Shown one piece after another: positions 1 through 64,000 of a DNA stretch of 64,000 nt; the first letter of the stretch is position 1, and each line of letters starts with the position of its first letter. The notes below the pieces were generated by a model. That model worked only from the letters and a program-made list of their open reading frames with translations. It was not told the origin of the DNA and made no database searches. The stretch spans positions 96,001 to 160,000 of the IMG/VR virus record IMGVR_UViG_3300047476_000982. One strand, 5' to 3'. The translations under genes and the position numbers were made by a program. Origin of the DNA: a virus.

Positions 1-1
1 T

Positions 2-145
2 CCTAGCGATCCTATTTGTGCAAGAAATACTGGAACTGTTTACATATTAGTAGGAGGAAATCAATCTGCAGCTGCTGGTAGTTTATGGAGTGGAGGAATA
101 ATACAATGCAATCCTGGTGGAGGTGGAGGTGGAGAAACTCCATAA
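2..145 (+). CDS. 3' end of an upstream gene (partial; Gly-rich C-terminus ...CNPGGGGGGETP*)
   Basis: Open frame from the window edge to TAA at 143-145; not in the ORF track. Confidence 0.6.
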   Translation, partial: PSDPICARNTGTVYILVGGNQSAAAGSLWSGGIIQCNPGGGGGGETP

Positions 146-180
146 TTTTTAATTAATACTTAATAGATAATAAAATTGTT

Positions 181-1137
181 ATGAAAAATTTACGTTACAT
201 TTGTGCTCAACCAAGATTAGTTTATTATGCTTGGCAAGTAGAAGTCATGATTAATAATTTCATTAAAAATGGAATTAACCCAAATAATATAGATATTTTA
301 GTTGCTTGGAATCCTAATGATGGAACATCATCTAAAGAATCTATTGAAATGTGGGAAAAACTATCATCACATTATAATTTTGTCAGATTCTTTTTTTATG
401 AAGATACTAGAGAAAAACCTATAAAATATATATCTTCTATAAGACCCAATATATTAAAACAACATTTTAAATTACATCCAGAATTACATGATGAAGTAAT
501 ATTTTATCATGATTGTGATATACTATTTACTAAACAAGTAAATTGGAATAAATTTTTAAATGATAATATTTGGTACCTTAGTGATACTAATAGTTATATA
601 AACTATGATTATATTATTTCAAAAGGAGCAGATGTTTATAATAAAATGTGTGAAATAATAGGAGTAGATCCTATTATTCCTAAATTAATGAATTCAAATT
701 CTGGTGGTGCTCAATATATTTTAAAAAATATAGACTATGAATTTTGGGAAAAAGTAGAAAAAGATTCTGAGCAGTTATATTTTGAAATTACACAACTAAA
801 TCAAATAAAAAAACAAGAAGATCCTAATTATCATGAACTTCAAATATGGTGTTCTGATATGTGGTCTCTTCTTTGGAATGGGTGGCTTAGAGGTAATGAA
901 ACTAAAGTAGTAAAAGAAATGGATTTTAGTTGGGCTACAGATTTAGAAGAAAGATTTAATGAAACAAATATATTTCATAATGCAGGAATTACTTGCTCTT
1001 GCGGAGGTAAATTTTATAAAGCAAACTATAGAGATTCACTTCCATATAATTTAGATCTTAGAATAAAAGAAGGATCCGCAAGTTATAAGTACTATCAAGA
1101 AATTCAAGAAACTGCTAAAAAATCACCATTAATATGA
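181..1137 (+). CDS. putative glycosyltransferase (GT-A-like)
   Basis: FYHDCDILF DxD motif; first gene of an overlapping GT/methyltransferase run. Confidence 0.6.
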   Translation: MKNLRYICAQPRLVYYAWQVEVMINNFIKNGINPNNIDILVAWNPNDGTSSKESIEMWEKLSSHYNFVRFFFYEDTREKPIKYISSIRPNILKQHFKLHPELHDEVIFYHDCDILFTKQVNWNKFLNDNIWYLSDTNSYINYDYIISKGADVYNKMCEIIGVDPIIPKLMNSNSGGAQYILKNIDYEFWEKVEKDSEQLYFEITQLNQIKKQEDPNYHELQIWCSDMWSLLWNGWLRGNETKVVKEMDFSWATDLEERFNETNIFHNAGITCSCGGKFYKANYRDSLPYNLDLRIKEGSASYKYYQEIQETAKKSPLI

Positions 1138-1790
1138 CTATAAAAAATTATATAGAAGATTTAATATCTAAAGGAGTTTCAATAAATTGCATTTATGATA
1201 TAGGAGGGTGGATGGGTTATTGGACAGAAAATATGTCTAATGGTATTTTAAAAGAAAAAGAATTTATTATATTTGAAGCAAATCCATATTATGCAGATGC
1301 TTTATCTAAACTAGGAAAAAAAGTTTTTATAGATGTATTAAGTGATAAAAAAGGATTAGAAGTAGAATACTACGACGCACCTTTATCAGGAGAATCTTAT
1401 TATAAAGAAAATACAAATTATTACAAAGATCATATTCCTAAAAAAAGAATTACAAATACTTTAGACAGTATTATAGAAGAAAATAATTTAATATTACCAG
1501 ATTTTATTAAAATAGATACTCAAGGTTCTGAATTAGATATTTTAAAAGGGGGTATAAAAGCAATAAATAATGCTAAGGTAGTTTATACAGAATGCCCAAT
1601 AATAAAATATAATTTAGGAGCTCCTAATATTCAAGATTATTTAAACTTTTTTGATTATTTTGGTTTTTATCCAATGAATATTTTAGAAACACATTTTATG
1701 GATAATGTACTTGTTCAAATAGATATTGTGTTTATGAAAAAAGAATTAAAAAATAATTTATATGGAGAAAATAAAGCCATTTTACAATGA
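1134..1790 (+). CDS. FkbM-family methyltransferase
   Basis: YDIGG SAM motif, FEAN, and IKIDTQGSELDILKG signature. Confidence 0.9.
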   Translation: MTIKNYIEDLISKGVSINCIYDIGGWMGYWTENMSNGILKEKEFIIFEANPYYADALSKLGKKVFIDVLSDKKGLEVEYYDAPLSGESYYKENTNYYKDHIPKKRITNTLDSIIEENNLILPDFIKIDTQGSELDILKGGIKAINNAKVVYTECPIIKYNLGAPNIQDYLNFFDYFGFYPMNILETHFMDNVLVQIDIVFMKKELKNNLYGENKAILQ

Positions 1791-2749
1791 TAAAAGAAAA
1801 TGATCAAAATATAATTTTTTATTGGGATGGACCTATTTCTGATTCTAGAAAAAAGATATTAGAAGATTGTTTGTATTCAACAAGAGTATTTAATCAAGAT
1901 AGGCCAATTTATTTAGTCTCTAATTGGATAAAAGAGTTAGATACGAGATATGATATTGAAATAGTAAATTGGAATGATACTTTTTTTGATGGTATTAATA
2001 TTCCAATATTAGATAAATATAAAGTAGCTAATTATAGAGAAATATCTGATCTAATGAGGATGGTGCTTTTATATCAATTTGGTGGAAGTTATATAGACAC
2101 AGATGATCTTTGTATAAATAAAATGACAGATTTAAAAAATTTAGTTTGCAGATCTTATGATCCTCATACATGTCATTATAATGGATTAAAACCAGAAGAT
2201 TGTATCCCAGGAAAATACAGAGAAATTAGAGGATATGATGAAATTTATATGTTTCCAAGAAATGATTGTTGGTTAAATTTTGAACCAAAAAGTAAATTTA
2301 TACAAGATATATTTTCAAATGAAAAATTTTTAAATTCTGAAAAAGTAATTTATATCGGAGACGGATTTTCTTGGCAGTCTTTAAGTTTAGAATCATGTTT
2401 AAAAAATATAGATAAAATAGGAGACGTATATAATTTAGGATTAACTCTACTTTATTTTTATGAAGATTTTGTATCGGCATCTTCATATTGGGATAGATGT
2501 AATTATGGTGGGGAAATGTGTGATATCTATAAAGAATTACCTAATTTAGATAACTATGAATGGGGATTTTATAAATGTAATAAAGAGACCGCTGAGAAAT
2601 TCTATAACAAGATAATACAAACCTATCCTTATATTTCTCATATGTGGTTACATAGTAAAGATATGAAAGAAGAATGGTTAAGAGATGAAATAGATGAAAT
2701 GTCAAGTTTATCTAATTGGATATATAAAATAGTTAAAGAAAAATTATGA
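1787..2749 (+). CDS. GT32-like (DxD sugar-binding) glycosyltransferase
   Basis: SDLMRMVLLYQFGGSYIDTD matches the R-x4-Y-x2-GG-x-Y-x-D-x-D motif. Confidence 0.8.
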   Translation: MIKENDQNIIFYWDGPISDSRKKILEDCLYSTRVFNQDRPIYLVSNWIKELDTRYDIEIVNWNDTFFDGINIPILDKYKVANYREISDLMRMVLLYQFGGSYIDTDDLCINKMTDLKNLVCRSYDPHTCHYNGLKPEDCIPGKYREIRGYDEIYMFPRNDCWLNFEPKSKFIQDIFSNEKFLNSEKVIYIGDGFSWQSLSLESCLKNIDKIGDVYNLGLTLLYFYEDFVSASSYWDRCNYGGEMCDIYKELPNLDNYEWGFYKCNKETAEKFYNKIIQTYPYISHMWLHSKDMKEEWLRDEIDEMSSLSNWIYKIVKEKL

Positions 2750-3426
2750 TATCTGTAGTAACACTAACGTATAAAAGAAAACATATTTTAGAAGAAGCAA
2801 TACAATCCTATCTTAATCAAGATTACGAAGGAGATTCAGAAATGCTTGTAATAAATGATTCACCAGACGTGCAGTATGTATTTGATCATCCTAAAGTAAG
2901 AATAATAAATTTTCCTACTAGATTTAGTTCTATAGGTAAAAAATTGCAATACGGTTTTCAACAAGCAAAAGGAGATTATTTATATAGATTAGATGATGAT
3001 GACTTATTATCTCCATGGGCTCTATCTATAGTAAATGAATATATAACAGAAAACCCAGGAAAAGATATTTACAGGTGCGCTCATCATTATTTTTTTACTA
3101 ATAATGAATTTACATCTATTAGTAGTAGTATAAATAACGGAAATTGTTATTCTAAAGATTTTATAAATAGAATAGAATTTCCTGAAGCTAGTGGAAATGA
3201 AGATAATACTATAACATTTTGGAGAGATGCCAATATCTATAACGGAGATAAAGGAAAATATTCTATGTTATATAGATGGGGAATGTATACTTATCATATT
3301 TCAGGTATGGGTAATTATGAAGATAATGATTATGTATTATCTAGAACAGATCAACTATGTGCAAAAGAAGAAGGGATTATAGAATTAAAACCCCATTTTA
3401 AGAATGACTATTACAAATATTTATAA
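2746..3426 (+). CDS. GT2-family glycosyltransferase
   Basis: ISVVTLTY..R..LEEAIQSYLNQ, VIND, AKGDYLYRLDDDD. Confidence 0.9.
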   Translation: MISVVTLTYKRKHILEEAIQSYLNQDYEGDSEMLVINDSPDVQYVFDHPKVRIINFPTRFSSIGKKLQYGFQQAKGDYLYRLDDDDLLSPWALSIVNEYITENPGKDIYRCAHHYFFTNNEFTSISSSINNGNCYSKDFINRIEFPEASGNEDNTITFWRDANIYNGDKGKYSMLYRWGMYTYHISGMGNYEDNDYVLSRTDQLCAKEEGIIELKPHFKNDYYKYL

Positions 3427-3428
3427 GT

Positions 3429-3728
3429 ATGCCATCTTATGCTCCATATACAATTCATTTAGTAGCTGAAACTACTGTATATCAAAACGAAGTTAGGTGT
3501 AGAGTAAAAGAAAATGATTTTAACTATACACAAAACCCTAGCGCAACAAAGGCAGGATCCACAGGTTCTTATATAGATGCCGTAACAGGTTCAGACTTCC
3601 ATCCATATACAACTACAGTAGGTTTATATAATGATAAAGATGAATTACTTGTAGTAGGAAAATTATCAAGGCCATATCCAATTCCGCCTAATACAGATAT
3701 GACTTTTATTATAAGGTGGGATAGTTAA
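3429..3728 (+). CDS. virion structural (baseplate/tail-collar-like) small domain protein
   Basis: TTVGLYNDKDELLVVGKLSRP resembles the GLY/F-D-x-x-G-x-L motif of myophage tail-collar/baseplate proteins. Confidence 0.5.
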   Translation: MPSYAPYTIHLVAETTVYQNEVRCRVKENDFNYTQNPSATKAGSTGSYIDAVTGSDFHPYTTTVGLYNDKDELLVVGKLSRPYPIPPNTDMTFIIRWDS

Positions 3729-3738
3729 AAAATAAAGT

Positions 3739-4194
3739 ATGAGAAAATGGTTATATTTCGATCCTCTAGGAGTTACTAGAGAGTTTAATTCAATAGAAGA
3801 CTTTCCCCCTAATACCGTAGGCTTTATATATAAGATTGTCAATCTAGTCAATGGCAAATTCTATATAGGTAGAAAGGTCCTTTTCAATAATACCAATAAA
3901 GCATTAACCAAGAAGGAGATCGCGGAATGGGACAAACCTGGGCGCGTCCCACGCAAAAGAAAGATAGTTAAAGAATCTGACTGGTTGTCATATCACGGAA
4001 GTAATAAGCTTCTTAATCAAGAAAGAAAAGAAGTTGGCGACGATATGTTTGCTAGAGAGATCTTACAATTATGCTACTCTAAAAAACAATTGACTTATTA
4101 TGAAGTGTGGTGGCAAATGCACTATAAAGTTCTTCATATAGATTCATATAACGATAACATCCAAGGAAGATTCTATAGAAAGGATGTAGAATAA
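3739..4194 (+). CDS. GIY-YIG-family endonuclease (Seg-like)
   Basis: GFIYKIVNLVNGKFYIGRK. Confidence 0.8.
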   Translation: MRKWLYFDPLGVTREFNSIEDFPPNTVGFIYKIVNLVNGKFYIGRKVLFNNTNKALTKKEIAEWDKPGRVPRKRKIVKESDWLSYHGSNKLLNQERKEVGDDMFAREILQLCYSKKQLTYYEVWWQMHYKVLHIDSYNDNIQGRFYRKDVE

Positions 4195-4222
4195 AAAAAG
4201 CCCTGGCACTTGCCGAGGGCTA
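4193..4222 (-). terminator. rho-independent terminator at the convergent junction
   Basis: GCCCT-GGCA-CT-TGCC-GAGGGC hairpin next to A7 (U7 on the minus strand). Confidence 0.75.
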
Positions 4223-4242
4223 TATGTATGGGCCTGCAAAGG

Positions 4243-4482
4243 TTAATTCCAATCAATTATCTTATGTAAGGTATTTTTATCTATACCTGCCTTTAAAGCT
4301 TTAACAACAGCTTCTTCAAATTCAACCCTAGGGAAAGAACTTCCTCCTTCATCTGGGCCAATCTTATCTCCTGTAAGACCCGCTGCATCTAATTGATCAT
4401 TATCCATATAATCAAATTCTTCTGCATCAATTTCTTTTAGAAGAGGATTATTTGCTGTAAATTGTTTAAAGTTAAATGCCAT
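4243..4482 (-). CDS. acidic hypothetical protein (possible internal head protein)
   Basis: ORF track; N-terminus MAFNFKQFTANNPLLKE. Confidence 0.6.
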   Translation of the reverse strand: MAFNFKQFTANNPLLKEIDAEEFDYMDNDQLDAAGLTGDKIGPDEGGSSFPRVEFEEAVVKALKAGIDKNTLHKIIDWN

Positions 4483-4502
4483 GTTATGTTTTTTAATTTG
4501 TT

Positions 4503-5894
4503 TTAGCTATTAGCCCAAGCTTTCATTCTTGTATCTAAAGCAAGATTTTTTCCTCTGAACCTGATGAATTCTCCTCTACCCATAGCATCTATGATATCTG
4601 CTTTAGTATATTTTGTACCTGGCATTCCATCATCCGCGGTTACCATAAGAGTATCTCCCATTGGTTGTACATACAAAATACCATGTAGTTTACCTTGTTG
4701 GTCTCTAGCAGTCCATTTGAATTCTTCTCCTTCCATTTGAACACCAGATGAAGATACAGTTACTTCTTCTTTAAAAGATTTAAATCCTCTAATAGTATCT
4801 ACAACAAACTGTGCAATTTCTCTGCTGTCAAAACCATCGTCCATTAAACTTTTTATAGCAGATTTAATTTGGTTTCCACCTAAATCATCAAATCTATCAT
4901 AATCAGATGCATCATCATCGTCGTATTCCGATCCCTTATCTATTGAAGGAAATGGATCTACAGAATCATCAGTATACATAGATTCATTAGTATCCTGTTG
5001 AGATCCACCAACTTTATATTCAGCTTCTACTTTTTTAAGAACAGGGATCATATCTTGAGCATAGCTTTCAAAATCAGGATATGAAGGATCGCCTACAACT
5101 TGATGATCTTCTATCTGCTCACCATAATTTGATTGAAGTTCAACAGCTATTCCTTTTGCACCATCCCAATTAGGCGTTGCGTAAACAACAGCATCTTCAC
5201 TTGGTATATTATCATGTATCCAATAAAGAACTCCTAAGTGATCTTCATAATAACAAGTCCAACTACCAACTCTTTTACCATCTACAGAATCATTCATCCA
5301 ATCATTAGAATATATTTTCTCAGGCTTTTCAAGTTCTTGTACAGGGCTATCTTCTTTAACAGATTTGTTTTTTACTATATCAAAGAATAATACGTTCTTA
5401 GAATCAGTATCAAAATCATCATCTTTAGTAACACTTTGAGGATCTATTTGCCAACCAGGGAATTTTGTTTGAAGTAAATTTTTAATATCAGTAAAAGCAG
5501 CTTTACTTACTTTACTTTCAATAGAAATTGCAATTCCACCGTCCTCAACAATTTTATTACCTATCCTTGCTACAGTTGGTGCAATTCTTACATTCTCATA
5601 TTCCTCTTGATCAGGTCTAGCTTTTTTATATCCGTATTTCTTTTGAATAGCAAATAGCTTTGACATCAAACTATCTTTATCATCTTTACCTGCTTTTTCT
5701 TCTACAGGACTGTCTTGCACAAATTCATCACCAAAGCCATCCAACTTATGTTCTGGACCTTCATACGGAATTTCTGTATCTAACTTTGTTTCCTCTTCTT
5801 CTTTCAAACTGTGCAAATCTACGTAGGCACCAAGAATAGCATGAGAACCAAGGTGATTTTCTTTTAAATACTTTGCAATGTTAAAATCTTTCAT
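4503..5894 (-). CDS. large acidic hypothetical protein (possible internal head protein)
   Basis: 463 aa, D/E-rich; N-terminus MKDFNIAKYLKEN; ATATTTATT motif upstream. Confidence 0.7.
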   Translation of the reverse strand: MKDFNIAKYLKENHLGSHAILGAYVDLHSLKEEEETKLDTEIPYEGPEHKLDGFGDEFVQDSPVEEKAGKDDKDSLMSKLFAIQKKYGYKKARPDQEEYENVRIAPTVARIGNKIVEDGGIAISIESKVSKAAFTDIKNLLQTKFPGWQIDPQSVTKDDDFDTDSKNVLFFDIVKNKSVKEDSPVQELEKPEKIYSNDWMNDSVDGKRVGSWTCYYEDHLGVLYWIHDNIPSEDAVVYATPNWDGAKGIAVELQSNYGEQIEDHQVVGDPSYPDFESYAQDMIPVLKKVEAEYKVGGSQQDTNESMYTDDSVDPFPSIDKGSEYDDDDASDYDRFDDLGGNQIKSAIKSLMDDGFDSREIAQFVVDTIRGFKSFKEEVTVSSSGVQMEGEEFKWTARDQQGKLHGILYVQPMGDTLMVTADDGMPGTKYTKADIIDAMGRGEFIRFRGKNLALDTRMKAWANS

Positions 5895-6019
5895 TATAAT
5901 AATTTTACTACTAATAAATATTGAATTACTTATTAAATAAATAAAGCAGTTTCCGTTTCCGCATAGGGGCCCTAAAATATAGTATTTACAAATTTATCAC
6001 TTTGGACATTTCCACTCTA

Positions 6020-6286
6020 TCAGAGTATCCATTTGTCATTAAAGAATTTTCCATTCTCGTAGATCATATCGTTTCCACCACCAGTGAAATAAACACGGGT
6101 GACTTCATTTCCATCCAACAAAGAGTTTGGTATGGTAGTACCCAGGTAATATTTGATACTTTTGACGTTAACACCTCTGGTTACAGTACCATCCTTTTTC
6201 TCTATGGTAATGAAATACCCGCCCTGGATTTTGGTGAGTTCGTTAACCTCGAATTTCCTTACTTCCAAATCTTCTGTCTTTTTCAT
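6020..6286 (-). CDS. hypothetical protein
   Basis: Start trimmed to MKKTEDLEV, which follows an A-rich leader. Confidence 0.6.
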   Translation of the reverse strand: MKKTEDLEVRKFEVNELTKIQGGYFITIEKKDGTVTRGVNVKSIKYYLGTTIPNSLLDGNEVTRVYFTGGGNDMIYENGKFFNDKWIL

Positions 6287-6511
6287 ATTTTTATATTTAT
6301 TCTTTTTTGTAAATTTAAATTTTTCCCGGAGTTTACGATTGATAATCAAATTTTTTGACAACAAAAGATAGGGTCCATTTTAGGAACGACAAATCTATAT
6401 AGAAATAATCAAAACTCCCTTCATATATTTCATAAGAGACCGACAAGGTCGGTAGGATATAAAAGTAGTTATAGTTGGTGACTAGCTTTACTCTTTCTGT
6501 CTTTTTCATAT

Positions 6512-7328
6512 TTACTTATTTTCAAGTTCTTCAATCTTGTTTGTCTTCAACCAACAGGATACAATCCATAGGATAGTAACGATTTGCCAAGCATAGTCTT
6601 CTCCTTCTTTGGAATTATACATTCCTATTGAAGCTGCCACGATTATAGATAAGGCCATACCGACTTTTTCCCATACCTTTAAATGCTGAATTAGTTTATC
6701 CATTTTCTTTTAGCTTTTTTATTTCTTGTTTAAGTAAATCTATTTCTTTCTTTTGTATCTCTACCAAGCTCTTGAGTAGTTCTATGGTTTCATCGGATAG
6801 TTTCTTTCTTTGAACCGACAATTCCAAATACTGGTTGATCTTGTGGCGGAGTTCTATTTCTGTTACCATCTTTAAATTTTGTTTATTTCTAACAATGATT
6901 TAAAAAGTAAAAAGGTTACTGCACCCACGGCTGTAGTTAATGCCAAAATTATTGCTATCCCATCTATTCCGGTTCTTTCATAGATTTTTCTTATAAACCA
7001 ATTATAGAAATGTTGCATAGCTATTATGAATATGCATAACGATACTGTTGCTATTATTTGTGCCATATTAATAGGAATTTTCTGAATAATATTTTTTGAT
7101 CTTGTCATGAAACTCTGGCTTGTAAAGTCCCGTGCCTGGTTGTAATACCATTTCATAGTAAGTATGGTATGTGGCTTGGTACATTGACATTCCTTTTTCT
7201 TCTATTAGGAAATTAAAGTGCTTCCAATATTCTTCTATAATACCTAAGCGTTTCATCAATACTAATTCAAATACGACTTTATCAAACTCTTTATCTGTTA
7301 GATATTCTTTTAATTTAAGTAAGTCCAT
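6512..7328 (-). other. run of four small ORFs (6512-6703, 6696-6869, 6872-~7066, 7068-7328), two of them membrane proteins
   Basis: Abutting minus-strand ORFs; 6696-6869 (MVTEIELRHK..., coiled-coil-like) was read manually. Confidence 0.6.
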
Positions 7329-7516
7329 TTTATTTACGTATTTATATTCTTATAGAATTTCAAAATTTTCCCGGTGTGCACGGTGGGTCAACGCGGGGCC
7401 CCCGGCTAGGGCCCTCCTATCTACCATAATTAGGTCATTGCTGTGGTGCTAGTTGACTGCTAATGGTCAAGAGCAAGCCGCAAGCATGTCGCTCGCGAGC
7501 TCGTCTCTCTAACCAA

Positions 7517-8311
7517 CTAGTTTGAGTATGCGGTAGCCAAAGACCATAGGCCTTGGTTGATATTGAAGTCCTCTATAGGATTCTTGATAGCCCTAGCTTG
7601 ACGGTTGTTCAATTGGAACCCACCCTTAATAAGATTCTCCTGTACGGTATTATATGTATGCCATAGTGTAGGCTGCTCATCAATCTTACGCTTAGCGTTA
7701 AGAATATCTAATACCTCATACTGTTCAGGCTGACGGTCATCACCAAGTCTTAAGGCCAATGCTTCTACAGCAAACTGGTATCTTTGTTTATCAGTCATCT
7801 CTACCATATTCCATTTGCTTATGGTATTAACTACGCCTTGGAGTCCAGATACCTTCTCGTCAATAAGGTTCTTAACCTCTTGGAAGTTCATCTTGGTATG
7901 GCGCTCTCTAAAGGATCCCATGTCCTTGTCTTTAATGACTAGACCGTTCTCACATACAAGACGGAACAAGCCCATCTCGAATTGAATTGGTCTAGTGCCA
8001 TCATGAGAGTTGATAAGCACAACCTCAGGCCTTGCTTCGATGTTACCCTGTGGGTCTTTAATGTAGAGGTCAGGGTGTTGGAAGCGGGTGATGTGTATGC
8101 CCCAATTCTTACGGAGCTCCACGTTAGAACTAGATTGCTTAACTCCTGTCAATGCGTAACCCATATCTTGCATGTGTTCGATAACCTCAAACGTAGGAGT
8201 GAACTGGTACTTCGGACTTTTGATAGTCGGTGCAGGTGAAGTAGCGAAGATAGCTGGAGCGATTTGTCTTGCAGAGTCGAGAGAGATAGATGTAATAGTG
8301 TTCAAATTCAT
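7517..8311 (-). CDS. DUF932-family protein
   Basis: VVLINSHDGTRPIQFEMGLFRLVCENGL signature. Confidence 0.85.
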   Translation of the reverse strand: MNLNTITSISLDSARQIAPAIFATSPAPTIKSPKYQFTPTFEVIEHMQDMGYALTGVKQSSSNVELRKNWGIHITRFQHPDLYIKDPQGNIEARPEVVLINSHDGTRPIQFEMGLFRLVCENGLVIKDKDMGSFRERHTKMNFQEVKNLIDEKVSGLQGVVNTISKWNMVEMTDKQRYQFAVEALALRLGDDRQPEQYEVLDILNAKRKIDEQPTLWHTYNTVQENLIKGGFQLNNRQARAIKNPIEDFNINQGLWSLATAYSN

Positions 8312-8375
8312 AACCTTTATTTATATTGTAATTTAATTAATTAATCTGATGTGGTAAAATAATTCTTTGGAGTGA

Positions 8376-8657
8376 TTAGTAATGGGTAGCCATAATGTCC
8401 TGGATCTTTTTTATCCTGGCAGCTTCCTCAAGTCCACCATATCTAAGGCCGATCTGAAAGAAATCCAAGGCAGTTCCAGTGATGATGAACCTACTCATGT
8501 TTCCGTCCTCATCCTGTTCTACGTCCATCTGGATCCTGTCATTCACCCATAGGTCTGAACTGTAGAGGTTCTCATTGATGGTGTCAACGGCCTTCTTAAT
8601 GAATTCGTAGTTACGTACTGAGGAGAGGATAAGCTGTGTTCTGTCTGTCATTGTCAT
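8376..8657 (-). CDS. hypothetical protein directly behind promoter cassette 1
   Basis: ORF track. Confidence 0.7.
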   Translation of the reverse strand: MTMTDRTQLILSSVRNYEFIKKAVDTINENLYSSDLWVNDRIQMDVEQDEDGNMSRFIITGTALDFFQIGLRYGGLEEAARIKKIQDIMATHY

Positions 8658-8823
8658 TATTGATTTGATACATAGTAAAAGTAAGACAATCCAGTGACAT
8701 AAAAAAATTTATTTTGACTATTTTGAAAAGTTTTTATTGGAAACCAATCAGTTATAAGTCGTTGGTAATCAATCTCTTATATACGTAAATATCCTTTCTA
8801 ACTTATTGGGAATCAATCACTTA
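8655..8823 (-). promoter_or_regulatory. promoter cassette copy 1 (conserved core plus three degenerate 20-bp repeats)
   Basis: Plus strand TTATTGATTTGATACATAGTAAAAGTAAGAC followed by TTGGAAACCAATCAGTTATA-type repeats. Confidence 0.75.
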
Positions 8824-8963
8824 GGCGGCGCGGGCGTGATATGCCACAGGGATAGGAATTCTTATTCCCTTATTCTTTTATACACAAATTGACACAATCT
8901 AACACTTTCTAACAATATTAATTTTTTATATCCGTTAGATCTTCTTAGTAATGCACTATGAAA

Positions 8964-9227
8964 TTAGAATGTGAACCCGCTATCTATGTATCTTACGGTA
9001 TTCTTAACAGCCGGTTGAGGTATTTCTTCTACAGTATTATTCTGTTCTATAGGTTTTATTTCTTCTATATCTATATCTGCCATTCTTGTGGTTGTCTCTA
9101 TGGTTGTAGATGTAGATATTTCTTTTTGTTCTTTCTTTATATCCTTATCCTCTGGTATTATATCATTATCTATCACTGGATTATTATCTATGTCTATATC
9201 TTGGGCCAGTCGTTTCTTATTTTCCAT
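8964..9227 (-). CDS. low-complexity acidic hypothetical protein
   Basis: ORF track; D/I/T-rich. Confidence 0.55.
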   Translation of the reverse strand: MENKKRLAQDIDIDNNPVIDNDIIPEDKDIKKEQKEISTSTTIETTTRMADIDIEEIKPIEQNNTVEEIPQPAVKNTVRYIDSGFTF

Positions 9228-9228
9228 C

Positions 9229-10263
9229 TTATTTAATCTTTATGAGGATTGGGTATTTAGGATCATCTATTTCTTTAGCATTAGGAAGTCTGCCTTGAAT
9301 ATACTTCATGTACAGTTTTGCTCTTGAGTTAGAGTCTAAGTCTCTTTCTTTTCCACTTATAGGATTAGGAAGTTTTCTTTTAGCAGGGTTAAATGTTATA
9401 TACTTGATGTATGAATTAATGGCTAGATCTTCTTTTATTATGGCAGCAAGGGTATTCATTACTCTATACTGTTCTCCCTTATTTGTTATTACATTTTGGT
9501 TTGATCCTGCTCCAACGTCGTCTTTGTCAAACACTCCAAAGTTTATATACAATACTATACCAAGATCATCATCCGTCTCTTCTTCTAATTCAACCATATA
9601 ATCAAGACCACTATCAGTTTCAAAAGAATACACTCTACGATCTTCTCCGTCTTCTACTGTTTTAAATGGATATGGCTTCATCTTTTCACTATCCAATCCA
9701 ATCTCATTTACTTTTTTTTTATCTTTAAAGTCTTGATTGACGTAATACTTGAAGGAATGTTTTGATGCTTCCTCATTCTTCTTAAAGGTTGGGAATAAGG
9801 TTTGTACGTAGTGGTCGTATACATTTCCTCTTTTAGGATCTGTTGGTGACCATGCCATTGCGTATATCTTATCCATACCTCCAACCTTGTTGACAGTATT
9901 CTTTACAGCTTGAACCACGGTAGCCAGAACTTTCAATACATCTCCAGCTCCTGTCTTTTGATCGTACTTAGTCTCATCATCCGGATCTTCATCACCAGGA
10001 TCAGGAATAAAATCGCCCTTAGTTCCTTGAGCAGTAGTGTCTGCACCGAATGCCACGTATAAAGTAATTCCAGGGTCCTTTGGTTTCTTGGATGATAATA
10101 CCGTTACTTCCATAGGATCTCCCTTAACATTAGTATAGGCGTACTTATAGTAGTCTCCGTACCCTAAATTCTTAGATGCTATCTTATCAAACTTATAAGC
10201 ATCTTCTGGCTTAGGCATGTTTAACTCTAGAGTAAGGTCTTCGAGTAGTTGTCTTAATTTCAT
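9229..10263 (-). CDS. hypothetical protein with an internally duplicated domain (possibly virion-associated)
   Basis: Two similar halves; N-terminus MKLRQLLED; ATATTTATA motif upstream. Confidence 0.7.
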   Translation of the reverse strand: MKLRQLLEDLTLELNMPKPEDAYKFDKIASKNLGYGDYYKYAYTNVKGDPMEVTVLSSKKPKDPGITLYVAFGADTTAQGTKGDFIPDPGDEDPDDETKYDQKTGAGDVLKVLATVVQAVKNTVNKVGGMDKIYAMAWSPTDPKRGNVYDHYVQTLFPTFKKNEEASKHSFKYYVNQDFKDKKKVNEIGLDSEKMKPYPFKTVEDGEDRRVYSFETDSGLDYMVELEEETDDDLGIVLYINFGVFDKDDVGAGSNQNVITNKGEQYRVMNTLAAIIKEDLAINSYIKYITFNPAKRKLPNPISGKERDLDSNSRAKLYMKYIQGRLPNAKEIDDPKYPILIKIK

Positions 10264-12068
10264 CCTGATCTTTTTATATAAATATCTTTAGACTCTACTA
10301 TCTAAATCTCTTAACATCCATTTGATCTTGTCTATCTCTTCTAGGATCAGATCTAACTTAGATCCTATAGTTGAAGTGTTAGGCTTCTTAAGATCTGTAA
10401 CAGCATAAGCAACTCCATCACCATATTCAATTTGGTAATTTACTTCTTTACCATGGGTTGGGAAGTTTGCCATTTGGTATTCATGCATCCAAGCTCTATG
10501 TTCATTTGGATGAAGTGGAATACCTTTAGACCATAAGCCATTATAATAAACGGTGTACACTGTCCATTCACCATCCATATATCTTAAAAATCCTGGGAAT
10601 ACTTCATATAACCCGTCTTTCTGACTTTCATTCATCATGTCTATTAGAATTTGTTTTCTTTCTTCTTTGTTCATATTGTTATATTAAAAAATGAATGGAT
10701 CTTCTTCTTTATCATCTAGATATAGATAGATAAGATTATAAACAGAGTATACCATGCCTCCAAAGGCAATGGCTAGGAACGAATAAAGCATAACAATTCC
10801 AAAAGTACGTGGATATGTATATGCTATAGTTGCCACTAATCCAACTAATAAGAATAGTAAGATCGTATAGATTCCGGCTTTTATTTTCTTGTTCATATTA
10901 ATTTTCAAAATATTTAAAATCATTTAAGCAAGCAAACAGACATTCCAATTCATCAACATGAACATCAATTCTTTTAGTTTGATAACCATTATCAGTTTTG
11001 GTTTCAATAGATATATCAAATCCCTCACCATTAGACCATTCAGTTACTTTACAAAATGTATCAACTAATCCCTGCATCTGATATTCAATAGAACGTGACG
11101 TACCAAACTTTTTGGGTAGGTAGCCGTCAATTTCCTGAATGTCTTCGTTTGTTATCTTTAGCCACTTGGCTATTTTTTTCTTTATACTCATATTATATGT
11201 TTTTAACTAATTCAATTAACTTATTAAGACAAGCAAGTTCTGCTTCTTCGTAGGTTTCAAAATCATTTTCAGGTTCACCCCAACTAACAATTACTTCGTC
11301 TTTTAGATTATCAATTCTAAATGTGTATCCTATTGGGTAAAAAAAGGCATCAACTTTACCCATATATCCATATTTTTCTCTAAACCATCTAAATGCTTGT
11401 TGGTATAGTGGTAGTCCAATTCTTATATCTTTTAATTCTCCAAAAACATTATAGTCTGTTTTATGTAATTCCATTAATGGAGTATGAGCTAAACATTCTT
11501 CATCAAAACCTAACTCTTTAAGTTTTAATGCTTGTTCGTATGGTATAAATTCTTTGTTCATACTATCTGTTTTTCATTCTTTCCATTTGTTCCATATATT
11601 CCTCGAACCAAAAGTCCTTGTCCTCATCCCAATTACCTGTCAATTGAGGATAGAATTCCCAGAACATTCCACTCTTTAGTAGAGTATTATATGCTGTCTT
11701 TGCTTTGTCTAAATTCTCCATACTATAAATTTTACTTCATTAAAAATGCTGGGATCGTTGGATTGCCTTTCAAATACCACCATTCTGAACCATCATACTC
11801 GCCTCTTTCAAGCCAAGTACCATTCTCTAACCACACAATACCATCAAGATATTGCATACCATATCCATCATCGTAGTCAAAATCTAACTTACGCATGAAC
11901 TCTTCAAACTCCTCAGGAGTATAATTGTACATAAGATTGATCTTATTATTAGGCTCATCATCAAATTGTCCAAATGTACAGTTTGGAGTAATAGTTGCAC
12001 AGACTATACGGCTTTTTACCATTTTAACTACCCCTTCTAATTCTACTCTTGCATTCATAACTTTATAT

Positions 12069-12446
12069 TTAATATGATTCGTAAGACTTCTCTTCCACTA
12101 TACCTGAATTGGTTAGTAGGTTTATTTCCTTCTTAATCTTAGCTCTTTCATCATTTGTAATATACACAGATCTGGCCAATTCTATAAATCTGTCTCCAAA
12201 GTCCTTATATCTTTCACACTCTCGTATCTCATTCTCTATATCCCAAAGTCTTTTGTTGACTTCTGCAAGATCGACATACTTACTAAAAACTTTTTTGTCT
12301 CTAGTAAGTTCATTAAAGATAGGACGTAATTCATCCATCTCTTTCTGAACATTGTCTAGCTTGGCATCATCATTAATATTGGATCTCTTAATGATTAAGA
12401 TAGAGAACTTGTCTAAGATCTCTCCAGTAGATACTTCTATTTTCAT
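12069..12446 (-). CDS. DUF6165-like protein
   Basis: IEVSTGEILDKFSIL ... LWDIENEIR ... FIELARSVYITNDERAKIKKEIN. Confidence 0.75.
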   Translation of the reverse strand: MKIEVSTGEILDKFSILIIKRSNINDDAKLDNVQKEMDELRPIFNELTRDKKVFSKYVDLAEVNKRLWDIENEIRECERYKDFGDRFIELARSVYITNDERAKIKKEINLLTNSGIVEEKSYESY

Positions 12447-12927
12447 ATTTTAATATTGATAATGTTCTAAAAATTTATTTGTCTGGGTATCACTAAAGAA
12501 TTTCATTCCGTCAATCCATTCAGTCTTGCCATCTTTATATTTGATTCTCACCTCTTGGATCAATGGCTTATTAAGCACTGCTCTGAACTTAGAGATTCTC
12601 ATACCTATTATTTCTACAGTATGGGTTTTACCTACTAATCCTTCAGGTGTTCCTGGGGTGTACTTGACTTTCATATTACAGTTGTTTAAGTTCACGAATA
12701 CAATACTCTAAACATTGCTCTTTCATCTTCTCTCTTGCTGGCCATCCGTATCTAGCATCCTCCTCGTATGATCCTTCCAATTCAAATGATTCTGGTGTAT
12801 CATATTTTGAGGCTCTGTGCACAATACCTTCTGGAAAATGTTTTAGCATACCTTCGAAGTTATCACTCTTGATACATTCTAATAGATCTATAATGTGTAT
12901 CACGTCTTCTATAATGTGTTTCATGTC

Positions 12928-13116
12928 TTAGTCTAGTATTATATATTTTATTATTTTACCTGATAATTCTATTTCATCATAGTTGTTAGGTATATCATAT
13001 ACCCACTCATATGAATTCCAATATACTACCCCCATATCACCATACTCGTCTTGAGCCAGTACTCGCTTACTAGTATAGGGTAATTGTTTTGGGTCTGTTA
13101 CTTCAATCCAATTCAT
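12928..13116 (-). CDS. DUF551-like small phage protein
   Basis: MNWIEVTDPKQLP...VLA pattern. Confidence 0.45.
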   Translation of the reverse strand: MNWIEVTDPKQLPYTSKRVLAQDEYGDMGVVYWNSYEWVYDIPNNYDEIELSGKIIKYIILD

Positions 13117-13795
13117 GTCTTAATTTTATTGTTTGAACGAAAATGATTCTTGCTCCCACTTTCCACTGATAGGACATAAAGTCTCAAGTGTATAGTCTCC
13201 ATTGTAAGCACGATTCTCACGGTGAGTCAACCACACTCTTTCGTCTCCTGAGTTCATGACTAGCTCATCACCATCCCAAGCCTGTTCGATTGCTTCAAGT
13301 ACAATAAGATCTGAACGTCTGTAAATTCCTTCTCTAAACATATATTGATAATTTTGTTGGTTAATTAATTTTGGTTGGAAATTAGGCGGCATTCATTAAG
13401 AATGCTTTACACGCCCAATTCTTAGCACCTACCGCTTCGTACTGTTTTTGAGAATACAAATTCGTGTCGATCCAATAAGAGTTGATAGTACCGACAGTAA
13501 GACCTTCAAGTATGTCCTCATCGATCACGACAATCTTCTTGCCTTTTCTAGCGAATACAGTAAGCCAATGCTGTCCGCCTTCTGCCATGAATTGGATAGT
13601 TTGAAGTGAACCTTTTTTCCAGCTAGACAACAGTTGGGCAGGTCCAAAATTATTAGCCATGTCATCGTTATATTTTGCTTCCGCAATACTCATGAACCCG
13701 GCTTGACATTTGTAGACGATCCTGTAAGATCCTTTTTGTTTTCTGATAAAGTTGCAGGTTCCGAGTCCGAGGGTGTTGATAATCTTGTTCATATT

Positions 13796-13948
13796 CATTA
13801 TTGATTTGTTACATAGTAAAATTAAGACATTCCAGTCAAATAAAAAAATCTTTTTAGTCTTTTTTTGAAAATTCTCGATTGGAAATCAATCAGTTATAAG
13901 TGGTTGAAAACCAATCAGTTATAAAGTATTGATAATCAATCAGTTATA
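13796..13948 (-). promoter_or_regulatory. promoter cassette copy 2
   Basis: Repeats at 13879-13898, 13904-13923 and 13929-13948 (25-bp period) plus the conserved core. Confidence 0.85.
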
Positions 13949-13978
13949 AAAAAGAGGCCCGGGTGGATACCCAGGCCG
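13948..13978 (-). terminator. rho-independent terminator
   Basis: GGCCCGGGT-GGAT-ACCCAGGCC hairpin next to an A-run; lies downstream of ORF 14004-14249. Confidence 0.7.
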
Positions 13979-14003
13979 AAATAATCAATAATGAGTGAGG
14001 TTA

Positions 14004-14249
14004 TTAAGCCTCCAAGCTAGAAAGCTTGTACACATTAGACTGACGTCCACGTGTCATGTCGTAAGCTTCATTAACGATACGATCGTTGAAGTACTTACCT
14101 GTTAGTACGTCCGCAACATGGGTTGTAGAGAAACCAGTTGTCTCAGCAACTCTAGTTACATCTCCAAGACGGAGCTTACGGTTAATACGACTAACTTTCT
14201 GAATGTAGCTCAATTTAGTGTAAGAGCTCGGGCGATTTGAATTTTGCAT
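14004..14249 (-). CDS. small basic protein, possible HTH DNA-binding protein
   Basis: GDVTRVAETTGFSTTHVADVLTG resembles an HTH; has its own promoter-like upstream sequence and terminator. Confidence 0.5.
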   Translation of the reverse strand: MQNSNRPSSYTKLSYIQKVSRINRKLRLGDVTRVAETTGFSTTHVADVLTGKYFNDRIVNEAYDMTRGRQSNVYKLSSLEA

Positions 14250-14338
14250 AACTGCTTTTTTTTGTTTTTTAATATAAATGTAAATTAAGACATTTTTTTG
14301 TTGTATAAAAATCTATCTTTAGAGTAGATAAGTTTTTT

Positions 14339-14839
14339 TTAGAATTCGTCTTCAAATAGATCATCTCCGAAGTCTTCAAATACCGGCTGATTCATCTCAG
14401 CATTCACTAAGTCTAAAGTTTGTAGTGCAAACTCTTTACTAACCCAAGGACTACCGTCTACATCTACGATGTCAGCAATGTAGTAAAGTCCGTCCATTTC
14501 TTTTAAGTCGCTCAATTTCATTTTGTAATTCATAACCTTTATTGTTTTAATTTTTTAATCTATTAATGCTTTTACTTTAGTTACCCAAGCAGTTATATCC
14601 TCGATAAATTGTTTTGCTCTATCTACAGTTTTAGTATAAGCAAAAAACTGACAATACTCAGAGTCGAAGGTAATACTTGAGCAATCTATATGCTTCCGAA
14701 TATATTCCTCAAGATCATAAGCACTTTCAAAATCTCTAAATTTATAGGCATTTGCTATCTTGCCTGTAACTGTGTACTCTTCTTTGTCTTCGTCTAACTT
14801 GTAAATAAGGAACCCAACTGGATACTTAATGTCTTGCAT
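14339..14839 (-). other. two hypothetical ORFs (14339-14533, 14555-14839)
   Basis: ORF track. Confidence 0.6.
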
Positions 14840-14862
14840 AACCTTTATTGTTTTAATTTTTG

Positions 14863-14936
14863 CGCATCCTCCTGGACTCGAACCAGGGACCTAATGATTA
14901 ACAGTCATTTGCTCTAACCAACTGAGCTAAGGATGC
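14863..14936 (-). tRNA. tRNA-Asn(GTT)
   Basis: Cloverleaf: acceptor GCATCCT/AGGATGC, anticodon arm AATGA-CTGTTAA-TCATT, T-loop TTCGAGT; no encoded CCA. Confidence 0.95.
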
Positions 14937-15040
14937 GTGGCGTTCCATATTACTCACATCTGATAATCATATCGGATTACCAACTTAATCCTACAACAGC
15001 TTTTAACTGAGAGATTGCAGGGATATGTATGGAACATTTT

Positions 15041-15152
15041 GCAGTCAGGGCAGGATTCGAACCTGCGACTTTTTCGGATAACTCTTTTATAAGCAACGGT
15101 TGATGCTATCTTCCGCCACTGTCCTTGCGTCTACCAATTTCGCCACCTGACT
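15041..15152 (-). ncRNA. tRNA-like element a (anticodon arm replaced by a ~60-nt insert)
   Basis: AGTCAGGTGGCGAAATTGGTAGACGC-[insert]-GCAGGTTCGAATCCTGCCCTGACT. Confidence 0.8.
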
Positions 15153-15154
15153 TG

Positions 15155-15236
15155 TACCCCATGAGAGACTCGAACTCTCAAACCTTACGGCAATAGATCC
15201 TAAATCTATCGTGTCTACCAATTCCACCAACGGGGC
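15155..15236 (-). tRNA. tRNA-Leu(TAG)
   Basis: Anticodon arm ATAGA-TTTAGGA-TCTAT, long variable arm, T-loop TTCGAGT. Confidence 0.95.
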
Positions 15237-15358
15237 TGGTCGGGTCTCTCCCCGTATGTCACTTGCTGAGATCTTTACCGGCGGTCGCACTGTACATAAC
15301 CTAGATAAGTTGTACAGATTCTCCATTTAGGGCTCTCTTTAAGTTACATTCCCCCAAA

Positions 15359-15461
15359 GTAGTCAGGACAGGACTCGAACCTGTAAGAACTTACGTGGCA
15401 CGGTCACTTGCAGTTCTCTCTCTTGCCGTACGATAGCGTTTCCCATTTGCGCCACCTGACT
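15359..15461 (-). ncRNA. tRNA-like element b (~51-nt insert)
   Basis: AGTCAGGTGGCGCAAATGGGAAACGC-[insert]-ACAGGTTCGAGTCCTGTCCTGACTAC. Confidence 0.8.
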
Positions 15462-16201
15462 AGTTGTTTAATCCCAACAACCTGCTAAGACCTCTAAATG
15501 GTGGTCGATAGCAATTTGAGTGGATCTGAAAGAGTCATAGTCAAACTTTAACTCTGGCCACCTACTATCATCATCCCATCCTTTAGGGAACATAGGTTCG
15601 TAATTAGGATTTTGTTGCATGTATTCTTCTTGGCTCATGCGGACCATTTTTTCTAATTCATTCTTACACATATTATAAAATTTTAATTGTTACTAAAGAT
15701 AATCTTGGATGTCATATGAATGTTCTGTCTGATAGATCTTGACAATACTATCTCCATGAAATTCAACACTCTTTTTTAAAGCTTCACGATTCTTGACAGG
15801 ATAATCAAGTATCCCACCATTAGGATGTCTCAATTCGACTCTTACGCAATCGTAAGACTCAATGTATCCGGTAAATTCTGCATCGAACTGTTCTTGTTCT
15901 GTCTCAAAGCTAAACTTAAAATCTGCGATATTCATATTCATTATTGATTTGTTGTTATTAAAGATTATGCTTCTACATGCACACCAAAAATGTAAGATGT
16001 AACTTCGCATTCAAGGTTTAGCATTAAGTCGCCAGGTCCGATATGACGTCTAACAAATGATTTGTCTATGTACATACCATCTAGCGTGACAGTATCGTCG
16101 TTCTTAAAAGATTCAAAATAATCCGCAGTCCTGTTCAAGCATCTGCTTCTGAGGGCGGCTGTCAATTGCGGAAGGTTCATTCTGTAGTTACTAAGCATAT
16201 T

Positions 16202-16356
16202 CATTATTGATTTGATACATAGTAAAATTAAGACAAATTTTTGATATAAAAAAATTTTTTTTGATCTTTTTCAAAAATTGTCGATTGAAAATCAATAAGT
16301 TATAACTTGTTGATAATCAATTAGTTATGTAAGTGATTGAAAATCAATAACTTATG
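16202..16356 (-). promoter_or_regulatory. promoter cassette copy 3
   Basis: Repeats at 16285-16304, 16310-16329 and 16337-16356 plus the conserved core. Confidence 0.85.
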
Positions 16357-17512
16357 CCATTATTGGTTCAAAAGGATGATCATTTGGACGCAGAAGACGC
16401 TCAGGATCGCTGCCAGGATCACCACAATCATCACAGACGAGGCATCTCTTTGTCCGTAGACATCTTTATAGACTTTTCTAACCATCCAATTAGACGCATG
16501 TTGAATGCCTGCAAATAGGAATACAAGGGCGATTGTTGCAATAAGTGTTGCCATATTATTTTGTTTTACATTCTTTTTCTAAATAATTCCATAAAGATTT
16601 TACATCGTAGCAAATAGGTTTCTCATCTTTATCCCATGCTTTAGGATTCTTCTTACTCATCTTCTTACCAAAATCATTTTCATAACAAAACCAACTGAAC
16701 CAGTCATAACCTTCTAAACCGTAAATCTCAGTAAACAAAGTTGTTATAACACATTCATAAGGATCTGCAAAATTAATTAAGTCTACATTAAGACTATTTA
16801 ATGTATGCATGTCATCATTTTGTTTCTTTAGTGTGTTGATGATCACTGTAAATGTTGATAGTTCCATAACTTAAAATTTACCCCATTGACTATTTTTCTT
16901 AAGTTCTTCTGCTATTTTAAAACCTAAAAATATGTCCTTAAAAAATTTTACTATTTTATTCTTCATTCTTTTTCTTTGTCCATTTAGAATTAGCTACTAG
17001 ATCATCCCAATCTTTATATCCTTGTGACTTAGCATACTCATCATTCTTTTTTCTTTGATATGCTTTAATTACTTCAGGTTCTCTCATCTGATCACTATCA
17101 GTAAAGCCAAGTGCTTTAGCACATTCCTCTTCACACCATTCATGTGAACCTATCTTTATTTCAATTGGTAGATCTGTTTCTATTGATTCAATAAAGTCTT
17201 CAAACTGAGATGCTACTTCATGAGGTAGAGTGTAGATTCCTTCATCTACTTGATAACCTGATTCATTCTCTTTATCAAATATTTCAATCCTACCCATTCT
17301 GTATTTCTCACCAAATAAACTAAATACACCATAACCTACAGTTGAATAATAATACCTACCCTCTCTTGCCACACCATTTACATCAATACAAGCTGGATTC
17401 ATTTCAATGTAATTAGCAAGATGATCAGCAAACTCTTCAGGTGTTGAATTAGGATAATTGTACTTAACATTGTCTATATACCATTTAAGTTTGTCCCTAT
17501 TTACTTTCATAC

Positions 17513-17983
17513 TTATTCACTTAATCTATGTGTTACTGTAATTATGTTTACTTGTGTTGCGATATTTGATTCTTCACAATCATAGTTCAAACAAATAGCT
17601 GATCTAATTACACTATTAATGTCAACTACTCTTTCATCAAACATCTTCTCTGTAATTCTAGGAACTTCGTCTTCAATACAACAAGCGCCACCACAATCTT
17701 TATATCTAACCACTTTAGAAATAGTATAGATGTATCTAGTCTTTGCCCTTGCTATTGCCTTATATACTGTATCAATATGTTCAGGTAGGTAATAGTCATA
17801 GCTATCCAAATAGCAAATGTATTTCAAACCTTCACCTAGTATAGATTGAATAGTCTGATCAATAGACTCAGGATTGGTCTCATAGACTTTAAACTCTTTA
17901 TTTGTTTGTTGTTCTAATGAAGCCAAACATTTATTTAAGAGTCTATCTTCTCCTTCATGTTTAATTAGTAGTACTGCTATCAT
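17513..17983 (-). CDS. short GT2-like glycosyltransferase domain protein
   Basis: LASLEQQT ... YICYLDSYDYYLPEHI. Confidence 0.55.
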   Translation of the reverse strand: MIAVLLIKHEGEDRLLNKCLASLEQQTNKEFKVYETNPESIDQTIQSILGEGLKYICYLDSYDYYLPEHIDTVYKAIARAKTRYIYTISKVVRYKDCGGACCIEDEVPRITEKMFDERVVDINSVIRSAICLNYDCEESNIATQVNIITVTHRLSE

Positions 17984-18912
17984 AATTATTTAATTTTAAC
18001 TTCACCATTAATTAATAGGTCTGCTATTTTCTTTTGACCAAGTTCTACTTTCTCCTCTAGATTCTCTGCTCTAGCATTTAAATAACCTACAACAAAACCA
18101 TTAATCCAAAAGTACTTATCATTCTCATCACAACCCTGACATCCTTCCCATTGCTTTTCGGCTAGTTGTTCTATTTCTTTTAATGTCATGATTTATTTTT
18201 TAATACCAAACGCATCAAATGCTGATACGGTAGGTAATGGTTTATCCAAATGTACTATACGATATGAATATAATTTATCGATGATTTCTATTAAACGCTT
18301 CTTAGCATTTTCATCAATAATACTACACTCATCAGTATATTCTAATTCTATGTCGGTTGTTTTAATTTTCAGTGTCATAACTTATTTAGTTGATTTAATC
18401 AATTCAATAAATTTATCTAATTCTTGTCTATTAAATACAAATAATTCTAAAGTGTATCTAGTATCATCGAAAAATTTTGATCCTTCTTCTACCTTAACAT
18501 CTTTCCATCTATTTGCAATCATCTCATCTGTAAATCTCTTTACTACTTCGTGTGTAAATCGTGCTTGTATATTATCAAAAACTCGACTTAACTCATACTC
18601 CATTTCTTTAGTCATTACATAATGTGATGTGACTTTGCTACCTACTATCATCTTTGATATTTCTGGTGTCATAACTTATTTATATTCTTTCAATTTTCCT
18701 AATAACAGTTCTATTAACAGGATACATAGCTACTGTTTCTCTATGTTTAATTCCATCCTCATCTTCTCCTATTATCTTCCAAAAATCATAAACACCACTG
18801 CTAGTACCCCAATTAATTCCATCAGCTTCCACCGTTATAAGGTTTGTTATTATACCTAACGGACCACCAACTATTAAATCTAAATGGTATAAGTTCATTT
18901 GTTATTTCTTTT

Positions 18913-19051
18913 GTAGTCAGGACAGGATTCGAACCTGTATAATTGCCTTTAAAGGGTAAGGGTGGTCAACTAGGAACGGGAACTTTCACCCATCTCGTAT
19001 ACTCTAATCCCTTGGAGGTAACCCTGCGTCTACCAATTTCGCCACCTGACT
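18913..19051 (-). ncRNA. tRNA-like element c (~87-nt insert)
   Basis: Same scaffold as element a, with a different insert. Confidence 0.8.
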
Positions 19052-19059
19052 GACCTTTA

Positions 19060-19857
19060 TTACTTAATAGCTTTTACAAATGGAAGTGCTTGTCCAGACC
19101 ACGTAGATGGTAATACACCATTCCATTTTTGAATTGCTTCTTGTTGCAATAACTCTTGAGTAATACCTCTTGATTTGATAATATTCTCTTGAGCTTGTAG
19201 CTCAGCAAGTTCATTACGTTTCTTTTGTTCAGCAATCTGTTGATCGAGTACAGTAATGTTTGTATTCACCTCATTACGATTATCAATCTTAGCCTTCACT
19301 TTTTCAGAAAAGTCTAGGTTACAGCTAAAGGTTATTAGTTCAAGACCTTTATCTTCAAATGACTTCTTAACAAGCTTCTGTACTACATCTTCAAATCTAA
19401 GTGAACCACCATTAGCCATCAAAGTATCTGTTACATACTTCCTTGATTCTTCTTTAATCAAATCATAAACGTGAGGTTCAAGTACATTGTCTTCTAATGC
19501 ACGCATAAAATCATCTCCTGATCCAAGTCTACTATTCTGGAATACTAGATCAACTACTTTACTCTTCATTACCTTGTAACTGTATAAAGGTTTTGCAGTG
19601 AACTCAGTATTGTCTGCTGCTTTAAGATGTAATAACTTGTCTTCAAAATCTGCTCTTTGTTCAAATGCTGGCACTTGGAATAGTTCTGTTCCAGGACTCA
19701 TTACATTTACCCTACCTTGTTGAGGTGTGTAATCATCCTTACCGTTCTTACCATAATTCTCCATCAATACACCGAAGTAGTTCGGTGCTACACGTTCACA
19801 TGAATCAAATACAAAAATAATTAATAATGCTGCTAAACTGACGATAACTCTTTTCAT
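19060..19857 (-). CDS. SPFH/Band-7 (prohibitin-like) protein with a lipoprotein-type signal
   Basis: Start MKRVIVSLAALLIIFVFDSC; SPFH-like core and C-terminal coiled coil ending QKWNGVLP. Confidence 0.85.
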   Translation of the reverse strand: MKRVIVSLAALLIIFVFDSCERVAPNYFGVLMENYGKNGKDDYTPQQGRVNVMSPGTELFQVPAFEQRADFEDKLLHLKAADNTEFTAKPLYSYKVMKSKVVDLVFQNSRLGSGDDFMRALEDNVLEPHVYDLIKEESRKYVTDTLMANGGSLRFEDVVQKLVKKSFEDKGLELITFSCNLDFSEKVKAKIDNRNEVNTNITVLDQQIAEQKKRNELAELQAQENIIKSRGITQELLQQEAIQKWNGVLPSTWSGQALPFVKAIK

Positions 19858-19859
19858 TT

Positions 19860-20012
19860 TTATTTGTTTTTTAAATACTGATTGAATCCTAAAATAATTA
19901 TAAATCCTAAACCAAATGCAAGCCATGGGTTAATATGATTAAATGACCATGCTATTGCAAATACAGATAGAAGAACTATCAATATCAAAATTAAATATTT
20001 ATTGTTTATCAT
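19860..20012 (-). CDS. small two-TM membrane protein (50 aa) upstream of the SPFH gene
   Basis: Read manually: MINNKYLILILIVLLSVFAIAWSFNHINPWLAFGLGFIIILGFNQYLKNK. Confidence 0.7.
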   Translation of the reverse strand: MINNKYLILILIVLLSVFAIAWSFNHINPWLAFGLGFIIILGFNQYLKNK

Positions 20013-20026
20013 AAAAATCTATTTTT

Positions 20027-20127
20027 GTAGTCAGGACAGGATTCGAACCTATACTCCGGCAAGTGCTTGGTACTATTCCCTCTCGGGCTACTCCCATTTC
20101 CGTCTGCTGCCATTACAATACCTGACT
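20027..20127 (-). ncRNA. tRNA-like element d (~50-nt insert, divergent D-arm)
   Basis: AGTCAGGTA...ATAGGTTCGAATCCTGTCCTGACTAC. Confidence 0.75.
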
Positions 20128-20135
20128 ATTTTTAT

Positions 20136-20360
20136 TTACTTATTTCTTTTTATTGAACTTAATGCTTTGTACCCGCTATTTTTTATTGATTCCCCTATCT
20201 TTTCATATCCTCTCCAAACTTCTGATGCCCAAGTATATCTTGGGTTGATTGCTTTTCCGAAGTTTAATTCCCCGTCATAATCAACTCCAGCCCAATCAAC
20301 TTCTGGTGGCTGGTTACGGAAAACCTCTTGTCCAATTTCATTTTGTCCTTGATATTTCAT
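20136..20360 (-). CDS. hypothetical protein between elements e and d
   Basis: Start trimmed to MKYQGQ; the longer track ORF runs into element e. Confidence 0.6.
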   Translation of the reverse strand: MKYQGQNEIGQEVFRNQPPEVDWAGVDYDGELNFGKAINPRYTWASEVWRGYEKIGESIKNSGYKALSSIKRNK

Positions 20361-20373
20361 AACTTTTAATTTA

Positions 20374-20507
20374 GTAGTCAGGACAGGATTCGAACCTGTA
20401 TTAGCTGTATGCAACCCGTAGCAGGATGTGACCAATTACGTCATTGGCTTGACAGAGCATACATTTAATCCCACACTAATAGCGTTTACCAGTTCCGCCA
20501 CCTGACT
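20374..20507 (-). ncRNA. tRNA-like element e (~82-nt insert)
   Basis: AGTCAGGTGGCGGAACTGGTAAACGC-[insert]-ACAGGTTCGAATCCTGTCCTGACTAC. Confidence 0.8.
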
Positions 20508-20602
20508 ATTTGCTGTCTCTCCAAGCTGTCATACCACTTTGTATTCTGTTCTGGGGTATACCCGTTCCTAACGGTAAAGCGGTATCAAAAACCAGTATGA
20601 GT

Positions 20603-22224
20603 TTAATCTGCTAACAATTTCCTCCACCTTTGCTGCTCTTTATAAGGATCCACTACATAAGCATTAATCTCTTTCATAGCCTCATCTATACTAGTGAATG
20701 GAATTGTTTTACATCCAACAGTAACAATACATCCTATAGATAGAAATTCAATTTTAATTGGATATTCTCTAAGATAATAATTTCGGCTCATTGGTTCCTG
20801 AATTTTTACTCCTAGTTCTTCTTGCATTACTCTTGGTTCTGGAACATCTTGTAGTCTGTGATCGTACATAACTGTTTATTTTTGTTTTTATTAATTTCTA
20901 TTTATTTTATTTCAAATAAGTGCCACACAAATGGTCCATCTAGATAAGTTTCTATGTACTCTTTATTTGTATCATCAAAAGGGTGTCCTGTGCCTATAAC
21001 CTCAAACATTCTAGTTTCAGTTTCCATTTCTGGATCCACCTTTGCCCAAATACAAACATTGAATGAGTCTTGTACTTTAACTGCTAAGATCTCTGCGCCT
21101 TTTGGCATTTCTAATACGTTTTCTACTTTATACTTCCAAATCTCTTTCATAATTTATTTATCTGATATCTTAAGTCCACAATACAAATCAAGCCACGCCA
21201 TTTCACGCGCAGCTATTTTCGAATAGTGACGCTTCTTCTTCTTAATATGTTTAGTTCCCCATTCTCTCCACTCCTTATTCTGTTCTTCAGTCATGGTATA
21301 CTGTTGGAACCATTCATCAGTCCTACCTTCTACATCTTCAAACTTAAGATCGTGGCCTGCTATCTCAAACATCTTATCAATAAGTTCTTTAAGAAGCGCC
21401 CTCTCTTTGTTTGCTTTTATTTCTTGTCTTGTCATTGCTGTTTTCTTTTCGGGCCCATATATTTTTTATAGTTCCACTTAGGTCCACCTTGAAGTCTTGG
21501 TGTATAGCTATACCCTTTCTTTTTCGGGTACAAACAACTACTTCTTTTTCCTGTTACACAACCTGTAAATAGAATAGATCCTACAATTAATAATAGTACG
21601 GATGCTAGTTTAAAATTTTTCATATATGCTGTTTTAAAAGTTATTCCCTTTCTATTAAGGATTCAACTAATACCCAAATTAGAAAAAGAATACCTAAAAC
21701 TAAATTATCCATTCCAAACAGAACAGACAGTCCTAGTCCTACTACTAATTTAATTGATTTTAATCCTTGTTTAATAAATTTATTAGACCAATATTGATAA
21801 TAATTCCTCATTTCGTACGATTTTTATATATACCAAATATATGACATTTCACGGACCAGAGAAATTCTAACTTTTTAGTGAGTTAATCTCTTCTCTTAAC
21901 TCCACTAGACTCTTCTTATCTAATTCCATTTGGAGTAGCTGACCTATTACATAGCTAGTAACTATCTTTGATCTTTCTAGTAGGACATGATCCGGCTCTT
22001 TACAACCCGGGTCTGCAAATTTGTTTTCGATTATAAATTTAACTACTTTGATAATCTCTGTTGCTTCTTTTTTCATTCTCTATTTCTTTTCTTAGTTTTT
22101 GAATTTCTAATCTGTCTTTTTGATATTCATCGTTTTCGGACGGTCGGTGGCCATTGATCACGGCTCTAGTTACTTTTAGTTCTAGCGCTATTACTTTAGA
22201 TATTCTAGGGTCTTGCCAATTCAT
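20603..22224 (-). other. run of small ORFs (20603-20869, 20902-21150, 21154-21435, 21432-21623, 21641-21811, 21867-22076, 22039-22224)
   Basis: ORF track plus manual 21641-21811 (membrane peptide); 21432-21623 has a lipobox-like LFTGC. Confidence 0.65.
21834..21841 (-). promoter_or_regulatory. Bacteroidota-type -7 promoter element TATATTTG
   Basis: Matches TAnnTTTG in an intergenic position upstream of 21641-21811. Confidence 0.6.
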
Positions 22225-22406
22225 AGTCTGTTTATTATTTTATACCATAGCTTTCTTAGTATGAGTCTTGTTATTTCCCATATTAGTAATATGGTTAGGA
22301 CTTCTTGTAGTGTAGTTTCTGGCATATTTGTATTTATGGTATTTTTTAGGCCCTCTCGGAAAGTGCCCTACCCGCGGCCGCGCTTACTCATATCCTTCTA
22401 AACCTC

Positions 22407-22967
22407 TTAGTCCGGAGTATTCACAGATTGTAATTTTTTTTTAGATTCTAATTGACTAACAGTTTCTTCTTCTATACTCTCAACCTTATCTTGGTATCTT
22501 GCAAGTGTAAACAAATAGTCACTAAGTCTATTAATGTATTTAAGTATTGGTGCAGGAAAGTCTTTGAGGTGAACCAACCTTCTTTCTGCTCTTCTACAAA
22601 TAGATCTAGGAAGATGAACCATACCAATAGGAAGAATAAAGTTCTTTAATGGTTCTAATTCTTTTTCCATATCATCAATCCATCTTTCAAGATTTCTTAC
22701 ATCTTTATCTGTTATCTGTTCTAATTTAGATGTATCGAATTTAATAGGATCTGTTCCTATTAATGCACCAATATGAAACAGTTTAATTTGTATCTCTCTT
22801 AACTGTTCATCTCTATCTGTATTATATCTAAGTAGACCAATAGCAGAACTAAGTTCGTCTATATTTCCTGTTGCTTCCATTCTCCAATGGTCTTTAGATA
22901 TTCTTGTACCACCTAAAAGAGAAGTTGTTCCACTATCTCCTGTTTTTGTATATATTTTGTTTGACAT
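22407..22967 (-). CDS. pduO: ATP:cob(I)alamin adenosyltransferase, PduO type
   Basis: KIYTKTGDSGTTSL, GNIDELSSAIG, FILP, RSICRRAERR, YINRLSDYLF. Confidence 0.93.
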   Translation of the reverse strand: MSNKIYTKTGDSGTTSLLGGTRISKDHWRMEATGNIDELSSAIGLLRYNTDRDEQLREIQIKLFHIGALIGTDPIKFDTSKLEQITDKDVRNLERWIDDMEKELEPLKNFILPIGMVHLPRSICRRAERRLVHLKDFPAPILKYINRLSDYLFTLARYQDKVESIEEETVSQLESKKKLQSVNTPD

Positions 22968-23340
22968 ATCTATTTAATTTAATTCTTAATGGATAATACC
23001 ATTCGTACTTTATAAAATTCAATAACTTAAAATGTTCATTAACATCTTTTTCCCATCTAAAAATATAATCCATTAGTTCCCTCATTTCAGTCTCAGAAGG
23101 TTTCTTTGCCTTAAATTCTTCTGTATCAGTCCAATAGAATAATCTTATATCATCCCATATTCTACCCATACCTTTATCTTGTAATTCACCGTATGAAATT
23201 ATATAAGTAGGAAAGTCGTGGATCATAAACATCTGCCTTCTCTTTTCTTTTCTAGTAGGAAACTTTATTCCTGGTCTATATTCATCGTACCAATAAGTGT
23301 ACCATCTGGAAGTGCCGAAGCGACTGTATGCCATAGTCAT
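22933..23340 (-). CDS. hypothetical protein
   Basis: ORF track. Confidence 0.6.
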   Translation of the reverse strand: MTMAYSRFGTSRWYTYWYDEYRPGIKFPTRKEKRRQMFMIHDFPTYIISYGELQDKGMGRIWDDIRLFYWTDTEEFKAKKPSETEMRELMDYIFRWEKDVNEHFKLLNFIKYEWYYPLRIKLNRYVKQNIYKNRR

Positions 23341-23344
23341 AGTA

Positions 23345-23563
23345 TTAAATTACTAATAAGATATTTGAAGGTTGAGTAACAGACAAACCTATGTTTCCAT
23401 TAGAATATATTCTCATTCTTTCTACACCATGAACACCAATCATTCTATCAGTATTATTAGTTGAATTAATAACTAATTTTTGTGGTTCTGGTTCTATCTT
23501 AGGCAACGCAGTTGCTACTGCTGCCATTGTAAATAGCTTTAGAAAGTTCCTCCTATTATTCAT
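23345..23563 (-). CDS. small protein with a twin-arginine (Tat)-like signal
   Basis: MNNRRNFLKLFTMAAVATA. Confidence 0.65.
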   Translation of the reverse strand: MNNRRNFLKLFTMAAVATALPKIEPEPQKLVINSTNNTDRMIGVHGVERMRIYSNGNIGLSVTQPSNILLVI

Positions 23564-23835
23564 TATATGTTTGCTTTTCTAAGTGTTGCTTTATATTGAT
23601 CTAGAGAGAGTACTCCATTTGTAGGTTGAATAAATTCTACTTTGTCAGCATCTGTCTTCTTTACAACGAGAGGATGATATTGTTCTCCTTCATGAGTAAT
23701 AGTAAGAACACTAGGTACAAGCACTTCTTCTTTTGGTTCTTCTTTCTTTGGAGTATACGATGCTACTTTAGCTGCTACAACTCCACTAACAAATGTTGCT
23801 AGCCCTTTAAAAAATGATCTGCGATTGTTTTCCAT
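23563..23835 (-). CDS. small protein with a twin-arginine (Tat)-like signal
   Basis: MENNRRSFFKGLATFVSGVVAAKVA. Confidence 0.65.
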   Translation of the reverse strand: MENNRRSFFKGLATFVSGVVAAKVASYTPKKEEPKEEVLVPSVLTITHEGEQYHPLVVKKTDADKVEFIQPTNGVLSLDQYKATLRKANI

Positions 23836-23840
23836 ATTTT

Positions 23841-24554
23841 TTATTTTGTATTTTCATTAATGAACTTAAGTAGGTTTCCTGAGTATTCATGCCAACCTAC
23901 ATGTTTTAAATTAACTTCTGGATGAATTAATACCTGCCCTCCTGATTTTTTCCATAAAGAACAAAAACCCCAATCTTCACTTTCATAGATTCCCCTATTA
24001 TTTATTCCTACTTTAAATAAGTCATAAAAGTAATCGTTAGTACCATATCCATCTATATCATTATTGTATTTTAATTCAGGATGTTCACCCATCAAAGATT
24101 TAATAACCCATTTCTTAATCATTAAAAATCCTGTAGGTAAATAATCTAATTCTATAAAATTATCTTCTGTTATCTTTATTTCTCCTCCAACTGGAAAATC
24201 AACTCTCTCAGCATTAGGATTATTTTTTAATCTATCCCAAGTAATATATTTTTTTGGGTATATTCCAGCAATAACCGGTTTATTTGATTCTAATAATTTA
24301 AATACATCTTCTGGTTCAAATATGATATCTGAGTCAATAAATAATAAATGAGTTGAGTCAGGATCATCCATAAAATGTGCGACAGCGGCATTACGTGCTC
24401 TAGATACTAAACTTTCAAAAAATATAGGATAAAATGTACAGTTAATTCCTTTATCTCTTACAGTATTAACTAATCTAAGAATACTCATCATGTATTCTGT
24501 ATTACATGTATGATTGTAACAAATTAAAGGTATAAATAGTTTCACTGTTTTCAT
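23841..24554 (-). CDS. GT-A-like glycosyltransferase
   Basis: ESLVSRARN, HLLFIDSD, PTGFLMI, SEDWGFC. Confidence 0.75.
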   Translation of the reverse strand: MKTVKLFIPLICYNHTCNTEYMMSILRLVNTVRDKGINCTFYPIFFESLVSRARNAAVAHFMDDPDSTHLLFIDSDIIFEPEDVFKLLESNKPVIAGIYPKKYITWDRLKNNPNAERVDFPVGGEIKITEDNFIELDYLPTGFLMIKKWVIKSLMGEHPELKYNNDIDGYGTNDYFYDLFKVGINNRGIYESEDWGFCSLWKKSGGQVLIHPEVNLKHVGWHEYSGNLLKFINENTK

Positions 24555-25213
24555 ATTAATACCATCATTTTTTCATGTCCTATAACTATTTTAGGATCTA
24601 CCCAGATCTTGAACCCTTTATCTTTAATCATATCACAGAATGCTACATCTTCCATAGTAAACTCTTTTATTGTTTTACCACTTAGTTCATACTCTTTCCA
24701 AGTTGGTTGGAACCAAGGATATTCTAAAGATTCAAATACCCCTTTCTTTATTAGCATCCACCCAAAACCTGTATAAGCAACAGGAAATAAATCTTTCTTT
24801 TGTTTAATTGTATCTTGGTTTAAAAATTCATATGTTCCGTTCTTAACAAAATAATCGTGATCCCAATTTTCTACAGTAGCATAGTGAAAGTTATTTTGCA
24901 TTTTGTAAATACCACTCGCAATATCTTTATTATGATCCAGTAATTTAAAAAATTGATCAGGGTTAAATACCATATCGGAGTCTATCCACATAATATAGTC
25001 ATAGTCTACTTTACCTTGAAAAGGTTTTTGTTCTATGCCTTGAATACTGTCTCCACCTAAACACATATTTCTTACATAGTAAAGTAATGGAGAATAATGC
25101 TGGGATATTATAGGTTGTATTCCGTTTGATAAACAAGCATACATTAGTTCAGTCCATGATTGCAAAAATCTACCACTAAACTCTCTACCAGGAAGGCAAA
25201 ATATTATTTTCAT
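24551..25213 (-). CDS. GT-A-like glycosyltransferase (paralog of the neighbouring gene)
   Basis: YIMWIDSD, TGFGWMLI, MEDVAFC, IGHEK. Confidence 0.75.
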   Translation of the reverse strand: MKIIFCLPGREFSGRFLQSWTELMYACLSNGIQPIISQHYSPLLYYVRNMCLGGDSIQGIEQKPFQGKVDYDYIMWIDSDMVFNPDQFFKLLDHNKDIASGIYKMQNNFHYATVENWDHDYFVKNGTYEFLNQDTIKQKKDLFPVAYTGFGWMLIKKGVFESLEYPWFQPTWKEYELSGKTIKEFTMEDVAFCDMIKDKGFKIWVDPKIVIGHEKMMVLI

Positions 25214-25640
25214 TTTACTATTGAATACATTTTTATCTTTGATGTCCTATTCACTTCTTCTATTAACTTATTGATAGTTACTTTCCATTCTTGATATTCC
25301 TTCTTCTTCCTTTTATCTGGCATATCTTCGAACATCTCTTCTATACGATCTACTAGATCAACTACATTAGGCATTAAAAACGATTTGCAATGTTTAAAAT
25401 TAGTTGTTCTTCTTCTTGAGTTAACATATTCCACTTACCATGAAGTTTATCAAGAGCATCTTCATAGAATGATTCACTAACTGAAATAGGTCCTTCTGAA
25501 ATAGCTGTATTTCTTACGCTTCTTGGAAGATATCCGCTATCAATTAAAGAGTCAATTAGATCTTCTACTTCACTATTAGAACATTTAGACACAAATTCAT
25601 CAATATCGATGTCTACATCCTCTACATAAAAACTAGGCAT
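25210..25640 (-). other. two hypothetical ORFs (25210-, 25374-25640)
   Basis: ORF track. Confidence 0.55.
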
Positions 25641-25815
25641 AACTATTATTTTTATTTGTTATTAATTCTTTACATATTTTAAGTACTTCATTCCAATAAG
25701 ACTGCTCCTTTATGTCCTGAACGTCTTCTAATAAACTATTAACAACTTGAATGCAATCTTCTCCATATCTTTCTACTAAAAAATTCGCTCTATCTTTTAC
25801 TTGCATATACAAAAT

Positions 25816-26571
25816 TTATCTTACTGATCCTACACTTAATTTACCGTCTTCAATTATAAGATATTGTCCTGATGTTTCCATAGTATCTATGAAATAATAT
25901 CTACCTCCTGTAAATTTATCTGAACTTTCTAAGTCGAGTCTCTTCATTTGGGTATGCCCTACAATTTGAATGTAGTCTTTGTTTAATCCTTTCTCATGCT
26001 TTTTATTTGCAACCATCAAAGCACTCGGTCTAATCCAAATCGGTGTCTGTGTTGTGTTATTACCTGTGGATTCAAAACCATTAAAGTCAAATGCTCTAGG
26101 TTTATATCTAAACAATTCATTTAGATCAACTACAACATTTTCTTTTCTCCAATTTTCACCTTCATAAAAATCTTCATCCCCAAAGACTTGATCCATAAAC
26201 ACAGGACTCACACCAGCATGAGTAAATAGATATTCACCAAAACCATAAGCCATTTGTAAATGATGTCTATTCTCATCTATGACTTGCGTAATTGATGGAG
26301 CAATGCCTTTTTGAAAACCTGATGTACCTGTGTATCCTACTTCTGGAAAGTAATGATGATCGTGGTTACCTATTAACAATACTACTTCTACTTGAGGATT
26401 GTCTTCTTTATACTTTACAATCTCTTTAAAGTTATTAATCTGTTCCGCTCCACTAAACTCGAATGAGTCAAAGTAGTCGCCAATGAATATAACTCTATCA
26501 GGCTTTTCTTGGTGAATAGCTAATTTCCAATTAGATCTTCCATGAGTGTCTCCTAGTACTATCGTTTTCAT
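25816..26571 (-). CDS. calcineurin-like metallophosphoesterase
   Basis: Start MKTIVLGDTHG; GDYFD, GNHD, THAG and GHT motifs. Confidence 0.9.
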   Translation of the reverse strand: MKTIVLGDTHGRSNWKLAIHQEKPDRVIFIGDYFDSFEFSGAEQINNFKEIVKYKEDNPQVEVVLLIGNHDHHYFPEVGYTGTSGFQKGIAPSITQVIDENRHHLQMAYGFGEYLFTHAGVSPVFMDQVFGDEDFYEGENWRKENVVVDLNELFRYKPRAFDFNGFESTGNNTTQTPIWIRPSALMVANKKHEKGLNKDYIQIVGHTQMKRLDLESSDKFTGGRYYFIDTMETSGQYLIIEDGKLSVGSVR

Positions 26572-26915
26572 TTCCACAATATTTGTACCAAAATTATACA
26601 TAATGCAAGAAATAAACAAATTGAAGTCTTTAGTGTTATACCTTCTTTGAATAATATCCAACTTAATATACTAAAGATAATAACTCCAATCCCAAAACCT
26701 AATAGTCTTGAAGGCCACTGCTGTCCATGAAATGCTAAGATAAAATTTTGAACACTCTTCATGAATGCCCAACTAATAGGAAGGCCAAGGAACATAAGAG
26801 CCCAACCGAATTTGTCGGTCCAACCCCATTTAACGCCAGCTTGTAATTGTATGAATGATAAGACTTGTCCTATGATACCATAAAGAACTCCGTAAACTAA
26901 ATTTAACAAAACCAT
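26568..26915 (-). CDS. four-TM small membrane protein (DMT/SMR-like size)
   Basis: Four hydrophobic segments in 115 aa. Confidence 0.55.
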   Translation of the reverse strand: MVLLNLVYGVLYGIIGQVLSFIQLQAGVKWGWTDKFGWALMFLGLPISWAFMKSVQNFILAFHGQQWPSRLLGFGIGVIIFSILSWILFKEGITLKTSICLFLALCIILVQILWK

Positions 26916-26927
26916 TTTATTTATTTT

Positions 26928-27206
26928 TTATTCCTCTTCTGTACTCAAATACAATCCAGAGGATTTGTTACCGCCATCTTCTGCAATGGCTTCTTTATTA
27001 ATTAATTCATTGATCTCTTTCTTAATCTCTTTTATAGCATCGATATATTCCTTAAGTTTCTTTTGATCATCAGGAGAAAGTTTTGCCACTCTCTCTTTCA
27101 TGCTCATAGTACCTTCAACAGGAACGGTTTCCTCTTGTGCCATTGATTCATCTTCCATCAATGATAGTATTGCTTTGCTATACTTAACTGGATCTACGTA
27201 ATTCAT
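26928..27206 (-). CDS. acidic hypothetical protein
   Basis: Start trimmed to MNYVDPVKY. Confidence 0.6.
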   Translation of the reverse strand: MNYVDPVKYSKAILSLMEDESMAQEETVPVEGTMSMKERVAKLSPDDQKKLKEYIDAIKEIKKEINELINKEAIAEDGGNKSSGLYLSTEEE

Positions 27207-27216
27207 TTTGTTCTTT

Positions 27217-27420
27217 CTAATAAATATTAGACATGCGAGCAATTTCCTTTGCTACATTCTTATCTTTAATGACATGAACTTCAAAGTCGCTTTTAGATCC
27301 TGCTGCTACGATACCTGTATATCTCTCGGCAGTTGAATGCTTTACACAAGAAGTAGAATATCCTAATGCTACACGTTTTGGGTGGATCTCAGTTCCACAC
27401 ACTTTACAATATTTTTTCAT
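27217..27420 (-). CDS. DksA/TraR-like C4 zinc-finger protein
   Basis: CKVCGTEIHPKRVALGYSTSCVKH. Confidence 0.5.
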   Translation of the reverse strand: MKKYCKVCGTEIHPKRVALGYSTSCVKHSTAERYTGIVAAGSKSDFEVHVIKDKNVAKEIARMSNIY

Positions 27421-28564
27421 AACTCTTGAATTTGTTTTAATAGTTCTGTAACTTGTTCAGGCGTTAAATACCCTCTAACATCTCCATTTGCTACTGGATT
27501 ATCATAATGGATTTGTCCGTCTTGATTTAATACAGCAAGCTCATATAGACCTTCTCTGCCTCCATAACTATAGTTGTGTCTAACTATACTGGCTCCATAT
27601 CCATTATCAAATTCTACTCTACATTGAACTCCATTATAGAATTGATCTTTCATTTCTATAAATTCTAGATCTTTAAATGTTTTCATTATTCAGCATTTTC
27701 TTTTTTAGCGTATTGCCTATTGTATCTATCGGTTGTATACTTACTATCACTTTCAGATCCACCATTCTGCCAATTAAATACATCATCGATAAACTCATTA
27801 AATCTTTTAATTGTTACTGTAATTTCTTTGAGTGAATGATTATCATTAGAAATCTCTAATGTACATTTGTACTTGTTTAATTCTTTCACTTTGAATGCAC
27901 TTACATACACATAATCGTAATTGCTTCTACCTATTTGCAATTTCATTTGATGTTTGATATCTTCTAAAGTAACTTCACCAGTGTCGTAATTTCTATTGAT
28001 ATATTTCTTAGTGTTTAGTTCACAAGAGAAGCCAACTTTTTTGTATTGATTCTTTAATTCATTAGCAATATCATATTTTGTATTACTAATCGTAGTACGT
28101 AACTCTGCGCATTCTCTTTCCATTTTATTTGCTTCACGATATATCTCTAAGAATGCTGGACTCCATTCATGCTTGAACTTATTTTCTATCTCTTGAAACT
28201 TAGCAGCTACAGCTCCGAATATCTGTACATCGGCTAGAACAAATCCGTCTTTTGCCGTAGCTCTAGAACTATACCAACTAAATTCAGCATACTTAGATCT
28301 ATTTTCACTTCTATAGTCATGCATTAGAGAAATCGTACACGAATTCCAACGTGCATGCTCTTCAAATTTCATGATCTCAATCCTGTCACTAGTAGCAACT
28401 ATTTTTTGAATTAAATTAGATACATTTTCTTGGAACCAAGATAAGACGGCGGCATTTTGTGTTTCATAAGCTGGCTTGACTACGTCATTTTCGTAGGCTT
28501 CTGTTTCTGATTCTTTTGTCTTGAGTTGTGCTTCTAACGCTGAGAGGATAATTTGCTTATTCAT
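27417..28564 (-). other. two hypothetical ORFs (27417-27686; 27686-28564, coiled-coil rich)
   Basis: ORF track; 28564 is the first gene behind cassette 4. Confidence 0.7.
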
Positions 28565-28720
28565 AACCTTTATTTGTTTGATACATAGTAAAATTAAGAC
28601 ATTCCGTCGAAATAAAAAAATTTATTTTAGTCTTTTTCAAAAATTGTCGATTGAAAATCAATAAGTTATAAGTAATTGATTATCAATAAGTTATAAATGG
28701 TTGGAAATCAATCAGTTATG
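28562..28720 (-). promoter_or_regulatory. promoter cassette copy 4
   Basis: Repeats at 28651-28670, 28676-28695 and 28701-28720 (25-bp period) plus the conserved core. Confidence 0.85.
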
Positions 28721-29029
28721 AGAGGTGTACTTCAGGATTAGTTGGTCTATGATCTGTTTATCTGATTGATCAAATGACTTTTTATTTTGAACCTTTTTTA
28801 CGTAGTCAATATGCTTCTCAATTACTTCTAACTTAATTGCGTAATTTGAATGCTTGACTTTATTTTCGTTTGCGAATTTATATTCGTGAGTGAGTATCTC
28901 TTTTAGTGTCTGTACTTTTCTAATATAATTATTTTCGACTTCTTTTTTATCGAAATGTTCTTTAGCTTCCATTGCCTTAACTAACTTATCTCCCATTTTG
29001 CCTAAAGAATATTTCCTGTAATCCATCAC
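28712..29029 (-). CDS. hypothetical protein
   Basis: ORF track. Confidence 0.6.
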   Translation of the reverse strand: MMDYRKYSLGKMGDKLVKAMEAKEHFDKKEVENNYIRKVQTLKEILTHEYKFANENKVKHSNYAIKLEVIEKHIDYVKKVQNKKSFDQSDKQIIDQLILKYTSHN

Positions 29030-29316
29030 TCATTATTTTTAACCATGTACTTGAATATTGTTTTCTGTAGTTCTCTTAACGCCTCAGTATTTTCTCTTAT
29101 GAGTTCAGCCAATCTATCTCTTTCTTCTGCAATCATGGCCATCATCTCATCTTGAAGCTTATCTACTTTTTCTTCTAAAGCATCATTCTTTTTAACAAGT
29201 CTTTGATATTGCATCCATGCAAAATATCCAAGTAAAAAAGCAAGCATACCCAAAACTCCGTATTGTAAAAAATACTCTCTTATGTGTTCTGATTCTGCTA
29301 CCTGAAGTAAGGTCAT
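29026..29316 (-). CDS. holin-like (BhlA/UviB-like) membrane protein
   Basis: YFLQYGVLG plus one TM segment and a coiled coil; late-type motif upstream. Confidence 0.45.
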   Translation of the reverse strand: MTLLQVAESEHIREYFLQYGVLGMLAFLLGYFAWMQYQRLVKKNDALEEKVDKLQDEMMAMIAEERDRLAELIRENTEALRELQKTIFKYMVKNNE

Positions 29317-29364
29317 ACTTTATAGTTATTTTATATAACAATAAATATTAATAATAAAATTAAA

Positions 29365-29745
29365 CTACTTAGTACCAAACAGTTCTTTTAAACACTTTTT
29401 TGTGTCCCTTTTAGCAATTTTTGTTGCCTCAATTTCCATGGGATTTTTATGATCTGGTAGATACATTGCAAGTATCTGATAATGTTTCATGTTTTGTTTG
29501 TAGTGTATATACTCATGAATGATACTATTTGCTAACTCATTTAAATTATCATTAGCAACCTTATCTACAAATATAACGGCATCAATCTCATCATAATAGG
29601 CTATACATCCTTCTGTATAGTAATCTGGTTTCTTAAACTCTATTTCTGGGATTGGTCTATTGAACTTAGATTTGCCATAAGTTTTTATACACCAATCAAG
29701 GATTTGATTTACGTGTTTTCTTGTAGGCTTTATTGTTAAATCCAT
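29365..29745 (-). CDS. HExxH zinc-metalloprotease-like protein
   Basis: SIIHEYIHYKQ ... PMEIEA. Confidence 0.65.
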   Translation of the reverse strand: MDLTIKPTRKHVNQILDWCIKTYGKSKFNRPIPEIEFKKPDYYTEGCIAYYDEIDAVIFVDKVANDNLNELANSIIHEYIHYKQNMKHYQILAMYLPDHKNPMEIEATKIAKRDTKKCLKELFGTK

Positions 29746-29747
29746 AA

Positions 29748-30341
29748 CTATAAGTTTTCTTGTATAAATACTTTTTCTATTCTTTTAGGTGTTATTGAAT
29801 AATCTGCTTTAAAATATCTTGGCATCTTTTCTATGATCTTTTGGTTACTGTATGGACTATTGTTTGGAGTAGCCCACTTTCTTGTAGCTAACAATCTATT
29901 GTAGAAGTAGATATACGCATTAGCTTTCTTTATATAACTATCAATATCTACATCTAAACCAAACTTTTTAATAATTCTTACAGACCTTTTTTCGTTATCT
30001 AATTCTAATTCTCTAGATACTGCCAAATGCTTCTTGATATTAGGAACATCTTCACCTTCTAACCAAGCATCTACAAGAGGCATACTTACCATACACTTCT
30101 TCCATATATCTATTTGCTCTACCCATTGTGTAAGATGAGAAAATTCATGTGCAAGGATCTCTATCCAATCCTTCCTATTCATTGAACAAACAAGAGCTGG
30201 AGCATCTTCATCAAAGTATCCTGAGCACTTTATATTTCCTGATAGTCTGACGTATCTAGTTTTCCTCAAATCACATTTGACTCCGTACTTTTTACATTCA
30301 GACTTTACGTATTTGACGAACTCTCTTTCCTTCTTGTTCAT
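29748..30341 (-). CDS. HExxH zinc-metalloprotease-like protein
   Basis: ILAHEFSHLTQW ... ELELDNE. Confidence 0.6.
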   Translation of the reverse strand: MNKKEREFVKYVKSECKKYGVKCDLRKTRYVRLSGNIKCSGYFDEDAPALVCSMNRKDWIEILAHEFSHLTQWVEQIDIWKKCMVSMPLVDAWLEGEDVPNIKKHLAVSRELELDNEKRSVRIIKKFGLDVDIDSYIKKANAYIYFYNRLLATRKWATPNNSPYSNQKIIEKMPRYFKADYSITPKRIEKVFIQENL

Positions 30342-30359
30342 ATAGATAGGTTTTAGGTC

Positions 30360-30683
30360 CTATGATAAATATGAACCCTTTAAGTCCTCTATATGTTTAC
30401 AGCTTCTTTTATTTCCAGAAAATTTAAAAGAGTGACAATTACACTCCCAAGTTTTTCCTTTGAGTGTCACTAGGTACTTCTTACCTTTTGTGCCTTGCAC
30501 GTCCCACTCGATATCTCTTTCAAATGCAGGATTCTTTCCACCTCTATGAGGCTTCTTGAACCATAGGATCTGATCTCTTGTAGTACCTTGAGGCAAATCT
30601 CTTCTCCCGTCATCATCTATTAGATAAGGACCTTTCTCGTCTATCCAAAAGAACGGAACTATAAAAGAGTGCACAATTATCAT
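30360..30683 (-). CDS. SWIM zinc-finger protein
   Basis: KYLVTL...WECNCHSF...SCKHI (CxCx(n)CxH). Confidence 0.8.
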   Translation of the reverse strand: MIIVHSFIVPFFWIDEKGPYLIDDDGRRDLPQGTTRDQILWFKKPHRGGKNPAFERDIEWDVQGTKGKKYLVTLKGKTWECNCHSFKFSGNKRSCKHIEDLKGSYLS

Positions 30684-32102
30684 AGGAATTTAAATTTAAT
30701 CAATTTTAGGATATCTTTGAAACTAAACTCTTCAGTCTGAGGAATTAGTTTGGTAAAGTCATAGTGTTCATTTAAAGAATGCTTCCTAGCTTTCTCTTTA
30801 GTAAGATCATGCGCACTTCCAAAATTAAATTCTTTTAACCATTCATTATACTCTAAAGAATTCTTAGGTAGAATTGTTTTCTGTACTCTTAATTTATTCA
30901 TAGTATTATTTTTTATACCCAAATGTTCTTGACATATCATGTCCGCGTAGATGATAATTAACTTCAACTACTGACTCTAAAAATATTTCTGTAATTTGGC
31001 CAGTCAATCTATCTTCAATCATAGCATGTCCTGTACCATAACGATGATCAAGGTCTATTGTATTAAAATATTCTTCGGCCTCTTCATAAGTATCAAATAC
31101 TTCTGTTGTGGTATCTTCATCAGTATACCCGTCTATAAGTTCTGAATTATGATCTCCGAACTCATCAATAATTGTAATATAAGGACTTACTGTTACGAAG
31201 AACTTATTAGGAAGTTGTCCGTCTCCAATAATCTCTGATGCAAATGCTTTAATTTCTTTCTGGGTCATAACCTTAATTTAAGTGGATTGTTTGAATATCT
31301 TTTGGGAAATGCGGATAAGTAACGATTGGAATTGTTAACGTCATAACTATTTATTTAATGAATAAAATTGGAATTGAAGGATCTTTTGGAGCTCCATACT
31401 TTTTGTCAAACTCTTCACGTGGAATGTATTCGATCTCATTATCGTCTATCCACAATACTTCTACGAAATAATCATTTACGCTTAATACTTTCATACAACT
31501 TTATTTTTAGTCAATGTTTACTGGAATACTTACTTTAGTAATATCTCTGCCTTCGATCTTTACAGATCTCTTATTTCCTTCTAGAATATTCTTTATAGGA
31601 ATAACTCTAATGAATTCGGCATTGATCTCTTTAACTTGTCCAGTTATATCATACCAACCTTGAGAACCGCTTCCAGCTCCGTAGTCGTAGTAGATGTTAA
31701 ATGTATAAGTTTTTCCTTTTTTGATTTTTGATAAATTGATTTTCATAATCTGTTATTTTATAAGTTTTGAGAATAAAATGCAGTGTGAGCCATGTCTTCA
31801 TAGCTAGGCATATCGCTGTCGCTTTCTAATGCTGCACCTCCGTGCCATTTAGTCATGTATTCATTCCAAGCCATACGACCTTCGTCGTATGCTTGTTCAT
31901 CTTTTTTCATGTTTATTGGACTAGCAAATATGAAATTATCTTTGTCAATAACAAAATTAACTTGACAGTCTGGAAACATTTCGCTGAAAGCTTTATGATT
32001 GGCCTCAGCAGTTGCATAATCGCCTTGAACAGTTATTGTACTGTCAATGACTGTCTCTTTAGTAATGTAGTTAAAAACGAAGATCTTGATATCCATATTC
32101 AT
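30680..32102 (-). other. run of hypothetical ORFs (30680-, 30906-31268, 31507-31746, 31758-32102)
   Basis: ORF track. Confidence 0.65.
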
Positions 32103-32254
32103 TATTGATTTGATACATAGTAAAATTACGACATATTTTTGACATAAAAAAATCTTTTTAGTCTTTTTTTAAAAATTGTCGATTGGAAATCAATCAGTTA
32201 TGCAAGTGATTGAAAATCAATAAGTTATAAAGTATTGGAAATCAATAGGTTATA
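32100..32254 (-). promoter_or_regulatory. promoter cassette copy 5
   Basis: Repeats at 32183-32202, 32210-32229 and 32235-32254 plus the conserved core. Confidence 0.85.
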
Positions 32255-32282
32255 TATATAAAGAAACTATATATATAAGTGG

Positions 32283-33035
32283 TTAGGTTCTGATGTCTAT
32301 AAATTCTGATCCGTCATCTTGATCCTTGTAGTCTATAAGGTCTTGGTCTTTGAACAATATATCTCCATCTCCTTCTAGTCCAAGCTTTTTCAAATGTTCA
32401 TAGTAAAAGTCATCAAGCTGATATAATTCTTGTACTTCTTCTTTTACTTCAGGACTATCTATAGGAACAGACTCTACTCTTTGTATCATCTTATTTGAGA
32501 ACGGATCTCCCACATAAAGGAAATGACAATTGTAACAAAGCCATTGTAAATTTTCAAGTCTCCAATCACTCTTCTTTCCGTTTTTAAAACTAAGTAATAG
32601 TGGAGCTTTCATATCTGTCAATCTTTTCTCTGAGAACTTACACGATGAACATTGGTATCCAAGTCTACCATCTTTCATTAAAGCTTCTTTGAGCTTTGCT
32701 ATTCTCTTTGAATTAATAGGTTGGCTCTCTTTAAGCATTTCATCTAAGTCAACTTTCCACTTTGAACCCGCAAGATTTTTAGGTACACCTTTACCAGGAA
32801 TATTTTTATGTAATTCAAATAAACTCTTTCCTGTTTCTTGATCAATATAAGACTTAGCATATTTCTTATATGTTATGTCTGTAATACCAAGCCATCTAGC
32901 AGCTTCTTTATTACTACGACTATTTGCCATAGCTTCTCTAAGTTGCTCTTCTGTTAATTGAAGCCCTTTATTCCACCACGTATCTGGTCTGGCTTCTCTA
33001 GACATATTTTCTTTCGTAAAGAAACCTTTAGGCAT
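32283..33035 (-). CDS. HTH + HNH-like zinc-finger protein
   Basis: SNKEAARWLGITDITYKKYAK (HTH); CSSC ... DWRLENLQWLCYNCH (HNH C-terminal half; the catalytic His looks absent). Confidence 0.65.
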   Translation of the reverse strand: MPKGFFTKENMSREARPDTWWNKGLQLTEEQLREAMANSRSNKEAARWLGITDITYKKYAKSYIDQETGKSLFELHKNIPGKGVPKNLAGSKWKVDLDEMLKESQPINSKRIAKLKEALMKDGRLGYQCSSCKFSEKRLTDMKAPLLLSFKNGKKSDWRLENLQWLCYNCHFLYVGDPFSNKMIQRVESVPIDSPEVKEEVQELYQLDDFYYEHLKKLGLEGDGDILFKDQDLIDYKDQDDGSEFIDIRT

Positions 33036-34113
33036 CTAATTTAGGATTTAGTTTACACATTAAATGCCAAAGATCATATGGGTTTTCAAGTATGAGTTCG
33101 TCTTTGTCATTAATTATTATTGGATTCAATGTGCCGTCGCTATTAACTCTTTCGTATAAATAGAAACTAATTACTTCTGTGCATTGTTTACCAAAGTGCA
33201 TATAGATAAGAGCATCTATAACAGTAAAGAACTTCTCATCATAATCTGCAAAGTCTAGACTTAGGTCTGCGTACATAATGTTTTGTCTAACATTTAATTC
33301 ATCTAGGCTATTCATCATGTTAAAAAACAACTCTCTCTTCTTATCAACCTCAGTCTTTTTCTTTCTTCTTATTACAGTCTTTGTTCCAATTATAGAGTCT
33401 ACTCCTAATTGAATTTGTTTAAAATCATTCTCCACTGTCTTTAGTTTTAGTTGTAAATTTTCTTGTCTTATTCTTTCCTTGAAGAGATTGAATTATATTC
33501 TTAATGTGTGTACACATTTCATAGTTCTCTTCTTCAATATACCATAACAAGCACGTCTCTAAAGCCTGAACCCAATGGTTTTTATGGATCTCTATATAGC
33601 TATTTGTTTCATTTATCTCAAAAATACAAGCGTATAATTTCTTATTAACTATAGCATACTCTATAGAATTAGGTACATGGATCTTTAATAAAGATTTAAG
33701 TATTTCAGATTGTGAAACGTCTTCTGCTGTAAGATGTTCTGGATTGTCAAATAAAGCTCTAACAACTCTTCTTTTTACCATAACTAATTAATTTTATTTT
33801 AAGCTCCGCCTTTCATGGCTTTAATTAATAGCATTGCCACAGAATTTAATGGCACAATAAAGCCGATAACGTTTTTATATGGATTACGATCATCATAGTC
33901 GACCATAACACCAGAAGCTCCAAGCTTCTTTTGTAGGGCAACACTAATTTCATTGGCAAGCATTTGTTTATCTCTAGGATCTTCAAGTTCTTGTTCTAAT
34001 ACGAACTGCATTTTAACTCCAAGCTTAGTTGGATTATCGTTAACATCAAACCTAAGTTTGTATTTCTTTCCTGCTACTGTTATATCGAATAATGGATTAG
34101 CTGCCTTTGCCAT
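33028..34113 (-). other. three hypothetical ORFs (33028-33435, 33425-33781, 33799-34113)
   Basis: ORF track; third start trimmed to MAKAANPLF. Confidence 0.65.
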
Positions 34114-34132
34114 TGTTTTTATATAAATATGT

Positions 34133-34903
34133 TTAGATTTTAAATAATTTTGAATTATTGATAGGATTATGATATGCATAAGTACCCCACTTATATTTAA
34201 AATATTCATGGCAACTCTGTTCCTTTTGAGTATTTTCAAGTACTTTCTGTTCAGATCTAGTTCCTATGGAAACAAAATGGTAGAAATGAGATTTATATGA
34301 TCTAATCATTTTCATACCTGACATTTCACATTTCATAAAAAATTCCCAATCTACTACCCAAGGACCCGGATAAGATTCGTCCCATCCTCCCACTCTTAAA
34401 TAGTCTTTTTTAGATATTAATATAGGTAAAGTAGACCCTGATTCTTCTATCTTATTCTTACTTATTTCTTTTTCTTTATTAAAGAAATTATTTAAATCAA
34501 AAGTTAATGGATCCCTTCCTAAATTTTCTATATGAAACTGTCTGAACATACTTTGTATGGGTTCTATTTGATTAGGAGATACCACAAAATTAGGTTGATA
34601 AGAAGATTCTAAATTTATATCCCAGTTTTTAGGAAATACATTATCATCATTAACTATTAAAACTAAATCATTTGTAGCATTATATACTCCCATATTAGTG
34701 GCTCTACAAAGACCATAGTTACTTTCTAAATCTAAAACAGAGATATTGTTTTTATGTTTATCTAAAACTTTTTTATTTAGATCATAAAATCCATCAACAA
34801 TAACTATTATTTCATTTTTATTGACTTGTCCTAATATTGCAGATGTTAAACATAAATCTAATACATCAGGTTCTTTATATGTCGGTATTATTACAGATAT
34901 CAT
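34133..34903 (-). CDS. GT2-family glycosyltransferase
   Basis: MISVIIPTY, IVDG, NYGLCRATNMG, LIVNDD, VGGWDE. Confidence 0.9.
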   Translation of the reverse strand: MISVIIPTYKEPDVLDLCLTSAILGQVNKNEIIVIVDGFYDLNKKVLDKHKNNISVLDLESNYGLCRATNMGVYNATNDLVLIVNDDNVFPKNWDINLESSYQPNFVVSPNQIEPIQSMFRQFHIENLGRDPLTFDLNNFFNKEKEISKNKIEESGSTLPILISKKDYLRVGGWDESYPGPWVVDWEFFMKCEMSGMKMIRSYKSHFYHFVSIGTRSEQKVLENTQKEQSCHEYFKYKWGTYAYHNPINNSKLFKI

Positions 34904-35579
34904 TCCAATTAATTAAAGGTGTTAACCAATTTGTTTCACCATGGGTTGAGTATCCAGGTATTGGAGTTACTAAACTTTTTTGTTTACTCGCTAATTCTAA
35001 AAACATTTGGAAATCTTGAGGATAAGATCCCCCTGTCCATTTTCTAAGTATAGATTCATCTTCTTTTAAAGTTTTAACTTTAGAAGCAAAAGTCATTGTT
35101 GTAGAATTAGTTATTTTCCAGTGACATGAATTAGAAAGCATGACTCTAGTTATTTCACCTCCTGATTCTACTAGAGGATTAGCTCCATCTATGTATTTAT
35201 CTGGATGGTCGTATAGAGAAACGTAATCTGATCCTATGCCAAATCCTTCTAATAGCACCTTATCAGCATCTTTTTTATGAAGATAATCATTTTCTATAAA
35301 ATATACTACTTCATTGTCATTAAAAGAAAGTGCTTTATCTAAAGCTAAATTAAAAGTACCTGCTCCATGTCCTATAGAAACTTTTATAATACAATTTTCT
35401 GGGATATACTTTAGTATCATTGAATACGTTTCATCTGAAACATTGTCAGCTATTACATGCCATGAGTGATTAATTGTTTTAAATATACTTGAGCAATTTT
35501 TTAAACAATTTTCATTGTTTATATAATTAGGTTTTACTTTATTATATCCTGTATCAGATATTCTATAAATTATATTCAT
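34875..35579 (-). CDS. GT-A-like glycosyltransferase
   Basis: VIADN, VYFIENDYLH. Confidence 0.65.
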   Translation of the reverse strand: MNIIYRISDTGYNKVKPNYINNENCLKNCSSIFKTINHSWHVIADNVSDETYSMILKYIPENCIIKVSIGHGAGTFNLALDKALSFNDNEVVYFIENDYLHKKDADKVLLEGFGIGSDYVSLYDHPDKYIDGANPLVESGGEITRVMLSNSCHWKITNSTTMTFASKVKTLKEDESILRKWTGGSYPQDFQMFLELASKQKSLVTPIPGYSTHGETNWLTPLINWNDICNNTDI

Positions 35580-36430
35580 ATTTTAAAATAATTAAATATT
35601 TTATCAAAGGCAAGTTTTGTTTCTTCTATTTGATTTTTTTCTAAATTAAATAAATATTCTTTTAGTTTATGATTTGTTTCATTTGCGTACTTTAAATCAT
35701 CTAAACCATAAGCTACTCCATATTTAAATGCAGGTTGTTTTTCTAATAAGTCAGATTTTTTTAGATTTTTATATGGAACAACTATACTTTCACATCCACA
35801 TAAAGAAGCTAATATATTAAGATATGTTTCTGTATCGTAACTATAAAATCTTTTACATCTATTGAATATATCAAGTAAGTATTCATCAGATACATTATAT
35901 GGAATTTCTATACTATCTATAGGATGTATTATATTTAAATTTTGTTTATCTTCACTTTTTTTTCTAAAAGTAAAACAAGATTCTATATCTCTGTCTTTAT
36001 TTAAATTTATAAAATAATCTATTTTTGTATGTAAAATATGTAGGAAGTTTGGTTCTTTTATTTTGTCATAAAACAAATCATGGAAGTACAACCAATAATC
36101 CTCAGATCCCCATGTTGCCATTGTATTTCCATGTTCTGGTAAATGGAACTTATTTAATATATACCTTATTACATTTTTAGATTGAAAAGGATTTCCACTT
36201 TCAATTTCAGGATAAATGACTATGTCATTGTTTATATCAATTTCTGAGGCTATCTTGGTATTAAAATCAGGATTTAATACAAAATATTCAGTCTGACCGT
36301 TTAATTTTATTGTTGTAGTTAATGATGCATCATAATTTAATTCATTTAAAATATGACATAACTTATGTAAAACAACCGCGCCTCCTATTGATGGATTATA
36401 AGAAGGAGCACATATTATAATTTGGGGCAT
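35576..36430 (-). CDS. glycosyltransferase-like (GT-B-like) protein
   Basis: GGAVVLHKLC, VIYPE, FYSYD...EA-like SLCGC; lies within the glycan cluster. Confidence 0.55.
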   Translation of the reverse strand: MPQIIICAPSYNPSIGGAVVLHKLCHILNELNYDASLTTTIKLNGQTEYFVLNPDFNTKIASEIDINNDIVIYPEIESGNPFQSKNVIRYILNKFHLPEHGNTMATWGSEDYWLYFHDLFYDKIKEPNFLHILHTKIDYFINLNKDRDIESCFTFRKKSEDKQNLNIIHPIDSIEIPYNVSDEYLLDIFNRCKRFYSYDTETYLNILASLCGCESIVVPYKNLKKSDLLEKQPAFKYGVAYGLDDLKYANETNHKLKEYLFNLEKNQIEETKLAFDKIFNYFKI

Positions 36431-37215
36431 TAATCTTGATCTTTTTTATAAAATCTATTTTCAGAAGGCTGATACCATTCATCTAAAGATGCAGGAACTC
36501 TTGAATGATATCCTAACAATTGTTGCATTTCATTTGAGAATTCATTAATTTTATCGTATCCTATTGCTCTTGGATAGTCTAACAATTGTTTCATAAAAGA
36601 CTTACTTAATGTAATAGGAACAGCTCTTCTATCTTTATCTGTTTTATTTGGTGCTGATGCATGCCAAACATTAGCATCAAAAATTAAAATGTCTCCTCTA
36701 TTTCCTATAGCTTGAATAGCAGAATTAAAAAATTCTTCATCAGAAGGTTTTGCTTCATTTAAATGAGATCCTGGTAGTAGATAGGTTCCTCCATTATCTA
36801 AAGTAAACTCATCTACCATTATCAAACAATTTATCATAATAGGTAAATTTCCAGAATAGAATCTTAAGTCTCTATGCACTTTAGATGAAAAATTAGGTTT
36901 GTTTGGTATATTATTAAGAGCGCTTAAAGAATTTAAAATACATTTACTATTAAAATAATTTTGTTGTAAATTAGTAATGAATCCTTGCAATTGTAAAAAT
37001 TCAAGTAGTTCTATAAAAACATTATCACTTAATAATGCATGTAGTGCAACACCATCTGTAATTACATCACTATTATTTTTTATCTGTATTTTTTTATGCT
37101 CTATAAATGTTTTGTCTATAGAATCTGATATTCTATTTAATAAATCATTTGGAACTATATTTTTTAATACTACATAACCTTCTTTCTTTAACTTTTCTAT
37201 TTCTTTAATATCCAT
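36430..37215 (-). CDS. PhyH-family 2OG-Fe(II) dioxygenase
   Basis: GYVVL, VHRD, DNGGT, PGSH, GDILIFD..WH..N..R. Confidence 0.9.
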   Translation of the reverse strand: MDIKEIEKLKKEGYVVLKNIVPNDLLNRISDSIDKTFIEHKKIQIKNNSDVITDGVALHALLSDNVFIELLEFLQLQGFITNLQQNYFNSKCILNSLSALNNIPNKPNFSSKVHRDLRFYSGNLPIMINCLIMVDEFTLDNGGTYLLPGSHLNEAKPSDEEFFNSAIQAIGNRGDILIFDANVWHASAPNKTDKDRRAVPITLSKSFMKQLLDYPRAIGYDKINEFSNEMQQLLGYHSRVPASLDEWYQPSENRFYKKDQD

Positions 37216-37221
37216 ATTTTA

Positions 37222-37887
37222 TTATTTTAAAAATCTTTCTCCTTCATTTCTAGTTCTAATAATTTTTGCCGGATTTCCATAAGCTAAAACATTACTAGGT
37301 AAAGATTTAGTAACTAGACTACCTGATCCAACTACCGTATTTTCTCCTATTTCTAATCTATCAATTATTGTAACACCTAAAGTTACCGCAGAAAATTTAC
37401 CCAACTTAACAAACCCTCCAGTTATTGATCCTGCCGATATGCTTGAGAACTCTTCTATAATACAATCGTGTTCTACTTGTGCACCTGTTGCAAAAAAAGT
37501 AAAATCTCCTATAAAAGATTTAGGATTAAAAATACATCCAGCCATAGCAACAACTCCTATTCCTAATTTAACATTATTGCCTATAATAACAGAAGGATGA
37601 ATAGCATTAAAAAATTGAAATTCAGGAACTATTTCTTTTACTTGTGAATAAACATAATATCTACTCCAATTATCTCCTATAGAAATAACTCCTCCATCTA
37701 TAGAATATTTTTCAATTAATTCTTTTATATTTTCTTGTCTGCCTAATACAGGATATCCAAATCTAATACTACCAATCTCTTGAATTGAATCTATTATGCC
37801 TACTATATTATATTTATTTTCTTTTTCAATAATATCTATAGTATAATGAGCTTGATTTCCTCCACCTAATAAAACTATATTTTTCAT
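37222..37887 (-). CDS. NeuD/PglD-family sugar acetyltransferase
   Basis: GGGNQA, IGDNWSR, hexapeptide repeats, VEHDC, AYGNPAKII. Confidence 0.92.
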   Translation of the reverse strand: MKNIVLLGGGNQAHYTIDIIEKENKYNIVGIIDSIQEIGSIRFGYPVLGRQENIKELIEKYSIDGGVISIGDNWSRYYVYSQVKEIVPEFQFFNAIHPSVIIGNNVKLGIGVVAMAGCIFNPKSFIGDFTFFATGAQVEHDCIIEEFSSISAGSITGGFVKLGKFSAVTLGVTIIDRLEIGENTVVGSGSLVTKSLPSNVLAYGNPAKIIRTRNEGERFLK

Positions 37888-38513
37888 TTTTTATATATTT
37901 CAAATTTAGATAAGTCTGGATAAGGTAACTCTAGATCTTCATTTTTTTTCTTAGATCCATCTGTATTATAAAACTGATTCATTAACAATAATCCTCTAGC
38001 AGCTAATTCTGGCATCATATAAAAATTCCACCCTAACATATCAAAATGATCATCATGATAAGAACACTCTCTTCTTCCGCTATACCTAGCTCTTTTAAAC
38101 CATAAGTAAGCTTCATGATCATCTGTTAAAATTGCACCACCTTTACTTAGTTTAAAATGTTTATAAGGACCTGTAAAAGATATACACATATGAGTATTAG
38201 GTTTATACATATCACCTGAGAAGCTGAGAGCTGAATCCCATACTTTTGTCGGTTCTAATTGATAAGCCCCTTTTAAAGTTTTTCCATTAATTTTTTTAAA
38301 TTTTACTTTTGCTCCTGCATGAATAATTTCACAAGGTACTGATGGGTAAGTTCTATTTGGTATTGTAATTTCTAAATCTTTGACACCTTCATACATTAAA
38401 GATAAAAATAGTGCATTAGATTGATTATCTACAGTAACAACATACGGAGCGCCGGTATATTCTGATAATGCTTTTTCAAACTCTTCAGTTATTTTGTAAA
38501 TTCCATTCGCCAT
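37884..38513 (-). CDS. short DegT/DnrJ/EryC1/StrS aminotransferase (209 aa)
   Basis: FEKAL..Y.GA, TYPSV, DSA, SF...K...GGAI, GWNFYM; C-terminal domain missing. Confidence 0.8.
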   Translation of the reverse strand: MANGIYKITEEFEKALSEYTGAPYVVTVDNQSNALFLSLMYEGVKDLEITIPNRTYPSVPCEIIHAGAKVKFKKINGKTLKGAYQLEPTKVWDSALSFSGDMYKPNTHMCISFTGPYKHFKLSKGGAILTDDHEAYLWFKRARYSGRRECSYHDDHFDMLGWNFYMMPELAARGLLLMNQFYNTDGSKKKNEDLELPYPDLSKFEIYKK

Positions 38514-38538
38514 ATAATTGTAATTTATAAAAAGTTTT

Positions 38539-39438
38539 TTACAATAAACTATAATTCTTATAAGTAATAGAGTCTAAATAATCAGATCCTAAATTTCCAG
38601 TTGAAGGAGTACATATAACTTTTGAATATCTACAGACTGCATCATTAACTCCGCTTTGATATCCTATATTTACTAACGCCTTTGTTTTAATATAAAGTTG
38701 AATTCTTATAGGAAGATTTAGATCTTTAAAATCTATGTACTTTATATGTTTAAATATAGTTTCTTTTATTGGTTTTGAACCATAATAAAAGTAAGTCAAA
38801 TCAGAAAAACTATTTACTTCTTCTAATAAAATTTTATTAACTTCTTCAGGATAAAATTCTTTTACAGTATTAGTCAATAATAGTGTTCCAAATTTTTTAT
38901 CTTCTGAATATTTTTCTATAATGTTATTTCCTTGAATAATTTCTTCTTGAGAAAAATATAACTCTGGCAAATAGTCTGATATTTCATCTTCTTTAAATTG
39001 CCAAAATTTTAGCATCTGTTTTATCAAAGGTTCTTGAAAGTTTTCTGGATTATATATTCTGTAGTGATCATGGAAAACTTCATCTTCTATACTATCTATA
39101 AAACTATCTATATAAGGATTATTTTTAAATACTAAATTTGCACTTTCAAAAGGATTTTTCCAATGATTCCAATTATTAAATCCTCTAAACATATTTTCTA
39201 TTAACTTAGAAGATGGTATAAAAACTTTACAATCTGGATATTTTAATTTTAGCAATCTTGGAAATGCTGAAATAATTGCCCAGTCTCCTATAGAGTGGCA
39301 AGTTCTATATATTATAAATTTTTTACTATTTAAATATTCATCTGGTATATAAGATGGGTCATGAGTTGGGAATCCTAATAAGTCCGTTTCAAATACTGGG
39401 GTTAAATTATTATTGTATATCCTCCAAAATATTGCCAT
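38539..39438 (-). CDS. GT9 (heptosyltransferase)-like glycosyltransferase
   Basis: HSIGDWAIISAFPRLLKLKYPDCKV ... NNPYID ... SGVND. Confidence 0.65.
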   Translation of the reverse strand: MAIFWRIYNNNLTPVFETDLLGFPTHDPSYIPDEYLNSKKFIIYRTCHSIGDWAIISAFPRLLKLKYPDCKVFIPSSKLIENMFRGFNNWNHWKNPFESANLVFKNNPYIDSFIDSIEDEVFHDHYRIYNPENFQEPLIKQMLKFWQFKEDEISDYLPELYFSQEEIIQGNNIIEKYSEDKKFGTLLLTNTVKEFYPEEVNKILLEEVNSFSDLTYFYYGSKPIKETIFKHIKYIDFKDLNLPIRIQLYIKTKALVNIGYQSGVNDAVCRYSKVICTPSTGNLGSDYLDSITYKNYSLL

Positions 39439-39919
39439 AATATTCTTTTTTTAATATAGACATTACTATAGAATCTATATAATATCCATTTTTATTTACT
39501 TCCTCTCTTTTAATTCCTTCTTGAACAAATCCTAATTTTTTATATAAAGATATAGCAATTTCATTATTTGAAAGAACCTCTAAACTAATTTTATTTAAAT
39601 TATATTCTTTAAATATAAAAGGAATAAACTTTTTATATGATTCTTTACCGTATCCCAATCCTTTAAATTCAGGAGATATATCTGCTCCTATATAAATGTT
39701 ATTATTAGATTTTGAATAATTAGATAATCTAAAGTAACCTATTTTTTTATCTTGATCAAAAATAATCCAAAAGTCAGGATTTGTTTTAGAAAACCATTCA
39801 AATGCTTGATAGTTAGTAAATGTTCTACTATCATGTAAAAATTCTTTAGCATATTGATTTCTAATACTATTTACAAATATTACATCTTGACTAGTAATTT
39901 TTTTGAATTGTAAATTCAT
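39410..39919 (-). CDS. GNAT N-acetyltransferase (PseH-like)
   Basis: GADISPEFKGLGYG, LEVLSNNEIAISLYKKLGF. Confidence 0.88.
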   Translation of the reverse strand: MNLQFKKITSQDVIFVNSIRNQYAKEFLHDSRTFTNYQAFEWFSKTNPDFWIIFDQDKKIGYFRLSNYSKSNNNIYIGADISPEFKGLGYGKESYKKFIPFIFKEYNLNKISLEVLSNNEIAISLYKKLGFVQEGIKREEVNKNGYYIDSIVMSILKKEYYGNILEDIQ

Positions 39920-39920
39920 A

Positions 39921-41111
39921 CTACCAACCTTTTTTAATACAATCTACTATATATTCTCTATCTTCATTACTTACCCACCAACCTACTGGTATTGATACAA
40001 CTTTTCCTATTGTTTTTTCTAGAGTTGGTAAGTTGCATCTATATTCATTTACGCAAGTGTGTTTGTCATTTCTTTCATGTACTTGAGATACTATTATACC
40101 ACACTCTTTCATATGTTTATAAAAACCGTCTCTATTTTCAACTAGCATACTGTATATCCAAAATGCTGAATTGTGGTCAGGATGTCTTTCTAATAAAGTT
40201 AATCCTGGTACATTCTTTAGATTATTATCGTAATGGCTAGCATTACTTCTATGTTTAGATATTATTGAATCAGCATGTTTTAGGTTTTCTATTCCAACAG
40301 TTGCACATACATCATTCATATGAAATTTAAATCCCCATTCTAATATATCTGCTTCGCATCTAAAATCTTTTCTATTTCCTTCTCTGTCTATTCCATACCA
40401 TCTAATCAATTTTGCTCTATTATAAAGTTCTTGATATGGCAGTATTAAAATTCCTCCATCAATAGAAGTTATATGTTTTATTGCTTGCAGAGAATGCATT
40501 ACAATATTTCCATGATTGCCTAATTTTTTACCTTTATACTCAGTTCCAAAAGAGTGGGCACCATCTTCTATGATAGCTGGTTTAAATCCATATAGATTAA
40601 AAGCTTTATTTTGAATTTCTTTTAATCTATCTAAATTAATAGGATATCCTCCCCAATGTACAGCCATTATTATTTTTGTTTTAGGAGTTATTTTTCTTTC
40701 AAGATCATCTAAGTCTATGTTAAGAGTTTTTGGATCTATATCAACCCACTTTATTTTTAGATTATTTGATAGAATCGGCCAATTTGTAGCAGTACATGTA
40801 AGAGAGGTGGTTAATACTTCATCACCGTCTTCTAATCCAGGCCAATTAGATTCTAATACAGAATATCCATCAGCTCCTACTATTGTATTTTTTTTATTTT
40901 TTAATAGATGTATAGCTAAATGTAAACCAGAAGTTCCTGAATTTAAAGTTACCACTCTATCATTATTTATGTAGTCCTTTAAATGATTTTCAAATTCATC
41001 TACTTTTTTACCTTGCCCTATATATCCACTATTCAAAATTGTTTTTACTTCATCTCCAGCAGTTGGGGACATATAAACTTTAAATAGATCTATGTTTTTA
41101 TTTATTTTCAT
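39921..41111 (-). CDS. DegT/DnrJ/EryC1/StrS aminotransferase
   Basis: LNSGTSGLHLA, AVHWGG, IEDGAHS, SLQAIKHITSIDGG. Confidence 0.93.
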   Translation of the reverse strand: MKINKNIDLFKVYMSPTAGDEVKTILNSGYIGQGKKVDEFENHLKDYINNDRVVTLNSGTSGLHLAIHLLKNKKNTIVGADGYSVLESNWPGLEDGDEVLTTSLTCTATNWPILSNNLKIKWVDIDPKTLNIDLDDLERKITPKTKIIMAVHWGGYPINLDRLKEIQNKAFNLYGFKPAIIEDGAHSFGTEYKGKKLGNHGNIVMHSLQAIKHITSIDGGILILPYQELYNRAKLIRWYGIDREGNRKDFRCEADILEWGFKFHMNDVCATVGIENLKHADSIISKHRSNASHYDNNLKNVPGLTLLERHPDHNSAFWIYSMLVENRDGFYKHMKECGIIVSQVHERNDKHTCVNEYRCNLPTLEKTIGKVVSIPVGWWVSNEDREYIVDCIKKGW

Positions 41112-41125
41112 ATTTGGTTATTTTA

Positions 41126-41998
41126 TTAATTCCATTCAGAAATTTTGTTTTCTATAAAATCTAACATTTGTTTTGGTTTAGTATGTCCAAAGTAATGAAG
41201 AACTTTTGATTTTTCCTGTACTTTAAGATCTAGATAAGAAGGATAAAAATAATATTCATCGGTATTTAAAAGAACATAATTAGTACTAAACATTCTATTT
41301 AATAAAGAATGAAAAGATTGTTCTTGTGTGTCTATTAAAGTTCTAGTAAATCCAGTTTTTTCAGATCCATCTAAATTATATATTCCAGAAAAATCAAAGC
41401 AATTTAATAATTCAATAAATGTTGAAGGATTCATAAAATTATCAAACATTTTTAAATTCATTCCCTGAAATCCAGCATTAATACCAAAATTAAAATAAGG
41501 AACTAGGTTTCTTAAGTCTGATTGGAACAATGAGCTTAGGCTATTTAATAGTGCTTTATCACAATTTGGATTAGCAGGTTCATGTATTCCAAAAGGTATT
41601 TTATTTTTTATACATTTATCTAAATCTTTTAGATCTTTTGAATTAAATATTATATCATACTCGTATGCTAATGCGTAATCAAATCTTAAAACTCTTCTTA
41701 AATAATGAAATATTATTATATGGTAAAAATGAACAAAATTAGGAATTTTAGATTCAAATTGTTCATCTATATATCCGCACTGCTTTCCATAATCTATCAT
41801 GTCTTTAGTAGAATACCATGTTATACTTGTAGGTAATTCTTTTATTTTGGCAGTCCATTCATCTTCATAATCAAAAGAATGAAGTATTATATGCAAATCA
41901 AATTTTATATTAGGAAAAGATTCTAATAATTGCTTAATACAAAAATACTCTAATTTTCCTTTCTTATGCCACAATCTAGCTACTGGTATGGTATTCAT
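41126..41998 (-). CDS. GT8-like glycosyltransferase
   Basis: YEYDIIF, INAG, EQS, LHYFG..KP. Confidence 0.55.
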   Translation of the reverse strand: MNTIPVARLWHKKGKLEYFCIKQLLESFPNIKFDLHIILHSFDYEDEWTAKIKELPTSITWYSTKDMIDYGKQCGYIDEQFESKIPNFVHFYHIIIFHYLRRVLRFDYALAYEYDIIFNSKDLKDLDKCIKNKIPFGIHEPANPNCDKALLNSLSSLFQSDLRNLVPYFNFGINAGFQGMNLKMFDNFMNPSTFIELLNCFDFSGIYNLDGSEKTGFTRTLIDTQEQSFHSLLNRMFSTNYVLLNTDEYYFYPSYLDLKVQEKSKVLHYFGHTKPKQMLDFIENKISEWN

Positions 41999-42879
41999 TT
42001 GTAATATTCATTTAGATATTCTATTAGGCAAACTTTCCAATTTCTCATATAATTTTTATTTAAATCATTTAGAGATTTGTTAATTAGTTTTTCTGAATAT
42101 GGTCTTGGTGCAAAATATTCATTTTTAAAATGATCACTAGATACTTTATTTATTTTTAAACCTAAATTTAAATATTCATTAATTGCTAATGCTGTTTCAT
42201 ATCTACTAGCTTCTCCATTACTAACCATATTATAAAGTCCATAAGGAAGTTCTTCTTCTATATGTTTTATAATTGAAGATGCAAAATCTTTTGTATAAGT
42301 AGGAACTCCTAATTTATCATCTACTACAAATAATTCTTTAGCTCCTGAATTTATTTGTTTCATTAACTTATTAACAAATTTTTTATCTTTATCAGGTCCT
42401 CCACCCATCATCCAACCTGCTCTAAATATCCAGTATTTTTCATAGCTTTGATTTTGTATAATTTGCTCAGTGTAGTATTTACTTTTTCCATACGCACTTA
42501 AAGGATACGGTGTATCTTCTTCTGTATAAAATTCTTTATCATTTCCAAATATACCTGCGGTACTTATAAAAACATAAGGAATATTTCTATCTTTAGCTAG
42601 ATTAAACAAATGTAAAGCAGAAATTGTATTTGTCAAATAACAATCATCTTTTTCTTTTTCACAATATTCTAAATCTACTAATGCGGCAAAATTTAAAATA
42701 ATATCAGGATTATATTTTTCTACTATCTCATTACAACTTTTTATGTCTCTTATATCACAATATACTTCTGATTCTTCTTTGTCTGTAATTATTAATTCGT
42801 AGTTATCATTTATTTTTTGTAGTGTAGTTCCTAACATCCCACTTCCTCCAAATACTAATATCTTATTATATTTTTTCAT
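41995..42879 (-). CDS. rfbD: dTDP-4-dehydrorhamnose reductase-like SDR
   Basis: GGSGMLG, NFAALVD, YGKSK, PTY, PRP. Confidence 0.85.
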   Translation of the reverse strand: MKKYNKILVFGGSGMLGTTLQKINDNYELIITDKEESEVYCDIRDIKSCNEIVEKYNPDIILNFAALVDLEYCEKEKDDCYLTNTISALHLFNLAKDRNIPYVFISTAGIFGNDKEFYTEEDTPYPLSAYGKSKYYTEQIIQNQSYEKYWIFRAGWMMGGGPDKDKKFVNKLMKQINSGAKELFVVDDKLGVPTYTKDFASSIIKHIEEELPYGLYNMVSNGEASRYETALAINEYLNLGLKINKVSSDHFKNEYFAPRPYSEKLINKSLNDLNKNYMRNWKVCLIEYLNEYYK

Positions 42880-42880
42880 T

Positions 42881-43480
42881 TTATATAGTGTTATAAAAGT
42901 TATTTTGTTTTTCTTGTCGTACTATATCTTTAGGATGAAATAAACAGTATTCTTCCATTTGTGGCAATGCTGAGTATGTTTCAAATCCATCTAAGCGTTC
43001 ATGTACTTTATTTATCCACTTAATCTTACTATTGTTTTTCCATATTCTCCATTGATAATCAGGGAAGTTAATCCATCCTTTATCATTAATATTCCAACGC
43101 CAATTGCCAATGTGTTGCGCAGTTAGTCCTTCAACTGTATTAATCCTAGGTATTAAAAGTACATCAATTGTTTGATTGTATTCTAATATATCTCCCAAGT
43201 TAGTAATTAAATGTGCGTGAGGATATTCATCTGCATCTATTTGAAAGATATAATCTTTAGTACAATACTTACTAAGATTATTTTTAAATGATGCAAAGTC
43301 TTTATTAAGAGGAAACTCTATGTAGTCTTTAGCAATTTGTCTCACCTCCTCAGTCGCATTAGAGTCTAATTGGACCACGATTTGATCTTCTTGACGTATA
43401 TTATTAGTCAATAATTCTAATAAGAATGATAATTCTCTGTGCTCGTTACAAGCGGTTATAGCATAACTAATTGATGGCAT
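42881..43480 (-). CDS. GT2-family glycosyltransferase
   Basis: ISYAITACNE, YIFQIDADE, PDYQWRI, VHERL. Confidence 0.88.
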   Translation of the reverse strand: MPSISYAITACNEHRELSFLLELLTNNIRQEDQIVVQLDSNATEEVRQIAKDYIEFPLNKDFASFKNNLSKYCTKDYIFQIDADEYPHAHLITNLGDILEYNQTIDVLLIPRINTVEGLTAQHIGNWRWNINDKGWINFPDYQWRIWKNNSKIKWINKVHERLDGFETYSALPQMEEYCLFHPKDIVRQEKQNNFYNTI

Positions 43481-43485
43481 AACAT

Positions 43486-44245
43486 TTATTTTATATCAAA
43501 GAAGCCGATATAGTCACAGGCTTCAAAATAATCTTTACCAAAACTTTTTAGTGTCTTAGAATCTGATTTGTACTTTTTTCCTTTGAACTTAGGTTGTTCT
43601 TTTTCTTCTTTAGTAAGTTTTACACTTTTAATAGAACTCCATTCCCATTCATCTTTTGAAGTACCATTAGCAAATACAGTTCCTTTACCTTCTACATTAA
43701 TTATATTAGGATACCAAACCCTTCCTTCTTCATCAACTTCTTTTATATCTTTATAAAGTTCTGGAAGTTCATTCTCATATTCTTCAAAGTTAAATTCAGC
43801 TTCACGCATTAAATCATTTGTTTGAAAACCACAAGATAGACAAACATAAGCTTTGTGAAATTCATTTACAGGCTGAGTGTAGCACGATTCAGGTGCTTTA
43901 CATTTTGGACATGCTATTAAATTATCAGTCATTGAGTTGTTGTTTAGTTGTGTAAGTAATACTTGTTCCAGGAGGTAGGTTTGTTAAATCAAATCTAGTA
44001 GTACCTGTTTGACCTAGAGTAGTGAATATTTGACTACTAGATGAAGCAAAGGATACGCTACCTGTAAGAGGCATTGTGACAGATAGCGGACTTCTTATAT
44101 AACGAGGAGTTAATTCTTCAATAGAATTATCACTTACTTCATCTAAAACTTCTTTTATTCTATCCCACTGTTCAGGTGTAGCAGTGAAGTCATTACATGC
44201 TTCTGTAAAACCTTTTAACCATATTACAAATTCACTTGATGTCAT
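43486..44245 (-). other. two hypothetical ORFs (43486-43932, zinc-ribbon CxxC..CxxC; 43925-44245)
   Basis: ORF track. Confidence 0.6.
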
Positions 44246-45549
44246 TAGTCTACTTTTTTAAGTTTAGGAAGTTCTATCTTCTTTAGTTGAGGAAGTTGCA
44301 GTCCTACTTGTTTTGGTATCTTATCTAAGTAAGTGGCAAGTAAGTTTTTCATCTCATCAAATGAAAATTTAGTTTTAGATGTATGAGATTGTCTTTTAGC
44401 AAGTTCTTCATACTTAGAATATTTTTCATAAACATTCTTTAAGTGTGTACTTGCTTGGGTAATATCTGGACTGAACCACATAGACTCTGGTAATATCATA
44501 TTTTGTACTTGTGCTGATGGATGGACGTTTTTTAATTCACCTCCAATAAAGCAGCAGAATTCTCTATCAAGAAAATCTATATGTCCTGACCAAGCTGATA
44601 CAATAATTGGCTTTTTGCTAAGAGTGAACTCTAATAAAGGTCTACCAAATCCTTCACCCTTAGTTAAATTAAACATTGCTTTTACTTTAGGATGATTATA
44701 AAGATTATTAATGTCTTTGTCATCTAATTCACCATGGAGTAAATATACGCTAGGTAAATCTCCGTCAACTGTATTTTTAATAGAGTCTATCTTTTTAAGC
44801 ATTTCATCACGATCCATTATACTAGATCCTGCACCAGATGTTTTCATTATTAATGCAGGTTTATTTTTCTTACCTTTAAATGTTTCTAGAAATGTTTTTA
44901 GCATTAAGCTAGTATTTTTTCTATCTTCACCAATTTCTCCTTGAAGCCAATGTCCTACATATAGAAAACAAAACTCTTCTTTAATTTCGTCTAATTCAAG
45001 CACTACATCTGTTTCTTCAAGATCTTCATCTTCAATGTAAAAGTATTTATTTAAATCTACTCCTTCAAATAAAACTTCAACTGGTTTTTCAAGTTTAATT
45101 ACTCCAAGAACTTGATTTTGTTGGTCTCTTTTTTCAAATGTAGATTGTTGAAATACTTTTTTAGAATGTTCTGAAGATACTAAAGTTATATTCATTCTAT
45201 TAACTCCTTCAATCCAACTAGGATCGCAAATTGTAGTTTCAATACCAGCCGTCAAACCTATATTATATTTTCCAATAGGTTGAAATTCATTTGGTACGGT
45301 AATTTGAATCCAAATGTCTGGTTGTTTTGGTAATTGAGGGATTTGAAGTATTAGGGATTCTAACCAACTATACTCTTCTTTATTGTCTTTGATATATCCC
45401 CAAGGAGTAACTCCCCAACGTTGAGATATGATTTTAATATCATACTCATCTTTTTTTAATTCATATAAAGCTTTAACAAAGTCTCTAGATCTAGCACCAT
45501 AACCTGAATATGTGTCAATAGGACAACTAATTACGCACAACTGTTTCAT
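44245..45549 (-). CDS. GT4-like glycosyltransferase
   Basis: SGYGARSR, RKN, TKGEGFGRPLLE, SGHIDF. Confidence 0.85.
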   Translation of the reverse strand: MKQLCVISCPIDTYSGYGARSRDFVKALYELKKDEYDIKIISQRWGVTPWGYIKDNKEEYSWLESLILQIPQLPKQPDIWIQITVPNEFQPIGKYNIGLTAGIETTICDPSWIEGVNRMNITLVSSEHSKKVFQQSTFEKRDQQNQVLGVIKLEKPVEVLFEGVDLNKYFYIEDEDLEETDVVLELDEIKEEFCFLYVGHWLQGEIGEDRKNTSLMLKTFLETFKGKKNKPALIMKTSGAGSSIMDRDEMLKKIDSIKNTVDGDLPSVYLLHGELDDKDINNLYNHPKVKAMFNLTKGEGFGRPLLEFTLSKKPIIVSAWSGHIDFLDREFCCFIGGELKNVHPSAQVQNMILPESMWFSPDITQASTHLKNVYEKYSKYEELAKRQSHTSKTKFSFDEMKNLLATYLDKIPKQVGLQLPQLKKIELPKLKKVD

Positions 45550-45550
45550 A

Positions 45551-46993
45551 TTAATAAACTAAAGGGTGTACAATTTTTTTTCTTTCTAATTTTTCTGTTT
45601 TAATTAATTCAAACTGTTTTTTAGGTTTGAATGTATTAATAGTTTCATTGATAGTAGATATAACATTATCGCACATATGATTTGCACTCATCATAGATTC
45701 ATTAGATAGCGCCCATTCTCTACCTGCCATACCTCTATTATTTCTTTCATCAGGAGATAAGTTATAGCAATCTTCTATTGCTTTAGCAACGTCTCTAAAA
45801 TCGCATCTATCATCATAAATGTAAGGAGTCGGTATAGATCCTACTATACTAATATTTGTTGGAAATACTGGTAAAGACCATTTACCGTGTTTTTTATATC
45901 TTCCAAAATGATTAGAACAAAATTTATCATTGAAGTCAATCCACTTACCATCTTCATCTTCAAATCTCATTTGATCTTGCATTCCTCCTGTGACGTTTGC
46001 TATGATCATTTTGCCTGCCATCATAGATTCAGTTAGAGACAATCCCCAACCTTCATTAGAAGATATTAGTGCAGTTACATCAGACATATTGTAAAGTAAA
46101 TTTATATCTTCTGCATTAAGTCTTACATCTGAAAAATATACTTTTTGATATTCTGGATTACATAGCAATTCTGTAACAGCGTTTAAATCAGTTCCATTTT
46201 CATCTGCTCTTTGAGTGTGCATTAATAAAGCACATTTACTAGCTTTTTCTTTTCCTATCTTATCACAGAAAGTAGCATACGCAGCAATTAAATCAGAAGT
46301 ACTTTTTCTTCTAATATTTCTAGCATTATAAAATACAACAAACTCAGGCTTAAAATCACCAAAAATTTCTTTTTTCTTTTTTTCTAATGCCTCATTTTGA
46401 TTCTGCATAAATTCAGTAATAGGATAGAATATCTTTTCATTAATTCCATGAGGAACATATTTAAGAATTTTCCCTTTTACTTTATCTCCTAAAACCATTT
46501 TATTTATATTAAGAGTTTGTTTTGATATTGCCATCAAAGCATCACAAGAATCATAAAATGATTTATTATACAACGGAGCAGGAAGATCATCCCAAATATT
46601 TAAATAAATCATAGGTATTTTTTTCCTAATCTCATTTTCCATTTGAAATAACCATACCCAATATCTAGGATCTGTAAAAAACATTATTGCATCAGGCCTT
46701 TCCATTTCTATAAGCTGCCTAATTAATTCAGGACTTCCATATCCATTAATAGGGTAAATAAAAACAGAAGAATCATTTATGCCCATGATCCTATTTGTGT
46801 CAGCAGATATGTCCAATTTTTTTCCTTGATCAGGATGATTAATTGCACCACCTACATTTACCCAATTAAATATATGAGAACTTCCCACAACTATTTCTCT
46901 AGCCATTGTAGAGATACCACTTGTCATTCTAATATCATCACATAGAAAAAGAATTTTTTTTCTTTGTGTTTGAGGAATATAACCATTTATCAT
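45551..46993 (-). CDS. GT4-family glycosyltransferase
   Basis: VPHGI, RNIRRK, LYNMSDV...SNEGWGLSLTESM...TGG. Confidence 0.9.
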   Translation of the reverse strand: MINGYIPQTQRKKILFLCDDIRMTSGISTMAREIVVGSSHIFNWVNVGGAINHPDQGKKLDISADTNRIMGINDSSVFIYPINGYGSPELIRQLIEMERPDAIMFFTDPRYWVWLFQMENEIRKKIPMIYLNIWDDLPAPLYNKSFYDSCDALMAISKQTLNINKMVLGDKVKGKILKYVPHGINEKIFYPITEFMQNQNEALEKKKKEIFGDFKPEFVVFYNARNIRRKSTSDLIAAYATFCDKIGKEKASKCALLMHTQRADENGTDLNAVTELLCNPEYQKVYFSDVRLNAEDINLLYNMSDVTALISSNEGWGLSLTESMMAGKMIIANVTGGMQDQMRFEDEDGKWIDFNDKFCSNHFGRYKKHGKWSLPVFPTNISIVGSIPTPYIYDDRCDFRDVAKAIEDCYNLSPDERNNRGMAGREWALSNESMMSANHMCDNVISTINETINTFKPKKQFELIKTEKLERKKIVHPLVY

Positions 46994-47000
46994 GTGTAAC

Positions 47001-47219
47001 TTATTTTATTGCTTCAATTAAACTAGATCCTGTGTAGTGAGTATTATATTGTTCGTGAATACTTTGTCTAAATGCTGAGTCTGTAAGATACATAAACATA
47101 GCTCTTTCAACTATATCTTGTAAATTTATTTTAGTCTTAACAGATGTTACTTTAAAATCTTCGTATAGAGTTTCAGGTATCTTTACCGATGTTATAACTC
47201 TTTTTGATTTACTTACCAT
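47001..47219 (-). CDS. ribbon-helix-helix-like small DNA-binding protein
   Basis: ITSVKIPETLYEDFK beta-alpha-alpha pattern. Confidence 0.45.
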   Translation of the reverse strand: MVSKSKRVITSVKIPETLYEDFKVTSVKTKINLQDIVERAMFMYLTDSAFRQSIHEQYNTHYTGSSLIEAIK

Positions 47220-47278
47220 ATTTCTTTTATAATAAATATACTAGAATATACAAATAAATATGTAAATAAAAAAATATT

Positions 47279-48184
47279 TTATAGAGTTTTATTACACAAG
47301 TCTGGCTTATTTGTATAGGGACAGAACTTACAACTATTGATATTCTTTGTATAAGATCTTTCTTTATTATGCTTAGCATTGGGATTGAAACATTCTCTTA
47401 TGAATTTAGAGAAGTCTTCAAATGCATCTTGCACTTTTTTCTTTCCATTAGCTGGTATAAACTCTTGAACTCTATAAGTTGGATAATCTGGATTAACAAA
47501 TACTTTTCTCTTTACTATAAAGAATTTAACATCAATCTTCTCTTCTGGAACATTCATCGCCTTTGAATAAAACCTCTTGTAAAGAAGTATTTGATTTATT
47601 TTTGTTTGATCTTTCTTTTCATAATCAGACCATCCTTTAGTTGATGTTTTTATATCATAGATAGTGTATTTATCTACAGCCTTTTCGTATATTATGAAGT
47701 CTATAGATCCATTCATAAGAACTCCAGGGATATCATCTATAACTGGAAGTAGGATAGGAATTTCTATACCTACTAAATCAGATGTCTTTCTGGAAAAGTA
47801 TTTAGATCTATTTTTCTTGAACCAATCTAAAGTAGCTTGACCATCTATTAAGAATTCTTTTAACTCTTCTTTAGTACTAAAGTGTTCATTCTTATTGTCT
47901 ACTAAACTCTGTTTGTAATTCTCTATAAGTCTATCTTCAAGTATCTTATTTAAGTCAAGTTCATCTGCAGCTTTACCAGATTTTTCATACATAAGTTTTA
48001 GATACTCTTGTATAGTCTCATGCATTGCAGTACCATAAACTAAATATATAGAAGGCTTGAATGAACTCTCTTTCTTTATATAAGTTAAATACCATTGGTA
48101 TTCGCATTGCTTATAAATAGAATATTGAGAATAGGATACGGGGGTTTGAGTAGCCCAATTGATGTTTAAATTAGGTTTGGGCAT
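47279..48184 (-). CDS. PD-(D/E)XK nuclease (RecB/Cas4-like)
   Basis: SYSQ..Y..C, GTAMHE, GSID, DIKT, Q..LY, C-terminal CxxCP...C. Confidence 0.88.
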   Translation of the reverse strand: MPKPNLNINWATQTPVSYSQYSIYKQCEYQWYLTYIKKESSFKPSIYLVYGTAMHETIQEYLKLMYEKSGKAADELDLNKILEDRLIENYKQSLVDNKNEHFSTKEELKEFLIDGQATLDWFKKNRSKYFSRKTSDLVGIEIPILLPVIDDIPGVLMNGSIDFIIYEKAVDKYTIYDIKTSTKGWSDYEKKDQTKINQILLYKRFYSKAMNVPEEKIDVKFFIVKRKVFVNPDYPTYRVQEFIPANGKKKVQDAFEDFSKFIRECFNPNAKHNKERSYTKNINSCKFCPYTNKPDLCNKTL

Positions 48185-49058
48185 TATTTCTTTTTACCTG
48201 TAATAATAGATTTAATTTTTTGTAGATATAGAATGGCATCCATATGTTCTTCAATAGCGGCTTCTATCCACTGTTCTAAAGACCAATCTTCACGATCTAA
48301 AGTAACACCATATTTTTCTTTACCTACTCTAGAACGATCAATAAACTTATCTACAATTGAATCTACAATAGAATCAGTCTTAACTACTATTCTACTATTA
48401 GAATCATTATATGTTGTTATTGTTCCGTATATGTCTTTATTCTTGCTCATTAGCTAATTCTTTAGGATAAAAGTCTTTATTAACATGTCCACATTTTGTA
48501 CATACAAATGTTGCAATAGGAATAACTCCGTCTTGCATTTCTCCTGTCAAAAACTTACTAACCTTACGAAGCATGAGAGCTTCTTGAAATGTTGTATTAG
48601 AACACTCTTCGCATACTACTGACGTAGTCTTTTTTAAGTCTATATTGACTTTCATTCTTTGATCTTGCATATTATTTATTTTTAAATAGGTCTTTAAGTT
48701 TTTTTGCTGGTACTATTGTATTATACTCATCATCTATTAATGGAGCTCTCCATACTTCATAAGCAATCCATAGCGCTGCTAATGCAAATAATGCTAAAAG
48801 CATAGTTTATATTTTTTTAAGATTCCAATAAAGTTCTCTTACTTTACCTCCTAACTCTTGATCATTAGGTGTTGAATAGATTAATTCTTCACTTACGGTA
48901 ATTAACCTTCTACTACGTTCTTGGCTACACATATGTGGTTGATAGCATCCTTGACCAGCACCTTCAACATATCCTATTCTAGTGTCGATGTGATCATTAA
49001 ATCTGTATGGTGTATCTTTACCACACATTACGCATTTGTCAATTGGGTTGTTTTGCAT
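48184..49058 (-). other. hypothetical ORFs (48184-48450; 48437-48670, zinc ribbon; 48807-49058)
   Basis: ORF track. Confidence 0.65.
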
Positions 49059-49135
49059 AACTATTATTTTATTAATACAATAATAAGAAGATATCTTTAA
49101 ATAGATAAATTAAAAATAATAGTGTAAAAGATTTG

Positions 49136-49207
49136 TTGCTGTACCTAGAATCGAACTAGGACTTTTTGGACCGGAACCAAATGTGCTATCCCTTACACTA
49201 TACAACA
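49136..49207 (-). tRNA. tRNA-Arg(CCG)
   Basis: Acceptor TGTTGTA/TACAGCA, anticodon arm TTTGG-TTCCGGT-CCAAA, A after the D-loop GG. Confidence 0.85.
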
Positions 49208-49212
49208 AAGGA

Positions 49213-49247
49213 AAATAAAAAAGGGACTTATTAGGTCCCTTTTTATT
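49213..49247. terminator. terminator-like hairpin with A- and T-runs on both sides
   Basis: AAAAAAGGGACTTATTAGGTCCCTTTTT. Confidence 0.7.
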
Positions 49248-49342
49248 GAGTACACTGCAGTTACCTGCTGTGGTTTGAACAACTCGCAAAGGGTTCTAAT
49301 GTAAGCTCTCAAACCACGGAGTACTTGAGTTTCCGAAGCTAG

Positions 49343-49414
49343 AGCCACCAGTCAGGCTTGATCTGACACCTCTCCCGGTCGGAGTGGGAGGCTTCTACAT
49401 TGAACTATGGCGGC
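49343..49414 (-). pseudogene. degenerate tRNA (possible CCG anticodon)
   Basis: Acceptor GCCGCCA/TGGTGGC and T-stem GTCAG/CTGAC intact; T-loop ATCAAGC; mismatches in the D and anticodon stems. Confidence 0.6.
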
Positions 49415-49551
49415 GAGTATCTTGAAGGATACTCAAACCTGCCTTGCGACAGTTTATTCGAGTTGTCTGCTCTAGATAGTTATAAAAACCGATTTAGTCG
49501 GCAAGGATTAGCCTATCTAGTCCCTTTGTTGTATTTGTATTTATAAATATC

Positions 49552-49890
49552 TTAACTAAATACAGAAACACCTATAACAGTTCCTATAGTTGCTGATATT
49601 AAAAATATAATTTGATCAATTCTAGTACCGTATACCATTCTCTGTACATTTAACATAAATGATAACCAAAAAAAGAATGCTACAAAAGTTAATGTAATAT
49701 CTGCACGCATCGTACCTTCTGCCCATCTAGCACTAATATTACTTCTCATCATAGCATGGAGAAATGCTGATGTAAACGCTAATACAAACGTAATTGGATT
49801 GTAGCTATTTACTTTAAGATACTGTGTAAATAGTGATTTATTTCCTTGAGTTAATACTTTTTTAATTTTCGGTTTTATTTGTTTTTCCAT
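49552..49890 (-). CDS. membrane protein
   Basis: Start trimmed to MEKQIK; three hydrophobic segments. Confidence 0.65.
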   Translation of the reverse strand: MEKQIKPKIKKVLTQGNKSLFTQYLKVNSYNPITFVLAFTSAFLHAMMRSNISARWAEGTMRADITLTFVAFFFWLSFMLNVQRMVYGTRIDQIIFLISATIGTVIGVSVFS

Positions 49891-49904
49891 AACTGTTAAT
49901 TTAG

Positions 49905-49991
49905 TACCTGGAGTGGGACTTGAACCCACACGAGCTTTTTCTGCTCACAAGATTTTAAGTCTTGCGCGTATACCGATTTCGCCACCCAGGT
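49905..49991 (-). tRNA. tRNA-Leu(TAA)
   Basis: Anticodon arm CAAGA-CTTAAAA-TCTTG, long variable arm. Confidence 0.95.
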
Positions 49992-50000
49992 TTATTTAAT

Positions 50001-50158
50001 GCTGTCAGGGGAGGACTCGAACCTCCATGCTGCAATTCAGTATTAGACAAAATAGCCGGCTTTGTGGTCAACCCATATCTAAATACCTATCTTGTTTTTC
50101 AGCGCCCACGAGACGAGTGGGTGTGTATGCCATGTAGCTACTCTTTCACCACCTGACA
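50001..50158 (-). ncRNA. tRNA-like element f (~96-nt insert, enlarged D-loop)
   Basis: TGTCAGGTGGTGAA...GGAGGTTCGAGTCCTCCCCTGACA; compensatory T-A terminal pair. Confidence 0.75.
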
Positions 50159-50162
50159 ATGA

Positions 50163-50381
50163 TTAAAAAATTCTGTCTTGTTTTTCTTGTTTATACTCTT
50201 TGTACTTTCTTACCCAAGTAAAGCTAACATCAACTGCCATCAATACTGGTGCCATTACTAATATGGCTAATGTTTCTAATGCAGGAGATGCATATAGAGG
50301 ATCTTCATTTCTTTTGGCATAACTTGTATACATTTTATATATACAGTAAATTATGCTGATAATGTAAATAGTTAGTATCAT
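50163..50381 (-). CDS. small membrane protein
   Basis: ORF track. Confidence 0.6.
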   Translation of the reverse strand: MILTIYIISIIYCIYKMYTSYAKRNEDPLYASPALETLAILVMAPVLMAVDVSFTWVRKYKEYKQEKQDRIF

Positions 50382-50527
50382 AACGTTTTATTTATTCAAA
50401 AATAAGAAGATATTTTGATATTAACACAATCAATCTTTAGAGTGATTAATTTTATTGGTTTATAAAGATATTTATTCTTGTACCCACAGTATAAGTTGGG
50501 GCATATTTTTAACTTAAATCATTAGAA

Positions 50528-50698
50528 ATGAAAAAAAATGAATTGTTAGGTCTTATCAGACACGCCCTTACTTTTGTCGGCGGTATTATCGTTGCAAAAG
50601 GTTTAATTGATGAGAGCCTATTTCAAGAACTCCTTGGTGGTGTTATGACTTTGTTTGGTGCTGGTTGGTCTCTTTGGGAGAAGAAAAAAGCTGCGTAA
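50528..50698 (+). CDS. putative holin-like small membrane protein (56 aa)
   Basis: Read manually: MKKNELLGLIRHALTFVGGIIVAKGLIDESLFQELLGGVMTLFGAGWSLWEKKKAA; ATATTTATT upstream; terminator downstream. Confidence 0.7.
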   Translation: MKKNELLGLIRHALTFVGGIIVAKGLIDESLFQELLGGVMTLFGAGWSLWEKKKAA

Positions 50699-50720
50699 TT
50701 AACAACACTTTATTTAAAAC

Positions 50721-50753
50721 AAAAGAAAGCCGGTTTATGCCGGCTTTTTTTTA
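50721..50753. terminator. bidirectional rho-independent terminator
   Basis: AAAGCCGG-TTTATG-CCGGCTTTTTTT between convergent genes. Confidence 0.85.
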
Positions 50754-50780
50754 TTAAAAGGCTACTGTTCTTTAACTATT

Positions 50781-51056
50781 TTATTTTTTGTTTGTTAATT
50801 TAGTTTCTAATTTATCTAATCTTGAATCCAATTGTGAATAAATGTCTTTTTCAAAATTATCAATTCTTGAATGACAATGTCTATTCTCTTCAGCTATATT
50901 CTGATAAATTTCACCTACAACTGAATCAAGTTGTCTTTGGGTATTATCTAATTGATTTTTCACTTTTATTACCTTAACGAAAGCATAAGTAGCAACTATA
51001 GCTAAAGCTATAACCACAACGAATGCTATCCCTAAAACGAATGATAGTGTTTCCAT
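50781..51056 (-). CDS. membrane-anchored coiled-coil protein flanked by 16-bp inverted repeats
   Basis: Start METLSF; one N-terminal TM segment. Confidence 0.7.
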   Translation of the reverse strand: METLSFVLGIAFVVVIALAIVATYAFVKVIKVKNQLDNTQRQLDSVVGEIYQNIAEENRHCHSRIDNFEKDIYSQLDSRLDKLETKLTNKK

Positions 51057-51095
51057 AATTTGTTTCTCCTTATATGTCAAAGAACAGTAGCCTTG

Positions 51096-51169
51096 TTGAC
51101 CCTCTCGGGCTTGAACCGAGGACCCACAGATTATGAGTCTGTTGCTCTAACCAACTGAGCTAAGGATCA
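51096..51169 (-). tRNA. tRNA-Ile2/Met(CAT)
   Basis: Anticodon arm ACAGA-CTCATAA-TCTGT; not an initiator type; Ile2 vs Met not resolved. Confidence 0.9.
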
Positions 51170-51181
51170 ATCTTGATTCAG

Positions 51182-51253
51182 AGCCCCCGCCCAGAATCGA
51201 ACTGAGTTATCGTGATTACAAGTCACGCGCATCGCCAGCAATGCTTAAGGGGC
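51182..51253 (-). tRNA. tRNA-Thr(TGT)
   Basis: Anticodon arm CGTGA-CTTGTAA-TCACG. Confidence 0.92.
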
Positions 51254-51254
51254 A

Positions 51255-51283
51255 TAAAAAAAGGAAGCCATTTCTGGCCTCCC
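51255..51283 (-). terminator. rho-independent terminator
   Basis: GGGAGGCCA-GAAA-TGGCTTCCT followed by a U-run. Confidence 0.85.
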
Positions 51284-51625
51284 TCTAAAAACATGATGGG
51301 AGTAACGATTACCCATAATCCCTGGACGGACCCCTTTTCACCCATAGTCCACAAAGATGATCAGTCTAAGTGTTAAGACTAGCTGGATTGACTACCAGCA
51401 ACGCCTGCGGAGATCGTCCGAATTATCTTCAGCGTATCCAGAGCACTTTCAGGTTGCGCATTCTACCCTCAGTGGTGGTGGTTTTAACTCATCCGTCTGT
51501 GATACCCAGCTCAATAGCTTTTCAGCTATCTACCAGTGCCTTAGCAGCTCTCAACCACTTATTCGGCCACAGTTTGATAAATGACTTAGCCTGGGACAGT
51601 GAACCAGGAGAACTGTGCTAAGTAC
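51284..51625 (-). ncRNA. candidate large structured ncRNA of unknown family
   Basis: GC-enriched, no credible ORF, many hairpins, lies between the tmRNA and a terminator. Confidence 0.6.
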
Positions 51626-51630
51626 TTTAG

Positions 51631-52019
51631 TGGAGATAGTGGGATTCGAACCCACGTCTCCGAAAGAGACAATAATACTAACGTCTCACATGCTTAGTAC
51701 TGCTTGCGCTGCACCGTAAGGGCTGACTTGTTATGGTCGGATCCACCACTTGATTTATTATATCGACATCAAGAAACTAACTCACAGTCCTTATTTAACG
51801 AGTCGATCGTGAATACTCGGAGTAGTTCTGTTCCTAGGTTACTCACCCGTAGTTGACTAGGCAGCTACTGCGTAGTCAGCACCAACGAATGCCATAGCAT
51901 CTTCGAAGGTGAATGAAGATAATTCTTCAGCGTTTATTGTTTAGTATCTTCTAAGGCAGTATACTCAAATGCCTGCATGTAGTATTACCTCTACATCCGG
52001 ATCGATACCGGTTATCCCC
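51631..52019 (-). ncRNA. ssrA: tmRNA
   Basis: 5' GGGGATA / 3' TATCTCC-A with a G3-U pair, T-arm GTGGGTTCGAATCCCAC, and tag ORF 51857-51931 (AEELSSFTFEDAMAFVGADYAVAA*) after ATAAAC. Confidence 0.95.
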
Positions 52020-52032
52020 ATATGTTAAAGAA

Positions 52033-52245
52033 CTATATAGTATAGTCTACTACAGATTGTTCATCGTAAACAGTTTCATCGCTAGTAATAAGAGGAACAA
52101 ATCTATTAGAGTTGAATGATGTATATCCTTCTGGCACATTTATCTCTTCTAATAGGAAGTTATTACTAACAGTTACTTGAGCTACGGTATAAACTTCACC
52201 TTCAGTAAGTACGCCTTCATATCCATTTATACACAAAACTTTCAT
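52033..52245 (-). CDS. hypothetical protein
   Basis: Start trimmed to MKVLCING. Confidence 0.6.
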   Translation of the reverse strand: MKVLCINGYEGVLTEGEVYTVAQVTVSNNFLLEEINVPEGYTSFNSNRFVPLITSDETVYDEQSVVDYTI

Positions 52246-52326
52246 ATAATAAGTATTTGATTTTATAGAAAAAGACGTTTCAACGGTAGTCGTTCCGAGC
52301 ATTTCCCTCGACCCTTGTTCAATAGA

Positions 52327-52572
52327 TTAAGGAAGCTTAACTTCTTCTAAAGACTCATTGTCTTTATTATCTGTTGAAATTTTACTTGCTGATTCTGAAC
52401 CACTGATTGCATCGTTTAATTGAGCAGAATCAGTTACTACATTTGCAGAATCAACTGGAGCTACTACTGAATCTACAGGAGCTACAAGTGAATCAGTGGC
52501 AGGAGTTTCACCAGAACCACCACAAGAGGCAAGCATAACAAGCATTGCCATAGCGATAACCATCTTTTTCAT
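52327..52572 (-). CDS. small low-complexity lipoprotein
   Basis: MKKMVIAMAMLVMLASC lipobox; DSxxA repeats; TATATTTG at 52598-52605. Confidence 0.8.
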   Translation of the reverse strand: MKKMVIAMAMLVMLASCGGSGETPATDSLVAPVDSVVAPVDSANVVTDSAQLNDAISGSESASKISTDNKDNESLEEVKLP

Positions 52573-52656
52573 TTTTCTATTTTGATTTGTTTCAATACAA
52601 ATATAAGATAGATTTGTTTATTGGATATAATTAATCTTTATAGTGAGATACTTTTT

Positions 52657-53847
52657 TTATTGTCCCTTACTAGGGAATTTAGTCCAACCATTAATCCAAG
52701 TAGGCATAGCTAATTCAGGAATAATAACGTCAATCTCTTTATTACCTTTTCCTAAAGCTAGTGTTTTAAGTTGATCATTAGTTAGAATTGTAGTTGCTTT
52801 ACTAATAAAATTTAAAGTTGGATTAAATGCACCTACTGAATTGTTTTCGAATATAGATACACCGTCTTTTACTGCTTGAGCTGTTTCATTACTTTCTAAA
52901 CTAAGTCCACCTTTCATCCAACCGTAGATTGCACTATTCTTTACTGTGAATTGAGTAGCTCTTCTAAATCTTAAACCTAGATTGTGGTTCGCTAATGCGG
53001 TTTGATTATTAGGTCCAACTAATACCATTCCAATTAATTTAGGATGCGTAAATGGTTGTGCCAGTGAGCCCACACCATCATTATCACATTCTACACCATT
53101 ACCAGCATCACCGTTATCTACAAATAAAGGATCGCGTTTTGCAATACCATTTGTTACAGTTCCAGTATACCCAAAATCAAAGTCAAAATCATCATCTGCT
53201 GTAGCATAAGCATAAAGATTTTTTGGAGATACAGTACCACCAAAAAATTCAAATGCATCGTCATTAGCGTAAATAGTTTGTACATTTTCAATTACTGTAC
53301 CAGAACCTACACCACCTAAAGTAAGTGCATTAATTTCTGAGTTAGGTAGTGCAGCAATACCGGCATACTCAATACGAACATACTTTAGTATACCACTATT
53401 ATCTCCATCATCATTACCACCAAATGGACGGCCAATACCGCCTTCAATAGTTGGTTCAGATGAACGATTAGTTTTTGCTTTACCTAATATTACAATTCCA
53501 CCCCAGTCACCAGGAGACCTCTCGCCGGCGATTTTTCCTGAGGTAAAAATGATTGGTTTTGTTGCCGTACCTTCTGCAATAATCTTTGCACCTCTCTCAA
53601 TGCACAAAGCACCTTTTTCTGCAATGTCACTTTTGATTACAGTTCCAGGTTGAATAATTAACGTAGCGCCATCTTTAACATAAACGTATCCTTTTAAAGT
53701 CCATTCTTTATCAGAAGTAAGAGTTGTAGTTATTGTGATATTACCTGTAATTGTTTTGTCAGTAGGTACATTAATAGGCGCATCTATTTGTTCTTTTTTA
53801 CAAGCGAATAAACCGATAATTACTAAAAATAAAGTTAGCTTTTTCAT
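52657..53847 (-). CDS. beta-helix-like surface lipoprotein of the type paired with TonB receptors
   Basis: Lipobox LFAC; TLIIQPGTVIK, GDWGGIVILG, NSGILKYVRIEYAG, DDAFEFFGG. Confidence 0.8.
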   Translation of the reverse strand: MKKLTLFLVIIGLFACKKEQIDAPINVPTDKTITGNITITTTLTSDKEWTLKGYVYVKDGATLIIQPGTVIKSDIAEKGALCIERGAKIIAEGTATKPIIFTSGKIAGERSPGDWGGIVILGKAKTNRSSEPTIEGGIGRPFGGNDDGDNSGILKYVRIEYAGIAALPNSEINALTLGGVGSGTVIENVQTIYANDDAFEFFGGTVSPKNLYAYATADDDFDFDFGYTGTVTNGIAKRDPLFVDNGDAGNGVECDNDGVGSLAQPFTHPKLIGMVLVGPNNQTALANHNLGLRFRRATQFTVKNSAIYGWMKGGLSLESNETAQAVKDGVSIFENNSVGAFNPTLNFISKATTILTNDQLKTLALGKGNKEIDVIIPELAMPTWINGWTKFPSKGQ

Positions 53848-56093
53848 AAATTCAAATTAAATGTTAATGAAATTGATTGTTCGTTATTTGTTTTAATTAA
53901 ATTGCCCCTTGATTTTTGATAATAAACAGAAGGTTGGGCAAGTATATCACCTACTGCTAATTTTATTTCTCCTTTACCTACCTTACGTAAGAATACTAAA
54001 TCTATAACATCTCTAGAGTTTTCAAATATGTCATCGTATCCTTGAAAACCTACTGCTGATATTCTATCTCCAACTCTATTATAAGAAAGGTTGATTGTGT
54101 TTTTTCCTTTATGTAAATTCAATCCACCATTTACAACATAATTAGATTGCCCTTGTAATTGTCTTTTTCTACCGTTAACAACTACTTCAGATTTAACTAT
54201 AGAAGTATTAGTATAAGCATCTAACCAATTAGTTATTTTTTTACGAAACTCTATTTCAAATCCAGCAACTAATGCTTGATCTGGATTCAAGTATGTTAGT
54301 AATAGATTTGATGGTACTGATCCATCTGCTACTATTTGTTCAATTGGCTTTTTAAAGTCTTTAATAAAGAAAGCTCCTGATATGTTTTCACTTTGTTTAG
54401 GATAGTATTCTAACTTAATATCAACGTTATAAACATCTGTCTTTTGTAGATTGGGATTACCTAATAGTTGGGCATTACGTACAAAATCATAGTATGCAAA
54501 GTTAGCAACTTCTCTAAACTCAGGTCTTGCTAATGTTTTACTAGCAGATATTCTATACTTAAATCTATCCCATTCATAAGAAAAGTTTACTGAAGGTAAA
54601 AGGTCTAGATACTTTCTATTTACATTAACTCTCGTACCACTAAAGTCTGCGGTTTGTACATTAAACAAATTGTATTCTGTTCTTAAACCTGCATTTACTT
54701 TCCAACCATTTAATTCGCCTTCATATAAAGCATATGCACTTGCTAAATCAAAATCTGCAGAATACTTGTCAGTATTATTAGTAATTTCGTCTAACATATC
54801 TTCAGAAGTATATCTAAAGATTCTAGCTTTAAAAGTTCTGTATTTTTTAATATAGCTTGAACCTATTTTAAAACCACCTAATTGTTTATTCACGCCGGCA
54901 TTTAAACCATTTTCATCCATGTCACTCCAAAAACGATAAGTATCTCTCCATGCAATTGCATAAGGTTCATTAACTCCTAATGACTTAGTTATTGGATTAA
55001 TTCTATAGTCTGGTTGTTTTCTAATCATTAAATTATATCCTACATTAAAATCAAAAGTTTTAATCTTGCCATCAAATTGAGAATTGATTAATGTTTTAAC
55101 TATATTATTAGACGCATTACTTCTTACATCTTGAACATTATCGTAATTCTCGCCTATACGAGTTAAATAAGATTGTTCTACTTGATGATTAAATAAAGTT
55201 TTTAAACTATATCTATTTTTTCCTGTATAAGTTACATTAAAAAGCCCATTTAACAATTGAACTCTACTAAATGAAGTATCTCTGTATTTGTATGCTAATT
55301 CTGTTGATGATTGATAATCTTGTCTATCAATATAATTTAGTGCGTAAGTATTTCTTGCAGTTGAACTAAATAATACGTTCCACTTATTTCTTTTTAATCC
55401 AAAAGAAAGCGATCCATTTAAGTTAGGAATAGATTTAAATTCTTGAACAATTGGAGACTTTATGAGACTTGTGTAATTCTTTTTCTCTGTGTTTGTGCTT
55501 ACGCGATAAATGTAAGTGGATGGAAATTGAGTGGGGAAGGTCGTATAATCCACCAATTTGAAATTTTGGGAAGTTGAAACGGCCCCGTAATTCACTCCGA
55601 GGCCTAATGAGAAAAAATCATTAGATACATCTTTTGTAGTTACTTGAACAATTCCTCCTGCAAAATCACCAGGCAAATTTGCTGTAGCTGACTTTGCTAC
55701 TATGATATTATCTATGAGTCCTGATGGAATAATATCAAATGAAAATGCTCTACGATCAGGTTCTGTTGATGGTAAAATAGTTTTATTCAGCATAGCAGAA
55801 TTATATCTATCTGCTAAACCTCTAACTAATACAAACTTATCGTTCTGTATAGTAACACCATTAACTCTTTTAAGTGCATCACCTACACTACGATCAGGAG
55901 TTTTCTTTATAAACTCAACAGAAAGCCCATCAGATATAACAGAACTATTTCTGATGCTATTAATCACTGCAATGTTAGATTCTTTCTTTTGAACAGAACG
56001 AATCGTAATATTATCTAGTTTTTGATTGAATAAAGTGTCTTGGGAAAAGGATAAAACTGGAAATAGTAAAAATAGTAACGCTTTTAATTTCAT
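53844..56093 (-). CDS. TonB-dependent receptor
   Basis: Plug motifs (DALKRVNGVT, VRGLADRYN, GDFAGG), GNPNL, C-terminal barrel strand ISLTFNLNL; start trimmed to MKLKALLF. Confidence 0.93.
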   Translation of the reverse strand: MKLKALLFLLFPVLSFSQDTLFNQKLDNITIRSVQKKESNIAVINSIRNSSVISDGLSVEFIKKTPDRSVGDALKRVNGVTIQNDKFVLVRGLADRYNSAMLNKTILPSTEPDRRAFSFDIIPSGLIDNIIVAKSATANLPGDFAGGIVQVTTKDVSNDFFSLGLGVNYGAVSTSQNFKLVDYTTFPTQFPSTYIYRVSTNTEKKNYTSLIKSPIVQEFKSIPNLNGSLSFGLKRNKWNVLFSSTARNTYALNYIDRQDYQSSTELAYKYRDTSFSRVQLLNGLFNVTYTGKNRYSLKTLFNHQVEQSYLTRIGENYDNVQDVRSNASNNIVKTLINSQFDGKIKTFDFNVGYNLMIRKQPDYRINPITKSLGVNEPYAIAWRDTYRFWSDMDENGLNAGVNKQLGGFKIGSSYIKKYRTFKARIFRYTSEDMLDEITNNTDKYSADFDLASAYALYEGELNGWKVNAGLRTEYNLFNVQTADFSGTRVNVNRKYLDLLPSVNFSYEWDRFKYRISASKTLARPEFREVANFAYYDFVRNAQLLGNPNLQKTDVYNVDIKLEYYPKQSENISGAFFIKDFKKPIEQIVADGSVPSNLLLTYLNPDQALVAGFEIEFRKKITNWLDAYTNTSIVKSEVVVNGRKRQLQGQSNYVVNGGLNLHKGKNTINLSYNRVGDRISAVGFQGYDDIFENSRDVIDLVFLRKVGKGEIKLAVGDILAQPSVYYQKSRGNLIKTNNEQSISLTFNLNL

Positions 56094-56167
56094 ATTGTGT
56101 GTTGTCTTTAAATAGATATTTTGAGCTAGTTGCCCAGGCAATATCTTTGTATTATCAAATTATTAAA

Positions 56168-57295
56168 TTAATTAGAAGAATGAGATAGATTTATGTCTCC
56201 TAAAATACAGTACTTAATGTTTTGAGTAACATTAGAAGTCACAACATTAATTGTAAATGAGGCTACTGGGTTAATTGTAGAATAATTGGATCTGTTTATT
56301 AAATCATAATTAGCTGAAGTAAACCATAATACTTGATTTATAGGTCTTAATCCACTAAGGTGGGCTGCTACTAGGTAAGCATCACCTAAATCTAATATAC
56401 CATTTCTATTCACATCAGCTGCTTTCCACTGTTTAGTTCCAGTCATTACTAGACCTTGAGCCGTATTAGATGGTATGTTTATATTTTTAACTTCACCCCA
56501 AATTAAATCAAAGTCAGTTGATGTTATACCTTGAATTGTTAATGAAGGATATATTTTGTAAGTAGTATTATTAGCTGGTACTGTAAATGAGTATGTTCCA
56601 TTTGTAGCTACAGTTTTAGTTTCAACTAAATTTTCACTCGTTCCAACTATTCTATATAAACTAAGTGTAGGATATGAAATTAAAGTTGGTACTGACACTA
56701 TTCCACTTATTGTAGCTAAAGGTACTACTATACCTAATTCAGTAGGTTGTAATGAATAAGCTGATTGTGAAGGTCTTTTCCATACAACTGCCATACCATC
56801 ACCCCCACCATACTCTTGCATTCGGGCGATGAATGTATATGATGTTCCTGCAACTAAACTAACAGAACCATATTGATAGCCACTCATACCGTGACCTCCA
56901 TAAAATGAAGTTACCAAAGCACCATTTATAAGCAAATCAGAACCGTCATCAGAATTTATTCCAAATGTATAGATTCCTGTTTCTGTAGGAGTAAATACTC
57001 CACTCACTTCAACAGCATAAAAATCACCATTATTGGGAATACTAGCACCTGCATTTGATAGTGTTGTCCACGTAGTAAAATTTAAACACGTAGTTGCATT
57101 CATAGTACCACTCCACCATAATGTAGTGTTTGAGTATGATGTATTAGTTAAAATATCCATCTGAGCTTTATTATTGGCAAAATTGGGATATTGTGAAGTA
57201 TTACCATTACCAGCATGTGTACGAAACACTTTTACATTTAGTGTTTGTCCAAATGTTAAAATAGGAAATAATAATATAACTAAGACTCTGATCAT
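56168..57295 (-). CDS. secreted PA14-domain protein with a dockerin-like Ca-binding module
   Basis: Signal peptide; FGINSDDGSDL and EYGGGD (PA14); ADVNRNGILDLGDAY and GDIN. Confidence 0.8.
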   Translation of the reverse strand: MIRVLVILLFPILTFGQTLNVKVFRTHAGNGNTSQYPNFANNKAQMDILTNTSYSNTTLWWSGTMNATTCLNFTTWTTLSNAGASIPNNGDFYAVEVSGVFTPTETGIYTFGINSDDGSDLLINGALVTSFYGGHGMSGYQYGSVSLVAGTSYTFIARMQEYGGGDGMAVVWKRPSQSAYSLQPTELGIVVPLATISGIVSVPTLISYPTLSLYRIVGTSENLVETKTVATNGTYSFTVPANNTTYKIYPSLTIQGITSTDFDLIWGEVKNINIPSNTAQGLVMTGTKQWKAADVNRNGILDLGDAYLVAAHLSGLRPINQVLWFTSANYDLINRSNYSTINPVASFTINVVTSNVTQNIKYCILGDINLSHSSN

Positions 57296-58551
57296 AAATT
57301 AACTTTACTACCAATTAAGAAAAATGATAGCATTGGTATTTCAGTATTAGTACTTACATTTAGTTTATAGTTAAAGTTAAATTTAAAACGTTTAGTTATT
57401 TTATAGTCAAATCCAGATCCTATAAAAGCTGCAAACGTTCTATCCGTTGATGTTACTCTATCTTTTGCAGAATATATTAACGGAGTTGACATAATATACA
57501 ATTCCGGTGATATGGTTAATTTTTTCCCTGTAGTGAATGGTTTTGTATAGAAAGCAGTTACTGTTGGACTAAAGAAAGAACTCTTGTCTTCAGATATAAG
57601 TGCACCAGACGCGCTCACATTGAATCCTGTAACACCATATTTGTTTAAATTGATAATACCACTGTAACCTGCAAAACCTATCAGATTGCCATAAGAATAA
57701 ACACCGGTTATACTGAAGTTATGAATGTATCTTAAAGATCCTGATTTGCTAAATTGCATTTTAGTGTATCTTCCTGAAAGTGCAAATTGTTTAAAATTCA
57801 TCCATATCATTCCTGTTAGTCCCCAACTAGAAGCTCCAGTCATTGAAGATTGCGAAAGTCCTAAATTAAGTATTGGAGTGAAAGAACCATTTAAATTCTG
57901 GGCAGTTGTTAGATCTGATTGTACTAACATAGGATTAGAGTTAGAAGCCTTTGCTTTAGAGCCGCCACCTTTTCCTCCACCTGATTTGCCTCCTCCACTA
58001 TTTGAACTAGTTTCTGTTTTTTGATCATTACTAGCATCTTGACTTGATGTTGTACTAGAAGCAACTTCTTGACTTCCTTGTTCAGATCCGCCACTAGAAG
58101 ACGCGCTAGATGATACGCTACTAGTAGCACTAGAAGAAACACTAGACGTTGCACTAGATGACACGCTACTAACCGCACTAGAAGTAACTGATGACACAGC
58201 AGACGTAGATGCTGATCCTATTACATTACTTACTACACTTTGAACTGCGTTACCTACTACTTGAGATGTAATTTGATTTTGTGTTACTTGACCAGATTGA
58301 ATTGAACAAGGTGATACTTTTCTATAGTCAGAATAAACTTGATTAATCCAACTAGCTAAATTACCATTGGCTACATCACCAGCAATAAATGCTTTTGATT
58401 TATTTAGGAAAAAAATTACGGTGCCATTTGCAGGCACCATAAAAGTACTAACTTGTTTTGTACAAGGATCAATAAATGTATAGACAAGAGATTGGCTCTT
58501 AGTATAGAGTCCAATAAATAGGAACAATATTATGTATAATATCCTTTTCAA
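57292..58551 (-). CDS. secreted protein with a Ser/Gly-rich linker and a probable C-terminal beta-barrel
   Basis: Signal peptide; SSVSSSAT repeats; alternating amphipathic strands in the C-terminal half. Confidence 0.65.
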   Translation of the reverse strand: MKRILYIILFLFIGLYTKSQSLVYTFIDPCTKQVSTFMVPANGTVIFFLNKSKAFIAGDVANGNLASWINQVYSDYRKVSPCSIQSGQVTQNQITSQVVGNAVQSVVSNVIGSASTSAVSSVTSSAVSSVSSSATSSVSSSATSSVSSSASSSGGSEQGSQEVASSTTSSQDASNDQKTETSSNSGGGKSGGGKGGGSKAKASNSNPMLVQSDLTTAQNLNGSFTPILNLGLSQSSMTGASSWGLTGMIWMNFKQFALSGRYTKMQFSKSGSLRYIHNFSITGVYSYGNLIGFAGYSGIINLNKYGVTGFNVSASGALISEDKSSFFSPTVTAFYTKPFTTGKKLTISPELYIMSTPLIYSAKDRVTSTDRTFAAFIGSGFDYKITKRFKFNFNYKLNVSTNTEIPMLSFFLIGSKVNL

Positions 58552-58557
58552 TCATCA

Positions 58558-59280
58558 CTAAGATTTGAATACACCTTTCTTGATCATGCGAGTAAGTATT
58601 CTACCGCATGCAATATCAAGAGCTTTTTTAGTTGCGATTGAAACTGTTGATTGATTAAATTTAACTGGATCTAGAGTAGCATCATTTAATATAGTAAGCT
58701 CTCTTATTGTCTTTGCTTCACCTAAACCTGATGCTGCAATGATTTCTCCTGTCTCTGCATCAGTAAAACGAACTTGAAGACCTAAACGAGTTACCATCAT
58801 ATTCTTTACTCCGTCTTTCATATTAATCTCTTCATCATCACTTACACTCCAATCATACACTTCTATTTCAACAAAGTAATGAGCTAAACGAATTTTACCT
58901 CTACCATCTAACTTGTCTTGGCTTATTCCTGCTTGAGAGGCTTGAAACTGTTTAACCATCCTATTCTTAATCTCTGTTTTATCTTCTGTAAAGCTAAATC
59001 TATTAAGATTCTCCAAATATTCAAGCGTGATGTTAGCCACACCCAAACCCACTTTCTTTTCTTTGAGTTCAGGATATTGCTCATAAAGCTCATCACCAAT
59101 ACCACATTTGAGGATCTGAATTGGTATAGTAGGTCCATCATAATCTAATAATGAATCAATATTAATTTTTGTCTCAAATGAAGCTTTGTATTGCTCTGTA
59201 GTTGTTTTACCTACTACTTGAGCACTACTGCTTAAACCAATAAAAATTGGTATCACTAAAAATAATAATTTATTTACCAT
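58558..59280 (-). CDS. CsgG/HfaB-like outer-membrane protein
   Basis: LENLNRFSFTED...RLGLQVRFTDAETGEIIAASGLGEA. Confidence 0.7.
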   Translation of the reverse strand: MVNKLLFLVIPIFIGLSSSAQVVGKTTTEQYKASFETKINIDSLLDYDGPTIPIQILKCGIGDELYEQYPELKEKKVGLGVANITLEYLENLNRFSFTEDKTEIKNRMVKQFQASQAGISQDKLDGRGKIRLAHYFVEIEVYDWSVSDDEEINMKDGVKNMMVTRLGLQVRFTDAETGEIIAASGLGEAKTIRELTILNDATLDPVKFNQSTVSIATKKALDIACGRILTRMIKKGVFKS

Positions 59281-59594
59281 TGTGCAGGTTGTTCTTTAAA
59301 TTCGTCGCCTTCTTTTTTCTTTTTAGGAGCTTCTTTCTTTTCAACTGGTTTTTCAACCACTCTCTCTTTAATGATAGTTGTACCACCTGAAGCAGCTTGT
59401 TGTTGCTGTTGAGTATTGTTGATAATAATAGAAGGTTGAGCAGCAGGAGTTGCTACTGTTTCTTCTTTATCTCCGCCAAATAGTAGAGTACTAAGCCATA
59501 CGCCACCGCCGGCTACTACGGTTCCTAATGTACCTACTATAGTTTTTTTAAGTCCTGACCATGTACCATCTTGTTGTTCTAATTCTTCTGACAT
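59274..59594 (-). CDS. single-TM protein with a Gln-rich, charged tail
   Basis: ORF track. Confidence 0.65.
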   Translation of the reverse strand: MSEELEQQDGTWSGLKKTIVGTLGTVVAGGGVWLSTLLFGGDKEETVATPAAQPSIIINNTQQQQQAASGGTTIIKERVVEKPVEKKEAPKKKKEGDEFKEQPAQW

Positions 59595-59596
59595 AA

Positions 59597-61492
59597 TTAA
59601 AGTATTAAAAAGGGTTTAGTAATAATTTTCTTTTGATCCGTCATTGATAAATAGTAGTTACCTTGTCTTAAGTTAGTAGCATCTATTTTATAATTTGCTG
59701 TTAATGCATATTCATTGCTTGATAGTTTACCTAGATCTTTAACTGGGCGTCCAGTTACATCAAATATCATAGCATTCATATTCATGTTATTTCTAGGGAA
59801 AGTAACTACTAATTCAAACATACCGTTATTTGGATTAGGACGAATTGATGTAACTACCTCTTCATCGCTACCATTATAATATCCAGGTATTCTTCTACTT
59901 GATAATGCTACTATATCAGACTGAAGCACGATATTAAATCTATCTCCATTTTGATCACCTGCATCCATTAATTTACGTACTTTAATATAGCTAGTAATAT
60001 CATTGTTACCTATAGGAGAAAATTTAAGTTTAAACGGCATATAATTGCCAGTTATATATCCTACGTTTTGATTATTCATTCCACCAAAACGAATAGTTCC
60101 AGTTTGTGCATCATGGTTTACATATTGTAACCACGGACCTTGAATATTAGATACAATCTCTTCAAATTTTACTTTAGTTCTATCATAAGTCATTTCAAAT
60201 TGAAGTGATGCATTTTGAAGTCCATTCGTACTAACATTCATTGGAACATATAGTGGTTCTCCTACATTAGCAAATGTGTTAGGTATGTTAACATTTAAGT
60301 TGCCTATAGTATTATAAGCCACTATTTCTTGGTTGTTAGCATCAAATACAGGTGATGAGTGGCTTCTATTTACGTCACCTACAATTGCATATTTAAGATT
60401 AACTACAAGATTAGCTGTACCTATACTGTCATAAACAAAGTCCATTCTATCTAAGAATGCAGGCCAAGATGTCCATTGATTTTCACCTAATACTAAATTA
60501 TCATATTCAGTAGCAGTAAATACTTTAATTAATCCTGCCGTATCGATTTGTTTTAAACCAGCTACAGAAGCATAAATACCATAAGCGTCTCCACCATCTA
60601 ATCCAGCACTCTTATTAATATCAGCTTGTAAGTAACTCAATCCTGATTTTAAGTATTGTCTTGTGTATACTTGATTTACATCTGTATTAACAAATTCATC
60701 ATACACTTTAGCACCATCAGTTATTGTTACAGCGTTATCTCTAATTGTAGTTAATTCAGCTTTAGGGAATAATAATTGTATTTTATATTTTGTATTTTGT
60801 TCAATATTATCTAATGTGTAAGTACCATCAGTAGCAATAGCAACACTTGAAGCAACGGTACCATCAACTGCATCTATTGCTAATACTGTAGGTTTAGAAG
60901 TCATATTAGCAGCCAACCATACTTTACCTGAAATGGTTAAGTTACCTTTTAAGAATACGGACATGCTCTTATTAGTAAGATTAGCTACATTATCTCCTAT
61001 TGTATTACCATCTTGAGTGAATAATCTAGCCCAGTTAATTGTAATAGAATCAGATACGAAGTTTGCTTCTACTGAGTTAATTTTATACTTGTTGTGTATA
61101 ATATAAGCTTGAGATCCAATTTGATTACCACTAGCTAAGATTAAATAGTTACGAGCTACAGTCCAAGCAGTGTCAGATACATAAGTATAATTACCTGCGG
61201 TATAGCCTGAGTATTTAGAATTATCAAATTGCTTATAGTCAATATAAGGAGTTTGAGTTGCAAATGCTACATCAACAGTAGTTGCAATGTGAGTTAAAAG
61301 TCTTTTCTTATATTGAAAGTCAACTTGAAATGTACGAACATCTTTACTAGCAATAGGTTGATAATACCAGGCAACATCTAAAGTGTCACCTCTTTTAACA
61401 GTTGCGAGCTGTTGAAAGTGTCCGATTGAAGGTTGTTGGGCAAAGGAAGCATAACTAATTAATACTGCAAGCAGCGTTAATAGTTTTTTCAT
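59597..61492 (-). CDS. cohesin + dockerin-like protein with a T9SS type-A C-terminal sorting domain
   Basis: Two cohesin-like segments (FQVDFQY; LQFEMTYD); ADINKSAGLDGGDAY and GDVN; IRPNP...IFDVTGR...LRQGNYYL...KPFLIL. Confidence 0.8.
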   Translation of the reverse strand: MKKLLTLLAVLISYASFAQQPSIGHFQQLATVKRGDTLDVAWYYQPIASKDVRTFQVDFQYKKRLLTHIATTVDVAFATQTPYIDYKQFDNSKYSGYTAGNYTYVSDTAWTVARNYLILASGNQIGSQAYIIHNKYKINSVEANFVSDSITINWARLFTQDGNTIGDNVANLTNKSMSVFLKGNLTISGKVWLAANMTSKPTVLAIDAVDGTVASSVAIATDGTYTLDNIEQNTKYKIQLLFPKAELTTIRDNAVTITDGAKVYDEFVNTDVNQVYTRQYLKSGLSYLQADINKSAGLDGGDAYGIYASVAGLKQIDTAGLIKVFTATEYDNLVLGENQWTSWPAFLDRMDFVYDSIGTANLVVNLKYAIVGDVNRSHSSPVFDANNQEIVAYNTIGNLNVNIPNTFANVGEPLYVPMNVSTNGLQNASLQFEMTYDRTKVKFEEIVSNIQGPWLQYVNHDAQTGTIRFGGMNNQNVGYITGNYMPFKLKFSPIGNNDITSYIKVRKLMDAGDQNGDRFNIVLQSDIVALSSRRIPGYYNGSDEEVVTSIRPNPNNGMFELVVTFPRNNMNMNAMIFDVTGRPVKDLGKLSSNEYALTANYKIDATNLRQGNYYLSMTDQKKIITKPFLIL

Positions 61493-61968
61493 AGTACGGT
61501 TTCAATTACGTTTATAATAGTTTTCTTGAGGGCAGAACGAGCTGATGCTTGGTTAAAACCACCTCCTTCATCTATTATCATCGTAGAAGTAGAGATTTCA
61601 GAAGATTTACCTGTTCCTAAGTATTCCTTAATTTTCTTTCCACCTTTGGTTAAAACTCCCTTAATCCTAATAATGGTCTCGTTGTCATTTTTATGAAACA
61701 CACTAACACCAGCACTAGTTTGCAAAACATCAAAATAAACAACTTCAAAACTAATTTTATAAGTAGAATCATTTTTTCCTACTATAGAATAACCTTTATC
61801 CATTATAGCTTCTTCCGCTATATTTTTTACACCTAAAACTAAATTTTTATTTCCTGCTAAAGGACCTATCTTAATATTATTAGATACGTCTCCAACATAA
61901 ATCTTAACATCTTGAGAAAAAGAGACTGCGCTCAAAAGTAAGCACAGTCCCAATAAAAAGTTCTTCAA
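61489..61968 (-). CDS. secreted protein, possibly CsgG/LptE-like alpha/beta fold
   Basis: Signal peptide; short similarity to the 58558 protein around LG.GKS.E. Confidence 0.5.
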   Translation of the reverse strand: MKNFLLGLCLLLSAVSFSQDVKIYVGDVSNNIKIGPLAGNKNLVLGVKNIAEEAIMDKGYSIVGKNDSTYKISFEVVYFDVLQTSAGVSVFHKNDNETIIRIKGVLTKGGKKIKEYLGTGKSSEISTSTMIIDEGGGFNQASARSALKKTIINVIETVL

Positions 61969-61980
61969 TCGTCAAATGGT

Positions 61981-62241
61981 TTAGTGAGCTAAACTATCAA
62001 CAACAATTACTGTGGTGTCTATTTGATTAACAACTGTGTCAACTACTTCTGTGCTATCAGGAAATGCTGCAGATATTTGATCAATAATAAGATCGAACTT
62101 TACTGCATCTTCACTAATATAGCCTTTCTGAACTGCAAATATTACAGCAGCAATAGCTACTACAGACAAAATAATAACTTGCTTCTTTTTACCTTTTAAC
62201 TTAGCTACTAAAGGAATGAGTTTTGATACTACGTTTTTCAT
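61981..62241 (-). CDS. single-TM hypothetical protein
   Basis: ORF track. Confidence 0.6.
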   Translation of the reverse strand: MKNVVSKLIPLVAKLKGKKKQVIILSVVAIAAVIFAVQKGYISEDAVKFDLIIDQISAAFPDSTEVVDTVVNQIDTTVIVVDSLAH

Positions 62242-62366
62242 TAATTGTTTTTTAAATGGTTTTCTATATTTTTTATAACCTTTATATTTTCATCAATTAA
62301 TTTACGATCTTTAAGGCCATTCCTTCTCGACTTCATTGGTCTTGGTTTTGGTGATTTTTTTGCCAT
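62241..62366 (-). CDS. small basic peptide (41 aa)
   Basis: Read manually: MAKKSPKPRPMKSRRNGLKDRK...; fills the gap exactly. Confidence 0.5.
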   Translation of the reverse strand: MAKKSPKPRPMKSRRNGLKDRKLIDENIKVIKNIENHLKNN

Positions 62367-62644
62367 TACAATACCTCCTCTACTGGTTCTTCTTCTTTAG
62401 CTCCAGCTTTTTTATTCACAAACTTATCTACAGATGCTATACCAAAACATCCTAATACTAACCACATAAATGCATCAAATATAAAATCATTGATTACTAA
62501 TGGTTTACCTAAATAACCTGTTATGATATCTGCTATTGCAAATCCTACCATCATTAAAAAGGCTAGAAAGCCTACTACAGACTTTTCATTAATATCGTTG
62601 TTATCTTTAAACAACTCTTTTAAAAAAGATTTTTTCGATTTCAC
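62366..62644 (-). CDS. two-TM membrane protein, holin candidate
   Basis: Two TM segments, charged C-terminus, directly downstream of the endolysin. Confidence 0.55.
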   Translation of the reverse strand: MKSKKSFLKELFKDNNDINEKSVVGFLAFLMMVGFAIADIITGYLGKPLVINDFIFDAFMWLVLGCFGIASVDKFVNKKAGAKEEEPVEEVL

Positions 62645-62691
62645 TTGTTATACTTTTAATTTAATAAATGTACAACCATTATGAAACTGAA

Positions 62692-63291
62692 CTACTTCAA
62701 TAAGTTATAGTACTCTTTGAAATGTTTGATTCTGTCAGGAAGACCTATGGTACCACCATTTACTCTTTTGGTAACTGAAGTAACTACAGCATCTGTAGCA
62801 CCTTGGTCTGCGATTTTATGAAGACCGTTCTTATGAAAAAACCATGCAGCAGATAATAGAGGATATTTAGTAGCAACTAAATCTGGATTATCTATAATTG
62901 ATTCTACAACTACTGCATCAAATGCTTTGTAGTTATCTTTACCAGTTAATTGAATATAGCCACGACCACGGAATTTCCAACCTTCACCAGAAGCTTCAGG
63001 GCCATTACCCATTCTAGCTCCATAAACTAGGTTAGCAATTTTTTCCGGTTTACGCTCGTATAATTTAGCTTTCTCTTCTGTTGGGAAATATTTCTTAAAT
63101 ATACCCAATAAACCTTTTGCTCCGTAGTTTAAATTTTCGTTAACTGCTTTAAAGCCGCCTGATTCATGGCCTGCTTGAGCAAGAAAATGTGCTAGACGAA
63201 GTGGAGTATTTAATTCAAATTTAGCAATTGTGTCAGGTAGCTGTGTAATAACAGCATCAGGGATGTGACCCTTTAACTTGTTTATATCCAT
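62692..63291 (-). CDS. GH19 (chitinase-class) endolysin
   Basis: LAHFLAQAGHESGGF, GWKFRGRGYIQLTGKDNY, TKRVNGG.IGL.DR. Confidence 0.95.
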   Translation of the reverse strand: MDINKLKGHIPDAVITQLPDTIAKFELNTPLRLAHFLAQAGHESGGFKAVNENLNYGAKGLLGIFKKYFPTEEKAKLYERKPEKIANLVYGARMGNGPEASGEGWKFRGRGYIQLTGKDNYKAFDAVVVESIIDNPDLVATKYPLLSAAWFFHKNGLHKIADQGATDAVVTSVTKRVNGGTIGLPDRIKHFKEYYNLLK

Positions 63292-63340
63292 AGTTTATAA
63301 ATAATTTACTTAATTTATTTACAACCTGGTTTCAAAACAA

Positions 63341-63484
63341 TTAAGAAAGTATATTGACTATTTTATTTACTAAATCTTTTCTTCCTAAAAATTCTAAGAT
63401 TGCTAAAGTTCCACCTAATGCTAGGGCAGATAATTGAACTACAATTATACTTTTTAAAGCAAACTCTATTATTCGGTTTTTCAT
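63341..63484 (-). CDS. small membrane peptide (47 aa)
   Basis: Read manually: MKNRIIEFALKSIIVVQLSALALGGTLAILEFLGRK...; late-type motif upstream. Confidence 0.55.
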   Translation of the reverse strand: MKNRIIEFALKSIIVVQLSALALGGTLAILEFLGRKDLVNKIVNILS

Positions 63485-63498
63485 AACATTTATAAATA

Positions 63499-63756
63499 TC
63501 ATCTAAATTGACTCAAAACTCTAGAAAGTTGATCTTTTGGCATAACTCCTGAGTTTCTGTAAGCTACTTGACCTTGCCCATCTAATATGATTAAAGTTGG
63601 TACAGAAGTTACAGAATACCTCTCTGCATAAGATGCATCATAGTCTACATTAATATAATTTATATTGATTCCTAATTCTCCAGATACTGTTTCTACAACT
63701 GGTTTAAACATCTTACATGGTCCACACCAAGGGGCAGTGAAATACAAAACTTGCAT
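63499..63756 (-). CDS. trxA: thioredoxin
   Basis: FTAPWCGPCK, SVPT. Confidence 0.95.
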   Translation of the reverse strand: MQVLYFTAPWCGPCKMFKPVVETVSGELGININYINVDYDASYAERYSVTSVPTLIILDGQGQVAYRNSGVMPKDQLSRVLSQFR

Positions 63757-63757
63757 A

Positions 63758-64000
63758 TTAATCTATTTTAAATTTAAAGTTAGTTAATTTTTCTACTTCT
63801 TTTATGTCTACTTTATTATTTTCTATTCCATCAGCTTTAGACTGATCATTTTCAAATATATAAGCTTGCCATTCATTTTTACTTTTTATATAAATAACTT
63901 TCCAACACTTATCAGGAACAGACACTTTACCTATCTTTCTTTTTTCTCCTACTGATCCTGTCCATACTTTAACTGAGTCTAAAGATTTTGCTAATTCTCT
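63758..64000 (-). CDS. C-terminus of a DNA/RNA non-specific endonuclease (partial)
   Basis: Read manually: VWTG...VSVPDKCWKVIY...AYIFEN...V.IKEVEKLTNFKF. Confidence 0.8.
   Translation of the reverse strand, partial: RELAKSLDSVKVWTGSVGEKRKIGKVSVPDKCWKVIYIKSKNEWQAYIFENDQSKADGIENNKVDIKEVEKLTNFKFKID

What the first reader, a model, noticed from the sequence alone, without database searches (positions are those of the whole stretch)
51255..51625. Unassigned ~340-nt highly structured RNA directly downstream of the tmRNA
Seen on the minus strand: ACTTAG/CTAAGT enclosing CCTGG/CCAGG with a possible pseudoknot CACAGTT/AACTGTG; GTGGTT/AACCAC; GATAGCT-GAAA-AGCTATT; ACGC/GCGT; GCTGG/CCAGC; AGTCT/AGACT; GGAC/GTCC; ATGGG/CCCAT; then a strong terminator. 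It is GC-rich with no credible ORF. I found no RNase P, SRP, group I or hammerhead core. Inference: a novel large ncRNA or ribozyme released by tmRNA processing.
Basis: partly seen in the sequence, partly recalled or inferred. Interest (0 to 1): 0.7.

Follow-up and report, generated by a model that had tools for sequence, protein, structure and literature searches.

The report
Enlarged manA-like RNA beside phage tmRNA
The GC-rich gap between this uncultured phage's tmRNA and tRNA genes encodes a real, intricately folded RNA of about 290 bases; it is an enlarged, uncatalogued relative of the known manA RNA, not a wholly new class or a shown ribozyme.

Summary
Window 51,289-51,575 (minus strand) encodes a conserved structured RNA. 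I collected 57 distinct versions from phage and metagenome contigs. On these, 93% of cells in 64 proposed base pairs form standard pairs, against 78% in shuffles, and 50 pairs show compensatory double changes.

Three are contradicted by covariation. The 5' hairpin is an optional add-on.

No Rfam family passes its threshold. The two ends, however, match the manA RNA (RF01745):
- the same closing helix;
- the same 5' module, with a 15-base identity to cyanophage manA in some members;
- the same 3' hairpin with an 11-base loop.

My models find manA reciprocally, though weakly. The centre differs: a long-range helix encloses a five-way junction.

The gene sits in tRNA/tmRNA clusters, sometimes 7-9 bases from tRNAs on both sides. 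It is followed by a tRNA or its own terminator, not by a protein gene, so it is a free-standing RNA rather than a leader.

One hairpin loop is a 6-base palindrome in 56 of 57 members, in two compensating versions. This suggests that copies pair with each other, as manA does in a 2026 cryo-EM preprint. Function and processing are untested.

This scan has already reached the same reading for look-alike stretches in other genomes.

The parts
51630..52019 (-). Phage tmRNA, tag AEELSSFTFEDAMAFVGADYAVAA. Its 3' end reads CUA where CCA is expected. It is the upstream neighbour of the RNA and is probably co-transcribed with it.
   Evidence: ARAGORN; Rfam RF00023, 69.5 bits, full length.
51584..51623 (-). 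Optional 5' hairpin P0 (ACUUAG...CUAAGU enclosing CCUGG/CCAGG). Not part of the conserved core.
   Evidence: Among the loci whose upstream flank I read, it is present with the same letters only in the window, L081 and L104, and absent in L001 and the other members read. Its fold is not better than shuffles (z -1.08).
51570..51575 (-). P1 5' strand (AAACUG). It pairs with 51289-51295 (CA-U-GUUU) and closes the whole RNA.
   Evidence: P1 covaries across subgroups, for example 10-bp AAAAGUAAUG/CAUUACUUUU in L124, GUUUUAACAG/CUGUUAAAAC in L207 and AUAACUG/CAGUUAU in L165. Own flanks score 5.28, against 4.31 +- 0.12 when shuffled. P1 is weak in the window itself.
51538..51571 (-). 5' module shared with manA: UGUG, P2 (GCC/GGC), internal loop GAAUAA / UAA, and P2a hairpin (GUGG/CUGC) with the near-invariant loop UUGAGAG (52 of 57; UUAAGAG in 5).
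   Evidence: All 8 pairs covary and 99-100% of cells are paired. Model R1 of this module hits all 6 canonical manA RNAs at their equivalent module.
51506..51536 (-). P3 long hairpin with a GNRA tetraloop: outer CUGGU/GCUGG, inner GAUAGCU/AGCUAUU, loop GAAA.
   Evidence: 10 of 12 pairs have changes on both sides. The loop is GAAA in 52, GCAA in 4 and GUAA in 1 of 57 members.
51491..51503 (-). 5' strands of the long-range helix PX: AUC (outer, tentative) and GACGGAU (inner). They pair with 51318-51331.
   Evidence: Inner helix: 6 of 7 pairs covary and 95.7% of cells are paired. Outer helix: only 58% paired in one register, because the register differs between subgroups.
51479..51490 (-). Conserved junction strand GAGUUAAAACCA. 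Its ACC could pair with GGU of 51332-51344; this is untestable because both are invariant.
   Evidence: 42 of 57 members are identical and the rest differ at 1-3 positions. RNAalifold proposed ACC/GGU.
51438..51478 (-). P6' (CCA/UGG) enclosing the P6 hairpin (GCGC/GUGC) with an A-rich loop. This is the most variable arm and is replaced by other hairpins in some subgroups.
   Evidence: P6' is 96.5% paired and all 3 pairs covary. P6 is 85% paired. Variant arms are seen in L106, L165, L196, L204 and L207.
51401..51435 (-). P7 (ACGC/GCGU) enclosing a small variable hairpin and the conserved strands YGAAG and YGAUCUCYGCAG.
   Evidence: P7 is 94.7% paired and 3 of 4 pairs covary. Its loop content is listed.
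51382..51399 (-). P8 hairpin GCUGG/CCAGC with an 8-base loop UAGUCAAU.
   Evidence: 100% paired and 3 of 5 pairs covary.
51345..51381 (-). P9 (UAGUC/GACUA) and P10 (CACUUAGA/UCUUUGUG) hairpin with the 7-base loop CUGAUCA (51358-51364), which contains the palindrome UGAUCA.
   Evidence: P9 is 100% paired. P10 is 87% paired and 6 of 8 pairs covary. The loop is CUGAUCA in 53 members and [C/U]UAGCUA (palindrome UAGCUA) in 3, with 1 exception.
51332..51344 (-). Conserved junction strand UGGGUGAAAAGGG.
   Evidence: Identical in 53 of 57 members.
51318..51331 (-). 3' strands of PX: GUCCGUC, spacer CAGG, then GAU.
51296..51316 (-). P5 hairpin (AUGGG/CCCAU) with the 11-base loop UAAUCGUUACU. This is the 3' module shared with manA.
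   Evidence: 100% paired. Rfam manA partial hit of 10.2 bits here. R2 and R3 align it to manA's last hairpin.
51257..51286 (-). Intrinsic terminator: a G+C-rich hairpin followed by a U run (51256-51262) that ends 2 bases before tRNA-Thr.
   Evidence: -17.4 kcal/mol, z -4.41. The stem covaries among relatives, and 42 of 76 loci have such a terminator.
51095..51253 (-). tRNA-Thr (51181-51253) and tRNA-Met (51095-51169). Together with the RNA they form a cassette that is precisely absent in a close relative.
   Evidence: In L004 the tmRNA 3' end abuts the sequence that here follows tRNA-Met.

Best explanation
Window 51,289-51,575 (minus strand) is the gene of a free-standing structured RNA of about 290 nt, plus an optional 5' hairpin and a terminator.

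What it is. It is an enlarged, uncatalogued relative of the manA RNA. It shares manA's closing helix P1, the 5' module (GUG, a 3-bp helix, GAAUAA, a hairpin, UAA, the helix's return strand), a GNRA hairpin, a late hairpin with a 7-base loop, and the 3' hairpin with an 11-base loop of the form UA..CAG.A... The centre is different. In place of manA's three-hairpin junction, a long-range helix encloses a five-way junction with two near-invariant single strands, GAGUUAAAACCA and UGGGUGAAAAGGG.

How it most likely works.
- Shown: it is conserved as a fold. It lies on the same strand as tRNA/tmRNA genes and is usually pressed against them. It is followed by a tRNA or its own terminator, not by a protein gene.
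- Inferred: it is transcribed with the tmRNA and tRNAs, or from its own promoter in some relatives. Its ends are cut by the enzymes that trim tRNA-like neighbours (RNase Z or RNase E at the tmRNA 3' end, RNase P at a downstream tRNA) or are set by its terminator.
- Inferred: it acts in trans as a stable RNA particle. By analogy with manA, whose loop-loop contacts between copies build closed oligomers in a 2026 cryo-EM preprint, copies of this RNA bind one another. The palindromic P10 loop (UGAUCA) would pair with itself, possibly helped by P10-loop/P5-loop and ACC/GGU contacts.

What the assembly does for the phage is unknown.
For: Real structured RNA. 57 distinct members; 93.0% of cells paired against 78.1% in shuffles; 50 of 64 pairs with double changes against 35.2 (0 of 500 shuffles); slid controls give 10-18. 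On the uncorrected MAFFT alignment of 20 members: 90.7% against 76.6%, and 36 pairs against 24.1. P1 covaries.

Relation to manA.
- Rfam manA hits P5 at 10.2 bits.
- In a complete 174-kb phage that carries a homologue, the only manA candidate genome-wide is that homologue's P5 (10.9 bits, E 0.23).
- Model R1, built from the 5' module, hits 6 of 6 canonical cyanophage manA RNAs exactly at their equivalent module (12-18 bits; 6 of the top 8 hits in 173 kb).
- The full model R3 aligns end to end with 4 of 6 manA RNAs. They rank 1, 2, 3 and 5 with filters off (12.1-14.3 bits).
- Members L186 and L141 share the 15-mer GTGACTGAATAAACT and the 9-mer GGTTAAGGT with manA of P-RSM4 and P-TIM68.

Free-standing gene.
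- 37 of 75 loci have a tRNA or tmRNA no more than 110 nt upstream on the same strand.
- 38 of 76 have one no more than 60 nt downstream, 42 of 76 have a terminator, and 71 of 76 have one or the other.
- In the L117 group, tRNA-Thr lies 9 nt upstream and tRNA-Gly 7 nt downstream. In L124, tRNA-Gly lies 9 nt upstream and tRNA-Asn 8 nt downstream.

Self-association.
- The P10 loop is CUGAUCA in 53 members and [C/U]UAGCUA in 3. Both contain 6-base palindromes, which differ by two compensating swaps.
- In manA, L8 (CUGUA) is complementary to L9 (UACAG) in all six canonical manA sequences read. The preprint reports that L5-L7' and L8-L9' are kissing loops between copies. Identifying its L8/L9 with these two loops, and L5/L7 with the GGUGGU/ACCA loops, is my mapping onto the Rfam consensus, because its figures could not be read.
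- Here CUGAU of the P10 loop is complementary to (A/G)UCAG of the P5 loop in many members.
Against: - The Rfam manA model scores only about 10 bits, against a cut-off of 55.2. My reciprocal hits are weak (12-18 bits), and one noise hit reached 12.4 bits in 53 kb. The homology therefore rests on the position-specific agreement of several modules, not on any single score.
- The centre of the molecule has a different topology from manA. The hairpin with the 7-base loop lies inside the long-range helix, not next to P5.
- Self-association is inferred only. The palindrome has just two versions, probably one evolutionary switch. One member (L141) lacks it.
- In the window itself the P10/P5 loop match is only 4 bp including a G-U. 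In the UAGCUA subgroup that match is lost.
- No expression data could be obtained.
- The single-sequence folding energy is unremarkable.
Confidence: 0.6

Rival explanations
1. It is a monomeric trans-acting RNA that binds a protein or another RNA. Examples would be a sponge or decoy for a host factor, a defence protein, tRNA or the ribosome. The loop palindrome would then be incidental, or a site read by a dimeric protein.
For: The two long, near-invariant single strands (GAGUUAAAACCA, UGGGUGAAAAGGG) and the conserved YGAUCUCYGCAG look like recognition surfaces. The gene sits among translation-related RNA genes. Nothing here shows oligomers directly.
Against: No protein gene is consistently linked to it; the constant neighbours are tRNAs and tmRNA. 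The relative manA is reported to form RNA-only oligomers through the equivalent loops. The loop stays palindromic through a four-letter change.
Confidence: 0.17
2. It is an independent new RNA class that shares only recurrent building blocks with manA (a GAAUAA internal-loop module, a GNRA hairpin, a terminal hairpin), by convergence and not by descent.
For: The Rfam manA score is far below the cut-off. The central topology differs. Reciprocal model hits are weak and overlap the noise range.
Against: The shared modules occur in the same order, at the same ends, closed by the same kind of P1 helix. Some members share 15- and 9-base identical stretches with manA. All six manA RNAs are hit at the right module by R1, and R3 aligns end to end with four of them.
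Confidence: 0.12
3. It is a cis-acting sensor (riboswitch-like attenuator) that controls read-through of its terminator into the downstream tRNA genes.
For: manA is filed in Rfam as cis-regulatory (PMC2864571). In the window, L001 and L096 a terminator lies 2-5 bases before a tRNA.
Against: One large subgroup has no terminator, only 16-21 bases of spacer before the tRNA. Other members have a terminator followed by nothing relevant. P1 and the terminator stem do not overlap, so no alternative pairing is evident. Members flanked by tRNAs on both sides at 7-9 nt leave no room for an expression platform.
Confidence: 0.07
4. It is a ribozyme: either self-cleaving to free itself from the tmRNA/tRNA transcript, or acting on tRNA-like substrates.
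For: It is large and highly conserved, with invariant single strands, and it is always next to RNAs that need processing.
Against: No match to RNase P, group I/II, hammerhead, twister or any other catalytic family at E up to 10. Its ends can be explained by host tRNA-processing enzymes and a terminator. The relative manA has no reported catalysis.
Confidence: 0.04

Closest known systems
manA RNA motif (Rfam RF01745; Weinberg et al. 2010, PMC2864571; cryo-EM preprint bioRxiv 10.64898/2026.07.01.735769)
   Same: - Phage-borne.
- A closing helix P1 joins the 5' and 3' ends.
- The 5' module is the same: GUG, a 3-bp helix, GAAUAA, a hairpin, UAA, the return strand.
- Both have a GNRA hairpin and a late hairpin with a 7-base loop beginning (N)CUG.
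- The final hairpin has an 11-base loop of the form UA..CAG.A.. that is complementary to that 7-base loop.
- Both have ACCA and GGUG elements.

   Different: - About 290 nt against about 190 nt.
- It scores 10 bits against the family model (cut-off 55.2).
- manA's three-hairpin junction is replaced by one long GNRA hairpin plus a long-range helix around a five-way junction.
- The ACCA and GGUG elements are junction strands here, not hairpin loops.
- The 7-base loop is palindromic (UGAUCA or UAGCUA) here and not palindromic in manA (UACUGUA).
- It lies in tRNA/tmRNA clusters of phages with Bacteroidota-type genes. The canonical copies read here lie in intergenic spacers between protein genes of marine cyanophages, and the family is also reported in gamma-proteobacteria.
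GOLLD and ROOL RNAs
   Same: Large, ornate RNAs of unknown function, often carried by phages or prophages and often next to tRNA genes. They are reported to form RNA-only multimeric assemblies.
   Different: They are much larger (about 580-800 nt). No sequence or structure match to either family was found here at E up to 10.
Phage T4 stable RNAs C and D (species 1 and 2 RNAs of the T4 tRNA gene cluster; from my own knowledge)
   Same: Stable non-coding RNAs of unknown function, encoded inside a phage tRNA gene cluster and matured together with the tRNAs.
   Different: They are about 120-140 nt with tRNA-like framing. No similarity to this RNA was seen. I did not compare them directly.

Membership tests
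manA RNA (RF01745) | Scores at or above the Rfam gathering threshold (55.2 bits) with the family covariance model | tested here: not met
   10.2 bits, model positions 124-182 only. There was no hit at the gathering threshold. A homologue in a 174-kb phage scores 10.9 bits. A true member (P-SSM2) scores 181.6 bits.
manA RNA (RF01745) | A closing helix (P1) pairs the segment just 5' of the GUG...GAAUAA module with the segment just 3' of the last hairpin | tested here: met
   Covarying P1 of 4-10 bp in all subgroups. Own flanks score 5.28 against 4.31 +- 0.12 when shuffled. The manA consensus is shown.
manA RNA (RF01745) | 5' module: GUG, a short helix, internal loop UGAAUAA / UAA, and an enclosed hairpin | tested here: met
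   Model R1 (47 nt, built only from this family) hits 6 of 6 canonical manA RNAs at that module, at 12-18 bits. There are 15-mer and 9-mer identities with manA in L186 and L141. The enclosed hairpin's loop differs: UUGAGAG here, AUAUA-like in manA.
manA RNA (RF01745) | A helix enclosing three hairpins with loops GGUGGUG (L5), GNRA (L6) and UAACCA (L7) | tested here: not met
   Only the GNRA hairpin is present as a hairpin (P3). ACCA and GGUG occur in junction strands and in the reverse order. The enclosing helix surrounds a five-way junction instead.
manA RNA (RF01745) | A long penultimate hairpin with a 7-base loop (L8), immediately followed by the last hairpin, whose loop (L9) is complementary to it | tested here: inconclusive
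   A hairpin with a 7-base loop exists (P9/P10). Its CUGAU is complementary to (A/G)UCAG of the P5 loop in many members (4 bp in the window). However, it lies inside the long-range helix, about 30 nt before P5, and the complementarity is lost in the UAGCUA subgroup.
manA RNA (RF01745) | A terminal hairpin with 5 bp (GGG/CCC-rich) and an 11-base loop of the form UA..CAG.A.. | tested here: met
   The Rfam partial hit aligns it. R2 hits this hairpin in 3 of 6 manA RNAs. Loop census is; the window's own loop is UAAUCGUUACU.
manA RNA (RF01745) | Location in putative 5' UTRs of protein genes (cis-regulatory annotation) | tested here: not met
   It is followed by a tRNA/tmRNA or a terminator in 71 of 76 loci, and flanked by tRNAs on both sides in some. 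The canonical copies examined lie between protein genes.
manA RNA (RF01745) | Formation of RNA-only closed oligomers through kissing loops | not testable with these tools
   Reported for manA in the preprint. Here there is only the conserved palindromic loop.
Known large RNAs and ribozymes (RNase P RNA, group I/II introns, hammerhead and other self-cleavers, GOLLD, ROOL, HEARO, OLE, raiA, 6S, SRP) | A match to the family covariance model | tested here: not met
   No hit to any of them at E up to 10 on 1.2 kb or on 306 nt.

The most novel reading that the evidence does not exclude
Phages of more than one lineage encode a family of self-assembling RNAs, comprising manA and enlarged forms such as this one. 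In this form the RNA is made as a free-standing product of the tRNA/tmRNA operon and is cut out by tRNA-processing enzymes. It then builds a dimer-based RNA particle through a palindromic kissing loop. The particle would serve infection, for example by sequestering or scaffolding a component of translation or of host defence. This would mean that manA-type RNAs are not riboswitches at all.
Probability: 0.3. Interest if true: 0.75.

Novelty: new variant of a known kind. Interest (0 to 1): 0.55.

Why it matters
manA has been filed for 15 years as a possible riboswitch, and a 2026 preprint reports that it builds RNA-only cages in vitro. This enlarged relative sits in a tRNA/tmRNA cluster and is followed by a tRNA or a terminator, not by a protein gene. 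In this branch of the family it is therefore not a leader sequence.

That gives an independent genomic argument that the family works as free RNA particles. It also offers a second architecture, with a palindromic loop, for testing how such RNAs assemble.

It extends the family from marine cyanophages to large phages that carry Bacteroidota-type genes. It also provides a ready alignment of 57 members for a new Rfam entry.

Tried and rejected
- Rfam at the gathering threshold and at E up to 10 gave nothing but the weak manA fragment.
- blastn of the RNA against 50,697 phage records gave no match.
- No whole genome is held for the window.
- RNase P conserved regions and group I P/Q/R/S elements: I compared these by eye against sequences recalled from memory. 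Some resemblances (GGGUGAAAAGGG, GAUCUCCGCAG) did not survive the covariation-based structure, and no Rfam model matched.
- The single-sequence MFE z-score is -1.15, which is uninformative.
- A pattern for the 5' module alone brought 17 extra loci without the RNA. All are coding or otherwise unrelated sequence, so there is no other architecture with this exact module.
- Two exact patterns over 185,579 prokaryote species genomes gave 0 and 9 matches. None of the 9 is the RNA.
- Neither were the 19 metagenome loci from the pattern scan that matched no family profile.
- Pairing of the P2a loop (UUG) with the P8 loop (CAA): the UUAAGAG variants carry no compensating change, so I dropped it.
- Pairing of the P10 loop with the GAUC of the P7 loop is not kept in the UAGCUA subgroup.
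- The R3 hit at L114:2012-2159 (12.4 bits) has no manA or other meaningful Rfam match. I took it as noise, and it sets the noise level for R3.
- The motif TATTTATATAYA is not enriched in the window (10 matches against 8.8 expected).
- The simple terminator scan missed the RNA's terminator, so I folded it directly.
- The paper on 10,006 viral candidate RNAs (PMC10690425) describes motifs of 29-151 nt only. I could not tell whether fragments of this RNA are among them.
Full report
**1. What is there**

The window is a low-GC (about 0.26-0.38) stretch of a large uncultured phage. Nearly all genes are on the minus strand.

ARAGORN and Rfam agree on a tmRNA at 51630-52019 (minus), followed by tRNA-Thr (51181-51253) and tRNA-Met (51095-51169). 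The flagged stretch is the 375-nt gap between the tmRNA and tRNA-Thr.

- No Rfam family reaches its threshold there, and at E up to 10 on 1.2 kb nothing relevant appears.
- The minimum-free-energy fold of the single sequence is no better than shuffles (z -1.15).
- Comparative evidence is therefore what matters.

**2. Relatives**

A neighbouring 396-aa protein has 130 relatives in IMG/VR contigs of up to 326 kb. Only the closest of these loci carry the RNA.

Exact-pattern scans with conserved words of the RNA then brought in many more loci from IMG/VR and from metagenomes.

- A profile search finds 95 hits.
- After removing duplicates there are 57 distinct full-length versions.
- Two such patterns over one genome from each of 185,579 prokaryote species gave no member.
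- So far, then, this is an RNA of phage and metagenome contigs only.

**3. Structure**

RNAalifold on 14 sequences already showed several covarying helices, including a long-range one. I refined the model by hand and counted pairs with subgroup-specific registers. This gave 1229 of 1296 cells (95%) as standard pairs, with about 40 of 65 positions showing double compensatory changes.

Tool counts:

| Alignment | Cells paired | Shuffled | Pairs with double change | Shuffled | Slid controls |
|---|---|---|---|---|---|
| Uncorrected MAFFT, 20 sequences | 90.7% | 76.6% | 36 | 24.1 | 4-11 |
| Model-based, 57 sequences | 93.0% | 78.1% | 50 of 64 | 35.2 | 10-18 |

No shuffle out of 500 reached the observed values. 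The second alignment is fitted to the structure, so it leans towards it; the first is not fitted.

The fold, 5' to 3' (window coordinates are given under parts):
- P1, which closes the molecule;
- UGUG;
- P2 with the internal loop GAAUAA/UAA and the hairpin P2a (loop UUGAGAG);
- a long GNRA hairpin, P3;
- a long-range helix PX, which encloses a five-way junction made of the strand GAGUUAAAACCA, P6'/P6, P7 (with a small variable hairpin and the conserved YGAUCUCYGCAG), P8, P9/P10 (7-base loop CUGAUCA) and the strand UGGGUGAAAAGGG;
- the hairpin P5 with an 11-base loop;
- the P1 return strand.

P1 is weak in the window (UG/CA plus AAAC/GUUU). It is 7-10 bp and clearly covarying in diverged subgroups. 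The outer three pairs of PX are tentative.

**4.

- Confirmed: GATAGCT-GAAA-AGCTATT, ACGC/GCGT, GCTGG/CCAGC, ATGGG/CCCAT and the terminator (-17.4 kcal/mol, z -4.4).
- Not supported: GTGGTT/AACCAC, AGTCT/AGACT and GGAC/GTCC. Their strands have other, covarying partners.
- The 5' hairpin (51584-51623) is present, with the same letters, in only a few members (window, L081, L104). It is missing in L001-type members, whose core starts 11-13 nt after the tmRNA. It is an optional extension, and its proposed pseudoknot cannot be tested.

**5. What it is related to**

A look-up of earlier notes of this scan gave the lead that look-alike stretches in other genomes had been read as enlarged manA-like RNAs. 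I tested this myself.

a. Rfam's manA model gives a partial hit of 10.2 bits on P5. In a complete 174-kb phage carrying a homologue, the only manA candidate in the genome is that homologue's P5 (10.9 bits, E 0.23).

b. I fetched six canonical manA RNAs from cyanophages. P-SSM2 scores 181.6 bits.

c. A 47-nt model built only from this family's 5' module hits all six at their equivalent module (12-18 bits). These are six of the top eight hits in 173 kb.

d. A model of the 3' part hits the last hairpin of three of the six.

e. The full 302-nt model aligns end to end with four of the six.
   - They rank 1, 2, 3 and 5 with filters off (12.1-14.3 bits).
   - One unrelated hit reaches 12.4 bits, so these scores alone are marginal.
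   - Across about 1 Mb of loci that lack the RNA, the best noise hit is 9.6 bits.

f. At the sequence level, members L186 and L141 share GTGACTGAATAAACT and GGTTAAGGT with manA of P-RSM4 and P-TIM68. The P5 loops of both families read UA..CAG.A.. within GG(G)/CC(C) stems.

g. Both families close the molecule with a P1 that abuts these two modules.

Taken together this is good evidence that the two ends are homologous. The centre is not the same. manA's helix around three hairpins is absent, and the hairpin with the 7-base loop lies inside the long-range helix. A second copy of the 5' module inside the RNA was not found. I therefore file it as a new variant of a known kind, not as a member of RF01745 as that family is defined.

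**6. Context**

| Feature, same strand, in 83 non-redundant loci | Count |
|---|---|
| tRNA/tmRNA no more than 110 nt upstream | 37 of 75 |
| tRNA/tmRNA no more than 60 nt downstream | 38 of 76 |
| Terminator downstream | 42 of 76 |
| tRNA/tmRNA or terminator downstream | 71 of 76 |

- In the L117 group the RNA lies 9 nt after tRNA-Thr and 7 nt before tRNA-Gly. In L124 it lies 9 nt after tRNA-Gly and 8 nt before tRNA-Asn. In L146 and L149 a tmRNA follows after 19 nt.
- Many members carry TATATA[CT]ACAAA[AC] directly before the core. This is a possible promoter, and it is untested.
- A close relative, L004, whose neighbouring protein is 96% identical, lacks exactly the RNA, its terminator, tRNA-Thr and tRNA-Met. 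Its tmRNA 3' end joins the sequence that here follows tRNA-Met. The RNA therefore travels as part of a tRNA-type cassette.
- The canonical manA copies examined lie between protein genes.
- Window genes for a T9SS sorting domain and a TonB-dependent-receptor-like protein point to a Bacteroidota host.

**7. How it may work**

Shown: a conserved fold; a free-standing position in RNA-gene clusters; no downstream protein gene.

Inferred: excision by the enzymes that trim the neighbouring tRNA-like RNAs. The window's tmRNA ends in CUA, not CCA. By textbook knowledge, this implies an endonucleolytic cut after the discriminator base followed by CCA addition.

Inferred by analogy: self-association.
- The preprint reports that manA oligomers are held by kissing loops between copies, L5-L7' and L8-L9'.
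- Its figures could not be read, so I mapped those loop numbers onto the Rfam consensus. L8-L9' then corresponds to CUGUA with UACAG (the two loops are complementary in all six sequences). L5-L7' then corresponds to the GGUGGU and ACCA loops.
- Here the equivalent 7-base loop is CUGAUCA in 53 members and [C/U]UAGCUA in 3.
- Both hold a 6-base palindrome, and the two differ by two compensating swaps (G-C to A-U, and A-U to G-C).
- This is what a self-kissing loop predicts, but it is probably a single evolutionary event, and L141 is an exception.
- CUGAU is also complementary to (A/G)UCAG in the P5 loop of many members. In the window this is only 4 bp.

The biological role is unknown.

**8. Rivals**

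- A monomeric binder of a protein or RNA cannot be excluded.
- Convergence with manA is unlikely, given the ordered, position-specific matches.
- An attenuator of the downstream tRNAs is contradicted by members that lack a terminator or are squeezed between tRNAs.
- A ribozyme has no support.

**9. Limits**

- Public collections could be searched only with exact patterns, so diversity is under-sampled. The metagenome pattern also required the CUGAUCA loop.
- E-values of the home-made models are rough.
- No read data could be examined.
- Statements about GOLLD/ROOL and about T4 RNAs C and D rest on my own knowledge.

Noticed in passing
window 51630-52019 (-): The phage tmRNA encodes an unusually long 24-residue tag (AEELSSFTFEDAMAFVGADYAVAA). 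In this window it ends in CUA where relatives (L001, L081) encode CCA.
   Followed up: partly
L004:10160-10560 compared with window 50950-51700: A relative whose neighbouring protein is 96% identical lacks exactly the RNA, its terminator, tRNA-Thr and tRNA-Met. The junction lies at the 3' ends of the tmRNA and of tRNA-Met. This suggests gain or loss of the cassette by recombination between tRNA-like 3' ends.
   Followed up: partly
window 53844-56141 (-), 56168-57295 (-), 59597-61492 (-): The phage encodes three proteins of interest: a TonB-dependent-receptor-like protein (Plug plus outer-membrane beta-barrel), a PA14-domain protein, and a protein with a type IX secretion C-terminal sorting domain. 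The last points to a Bacteroidota host. An outer-membrane-receptor-like gene in a phage is itself unusual.
   Followed up: no
window 39921-46993 (-): A cluster of sugar-modifying genes: two glycosyltransferase-like proteins and an aminotransferase by PHROGs. An exonuclease-like gene lies at 47279-48184.
   Followed up: no
window 49343-49414 (-): Rfam calls an eighth tRNA-like element (35 bits) that ARAGORN does not report.
   Followed up: no
L104, L107, L197, L162, L139, L152, L129 and others, directly 5' of the RNA core: The motif TATATA[CT]ACAAA[AC] immediately precedes the core in many relatives that are not directly behind a tmRNA. It may be a promoter of the RNA gene. The related word TATTTATATAYA is not enriched in the window.
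   Followed up: partly
L141:1326-1645: One family member has the P10 hairpin loop replaced by an insertion of about 31 nt, and so lacks the palindromic loop.
   Followed up: no
L106, L196, L204, L165, L186, L160, L207 (P6 arm): In several subgroups the P6 arm is replaced by a different hairpin, some of which have a GGCC loop. This arm is the variable periphery of the RNA.
   Followed up: no
L081:2302-4365 (-): In one relative the tmRNA and this RNA lie about 1 kb upstream of an array of 21 tRNA genes. ARAGORN does not call that contig's tmRNA, although the sequence is clearly present.
   Followed up: no

Follow-up and report, generated by a model that had tools for sequence, protein, structure and literature searches.

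A phage-borne TonB-dependent transporter and beta-helix lipoprotein: a putative Pho-type phosphorus-uptake unit in large phages of freshwater Bacteroidota

Phosphate-acquisition genes of phages are known mainly from cyanophages (pstS and phoA), and their products act in the periplasm; Zeng and Chisholm reportedly found in 2012 that these two genes are controlled by the host PhoBR. In Bacteroidota, the genes of the Flavobacterium johnsoniae layout phoR-phoB-Fjoh_0545-Fjoh_0546, in which Fjoh_0545 encodes a TonB-dependent transporter and Fjoh_0546 the 'FII' lipoprotein, responded to phosphate depletion with strong and specific induction and not to N or Fe limitation (Lidbury et al. 2020, PMC8115612), and plant-associated Bacteroidetes often lack a classical high-affinity phosphate transporter (PMC8115612). 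BT4056 of Bacteroides thetaiotaomicron, which is 40% identical to Fjoh_0546, was predicted to attach to BT4055's outer face as a lid (Price et al. 2023, bioRxiv 10.1101/2023.03.17.533168). Caulobacter crescentus ElpS, a secreted lipoprotein induced by low phosphate, was cited as a distant relative of FI–FIII and BT4056 (PMC8115612; 10.1101/2023.03.17.533168), and PusCD showed that transporter–lipoprotein complexes can import organophosphorus compounds (bioRxiv 10.64898/2026.09.03.749221). On the phage side, one report described 'SusC' receptors of huge phages in Mar_Mega_1 and LR745206 (PMC9723777), and a preprint described 1,603 outer-membrane proteins of the beta-barrel type from huge phages, among them some with 22 strands in Lak phages (bioRxiv 10.64898/2026.10.24.761521). 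TonB-dependent receptors of phages are therefore already in the literature, and the pair described here is a variant of a known phenomenon.

Gene pair and predicted proteins

The window, which is the whole 64-kb stretch of phage DNA that was analysed, contained on its minus strand a TonB-dependent transporter gene (53844..56093; 749 aa) followed by a large lipoprotein gene (52657..53847; 396 aa). The transporter open reading frame was listed as 53844–56141, and the ATG at 56093 was chosen as the start; it occupies the same position as the starts of the homologous transporters in the alignment, and the protein beginning there opens with the signal peptide MKLKALLFLLFPVLSFSQ. The stop of the transporter gene and the start of the large lipoprotein gene overlapped by 4 nt (53844–53847, ATGA), which confirmed the intact receptor overlapping the lipoprotein start that had been described in the earlier note, and the transporter is translationally coupled to the beta-helix lipoprotein. 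Conservation across more than 100 loci, together with purifying selection, shows that these two are real genes. The earlier note had also described a small lipoprotein that follows them. This gene (52327..52572, minus strand; 81 aa, low-complexity, lipobox LAS-C) is separated from the large lipoprotein gene by an 84-nt spacer holding a TAnnTTTG-type box (TATATTTG) and gave a weak, sub-threshold NCBIfam match to the PG1828 lipoprotein family. Its homologues occurred only in the four closest relatives (L086–L089), so it is a neighbour gene outside the conserved cassette.

The transporter matched the Pfam families Plug (E 3.3e-7) and OMP_b-brl_3 (E 7.3e-25), and in NCBIfam it matched TIGR01782 with 180 bits, below the cut-off. 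A plug and a barrel were visible in the AlphaFold model (pLDDT 86). Foldseek aligned this model along its entire length with solved structures of TonB-dependent transporters (PhuR, FepA, FecA, and BtuB), with E of 1.9e-25 and below. Judged from the domain matches and this model, the protein is a member of the TonB-dependent transporter superfamily with an N-terminal plug in a C-terminal beta-barrel. Its regions were assigned as a signal peptide (residues 1–18), a TonB-box-like strand LDNITIRS (26–33), the Plug domain (approximately 54–147), and the beta-barrel (approximately 160 to the C-terminus). LDNITIRS aligned with L-x-EVVV(T/R)A of the cellular and long-form phage copies; the alternating hydrophobic residues were kept and the motif was degenerate. 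No TonB_C domain was found in the four complete related phage genomes searched, so any energising of the transporter would come from the host. An identity as SusC/RagA with SusD was ruled out: the NCBIfam scan gave no match to the SusC model (TIGR04056) or to SusC/RagA, only the sub-threshold TIGR01782, and the partner is a beta-helix protein, not a SusD-like TPR protein.

The large lipoprotein, whose lipobox is LFA-C16 (L13-F-A-C16), was assigned to PF28492 (Beta_helix_4) in precomputed Pfam data and is a right-handed parallel beta-helix. When its AlphaFold model (pLDDT 85) was compared by VIA-align, AlgG, tailspikes, NosD, and pectate lyases each scored Z of approximately 23. An invariant acidic cluster (D196, D197, E200, D218, D219, D222, D224, N250, E253, and D255) and a C-terminal W-x3-W motif (W384/W388) were present, and a segment of approximately 50 residues that precedes this motif in cellular copies was missing. 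Many phage tailspikes and depolymerases were among the best structural neighbours (Z 19–23), as would be expected of a phage depolymerase or tailspike-like enzyme, or of a component of the virion, next to which the barrel gene would lie by coincidence. However, such matches are generic for the beta-helix fold and no family stood out among them; the protein carries a signal peptide and lipobox, lacks an N-terminal virion-attachment domain, and had no PHROG match. Its nearest sequence relatives were cellular lipoproteins or T9SS-sorted surface proteins that were always paired with a transporter. We consider a virion role very improbable.

Occurrence in phages, origin, and divergence

Homologues of the large lipoprotein with 71–97% identity were found on at least 130 IMG/VR contigs from many samples, and the transporter gene adjoined the lipoprotein gene in 65/65 viral loci with enough flanking sequence. 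Four complete phage genomes (CheckV 100%; 171–326 kb) carried the pair and a Terminase_6N gene on the same molecule, and one of them had direct terminal repeats. The pair is phage-borne, as the earlier note had stated. That note had named host contamination or misassembly with no phage homologues as the way in which it could be wrong, and bacterial-type genes and the binning of a close relative, L006, in a 'Spirosomataceae' MAG could be taken as signs of host DNA misjoined to a phage contig. This explanation is effectively refuted by the contigs and complete genomes above and by the phage copies forming their own clade, with identities to clearly cellular copies of approximately 30–38% (maximum 38%) for the transporter and 40–65% (maximum 65%) for the lipoprotein. 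L006 itself falls within the phage clade and is therefore more probably a phage contig that was misbinned. The carrier, one of a wide clade of 170–330 kb phages, is a large phage of lytic type from freshwater Bacteroidota, its host probably belonging to the Chitinophagales or Sphingobacteriales.

In both gene trees the phage copies formed one clade (SH-aLRT 100) nested in the Chitinophagales/Sphingobacteriales, and its sister consisted of two Chitinophagales MAG loci, L011 and L025, a relationship that the transporter tree supported at 99 and the lipoprotein tree at 90. Phage-to-phage dN/dS had a median of 0.15 in the transporter and 0.14 in the lipoprotein, and the values against the closest relative were 0.08 and 0.04, respectively. 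Among positions at least 90% conserved in cells, the phage clade kept 82/88 in the lipoprotein and 83/99 in the transporter. The comparison with host copies and the dN/dS analysis, both proposed in the earlier note, thus yielded a single phage clade sister to Chitinophagales and a ratio of about 0.15 indicating purifying selection; the pair was acquired once, long ago, from a Chitinophagales-like bacterium and has since been kept under such selection. The 635-kb megaphage LR745206 contained a cassette of the same type with reversed gene order. The best matches of that cassette were cellular, which points to an independent capture and argues that the cassette pays off for phages.

The CarboxypepD_reg N-terminal domain, present in cellular copies and in 34/66 copies of the phage clade, was absent from the transporter of the window. 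All phage transporters shared deletions of approximately 75 residues at inter-strand positions (loops), and the stem branch bearing the transporter of the window was long, at 0.65 substitutions per site. With the N-terminal domain and these loop residues gone and the stem long, its function may have shifted. The genes around the pair form a variable island that encodes surface proteins, PA14 and T9SS-sorted ones among them. These features would suit a remodelling of the envelope for superinfection exclusion or receptor replacement. The phage would flood the envelope with the trimmed barrel and its capping lipoprotein, and the host transporter that serves this phage or its competitors as a receptor would be displaced or masked, with transport secondary or lost: the deletions are universal in the phage copies, the N-terminal domain is gone from half of the clade, including the window, the stem branches are long after the capture, the island is one of surface proteins, and the 2026 preprint proposed such a role for huge-phage outer-membrane proteins (10.64898/2026.10.24.761521). 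However, a mask would need neither the family-invariant acidic residues, which fall among the conserved lipoprotein positions kept by the phages, nor a plug or a TonB-box-like strand, and the conserved Pho-box-like site described below is easier to reconcile with expression that depends on nutrients than with constitutive exclusion. Receptor replacement during infection, which the earlier note had offered as one option, therefore stays a weaker rival to phosphorus uptake, and we judge remodelling to be unlikely.

Cellular neighbourhoods and the upstream repeat

The pair is widespread in Bacteroidota cells, and a transporter homologue lay directly upstream of the lipoprotein gene in 70/80 cellular loci, in agreement with its earlier description as a Bacteroidota-type receptor and lipoprotein pair. 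Genes next to the cellular pairs encoded OmpR-type regulators (20 loci), histidine kinases (18), PhoU_div (9), Metallophos (8), and PHO4 (6). In Chryseobacterium, the regulators beside the pair had PhoB and PhoR/PnpS models as their best matches, with scores under the NCBIfam PhoB/PhoR cut-offs. A family profile found 3–4 copies in each of three large Flavobacteriales genomes. One copy per genome showed the order kinase, regulator, transporter, lipoprotein, with the first two genes oriented away from the last two, which matches phoR-phoB-Fjoh_0545-Fjoh_0546 of F. johnsoniae. The L006 copy was flanked by a T9SS metallophosphoesterase gene and a phosphodiesterase-like gene. The cellular counterparts of the phage pair appear to be FII-type transporter/lipoprotein cassettes, often in phosphate-starvation neighbourhoods.

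An importer for a nutrient other than phosphorus (a glycan, peptide, metal chelate, or cofactor) was weighed against these neighbourhoods. The pectate-lyase-like fold of the lipoprotein is common to many glycan-active enzymes, many cellular loci had no obvious Pho neighbour, Michniewski et al. (PMC9723777) read the LR745206 homologue as SusC, and published notes that gave megaphage receptors this label proposed carbohydrate uptake. However, the transporter did not match SusC (TIGR04056) and its partner is not SusD-like; no CAZyme genes were found among the conserved neighbour clusters of the cellular loci, and the recurring neighbours were instead PhoBR-like regulators, PhoU_div, PHO4, and phosphoesterases. 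In the published work, induction followed phosphate depletion specifically and was not seen when N or Fe was limiting (PMC8115612). A non-phosphorus substrate is thus unlikely.

A Pho-box-like direct repeat, TAATA-ATTTGA-TAATA, with an 11-bp period was located at 56150..56165 on the minus strand, 72 nt upstream of the transporter ATG. Exact matches to TAAYA-N6-TAAYA numbered 3 in the window, versus 4.1 expected by chance; the count in the window alone proves nothing, and the evidence is position. At -55 to -90 in distinct phage upstream regions, the repeat was exact in 20/47 and had at most one mismatch in 38/47, and it was found in 35/60 cellular upstream regions; the background rate was about 0.01 per 261 nt. 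The repeat of the window is an AT-rich variant (TAATA, not TAACA), for which chance matches are common enough in DNA of 30% GC. A repeat was missing in about a fifth of the phage relatives, which seem to be co-transcribed with upstream phage genes. In Sediminibacterium sp. C3, six tandem GTAACA repeats preceded the transporter gene, and the only other intergenic site in that genome was upstream of phoH. No experimentally defined Bacteroidota Pho box was found in the literature. The repeat is a putative binding site, predicted from sequence, of a host PhoB/PhoP-type regulator. Because it lies at the same place in most phage and cellular copies, it offers a candidate for the Bacteroidota Pho box.

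The link to phosphate limitation, which the earlier note had raised, is now backed by the Pho-type neighbourhoods that were recovered when the regulon context of the cellular homologues was followed up as it had advised: PhoB/PhoR-like regulators, PhoU_div, PHO4, and phosphoesterase neighbours, the same layout that is phosphate-induced in F. johnsoniae (PMC8115612), and the Pho-box-like repeat. Among the substrates it had listed (phosphorus, nucleotides, or B12), phosphorus was favoured and B12 found no support.

Proposed function and comparison with known systems

We favour, with reasonable but not high confidence, the interpretation that the pair is a host-derived Pho-type auxiliary uptake unit of the phage serving phosphorus import, through which infected cells probably take up additional phosphorus for the phage's use. 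When an infected cell is starved of phosphorus, a host PhoB-like regulator would bind the repeat and switch on the phage operon. The host Sec, Lol, and BAM machineries would deliver the barrel to the outer membrane and the lipoprotein to the cell surface, where the acidic face of the lipoprotein would capture a phosphorus-containing ligand and hand it to the barrel. Import would be powered by the host TonB-ExbBD, as the phage genomes searched encode no TonB, and the imported phosphorus would support replication of the large phage genome. A bolder and rather improbable version is that the pair was repurposed: the trimmed barrel and acidic lipoprotein might import polymeric phosphorus from lysed neighbours (extracellular DNA or nucleotides, polyphosphate, or teichoic-acid-like polymers), the lipoprotein perhaps being a polymer-cleaving surface enzyme, or the pair might double as a receptor shield that couples nutrient capture to superinfection exclusion. 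Lake phages of a widespread clade would in either case be rewiring the outer membrane of their hosts in a manner that no cell does.

The pair of the window resembles Fjoh_0545/0546 (FII; PMC8115612) and BT4055/BT4056 in having a non-SusC transporter with Plug and OMP_b-brl_3 followed by a pectin-lyase-fold lipoprotein, in a pairing conserved across Bacteroidota, and in the Pho-type neighbourhood of its cellular relatives; this likeness is one of layout, domains, and fold, with Fjoh_0546 and BT4056 compared by their descriptions. Unlike those systems, the copy in the window is phage-carried, its transporter lacks CarboxypepD_reg and has trimmed loops, its lipoprotein lacks the approximately 50 residues before W-x3-W, and the identity of both proteins to cellular copies is low. 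The phage version may thus be regarded as a natural minimal form of the FII-type system, in which the residues kept by both phages and cells mark the essentials. ElpS is likewise a surface or secreted lipoprotein linked to phosphate starvation, reported to be similar in sequence to the FII family; we know of no pairing of ElpS with a TonB-dependent transporter. With SusCD-like systems and PusCD, the pair shares the general logic of a TonB-dependent barrel and a ligand-binding surface lipoprotein, whereas its transporter is outside the SusC family and its partner is a beta-helix protein, not a TPR-type SusD.

Like the receptors of huge phages, the transporter is phage-encoded and predicted to be of the 22-strand type, and it occurs in phages predicted to infect Bacteroidota, and LR745206 carries the same cassette type. 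However, the clade of the window is a separate freshwater lineage of 170–330 kb with its own single capture, and the beta-helix partner, the FII/Pho identity, and the upstream repeat are apparently undescribed in the accessible parts of those reports (PMC9723777; 10.64898/2026.10.24.761521).

The phage unit would be analogous to cyanophage pstS/phoA, as a host phosphate-acquisition gene in a lytic phage, apparently under host starvation control and presumably feeding DNA synthesis; regulation here is read from the motif alone. It differs in the host phylum and in consisting of a two-protein complex for active outer-membrane import, not a periplasmic binding protein or phosphatase. A whole, presumably energy-dependent outer-membrane import complex has become fixed in large phages of an abundant freshwater clade, with host starvation control that seems to be retained, which would extend the viral reprogramming of phosphorus capture from cyanophages to another major phylum and to lakes.

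Anatomy and phage location of the transporter–lipoprotein pair

The three ORFs proposed in the earlier note, encoding a TonB-dependent transporter, a lipoprotein, and a small lipoprotein, were all present at the given location, on the minus strand. The transporter ORF (53844-56141, minus strand) encoded 749 amino acids, including an N-terminal signal peptide, from the ATG at 56093, with which the starts of homologues coincided in the alignment. It overlapped by ATGA with the lipoprotein gene (52657-53847, minus strand), which encoded 396 amino acids with the lipobox cysteine at residue 16. Pfam domains Plug and OMP_b-brl_3 were found in the transporter, and its AlphaFold model (pLDDT 86) gave full-length Foldseek matches to solved TonB-dependent transporters (E ~1e-25). 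The lipoprotein was a member of a recent Pfam family, PF28492 (Beta_helix_4), on which a literature search found nothing, and it was modeled as a right-handed beta-helix (pLDDT 85). Comparison of this model by VIA-align gave Z scores of approximately 23 to AlgG, tailspikes, NosD, and pectate lyases; these matches were generic for the beta-helix, no family stood out, and no function could be read from them. A tailspike role, which the match to tailspikes might bring to mind for this lipobox-bearing protein, was considered unlikely. A Foldseek search of the PDB with the lipoprotein returned nothing better than E ≥ 1e-3, a search of its sequence against solved structures gave zero matches, and neither the transporter nor the lipoprotein was assigned to any PHROGs family. 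Among the protein representatives searched, Beta_helix_4 also occurred in giant proteins of 1,000-4,900 amino acids, with two to five matched stretches and once 14, and some members of the family had a T9SS sorting tail in place of the lipobox; these occurrences indicated that the family is a general Bacteroidota surface module. The small lipoprotein (52327-52572, minus strand; 81 amino acids, low complexity) was rejected as a third component of the cassette because its homologues were restricted to the closest relatives of the window. The spacer before its gene (52573-52656) contains TATATTTG, which agrees exactly with the Bacteroidota TAnnTTTG promoter box, lies approximately 35 nt before the ATG, and suggests that the gene is transcribed on its own.

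The window contained genes of phage character (endolysin, PD-(D/E)XK exonuclease, HNH endonuclease, and several PHROG families), together with six tRNAs and one tmRNA; directly downstream of the cassette (49135-52019) were four tRNA genes and the tmRNA, whose tag has 24 residues. The database record of the lipoprotein itself was on a 184,728-bp contig. In a scan of IMG/VR, relatives of the lipoprotein were encoded on at least 130 viral contigs, from which 80 loci (71-97% identical, on contigs of up to 326 kb) were kept, and wherever a viral locus had enough upstream flank (65 loci), the transporter was directly upstream of the lipoprotein. Many of these contigs derive from the Lake Mendota series. 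CheckV rated four related records, 171-326 kb in length, as 100% complete; one of them had direct terminal repeats, and all four carried the pair along with a phoH gene and a gene for Terminase_6N, whereas a TonB_C domain was found in none. The pair had initially been described as phage-borne, with host contamination as the competing possibility, and its homologues on viral contigs and in four complete genomes upheld that description; misassembly, which would place the pair in the phage record by error, was likewise unlikely. A blastn comparison of the region with 50,697 phage records gave zero matches, and tblastn only five distant ones.

The pair was the most constant element within a variable region. 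The endolysin gene was located upstream of the transporter at a distance of approximately 2.9 kb in L086-L088, which are among the closest relatives of the window, compared with 6.5 kb in the window, and a primase and a PD-(D/E)XK gene were upstream of the pair in other relatives. The block upstream of the transporter (56168-62241, minus strand) encoded a PA14-domain protein, proteins of 419 and 240 amino acids, and a 631-aa protein with a T9SS sorting domain; it varied among relatives, and most of its genes recurred in only 1-25 of 85 related loci. A 5.7-kb gut scaffold deposited as "UNVERIFIED Bacteriophage sp." (MT838075) was rejected as evidence of phage carriage; its best matches were Bacteroidales, and it is probably host DNA.

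Single capture and purifying selection

The cellular survey, in which one genome per prokaryote species was scanned, returned 80 loci, nearly all from Bacteroidota, with some from Ignavibacteriota and Kapaibacteria. A same-strand transporter homologue was directly upstream of the lipoprotein in 70 of them, indicating that the cassette is conserved in cells and agreeing with its first description as a Bacteroidota-type unit. When the two proteins were placed in maximum-likelihood trees (quick search for each; no mixture model for the transporter; root not inferred), the phage sequences formed a single clade (SH-aLRT 100) with a long stem (0.44 for the lipoprotein and 0.65 for the transporter), nested among Chitinophagales and Sphingobacteriales sequences. 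The sister of this clade was formed by two loci from Chitinophagales MAGs (L011 and L025), with support of 99 for the transporter and 90 for the lipoprotein. This congruence of the gene trees points to capture of the pair once, as a unit. The trees conflicted on some placements within the clade, such as that of the related locus L097, which hints at recombination between phages. A "Spirosomataceae" MAG contig (L006, JBILRJ010000032.1) nested deep within the phage clade. The simplest explanation is misbinning of a phage contig; the alternative is transfer back to a cell. On this contig (27-8598), the pair was flanked upstream by a gene for a T9SS-sorted metallophosphoesterase with thrombospondin repeats and downstream by a phosphodiesterase-like gene; if misbinned phage DNA, the contig carries a larger phosphorus module.

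Both genes are under purifying selection in the phage clade: the median dN/dS was 0.15 for the transporter and 0.14 for the lipoprotein, and the values against the nearest relative were 0.08 and 0.04, respectively. Among positions conserved in at least 90% of the cellular sequences, the phage clade kept 82 of 88 in the lipoprotein and 83 of 99 in the transporter, and those lost from the transporter were mostly in the N-terminal domain or in deleted loops. Cellular transporters were approximately 935 amino acids long with an N-terminal CarboxypepD_reg domain, whereas phage transporters fell into two length classes, one of approximately 825 amino acids with this domain (34 loci) and the other of approximately 750 amino acids without it (32 loci, the window among them). 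Approximately 75 residues were deleted at eight inter-strand positions common to all phage transporters, with zero insertions. In the alignment, the position of the cellular TonB box, L-x-EVVV(T/R)A, was occupied by the strand LDNITIRS in the window transporter. The phage lipoprotein lacked approximately 50 residues ahead of a conserved C-terminal W-x3-W motif and retained every invariant acidic residue; its acidic face bears D196, D197, E200, D218, D219, D222, D224, E253, and D255. The main rival explanation, that the cassette remodels the envelope for superinfection exclusion, would fit the trimmed transporter loops and the long stem branches; however, the ligand-side residues and the plug were retained and a putative starvation-type control site was present, and we regarded this explanation as rather unlikely.

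Cellular Pho context and a shared upstream repeat

The neighbours of the 80 cellular loci were clustered and then annotated with Pfam. An OmpR-type response regulator (20 loci) and a histidine kinase (18 loci) were recurrent, and further neighbours were PhoU_div (9 loci), a PHO4 phosphate transporter (6 loci), and a calcineurin-like phosphoesterase (8 loci). For a divergent regulator pair in Chryseobacterium, the top models were PhoB and PhoR/PnpS, with scores below the curated cut-offs. In Flavobacterium johnsoniae, phoR, phoB, the transporter gene Fjoh_0545, and the lipoprotein gene Fjoh_0546 ("FII") are arranged together (Lidbury et al., PMC8115612). Fjoh_0545 has Plug, CarbopepD_reg_2, and OMP_b-brl_3 domains and Fjoh_0546 is a pectin-lyase-fold lipoprotein with paralogues, FI and FIII, elsewhere in the genome; both proteins are strongly induced when phosphate is depleted and repressed when N or Fe is limiting (PMC8115612). 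Beside this pattern, import of a non-phosphorus nutrient by the cassette was considered improbable. The Bacteroides thetaiotaomicron counterpart, BT4055/BT4056, is regarded as a non-SusC transporter (BT4055) whose putative lid, BT4056, shows 40% identity with Fjoh_0546 (Price et al., bioRxiv 10.1101/2023.03.17.533168). The family profile matched in 46 of 81 Flavobacteriales genomes, with three to four copies in large ones, and three large genomes each had exactly one copy in a layout of kinase and regulator facing away from transporter and lipoprotein (kinase ← regulator, transporter → lipoprotein). This layout matches the published F. johnsoniae picture, a likeness at the level of profile and layout. 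The link to phosphate limitation, which the earlier note had mentioned, gained substance from the Pho-type neighbours in cells, the low-phosphate induction in F. johnsoniae (PMC8115612), and a repeat shared by the upstream regions.

The upstream regions of phage transporters were otherwise unalignable, and most contained, between -55 and -90, a pair of hexamers spaced at an 11-bp period, TTAAYA-N5-NTAAYA. TAAYA-N6-TAAYA was found exactly in 20 of 47 distinct phage upstream regions and with at most one mismatch in 38 (background ~0.008 per 261 nt), and exactly in 35 of 60 distinct cellular upstream regions (background ~0.01 per 261 nt). The repeat of the window, TAATAATTTGATAATA (56150-56165), was 72 nt before the transporter ATG. 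Exact matches in the 64-kb window numbered three, compared with 4.1 expected by chance, and the weight of the repeat therefore lies in its conserved position and not in its occurrence. Bacillus subtilis PhoP binds direct repeats of TT(A/T/C)ACA with such spacing, and the PhoB family typically shows 11-bp periodicity; we infer that the regulator acting at the repeat is PhoB. Upstream of the transporter in Sediminibacterium sp. C3 (L027; G006:C4:1224961-1225021), GTAACA occurred six times in tandem at exact 11-bp intervals, and this array is a candidate Pho box of Bacteroidota. KTAACA-N5-KTAACA occurred at two sites elsewhere in this genome, one intragenic and likely due to chance and the other, the sole further intergenic site, approximately 125 nt upstream of phoH; the genome total was not above a reversed-pattern control.

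Approximately one-fifth of the phage relatives lacked the repeat, indicating that control is not uniform across the phage clade, and in some of these the transporter followed an upstream phage gene at approximately 37 nt. A scan for sigma-70 promoters and terminators gave results at or below chance, and the region upstream of the window transporter contained no more than an approximate copy, TAATTTG, of the Bacteroidota TAnnTTTG box. A second conserved element, ATAGTTATTGGGGAACTAAC, was located approximately 10-35 nt upstream of the transporter start in many relatives (e.g. loci L108, L110, L119, L132, and L163). The window and its closest relatives lacked this element, which may act as a leader or promoter.

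Proposed role and comparison with known systems

We judged a Pho-type auxiliary uptake unit to be the most likely identity of the cassette, with somewhat better than even confidence. Host PhoB would induce the phage operon, and the host export machinery would assemble the transporter and lipoprotein. The acidic beta-helix would then capture the ligand, host TonB would energise its import, and phage DNA synthesis would benefit.

The megaphage LR745206.1 (635 kb) had a cassette of the same type, in which a 431-aa beta-helix lipoprotein of the family was encoded directly upstream of an 882-aa transporter (4296-8136), the reverse of the gene order in the window. The best matches of this pair were cellular, indicating an independent capture. 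Its transporter was published as "SusC", with carbohydrate uptake proposed (PMC9723777); the window transporter matched no SusC model, and its partner was not SusD-like. The complexes characterised in a 2026 PusCD preprint differ from the FII-type cassette (bioRxiv 10.64898/2026.09.03.749221). Another 2026 preprint, on phage outer-membrane proteins, includes transcribed 22-strand receptors, notes that genes for phosphate acquisition lie nearby in aquatic phages, and puts forward receptor masking; the beta-helix lipoprotein partner and the repeat do not appear to be among its subjects (bioRxiv 10.64898/2026.10.24.761521). In the literature searched, there appears to be no account of a complete TonB-dependent transporter that is encoded with its beta-helix surface partner downstream of a host-type repeat and has become fixed in an abundant clade of freshwater phages. 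The kinds to which the cassette belongs are known already: auxiliary genes that phages took from the Pho regulon of the host, and outer-membrane barrels encoded by phages.
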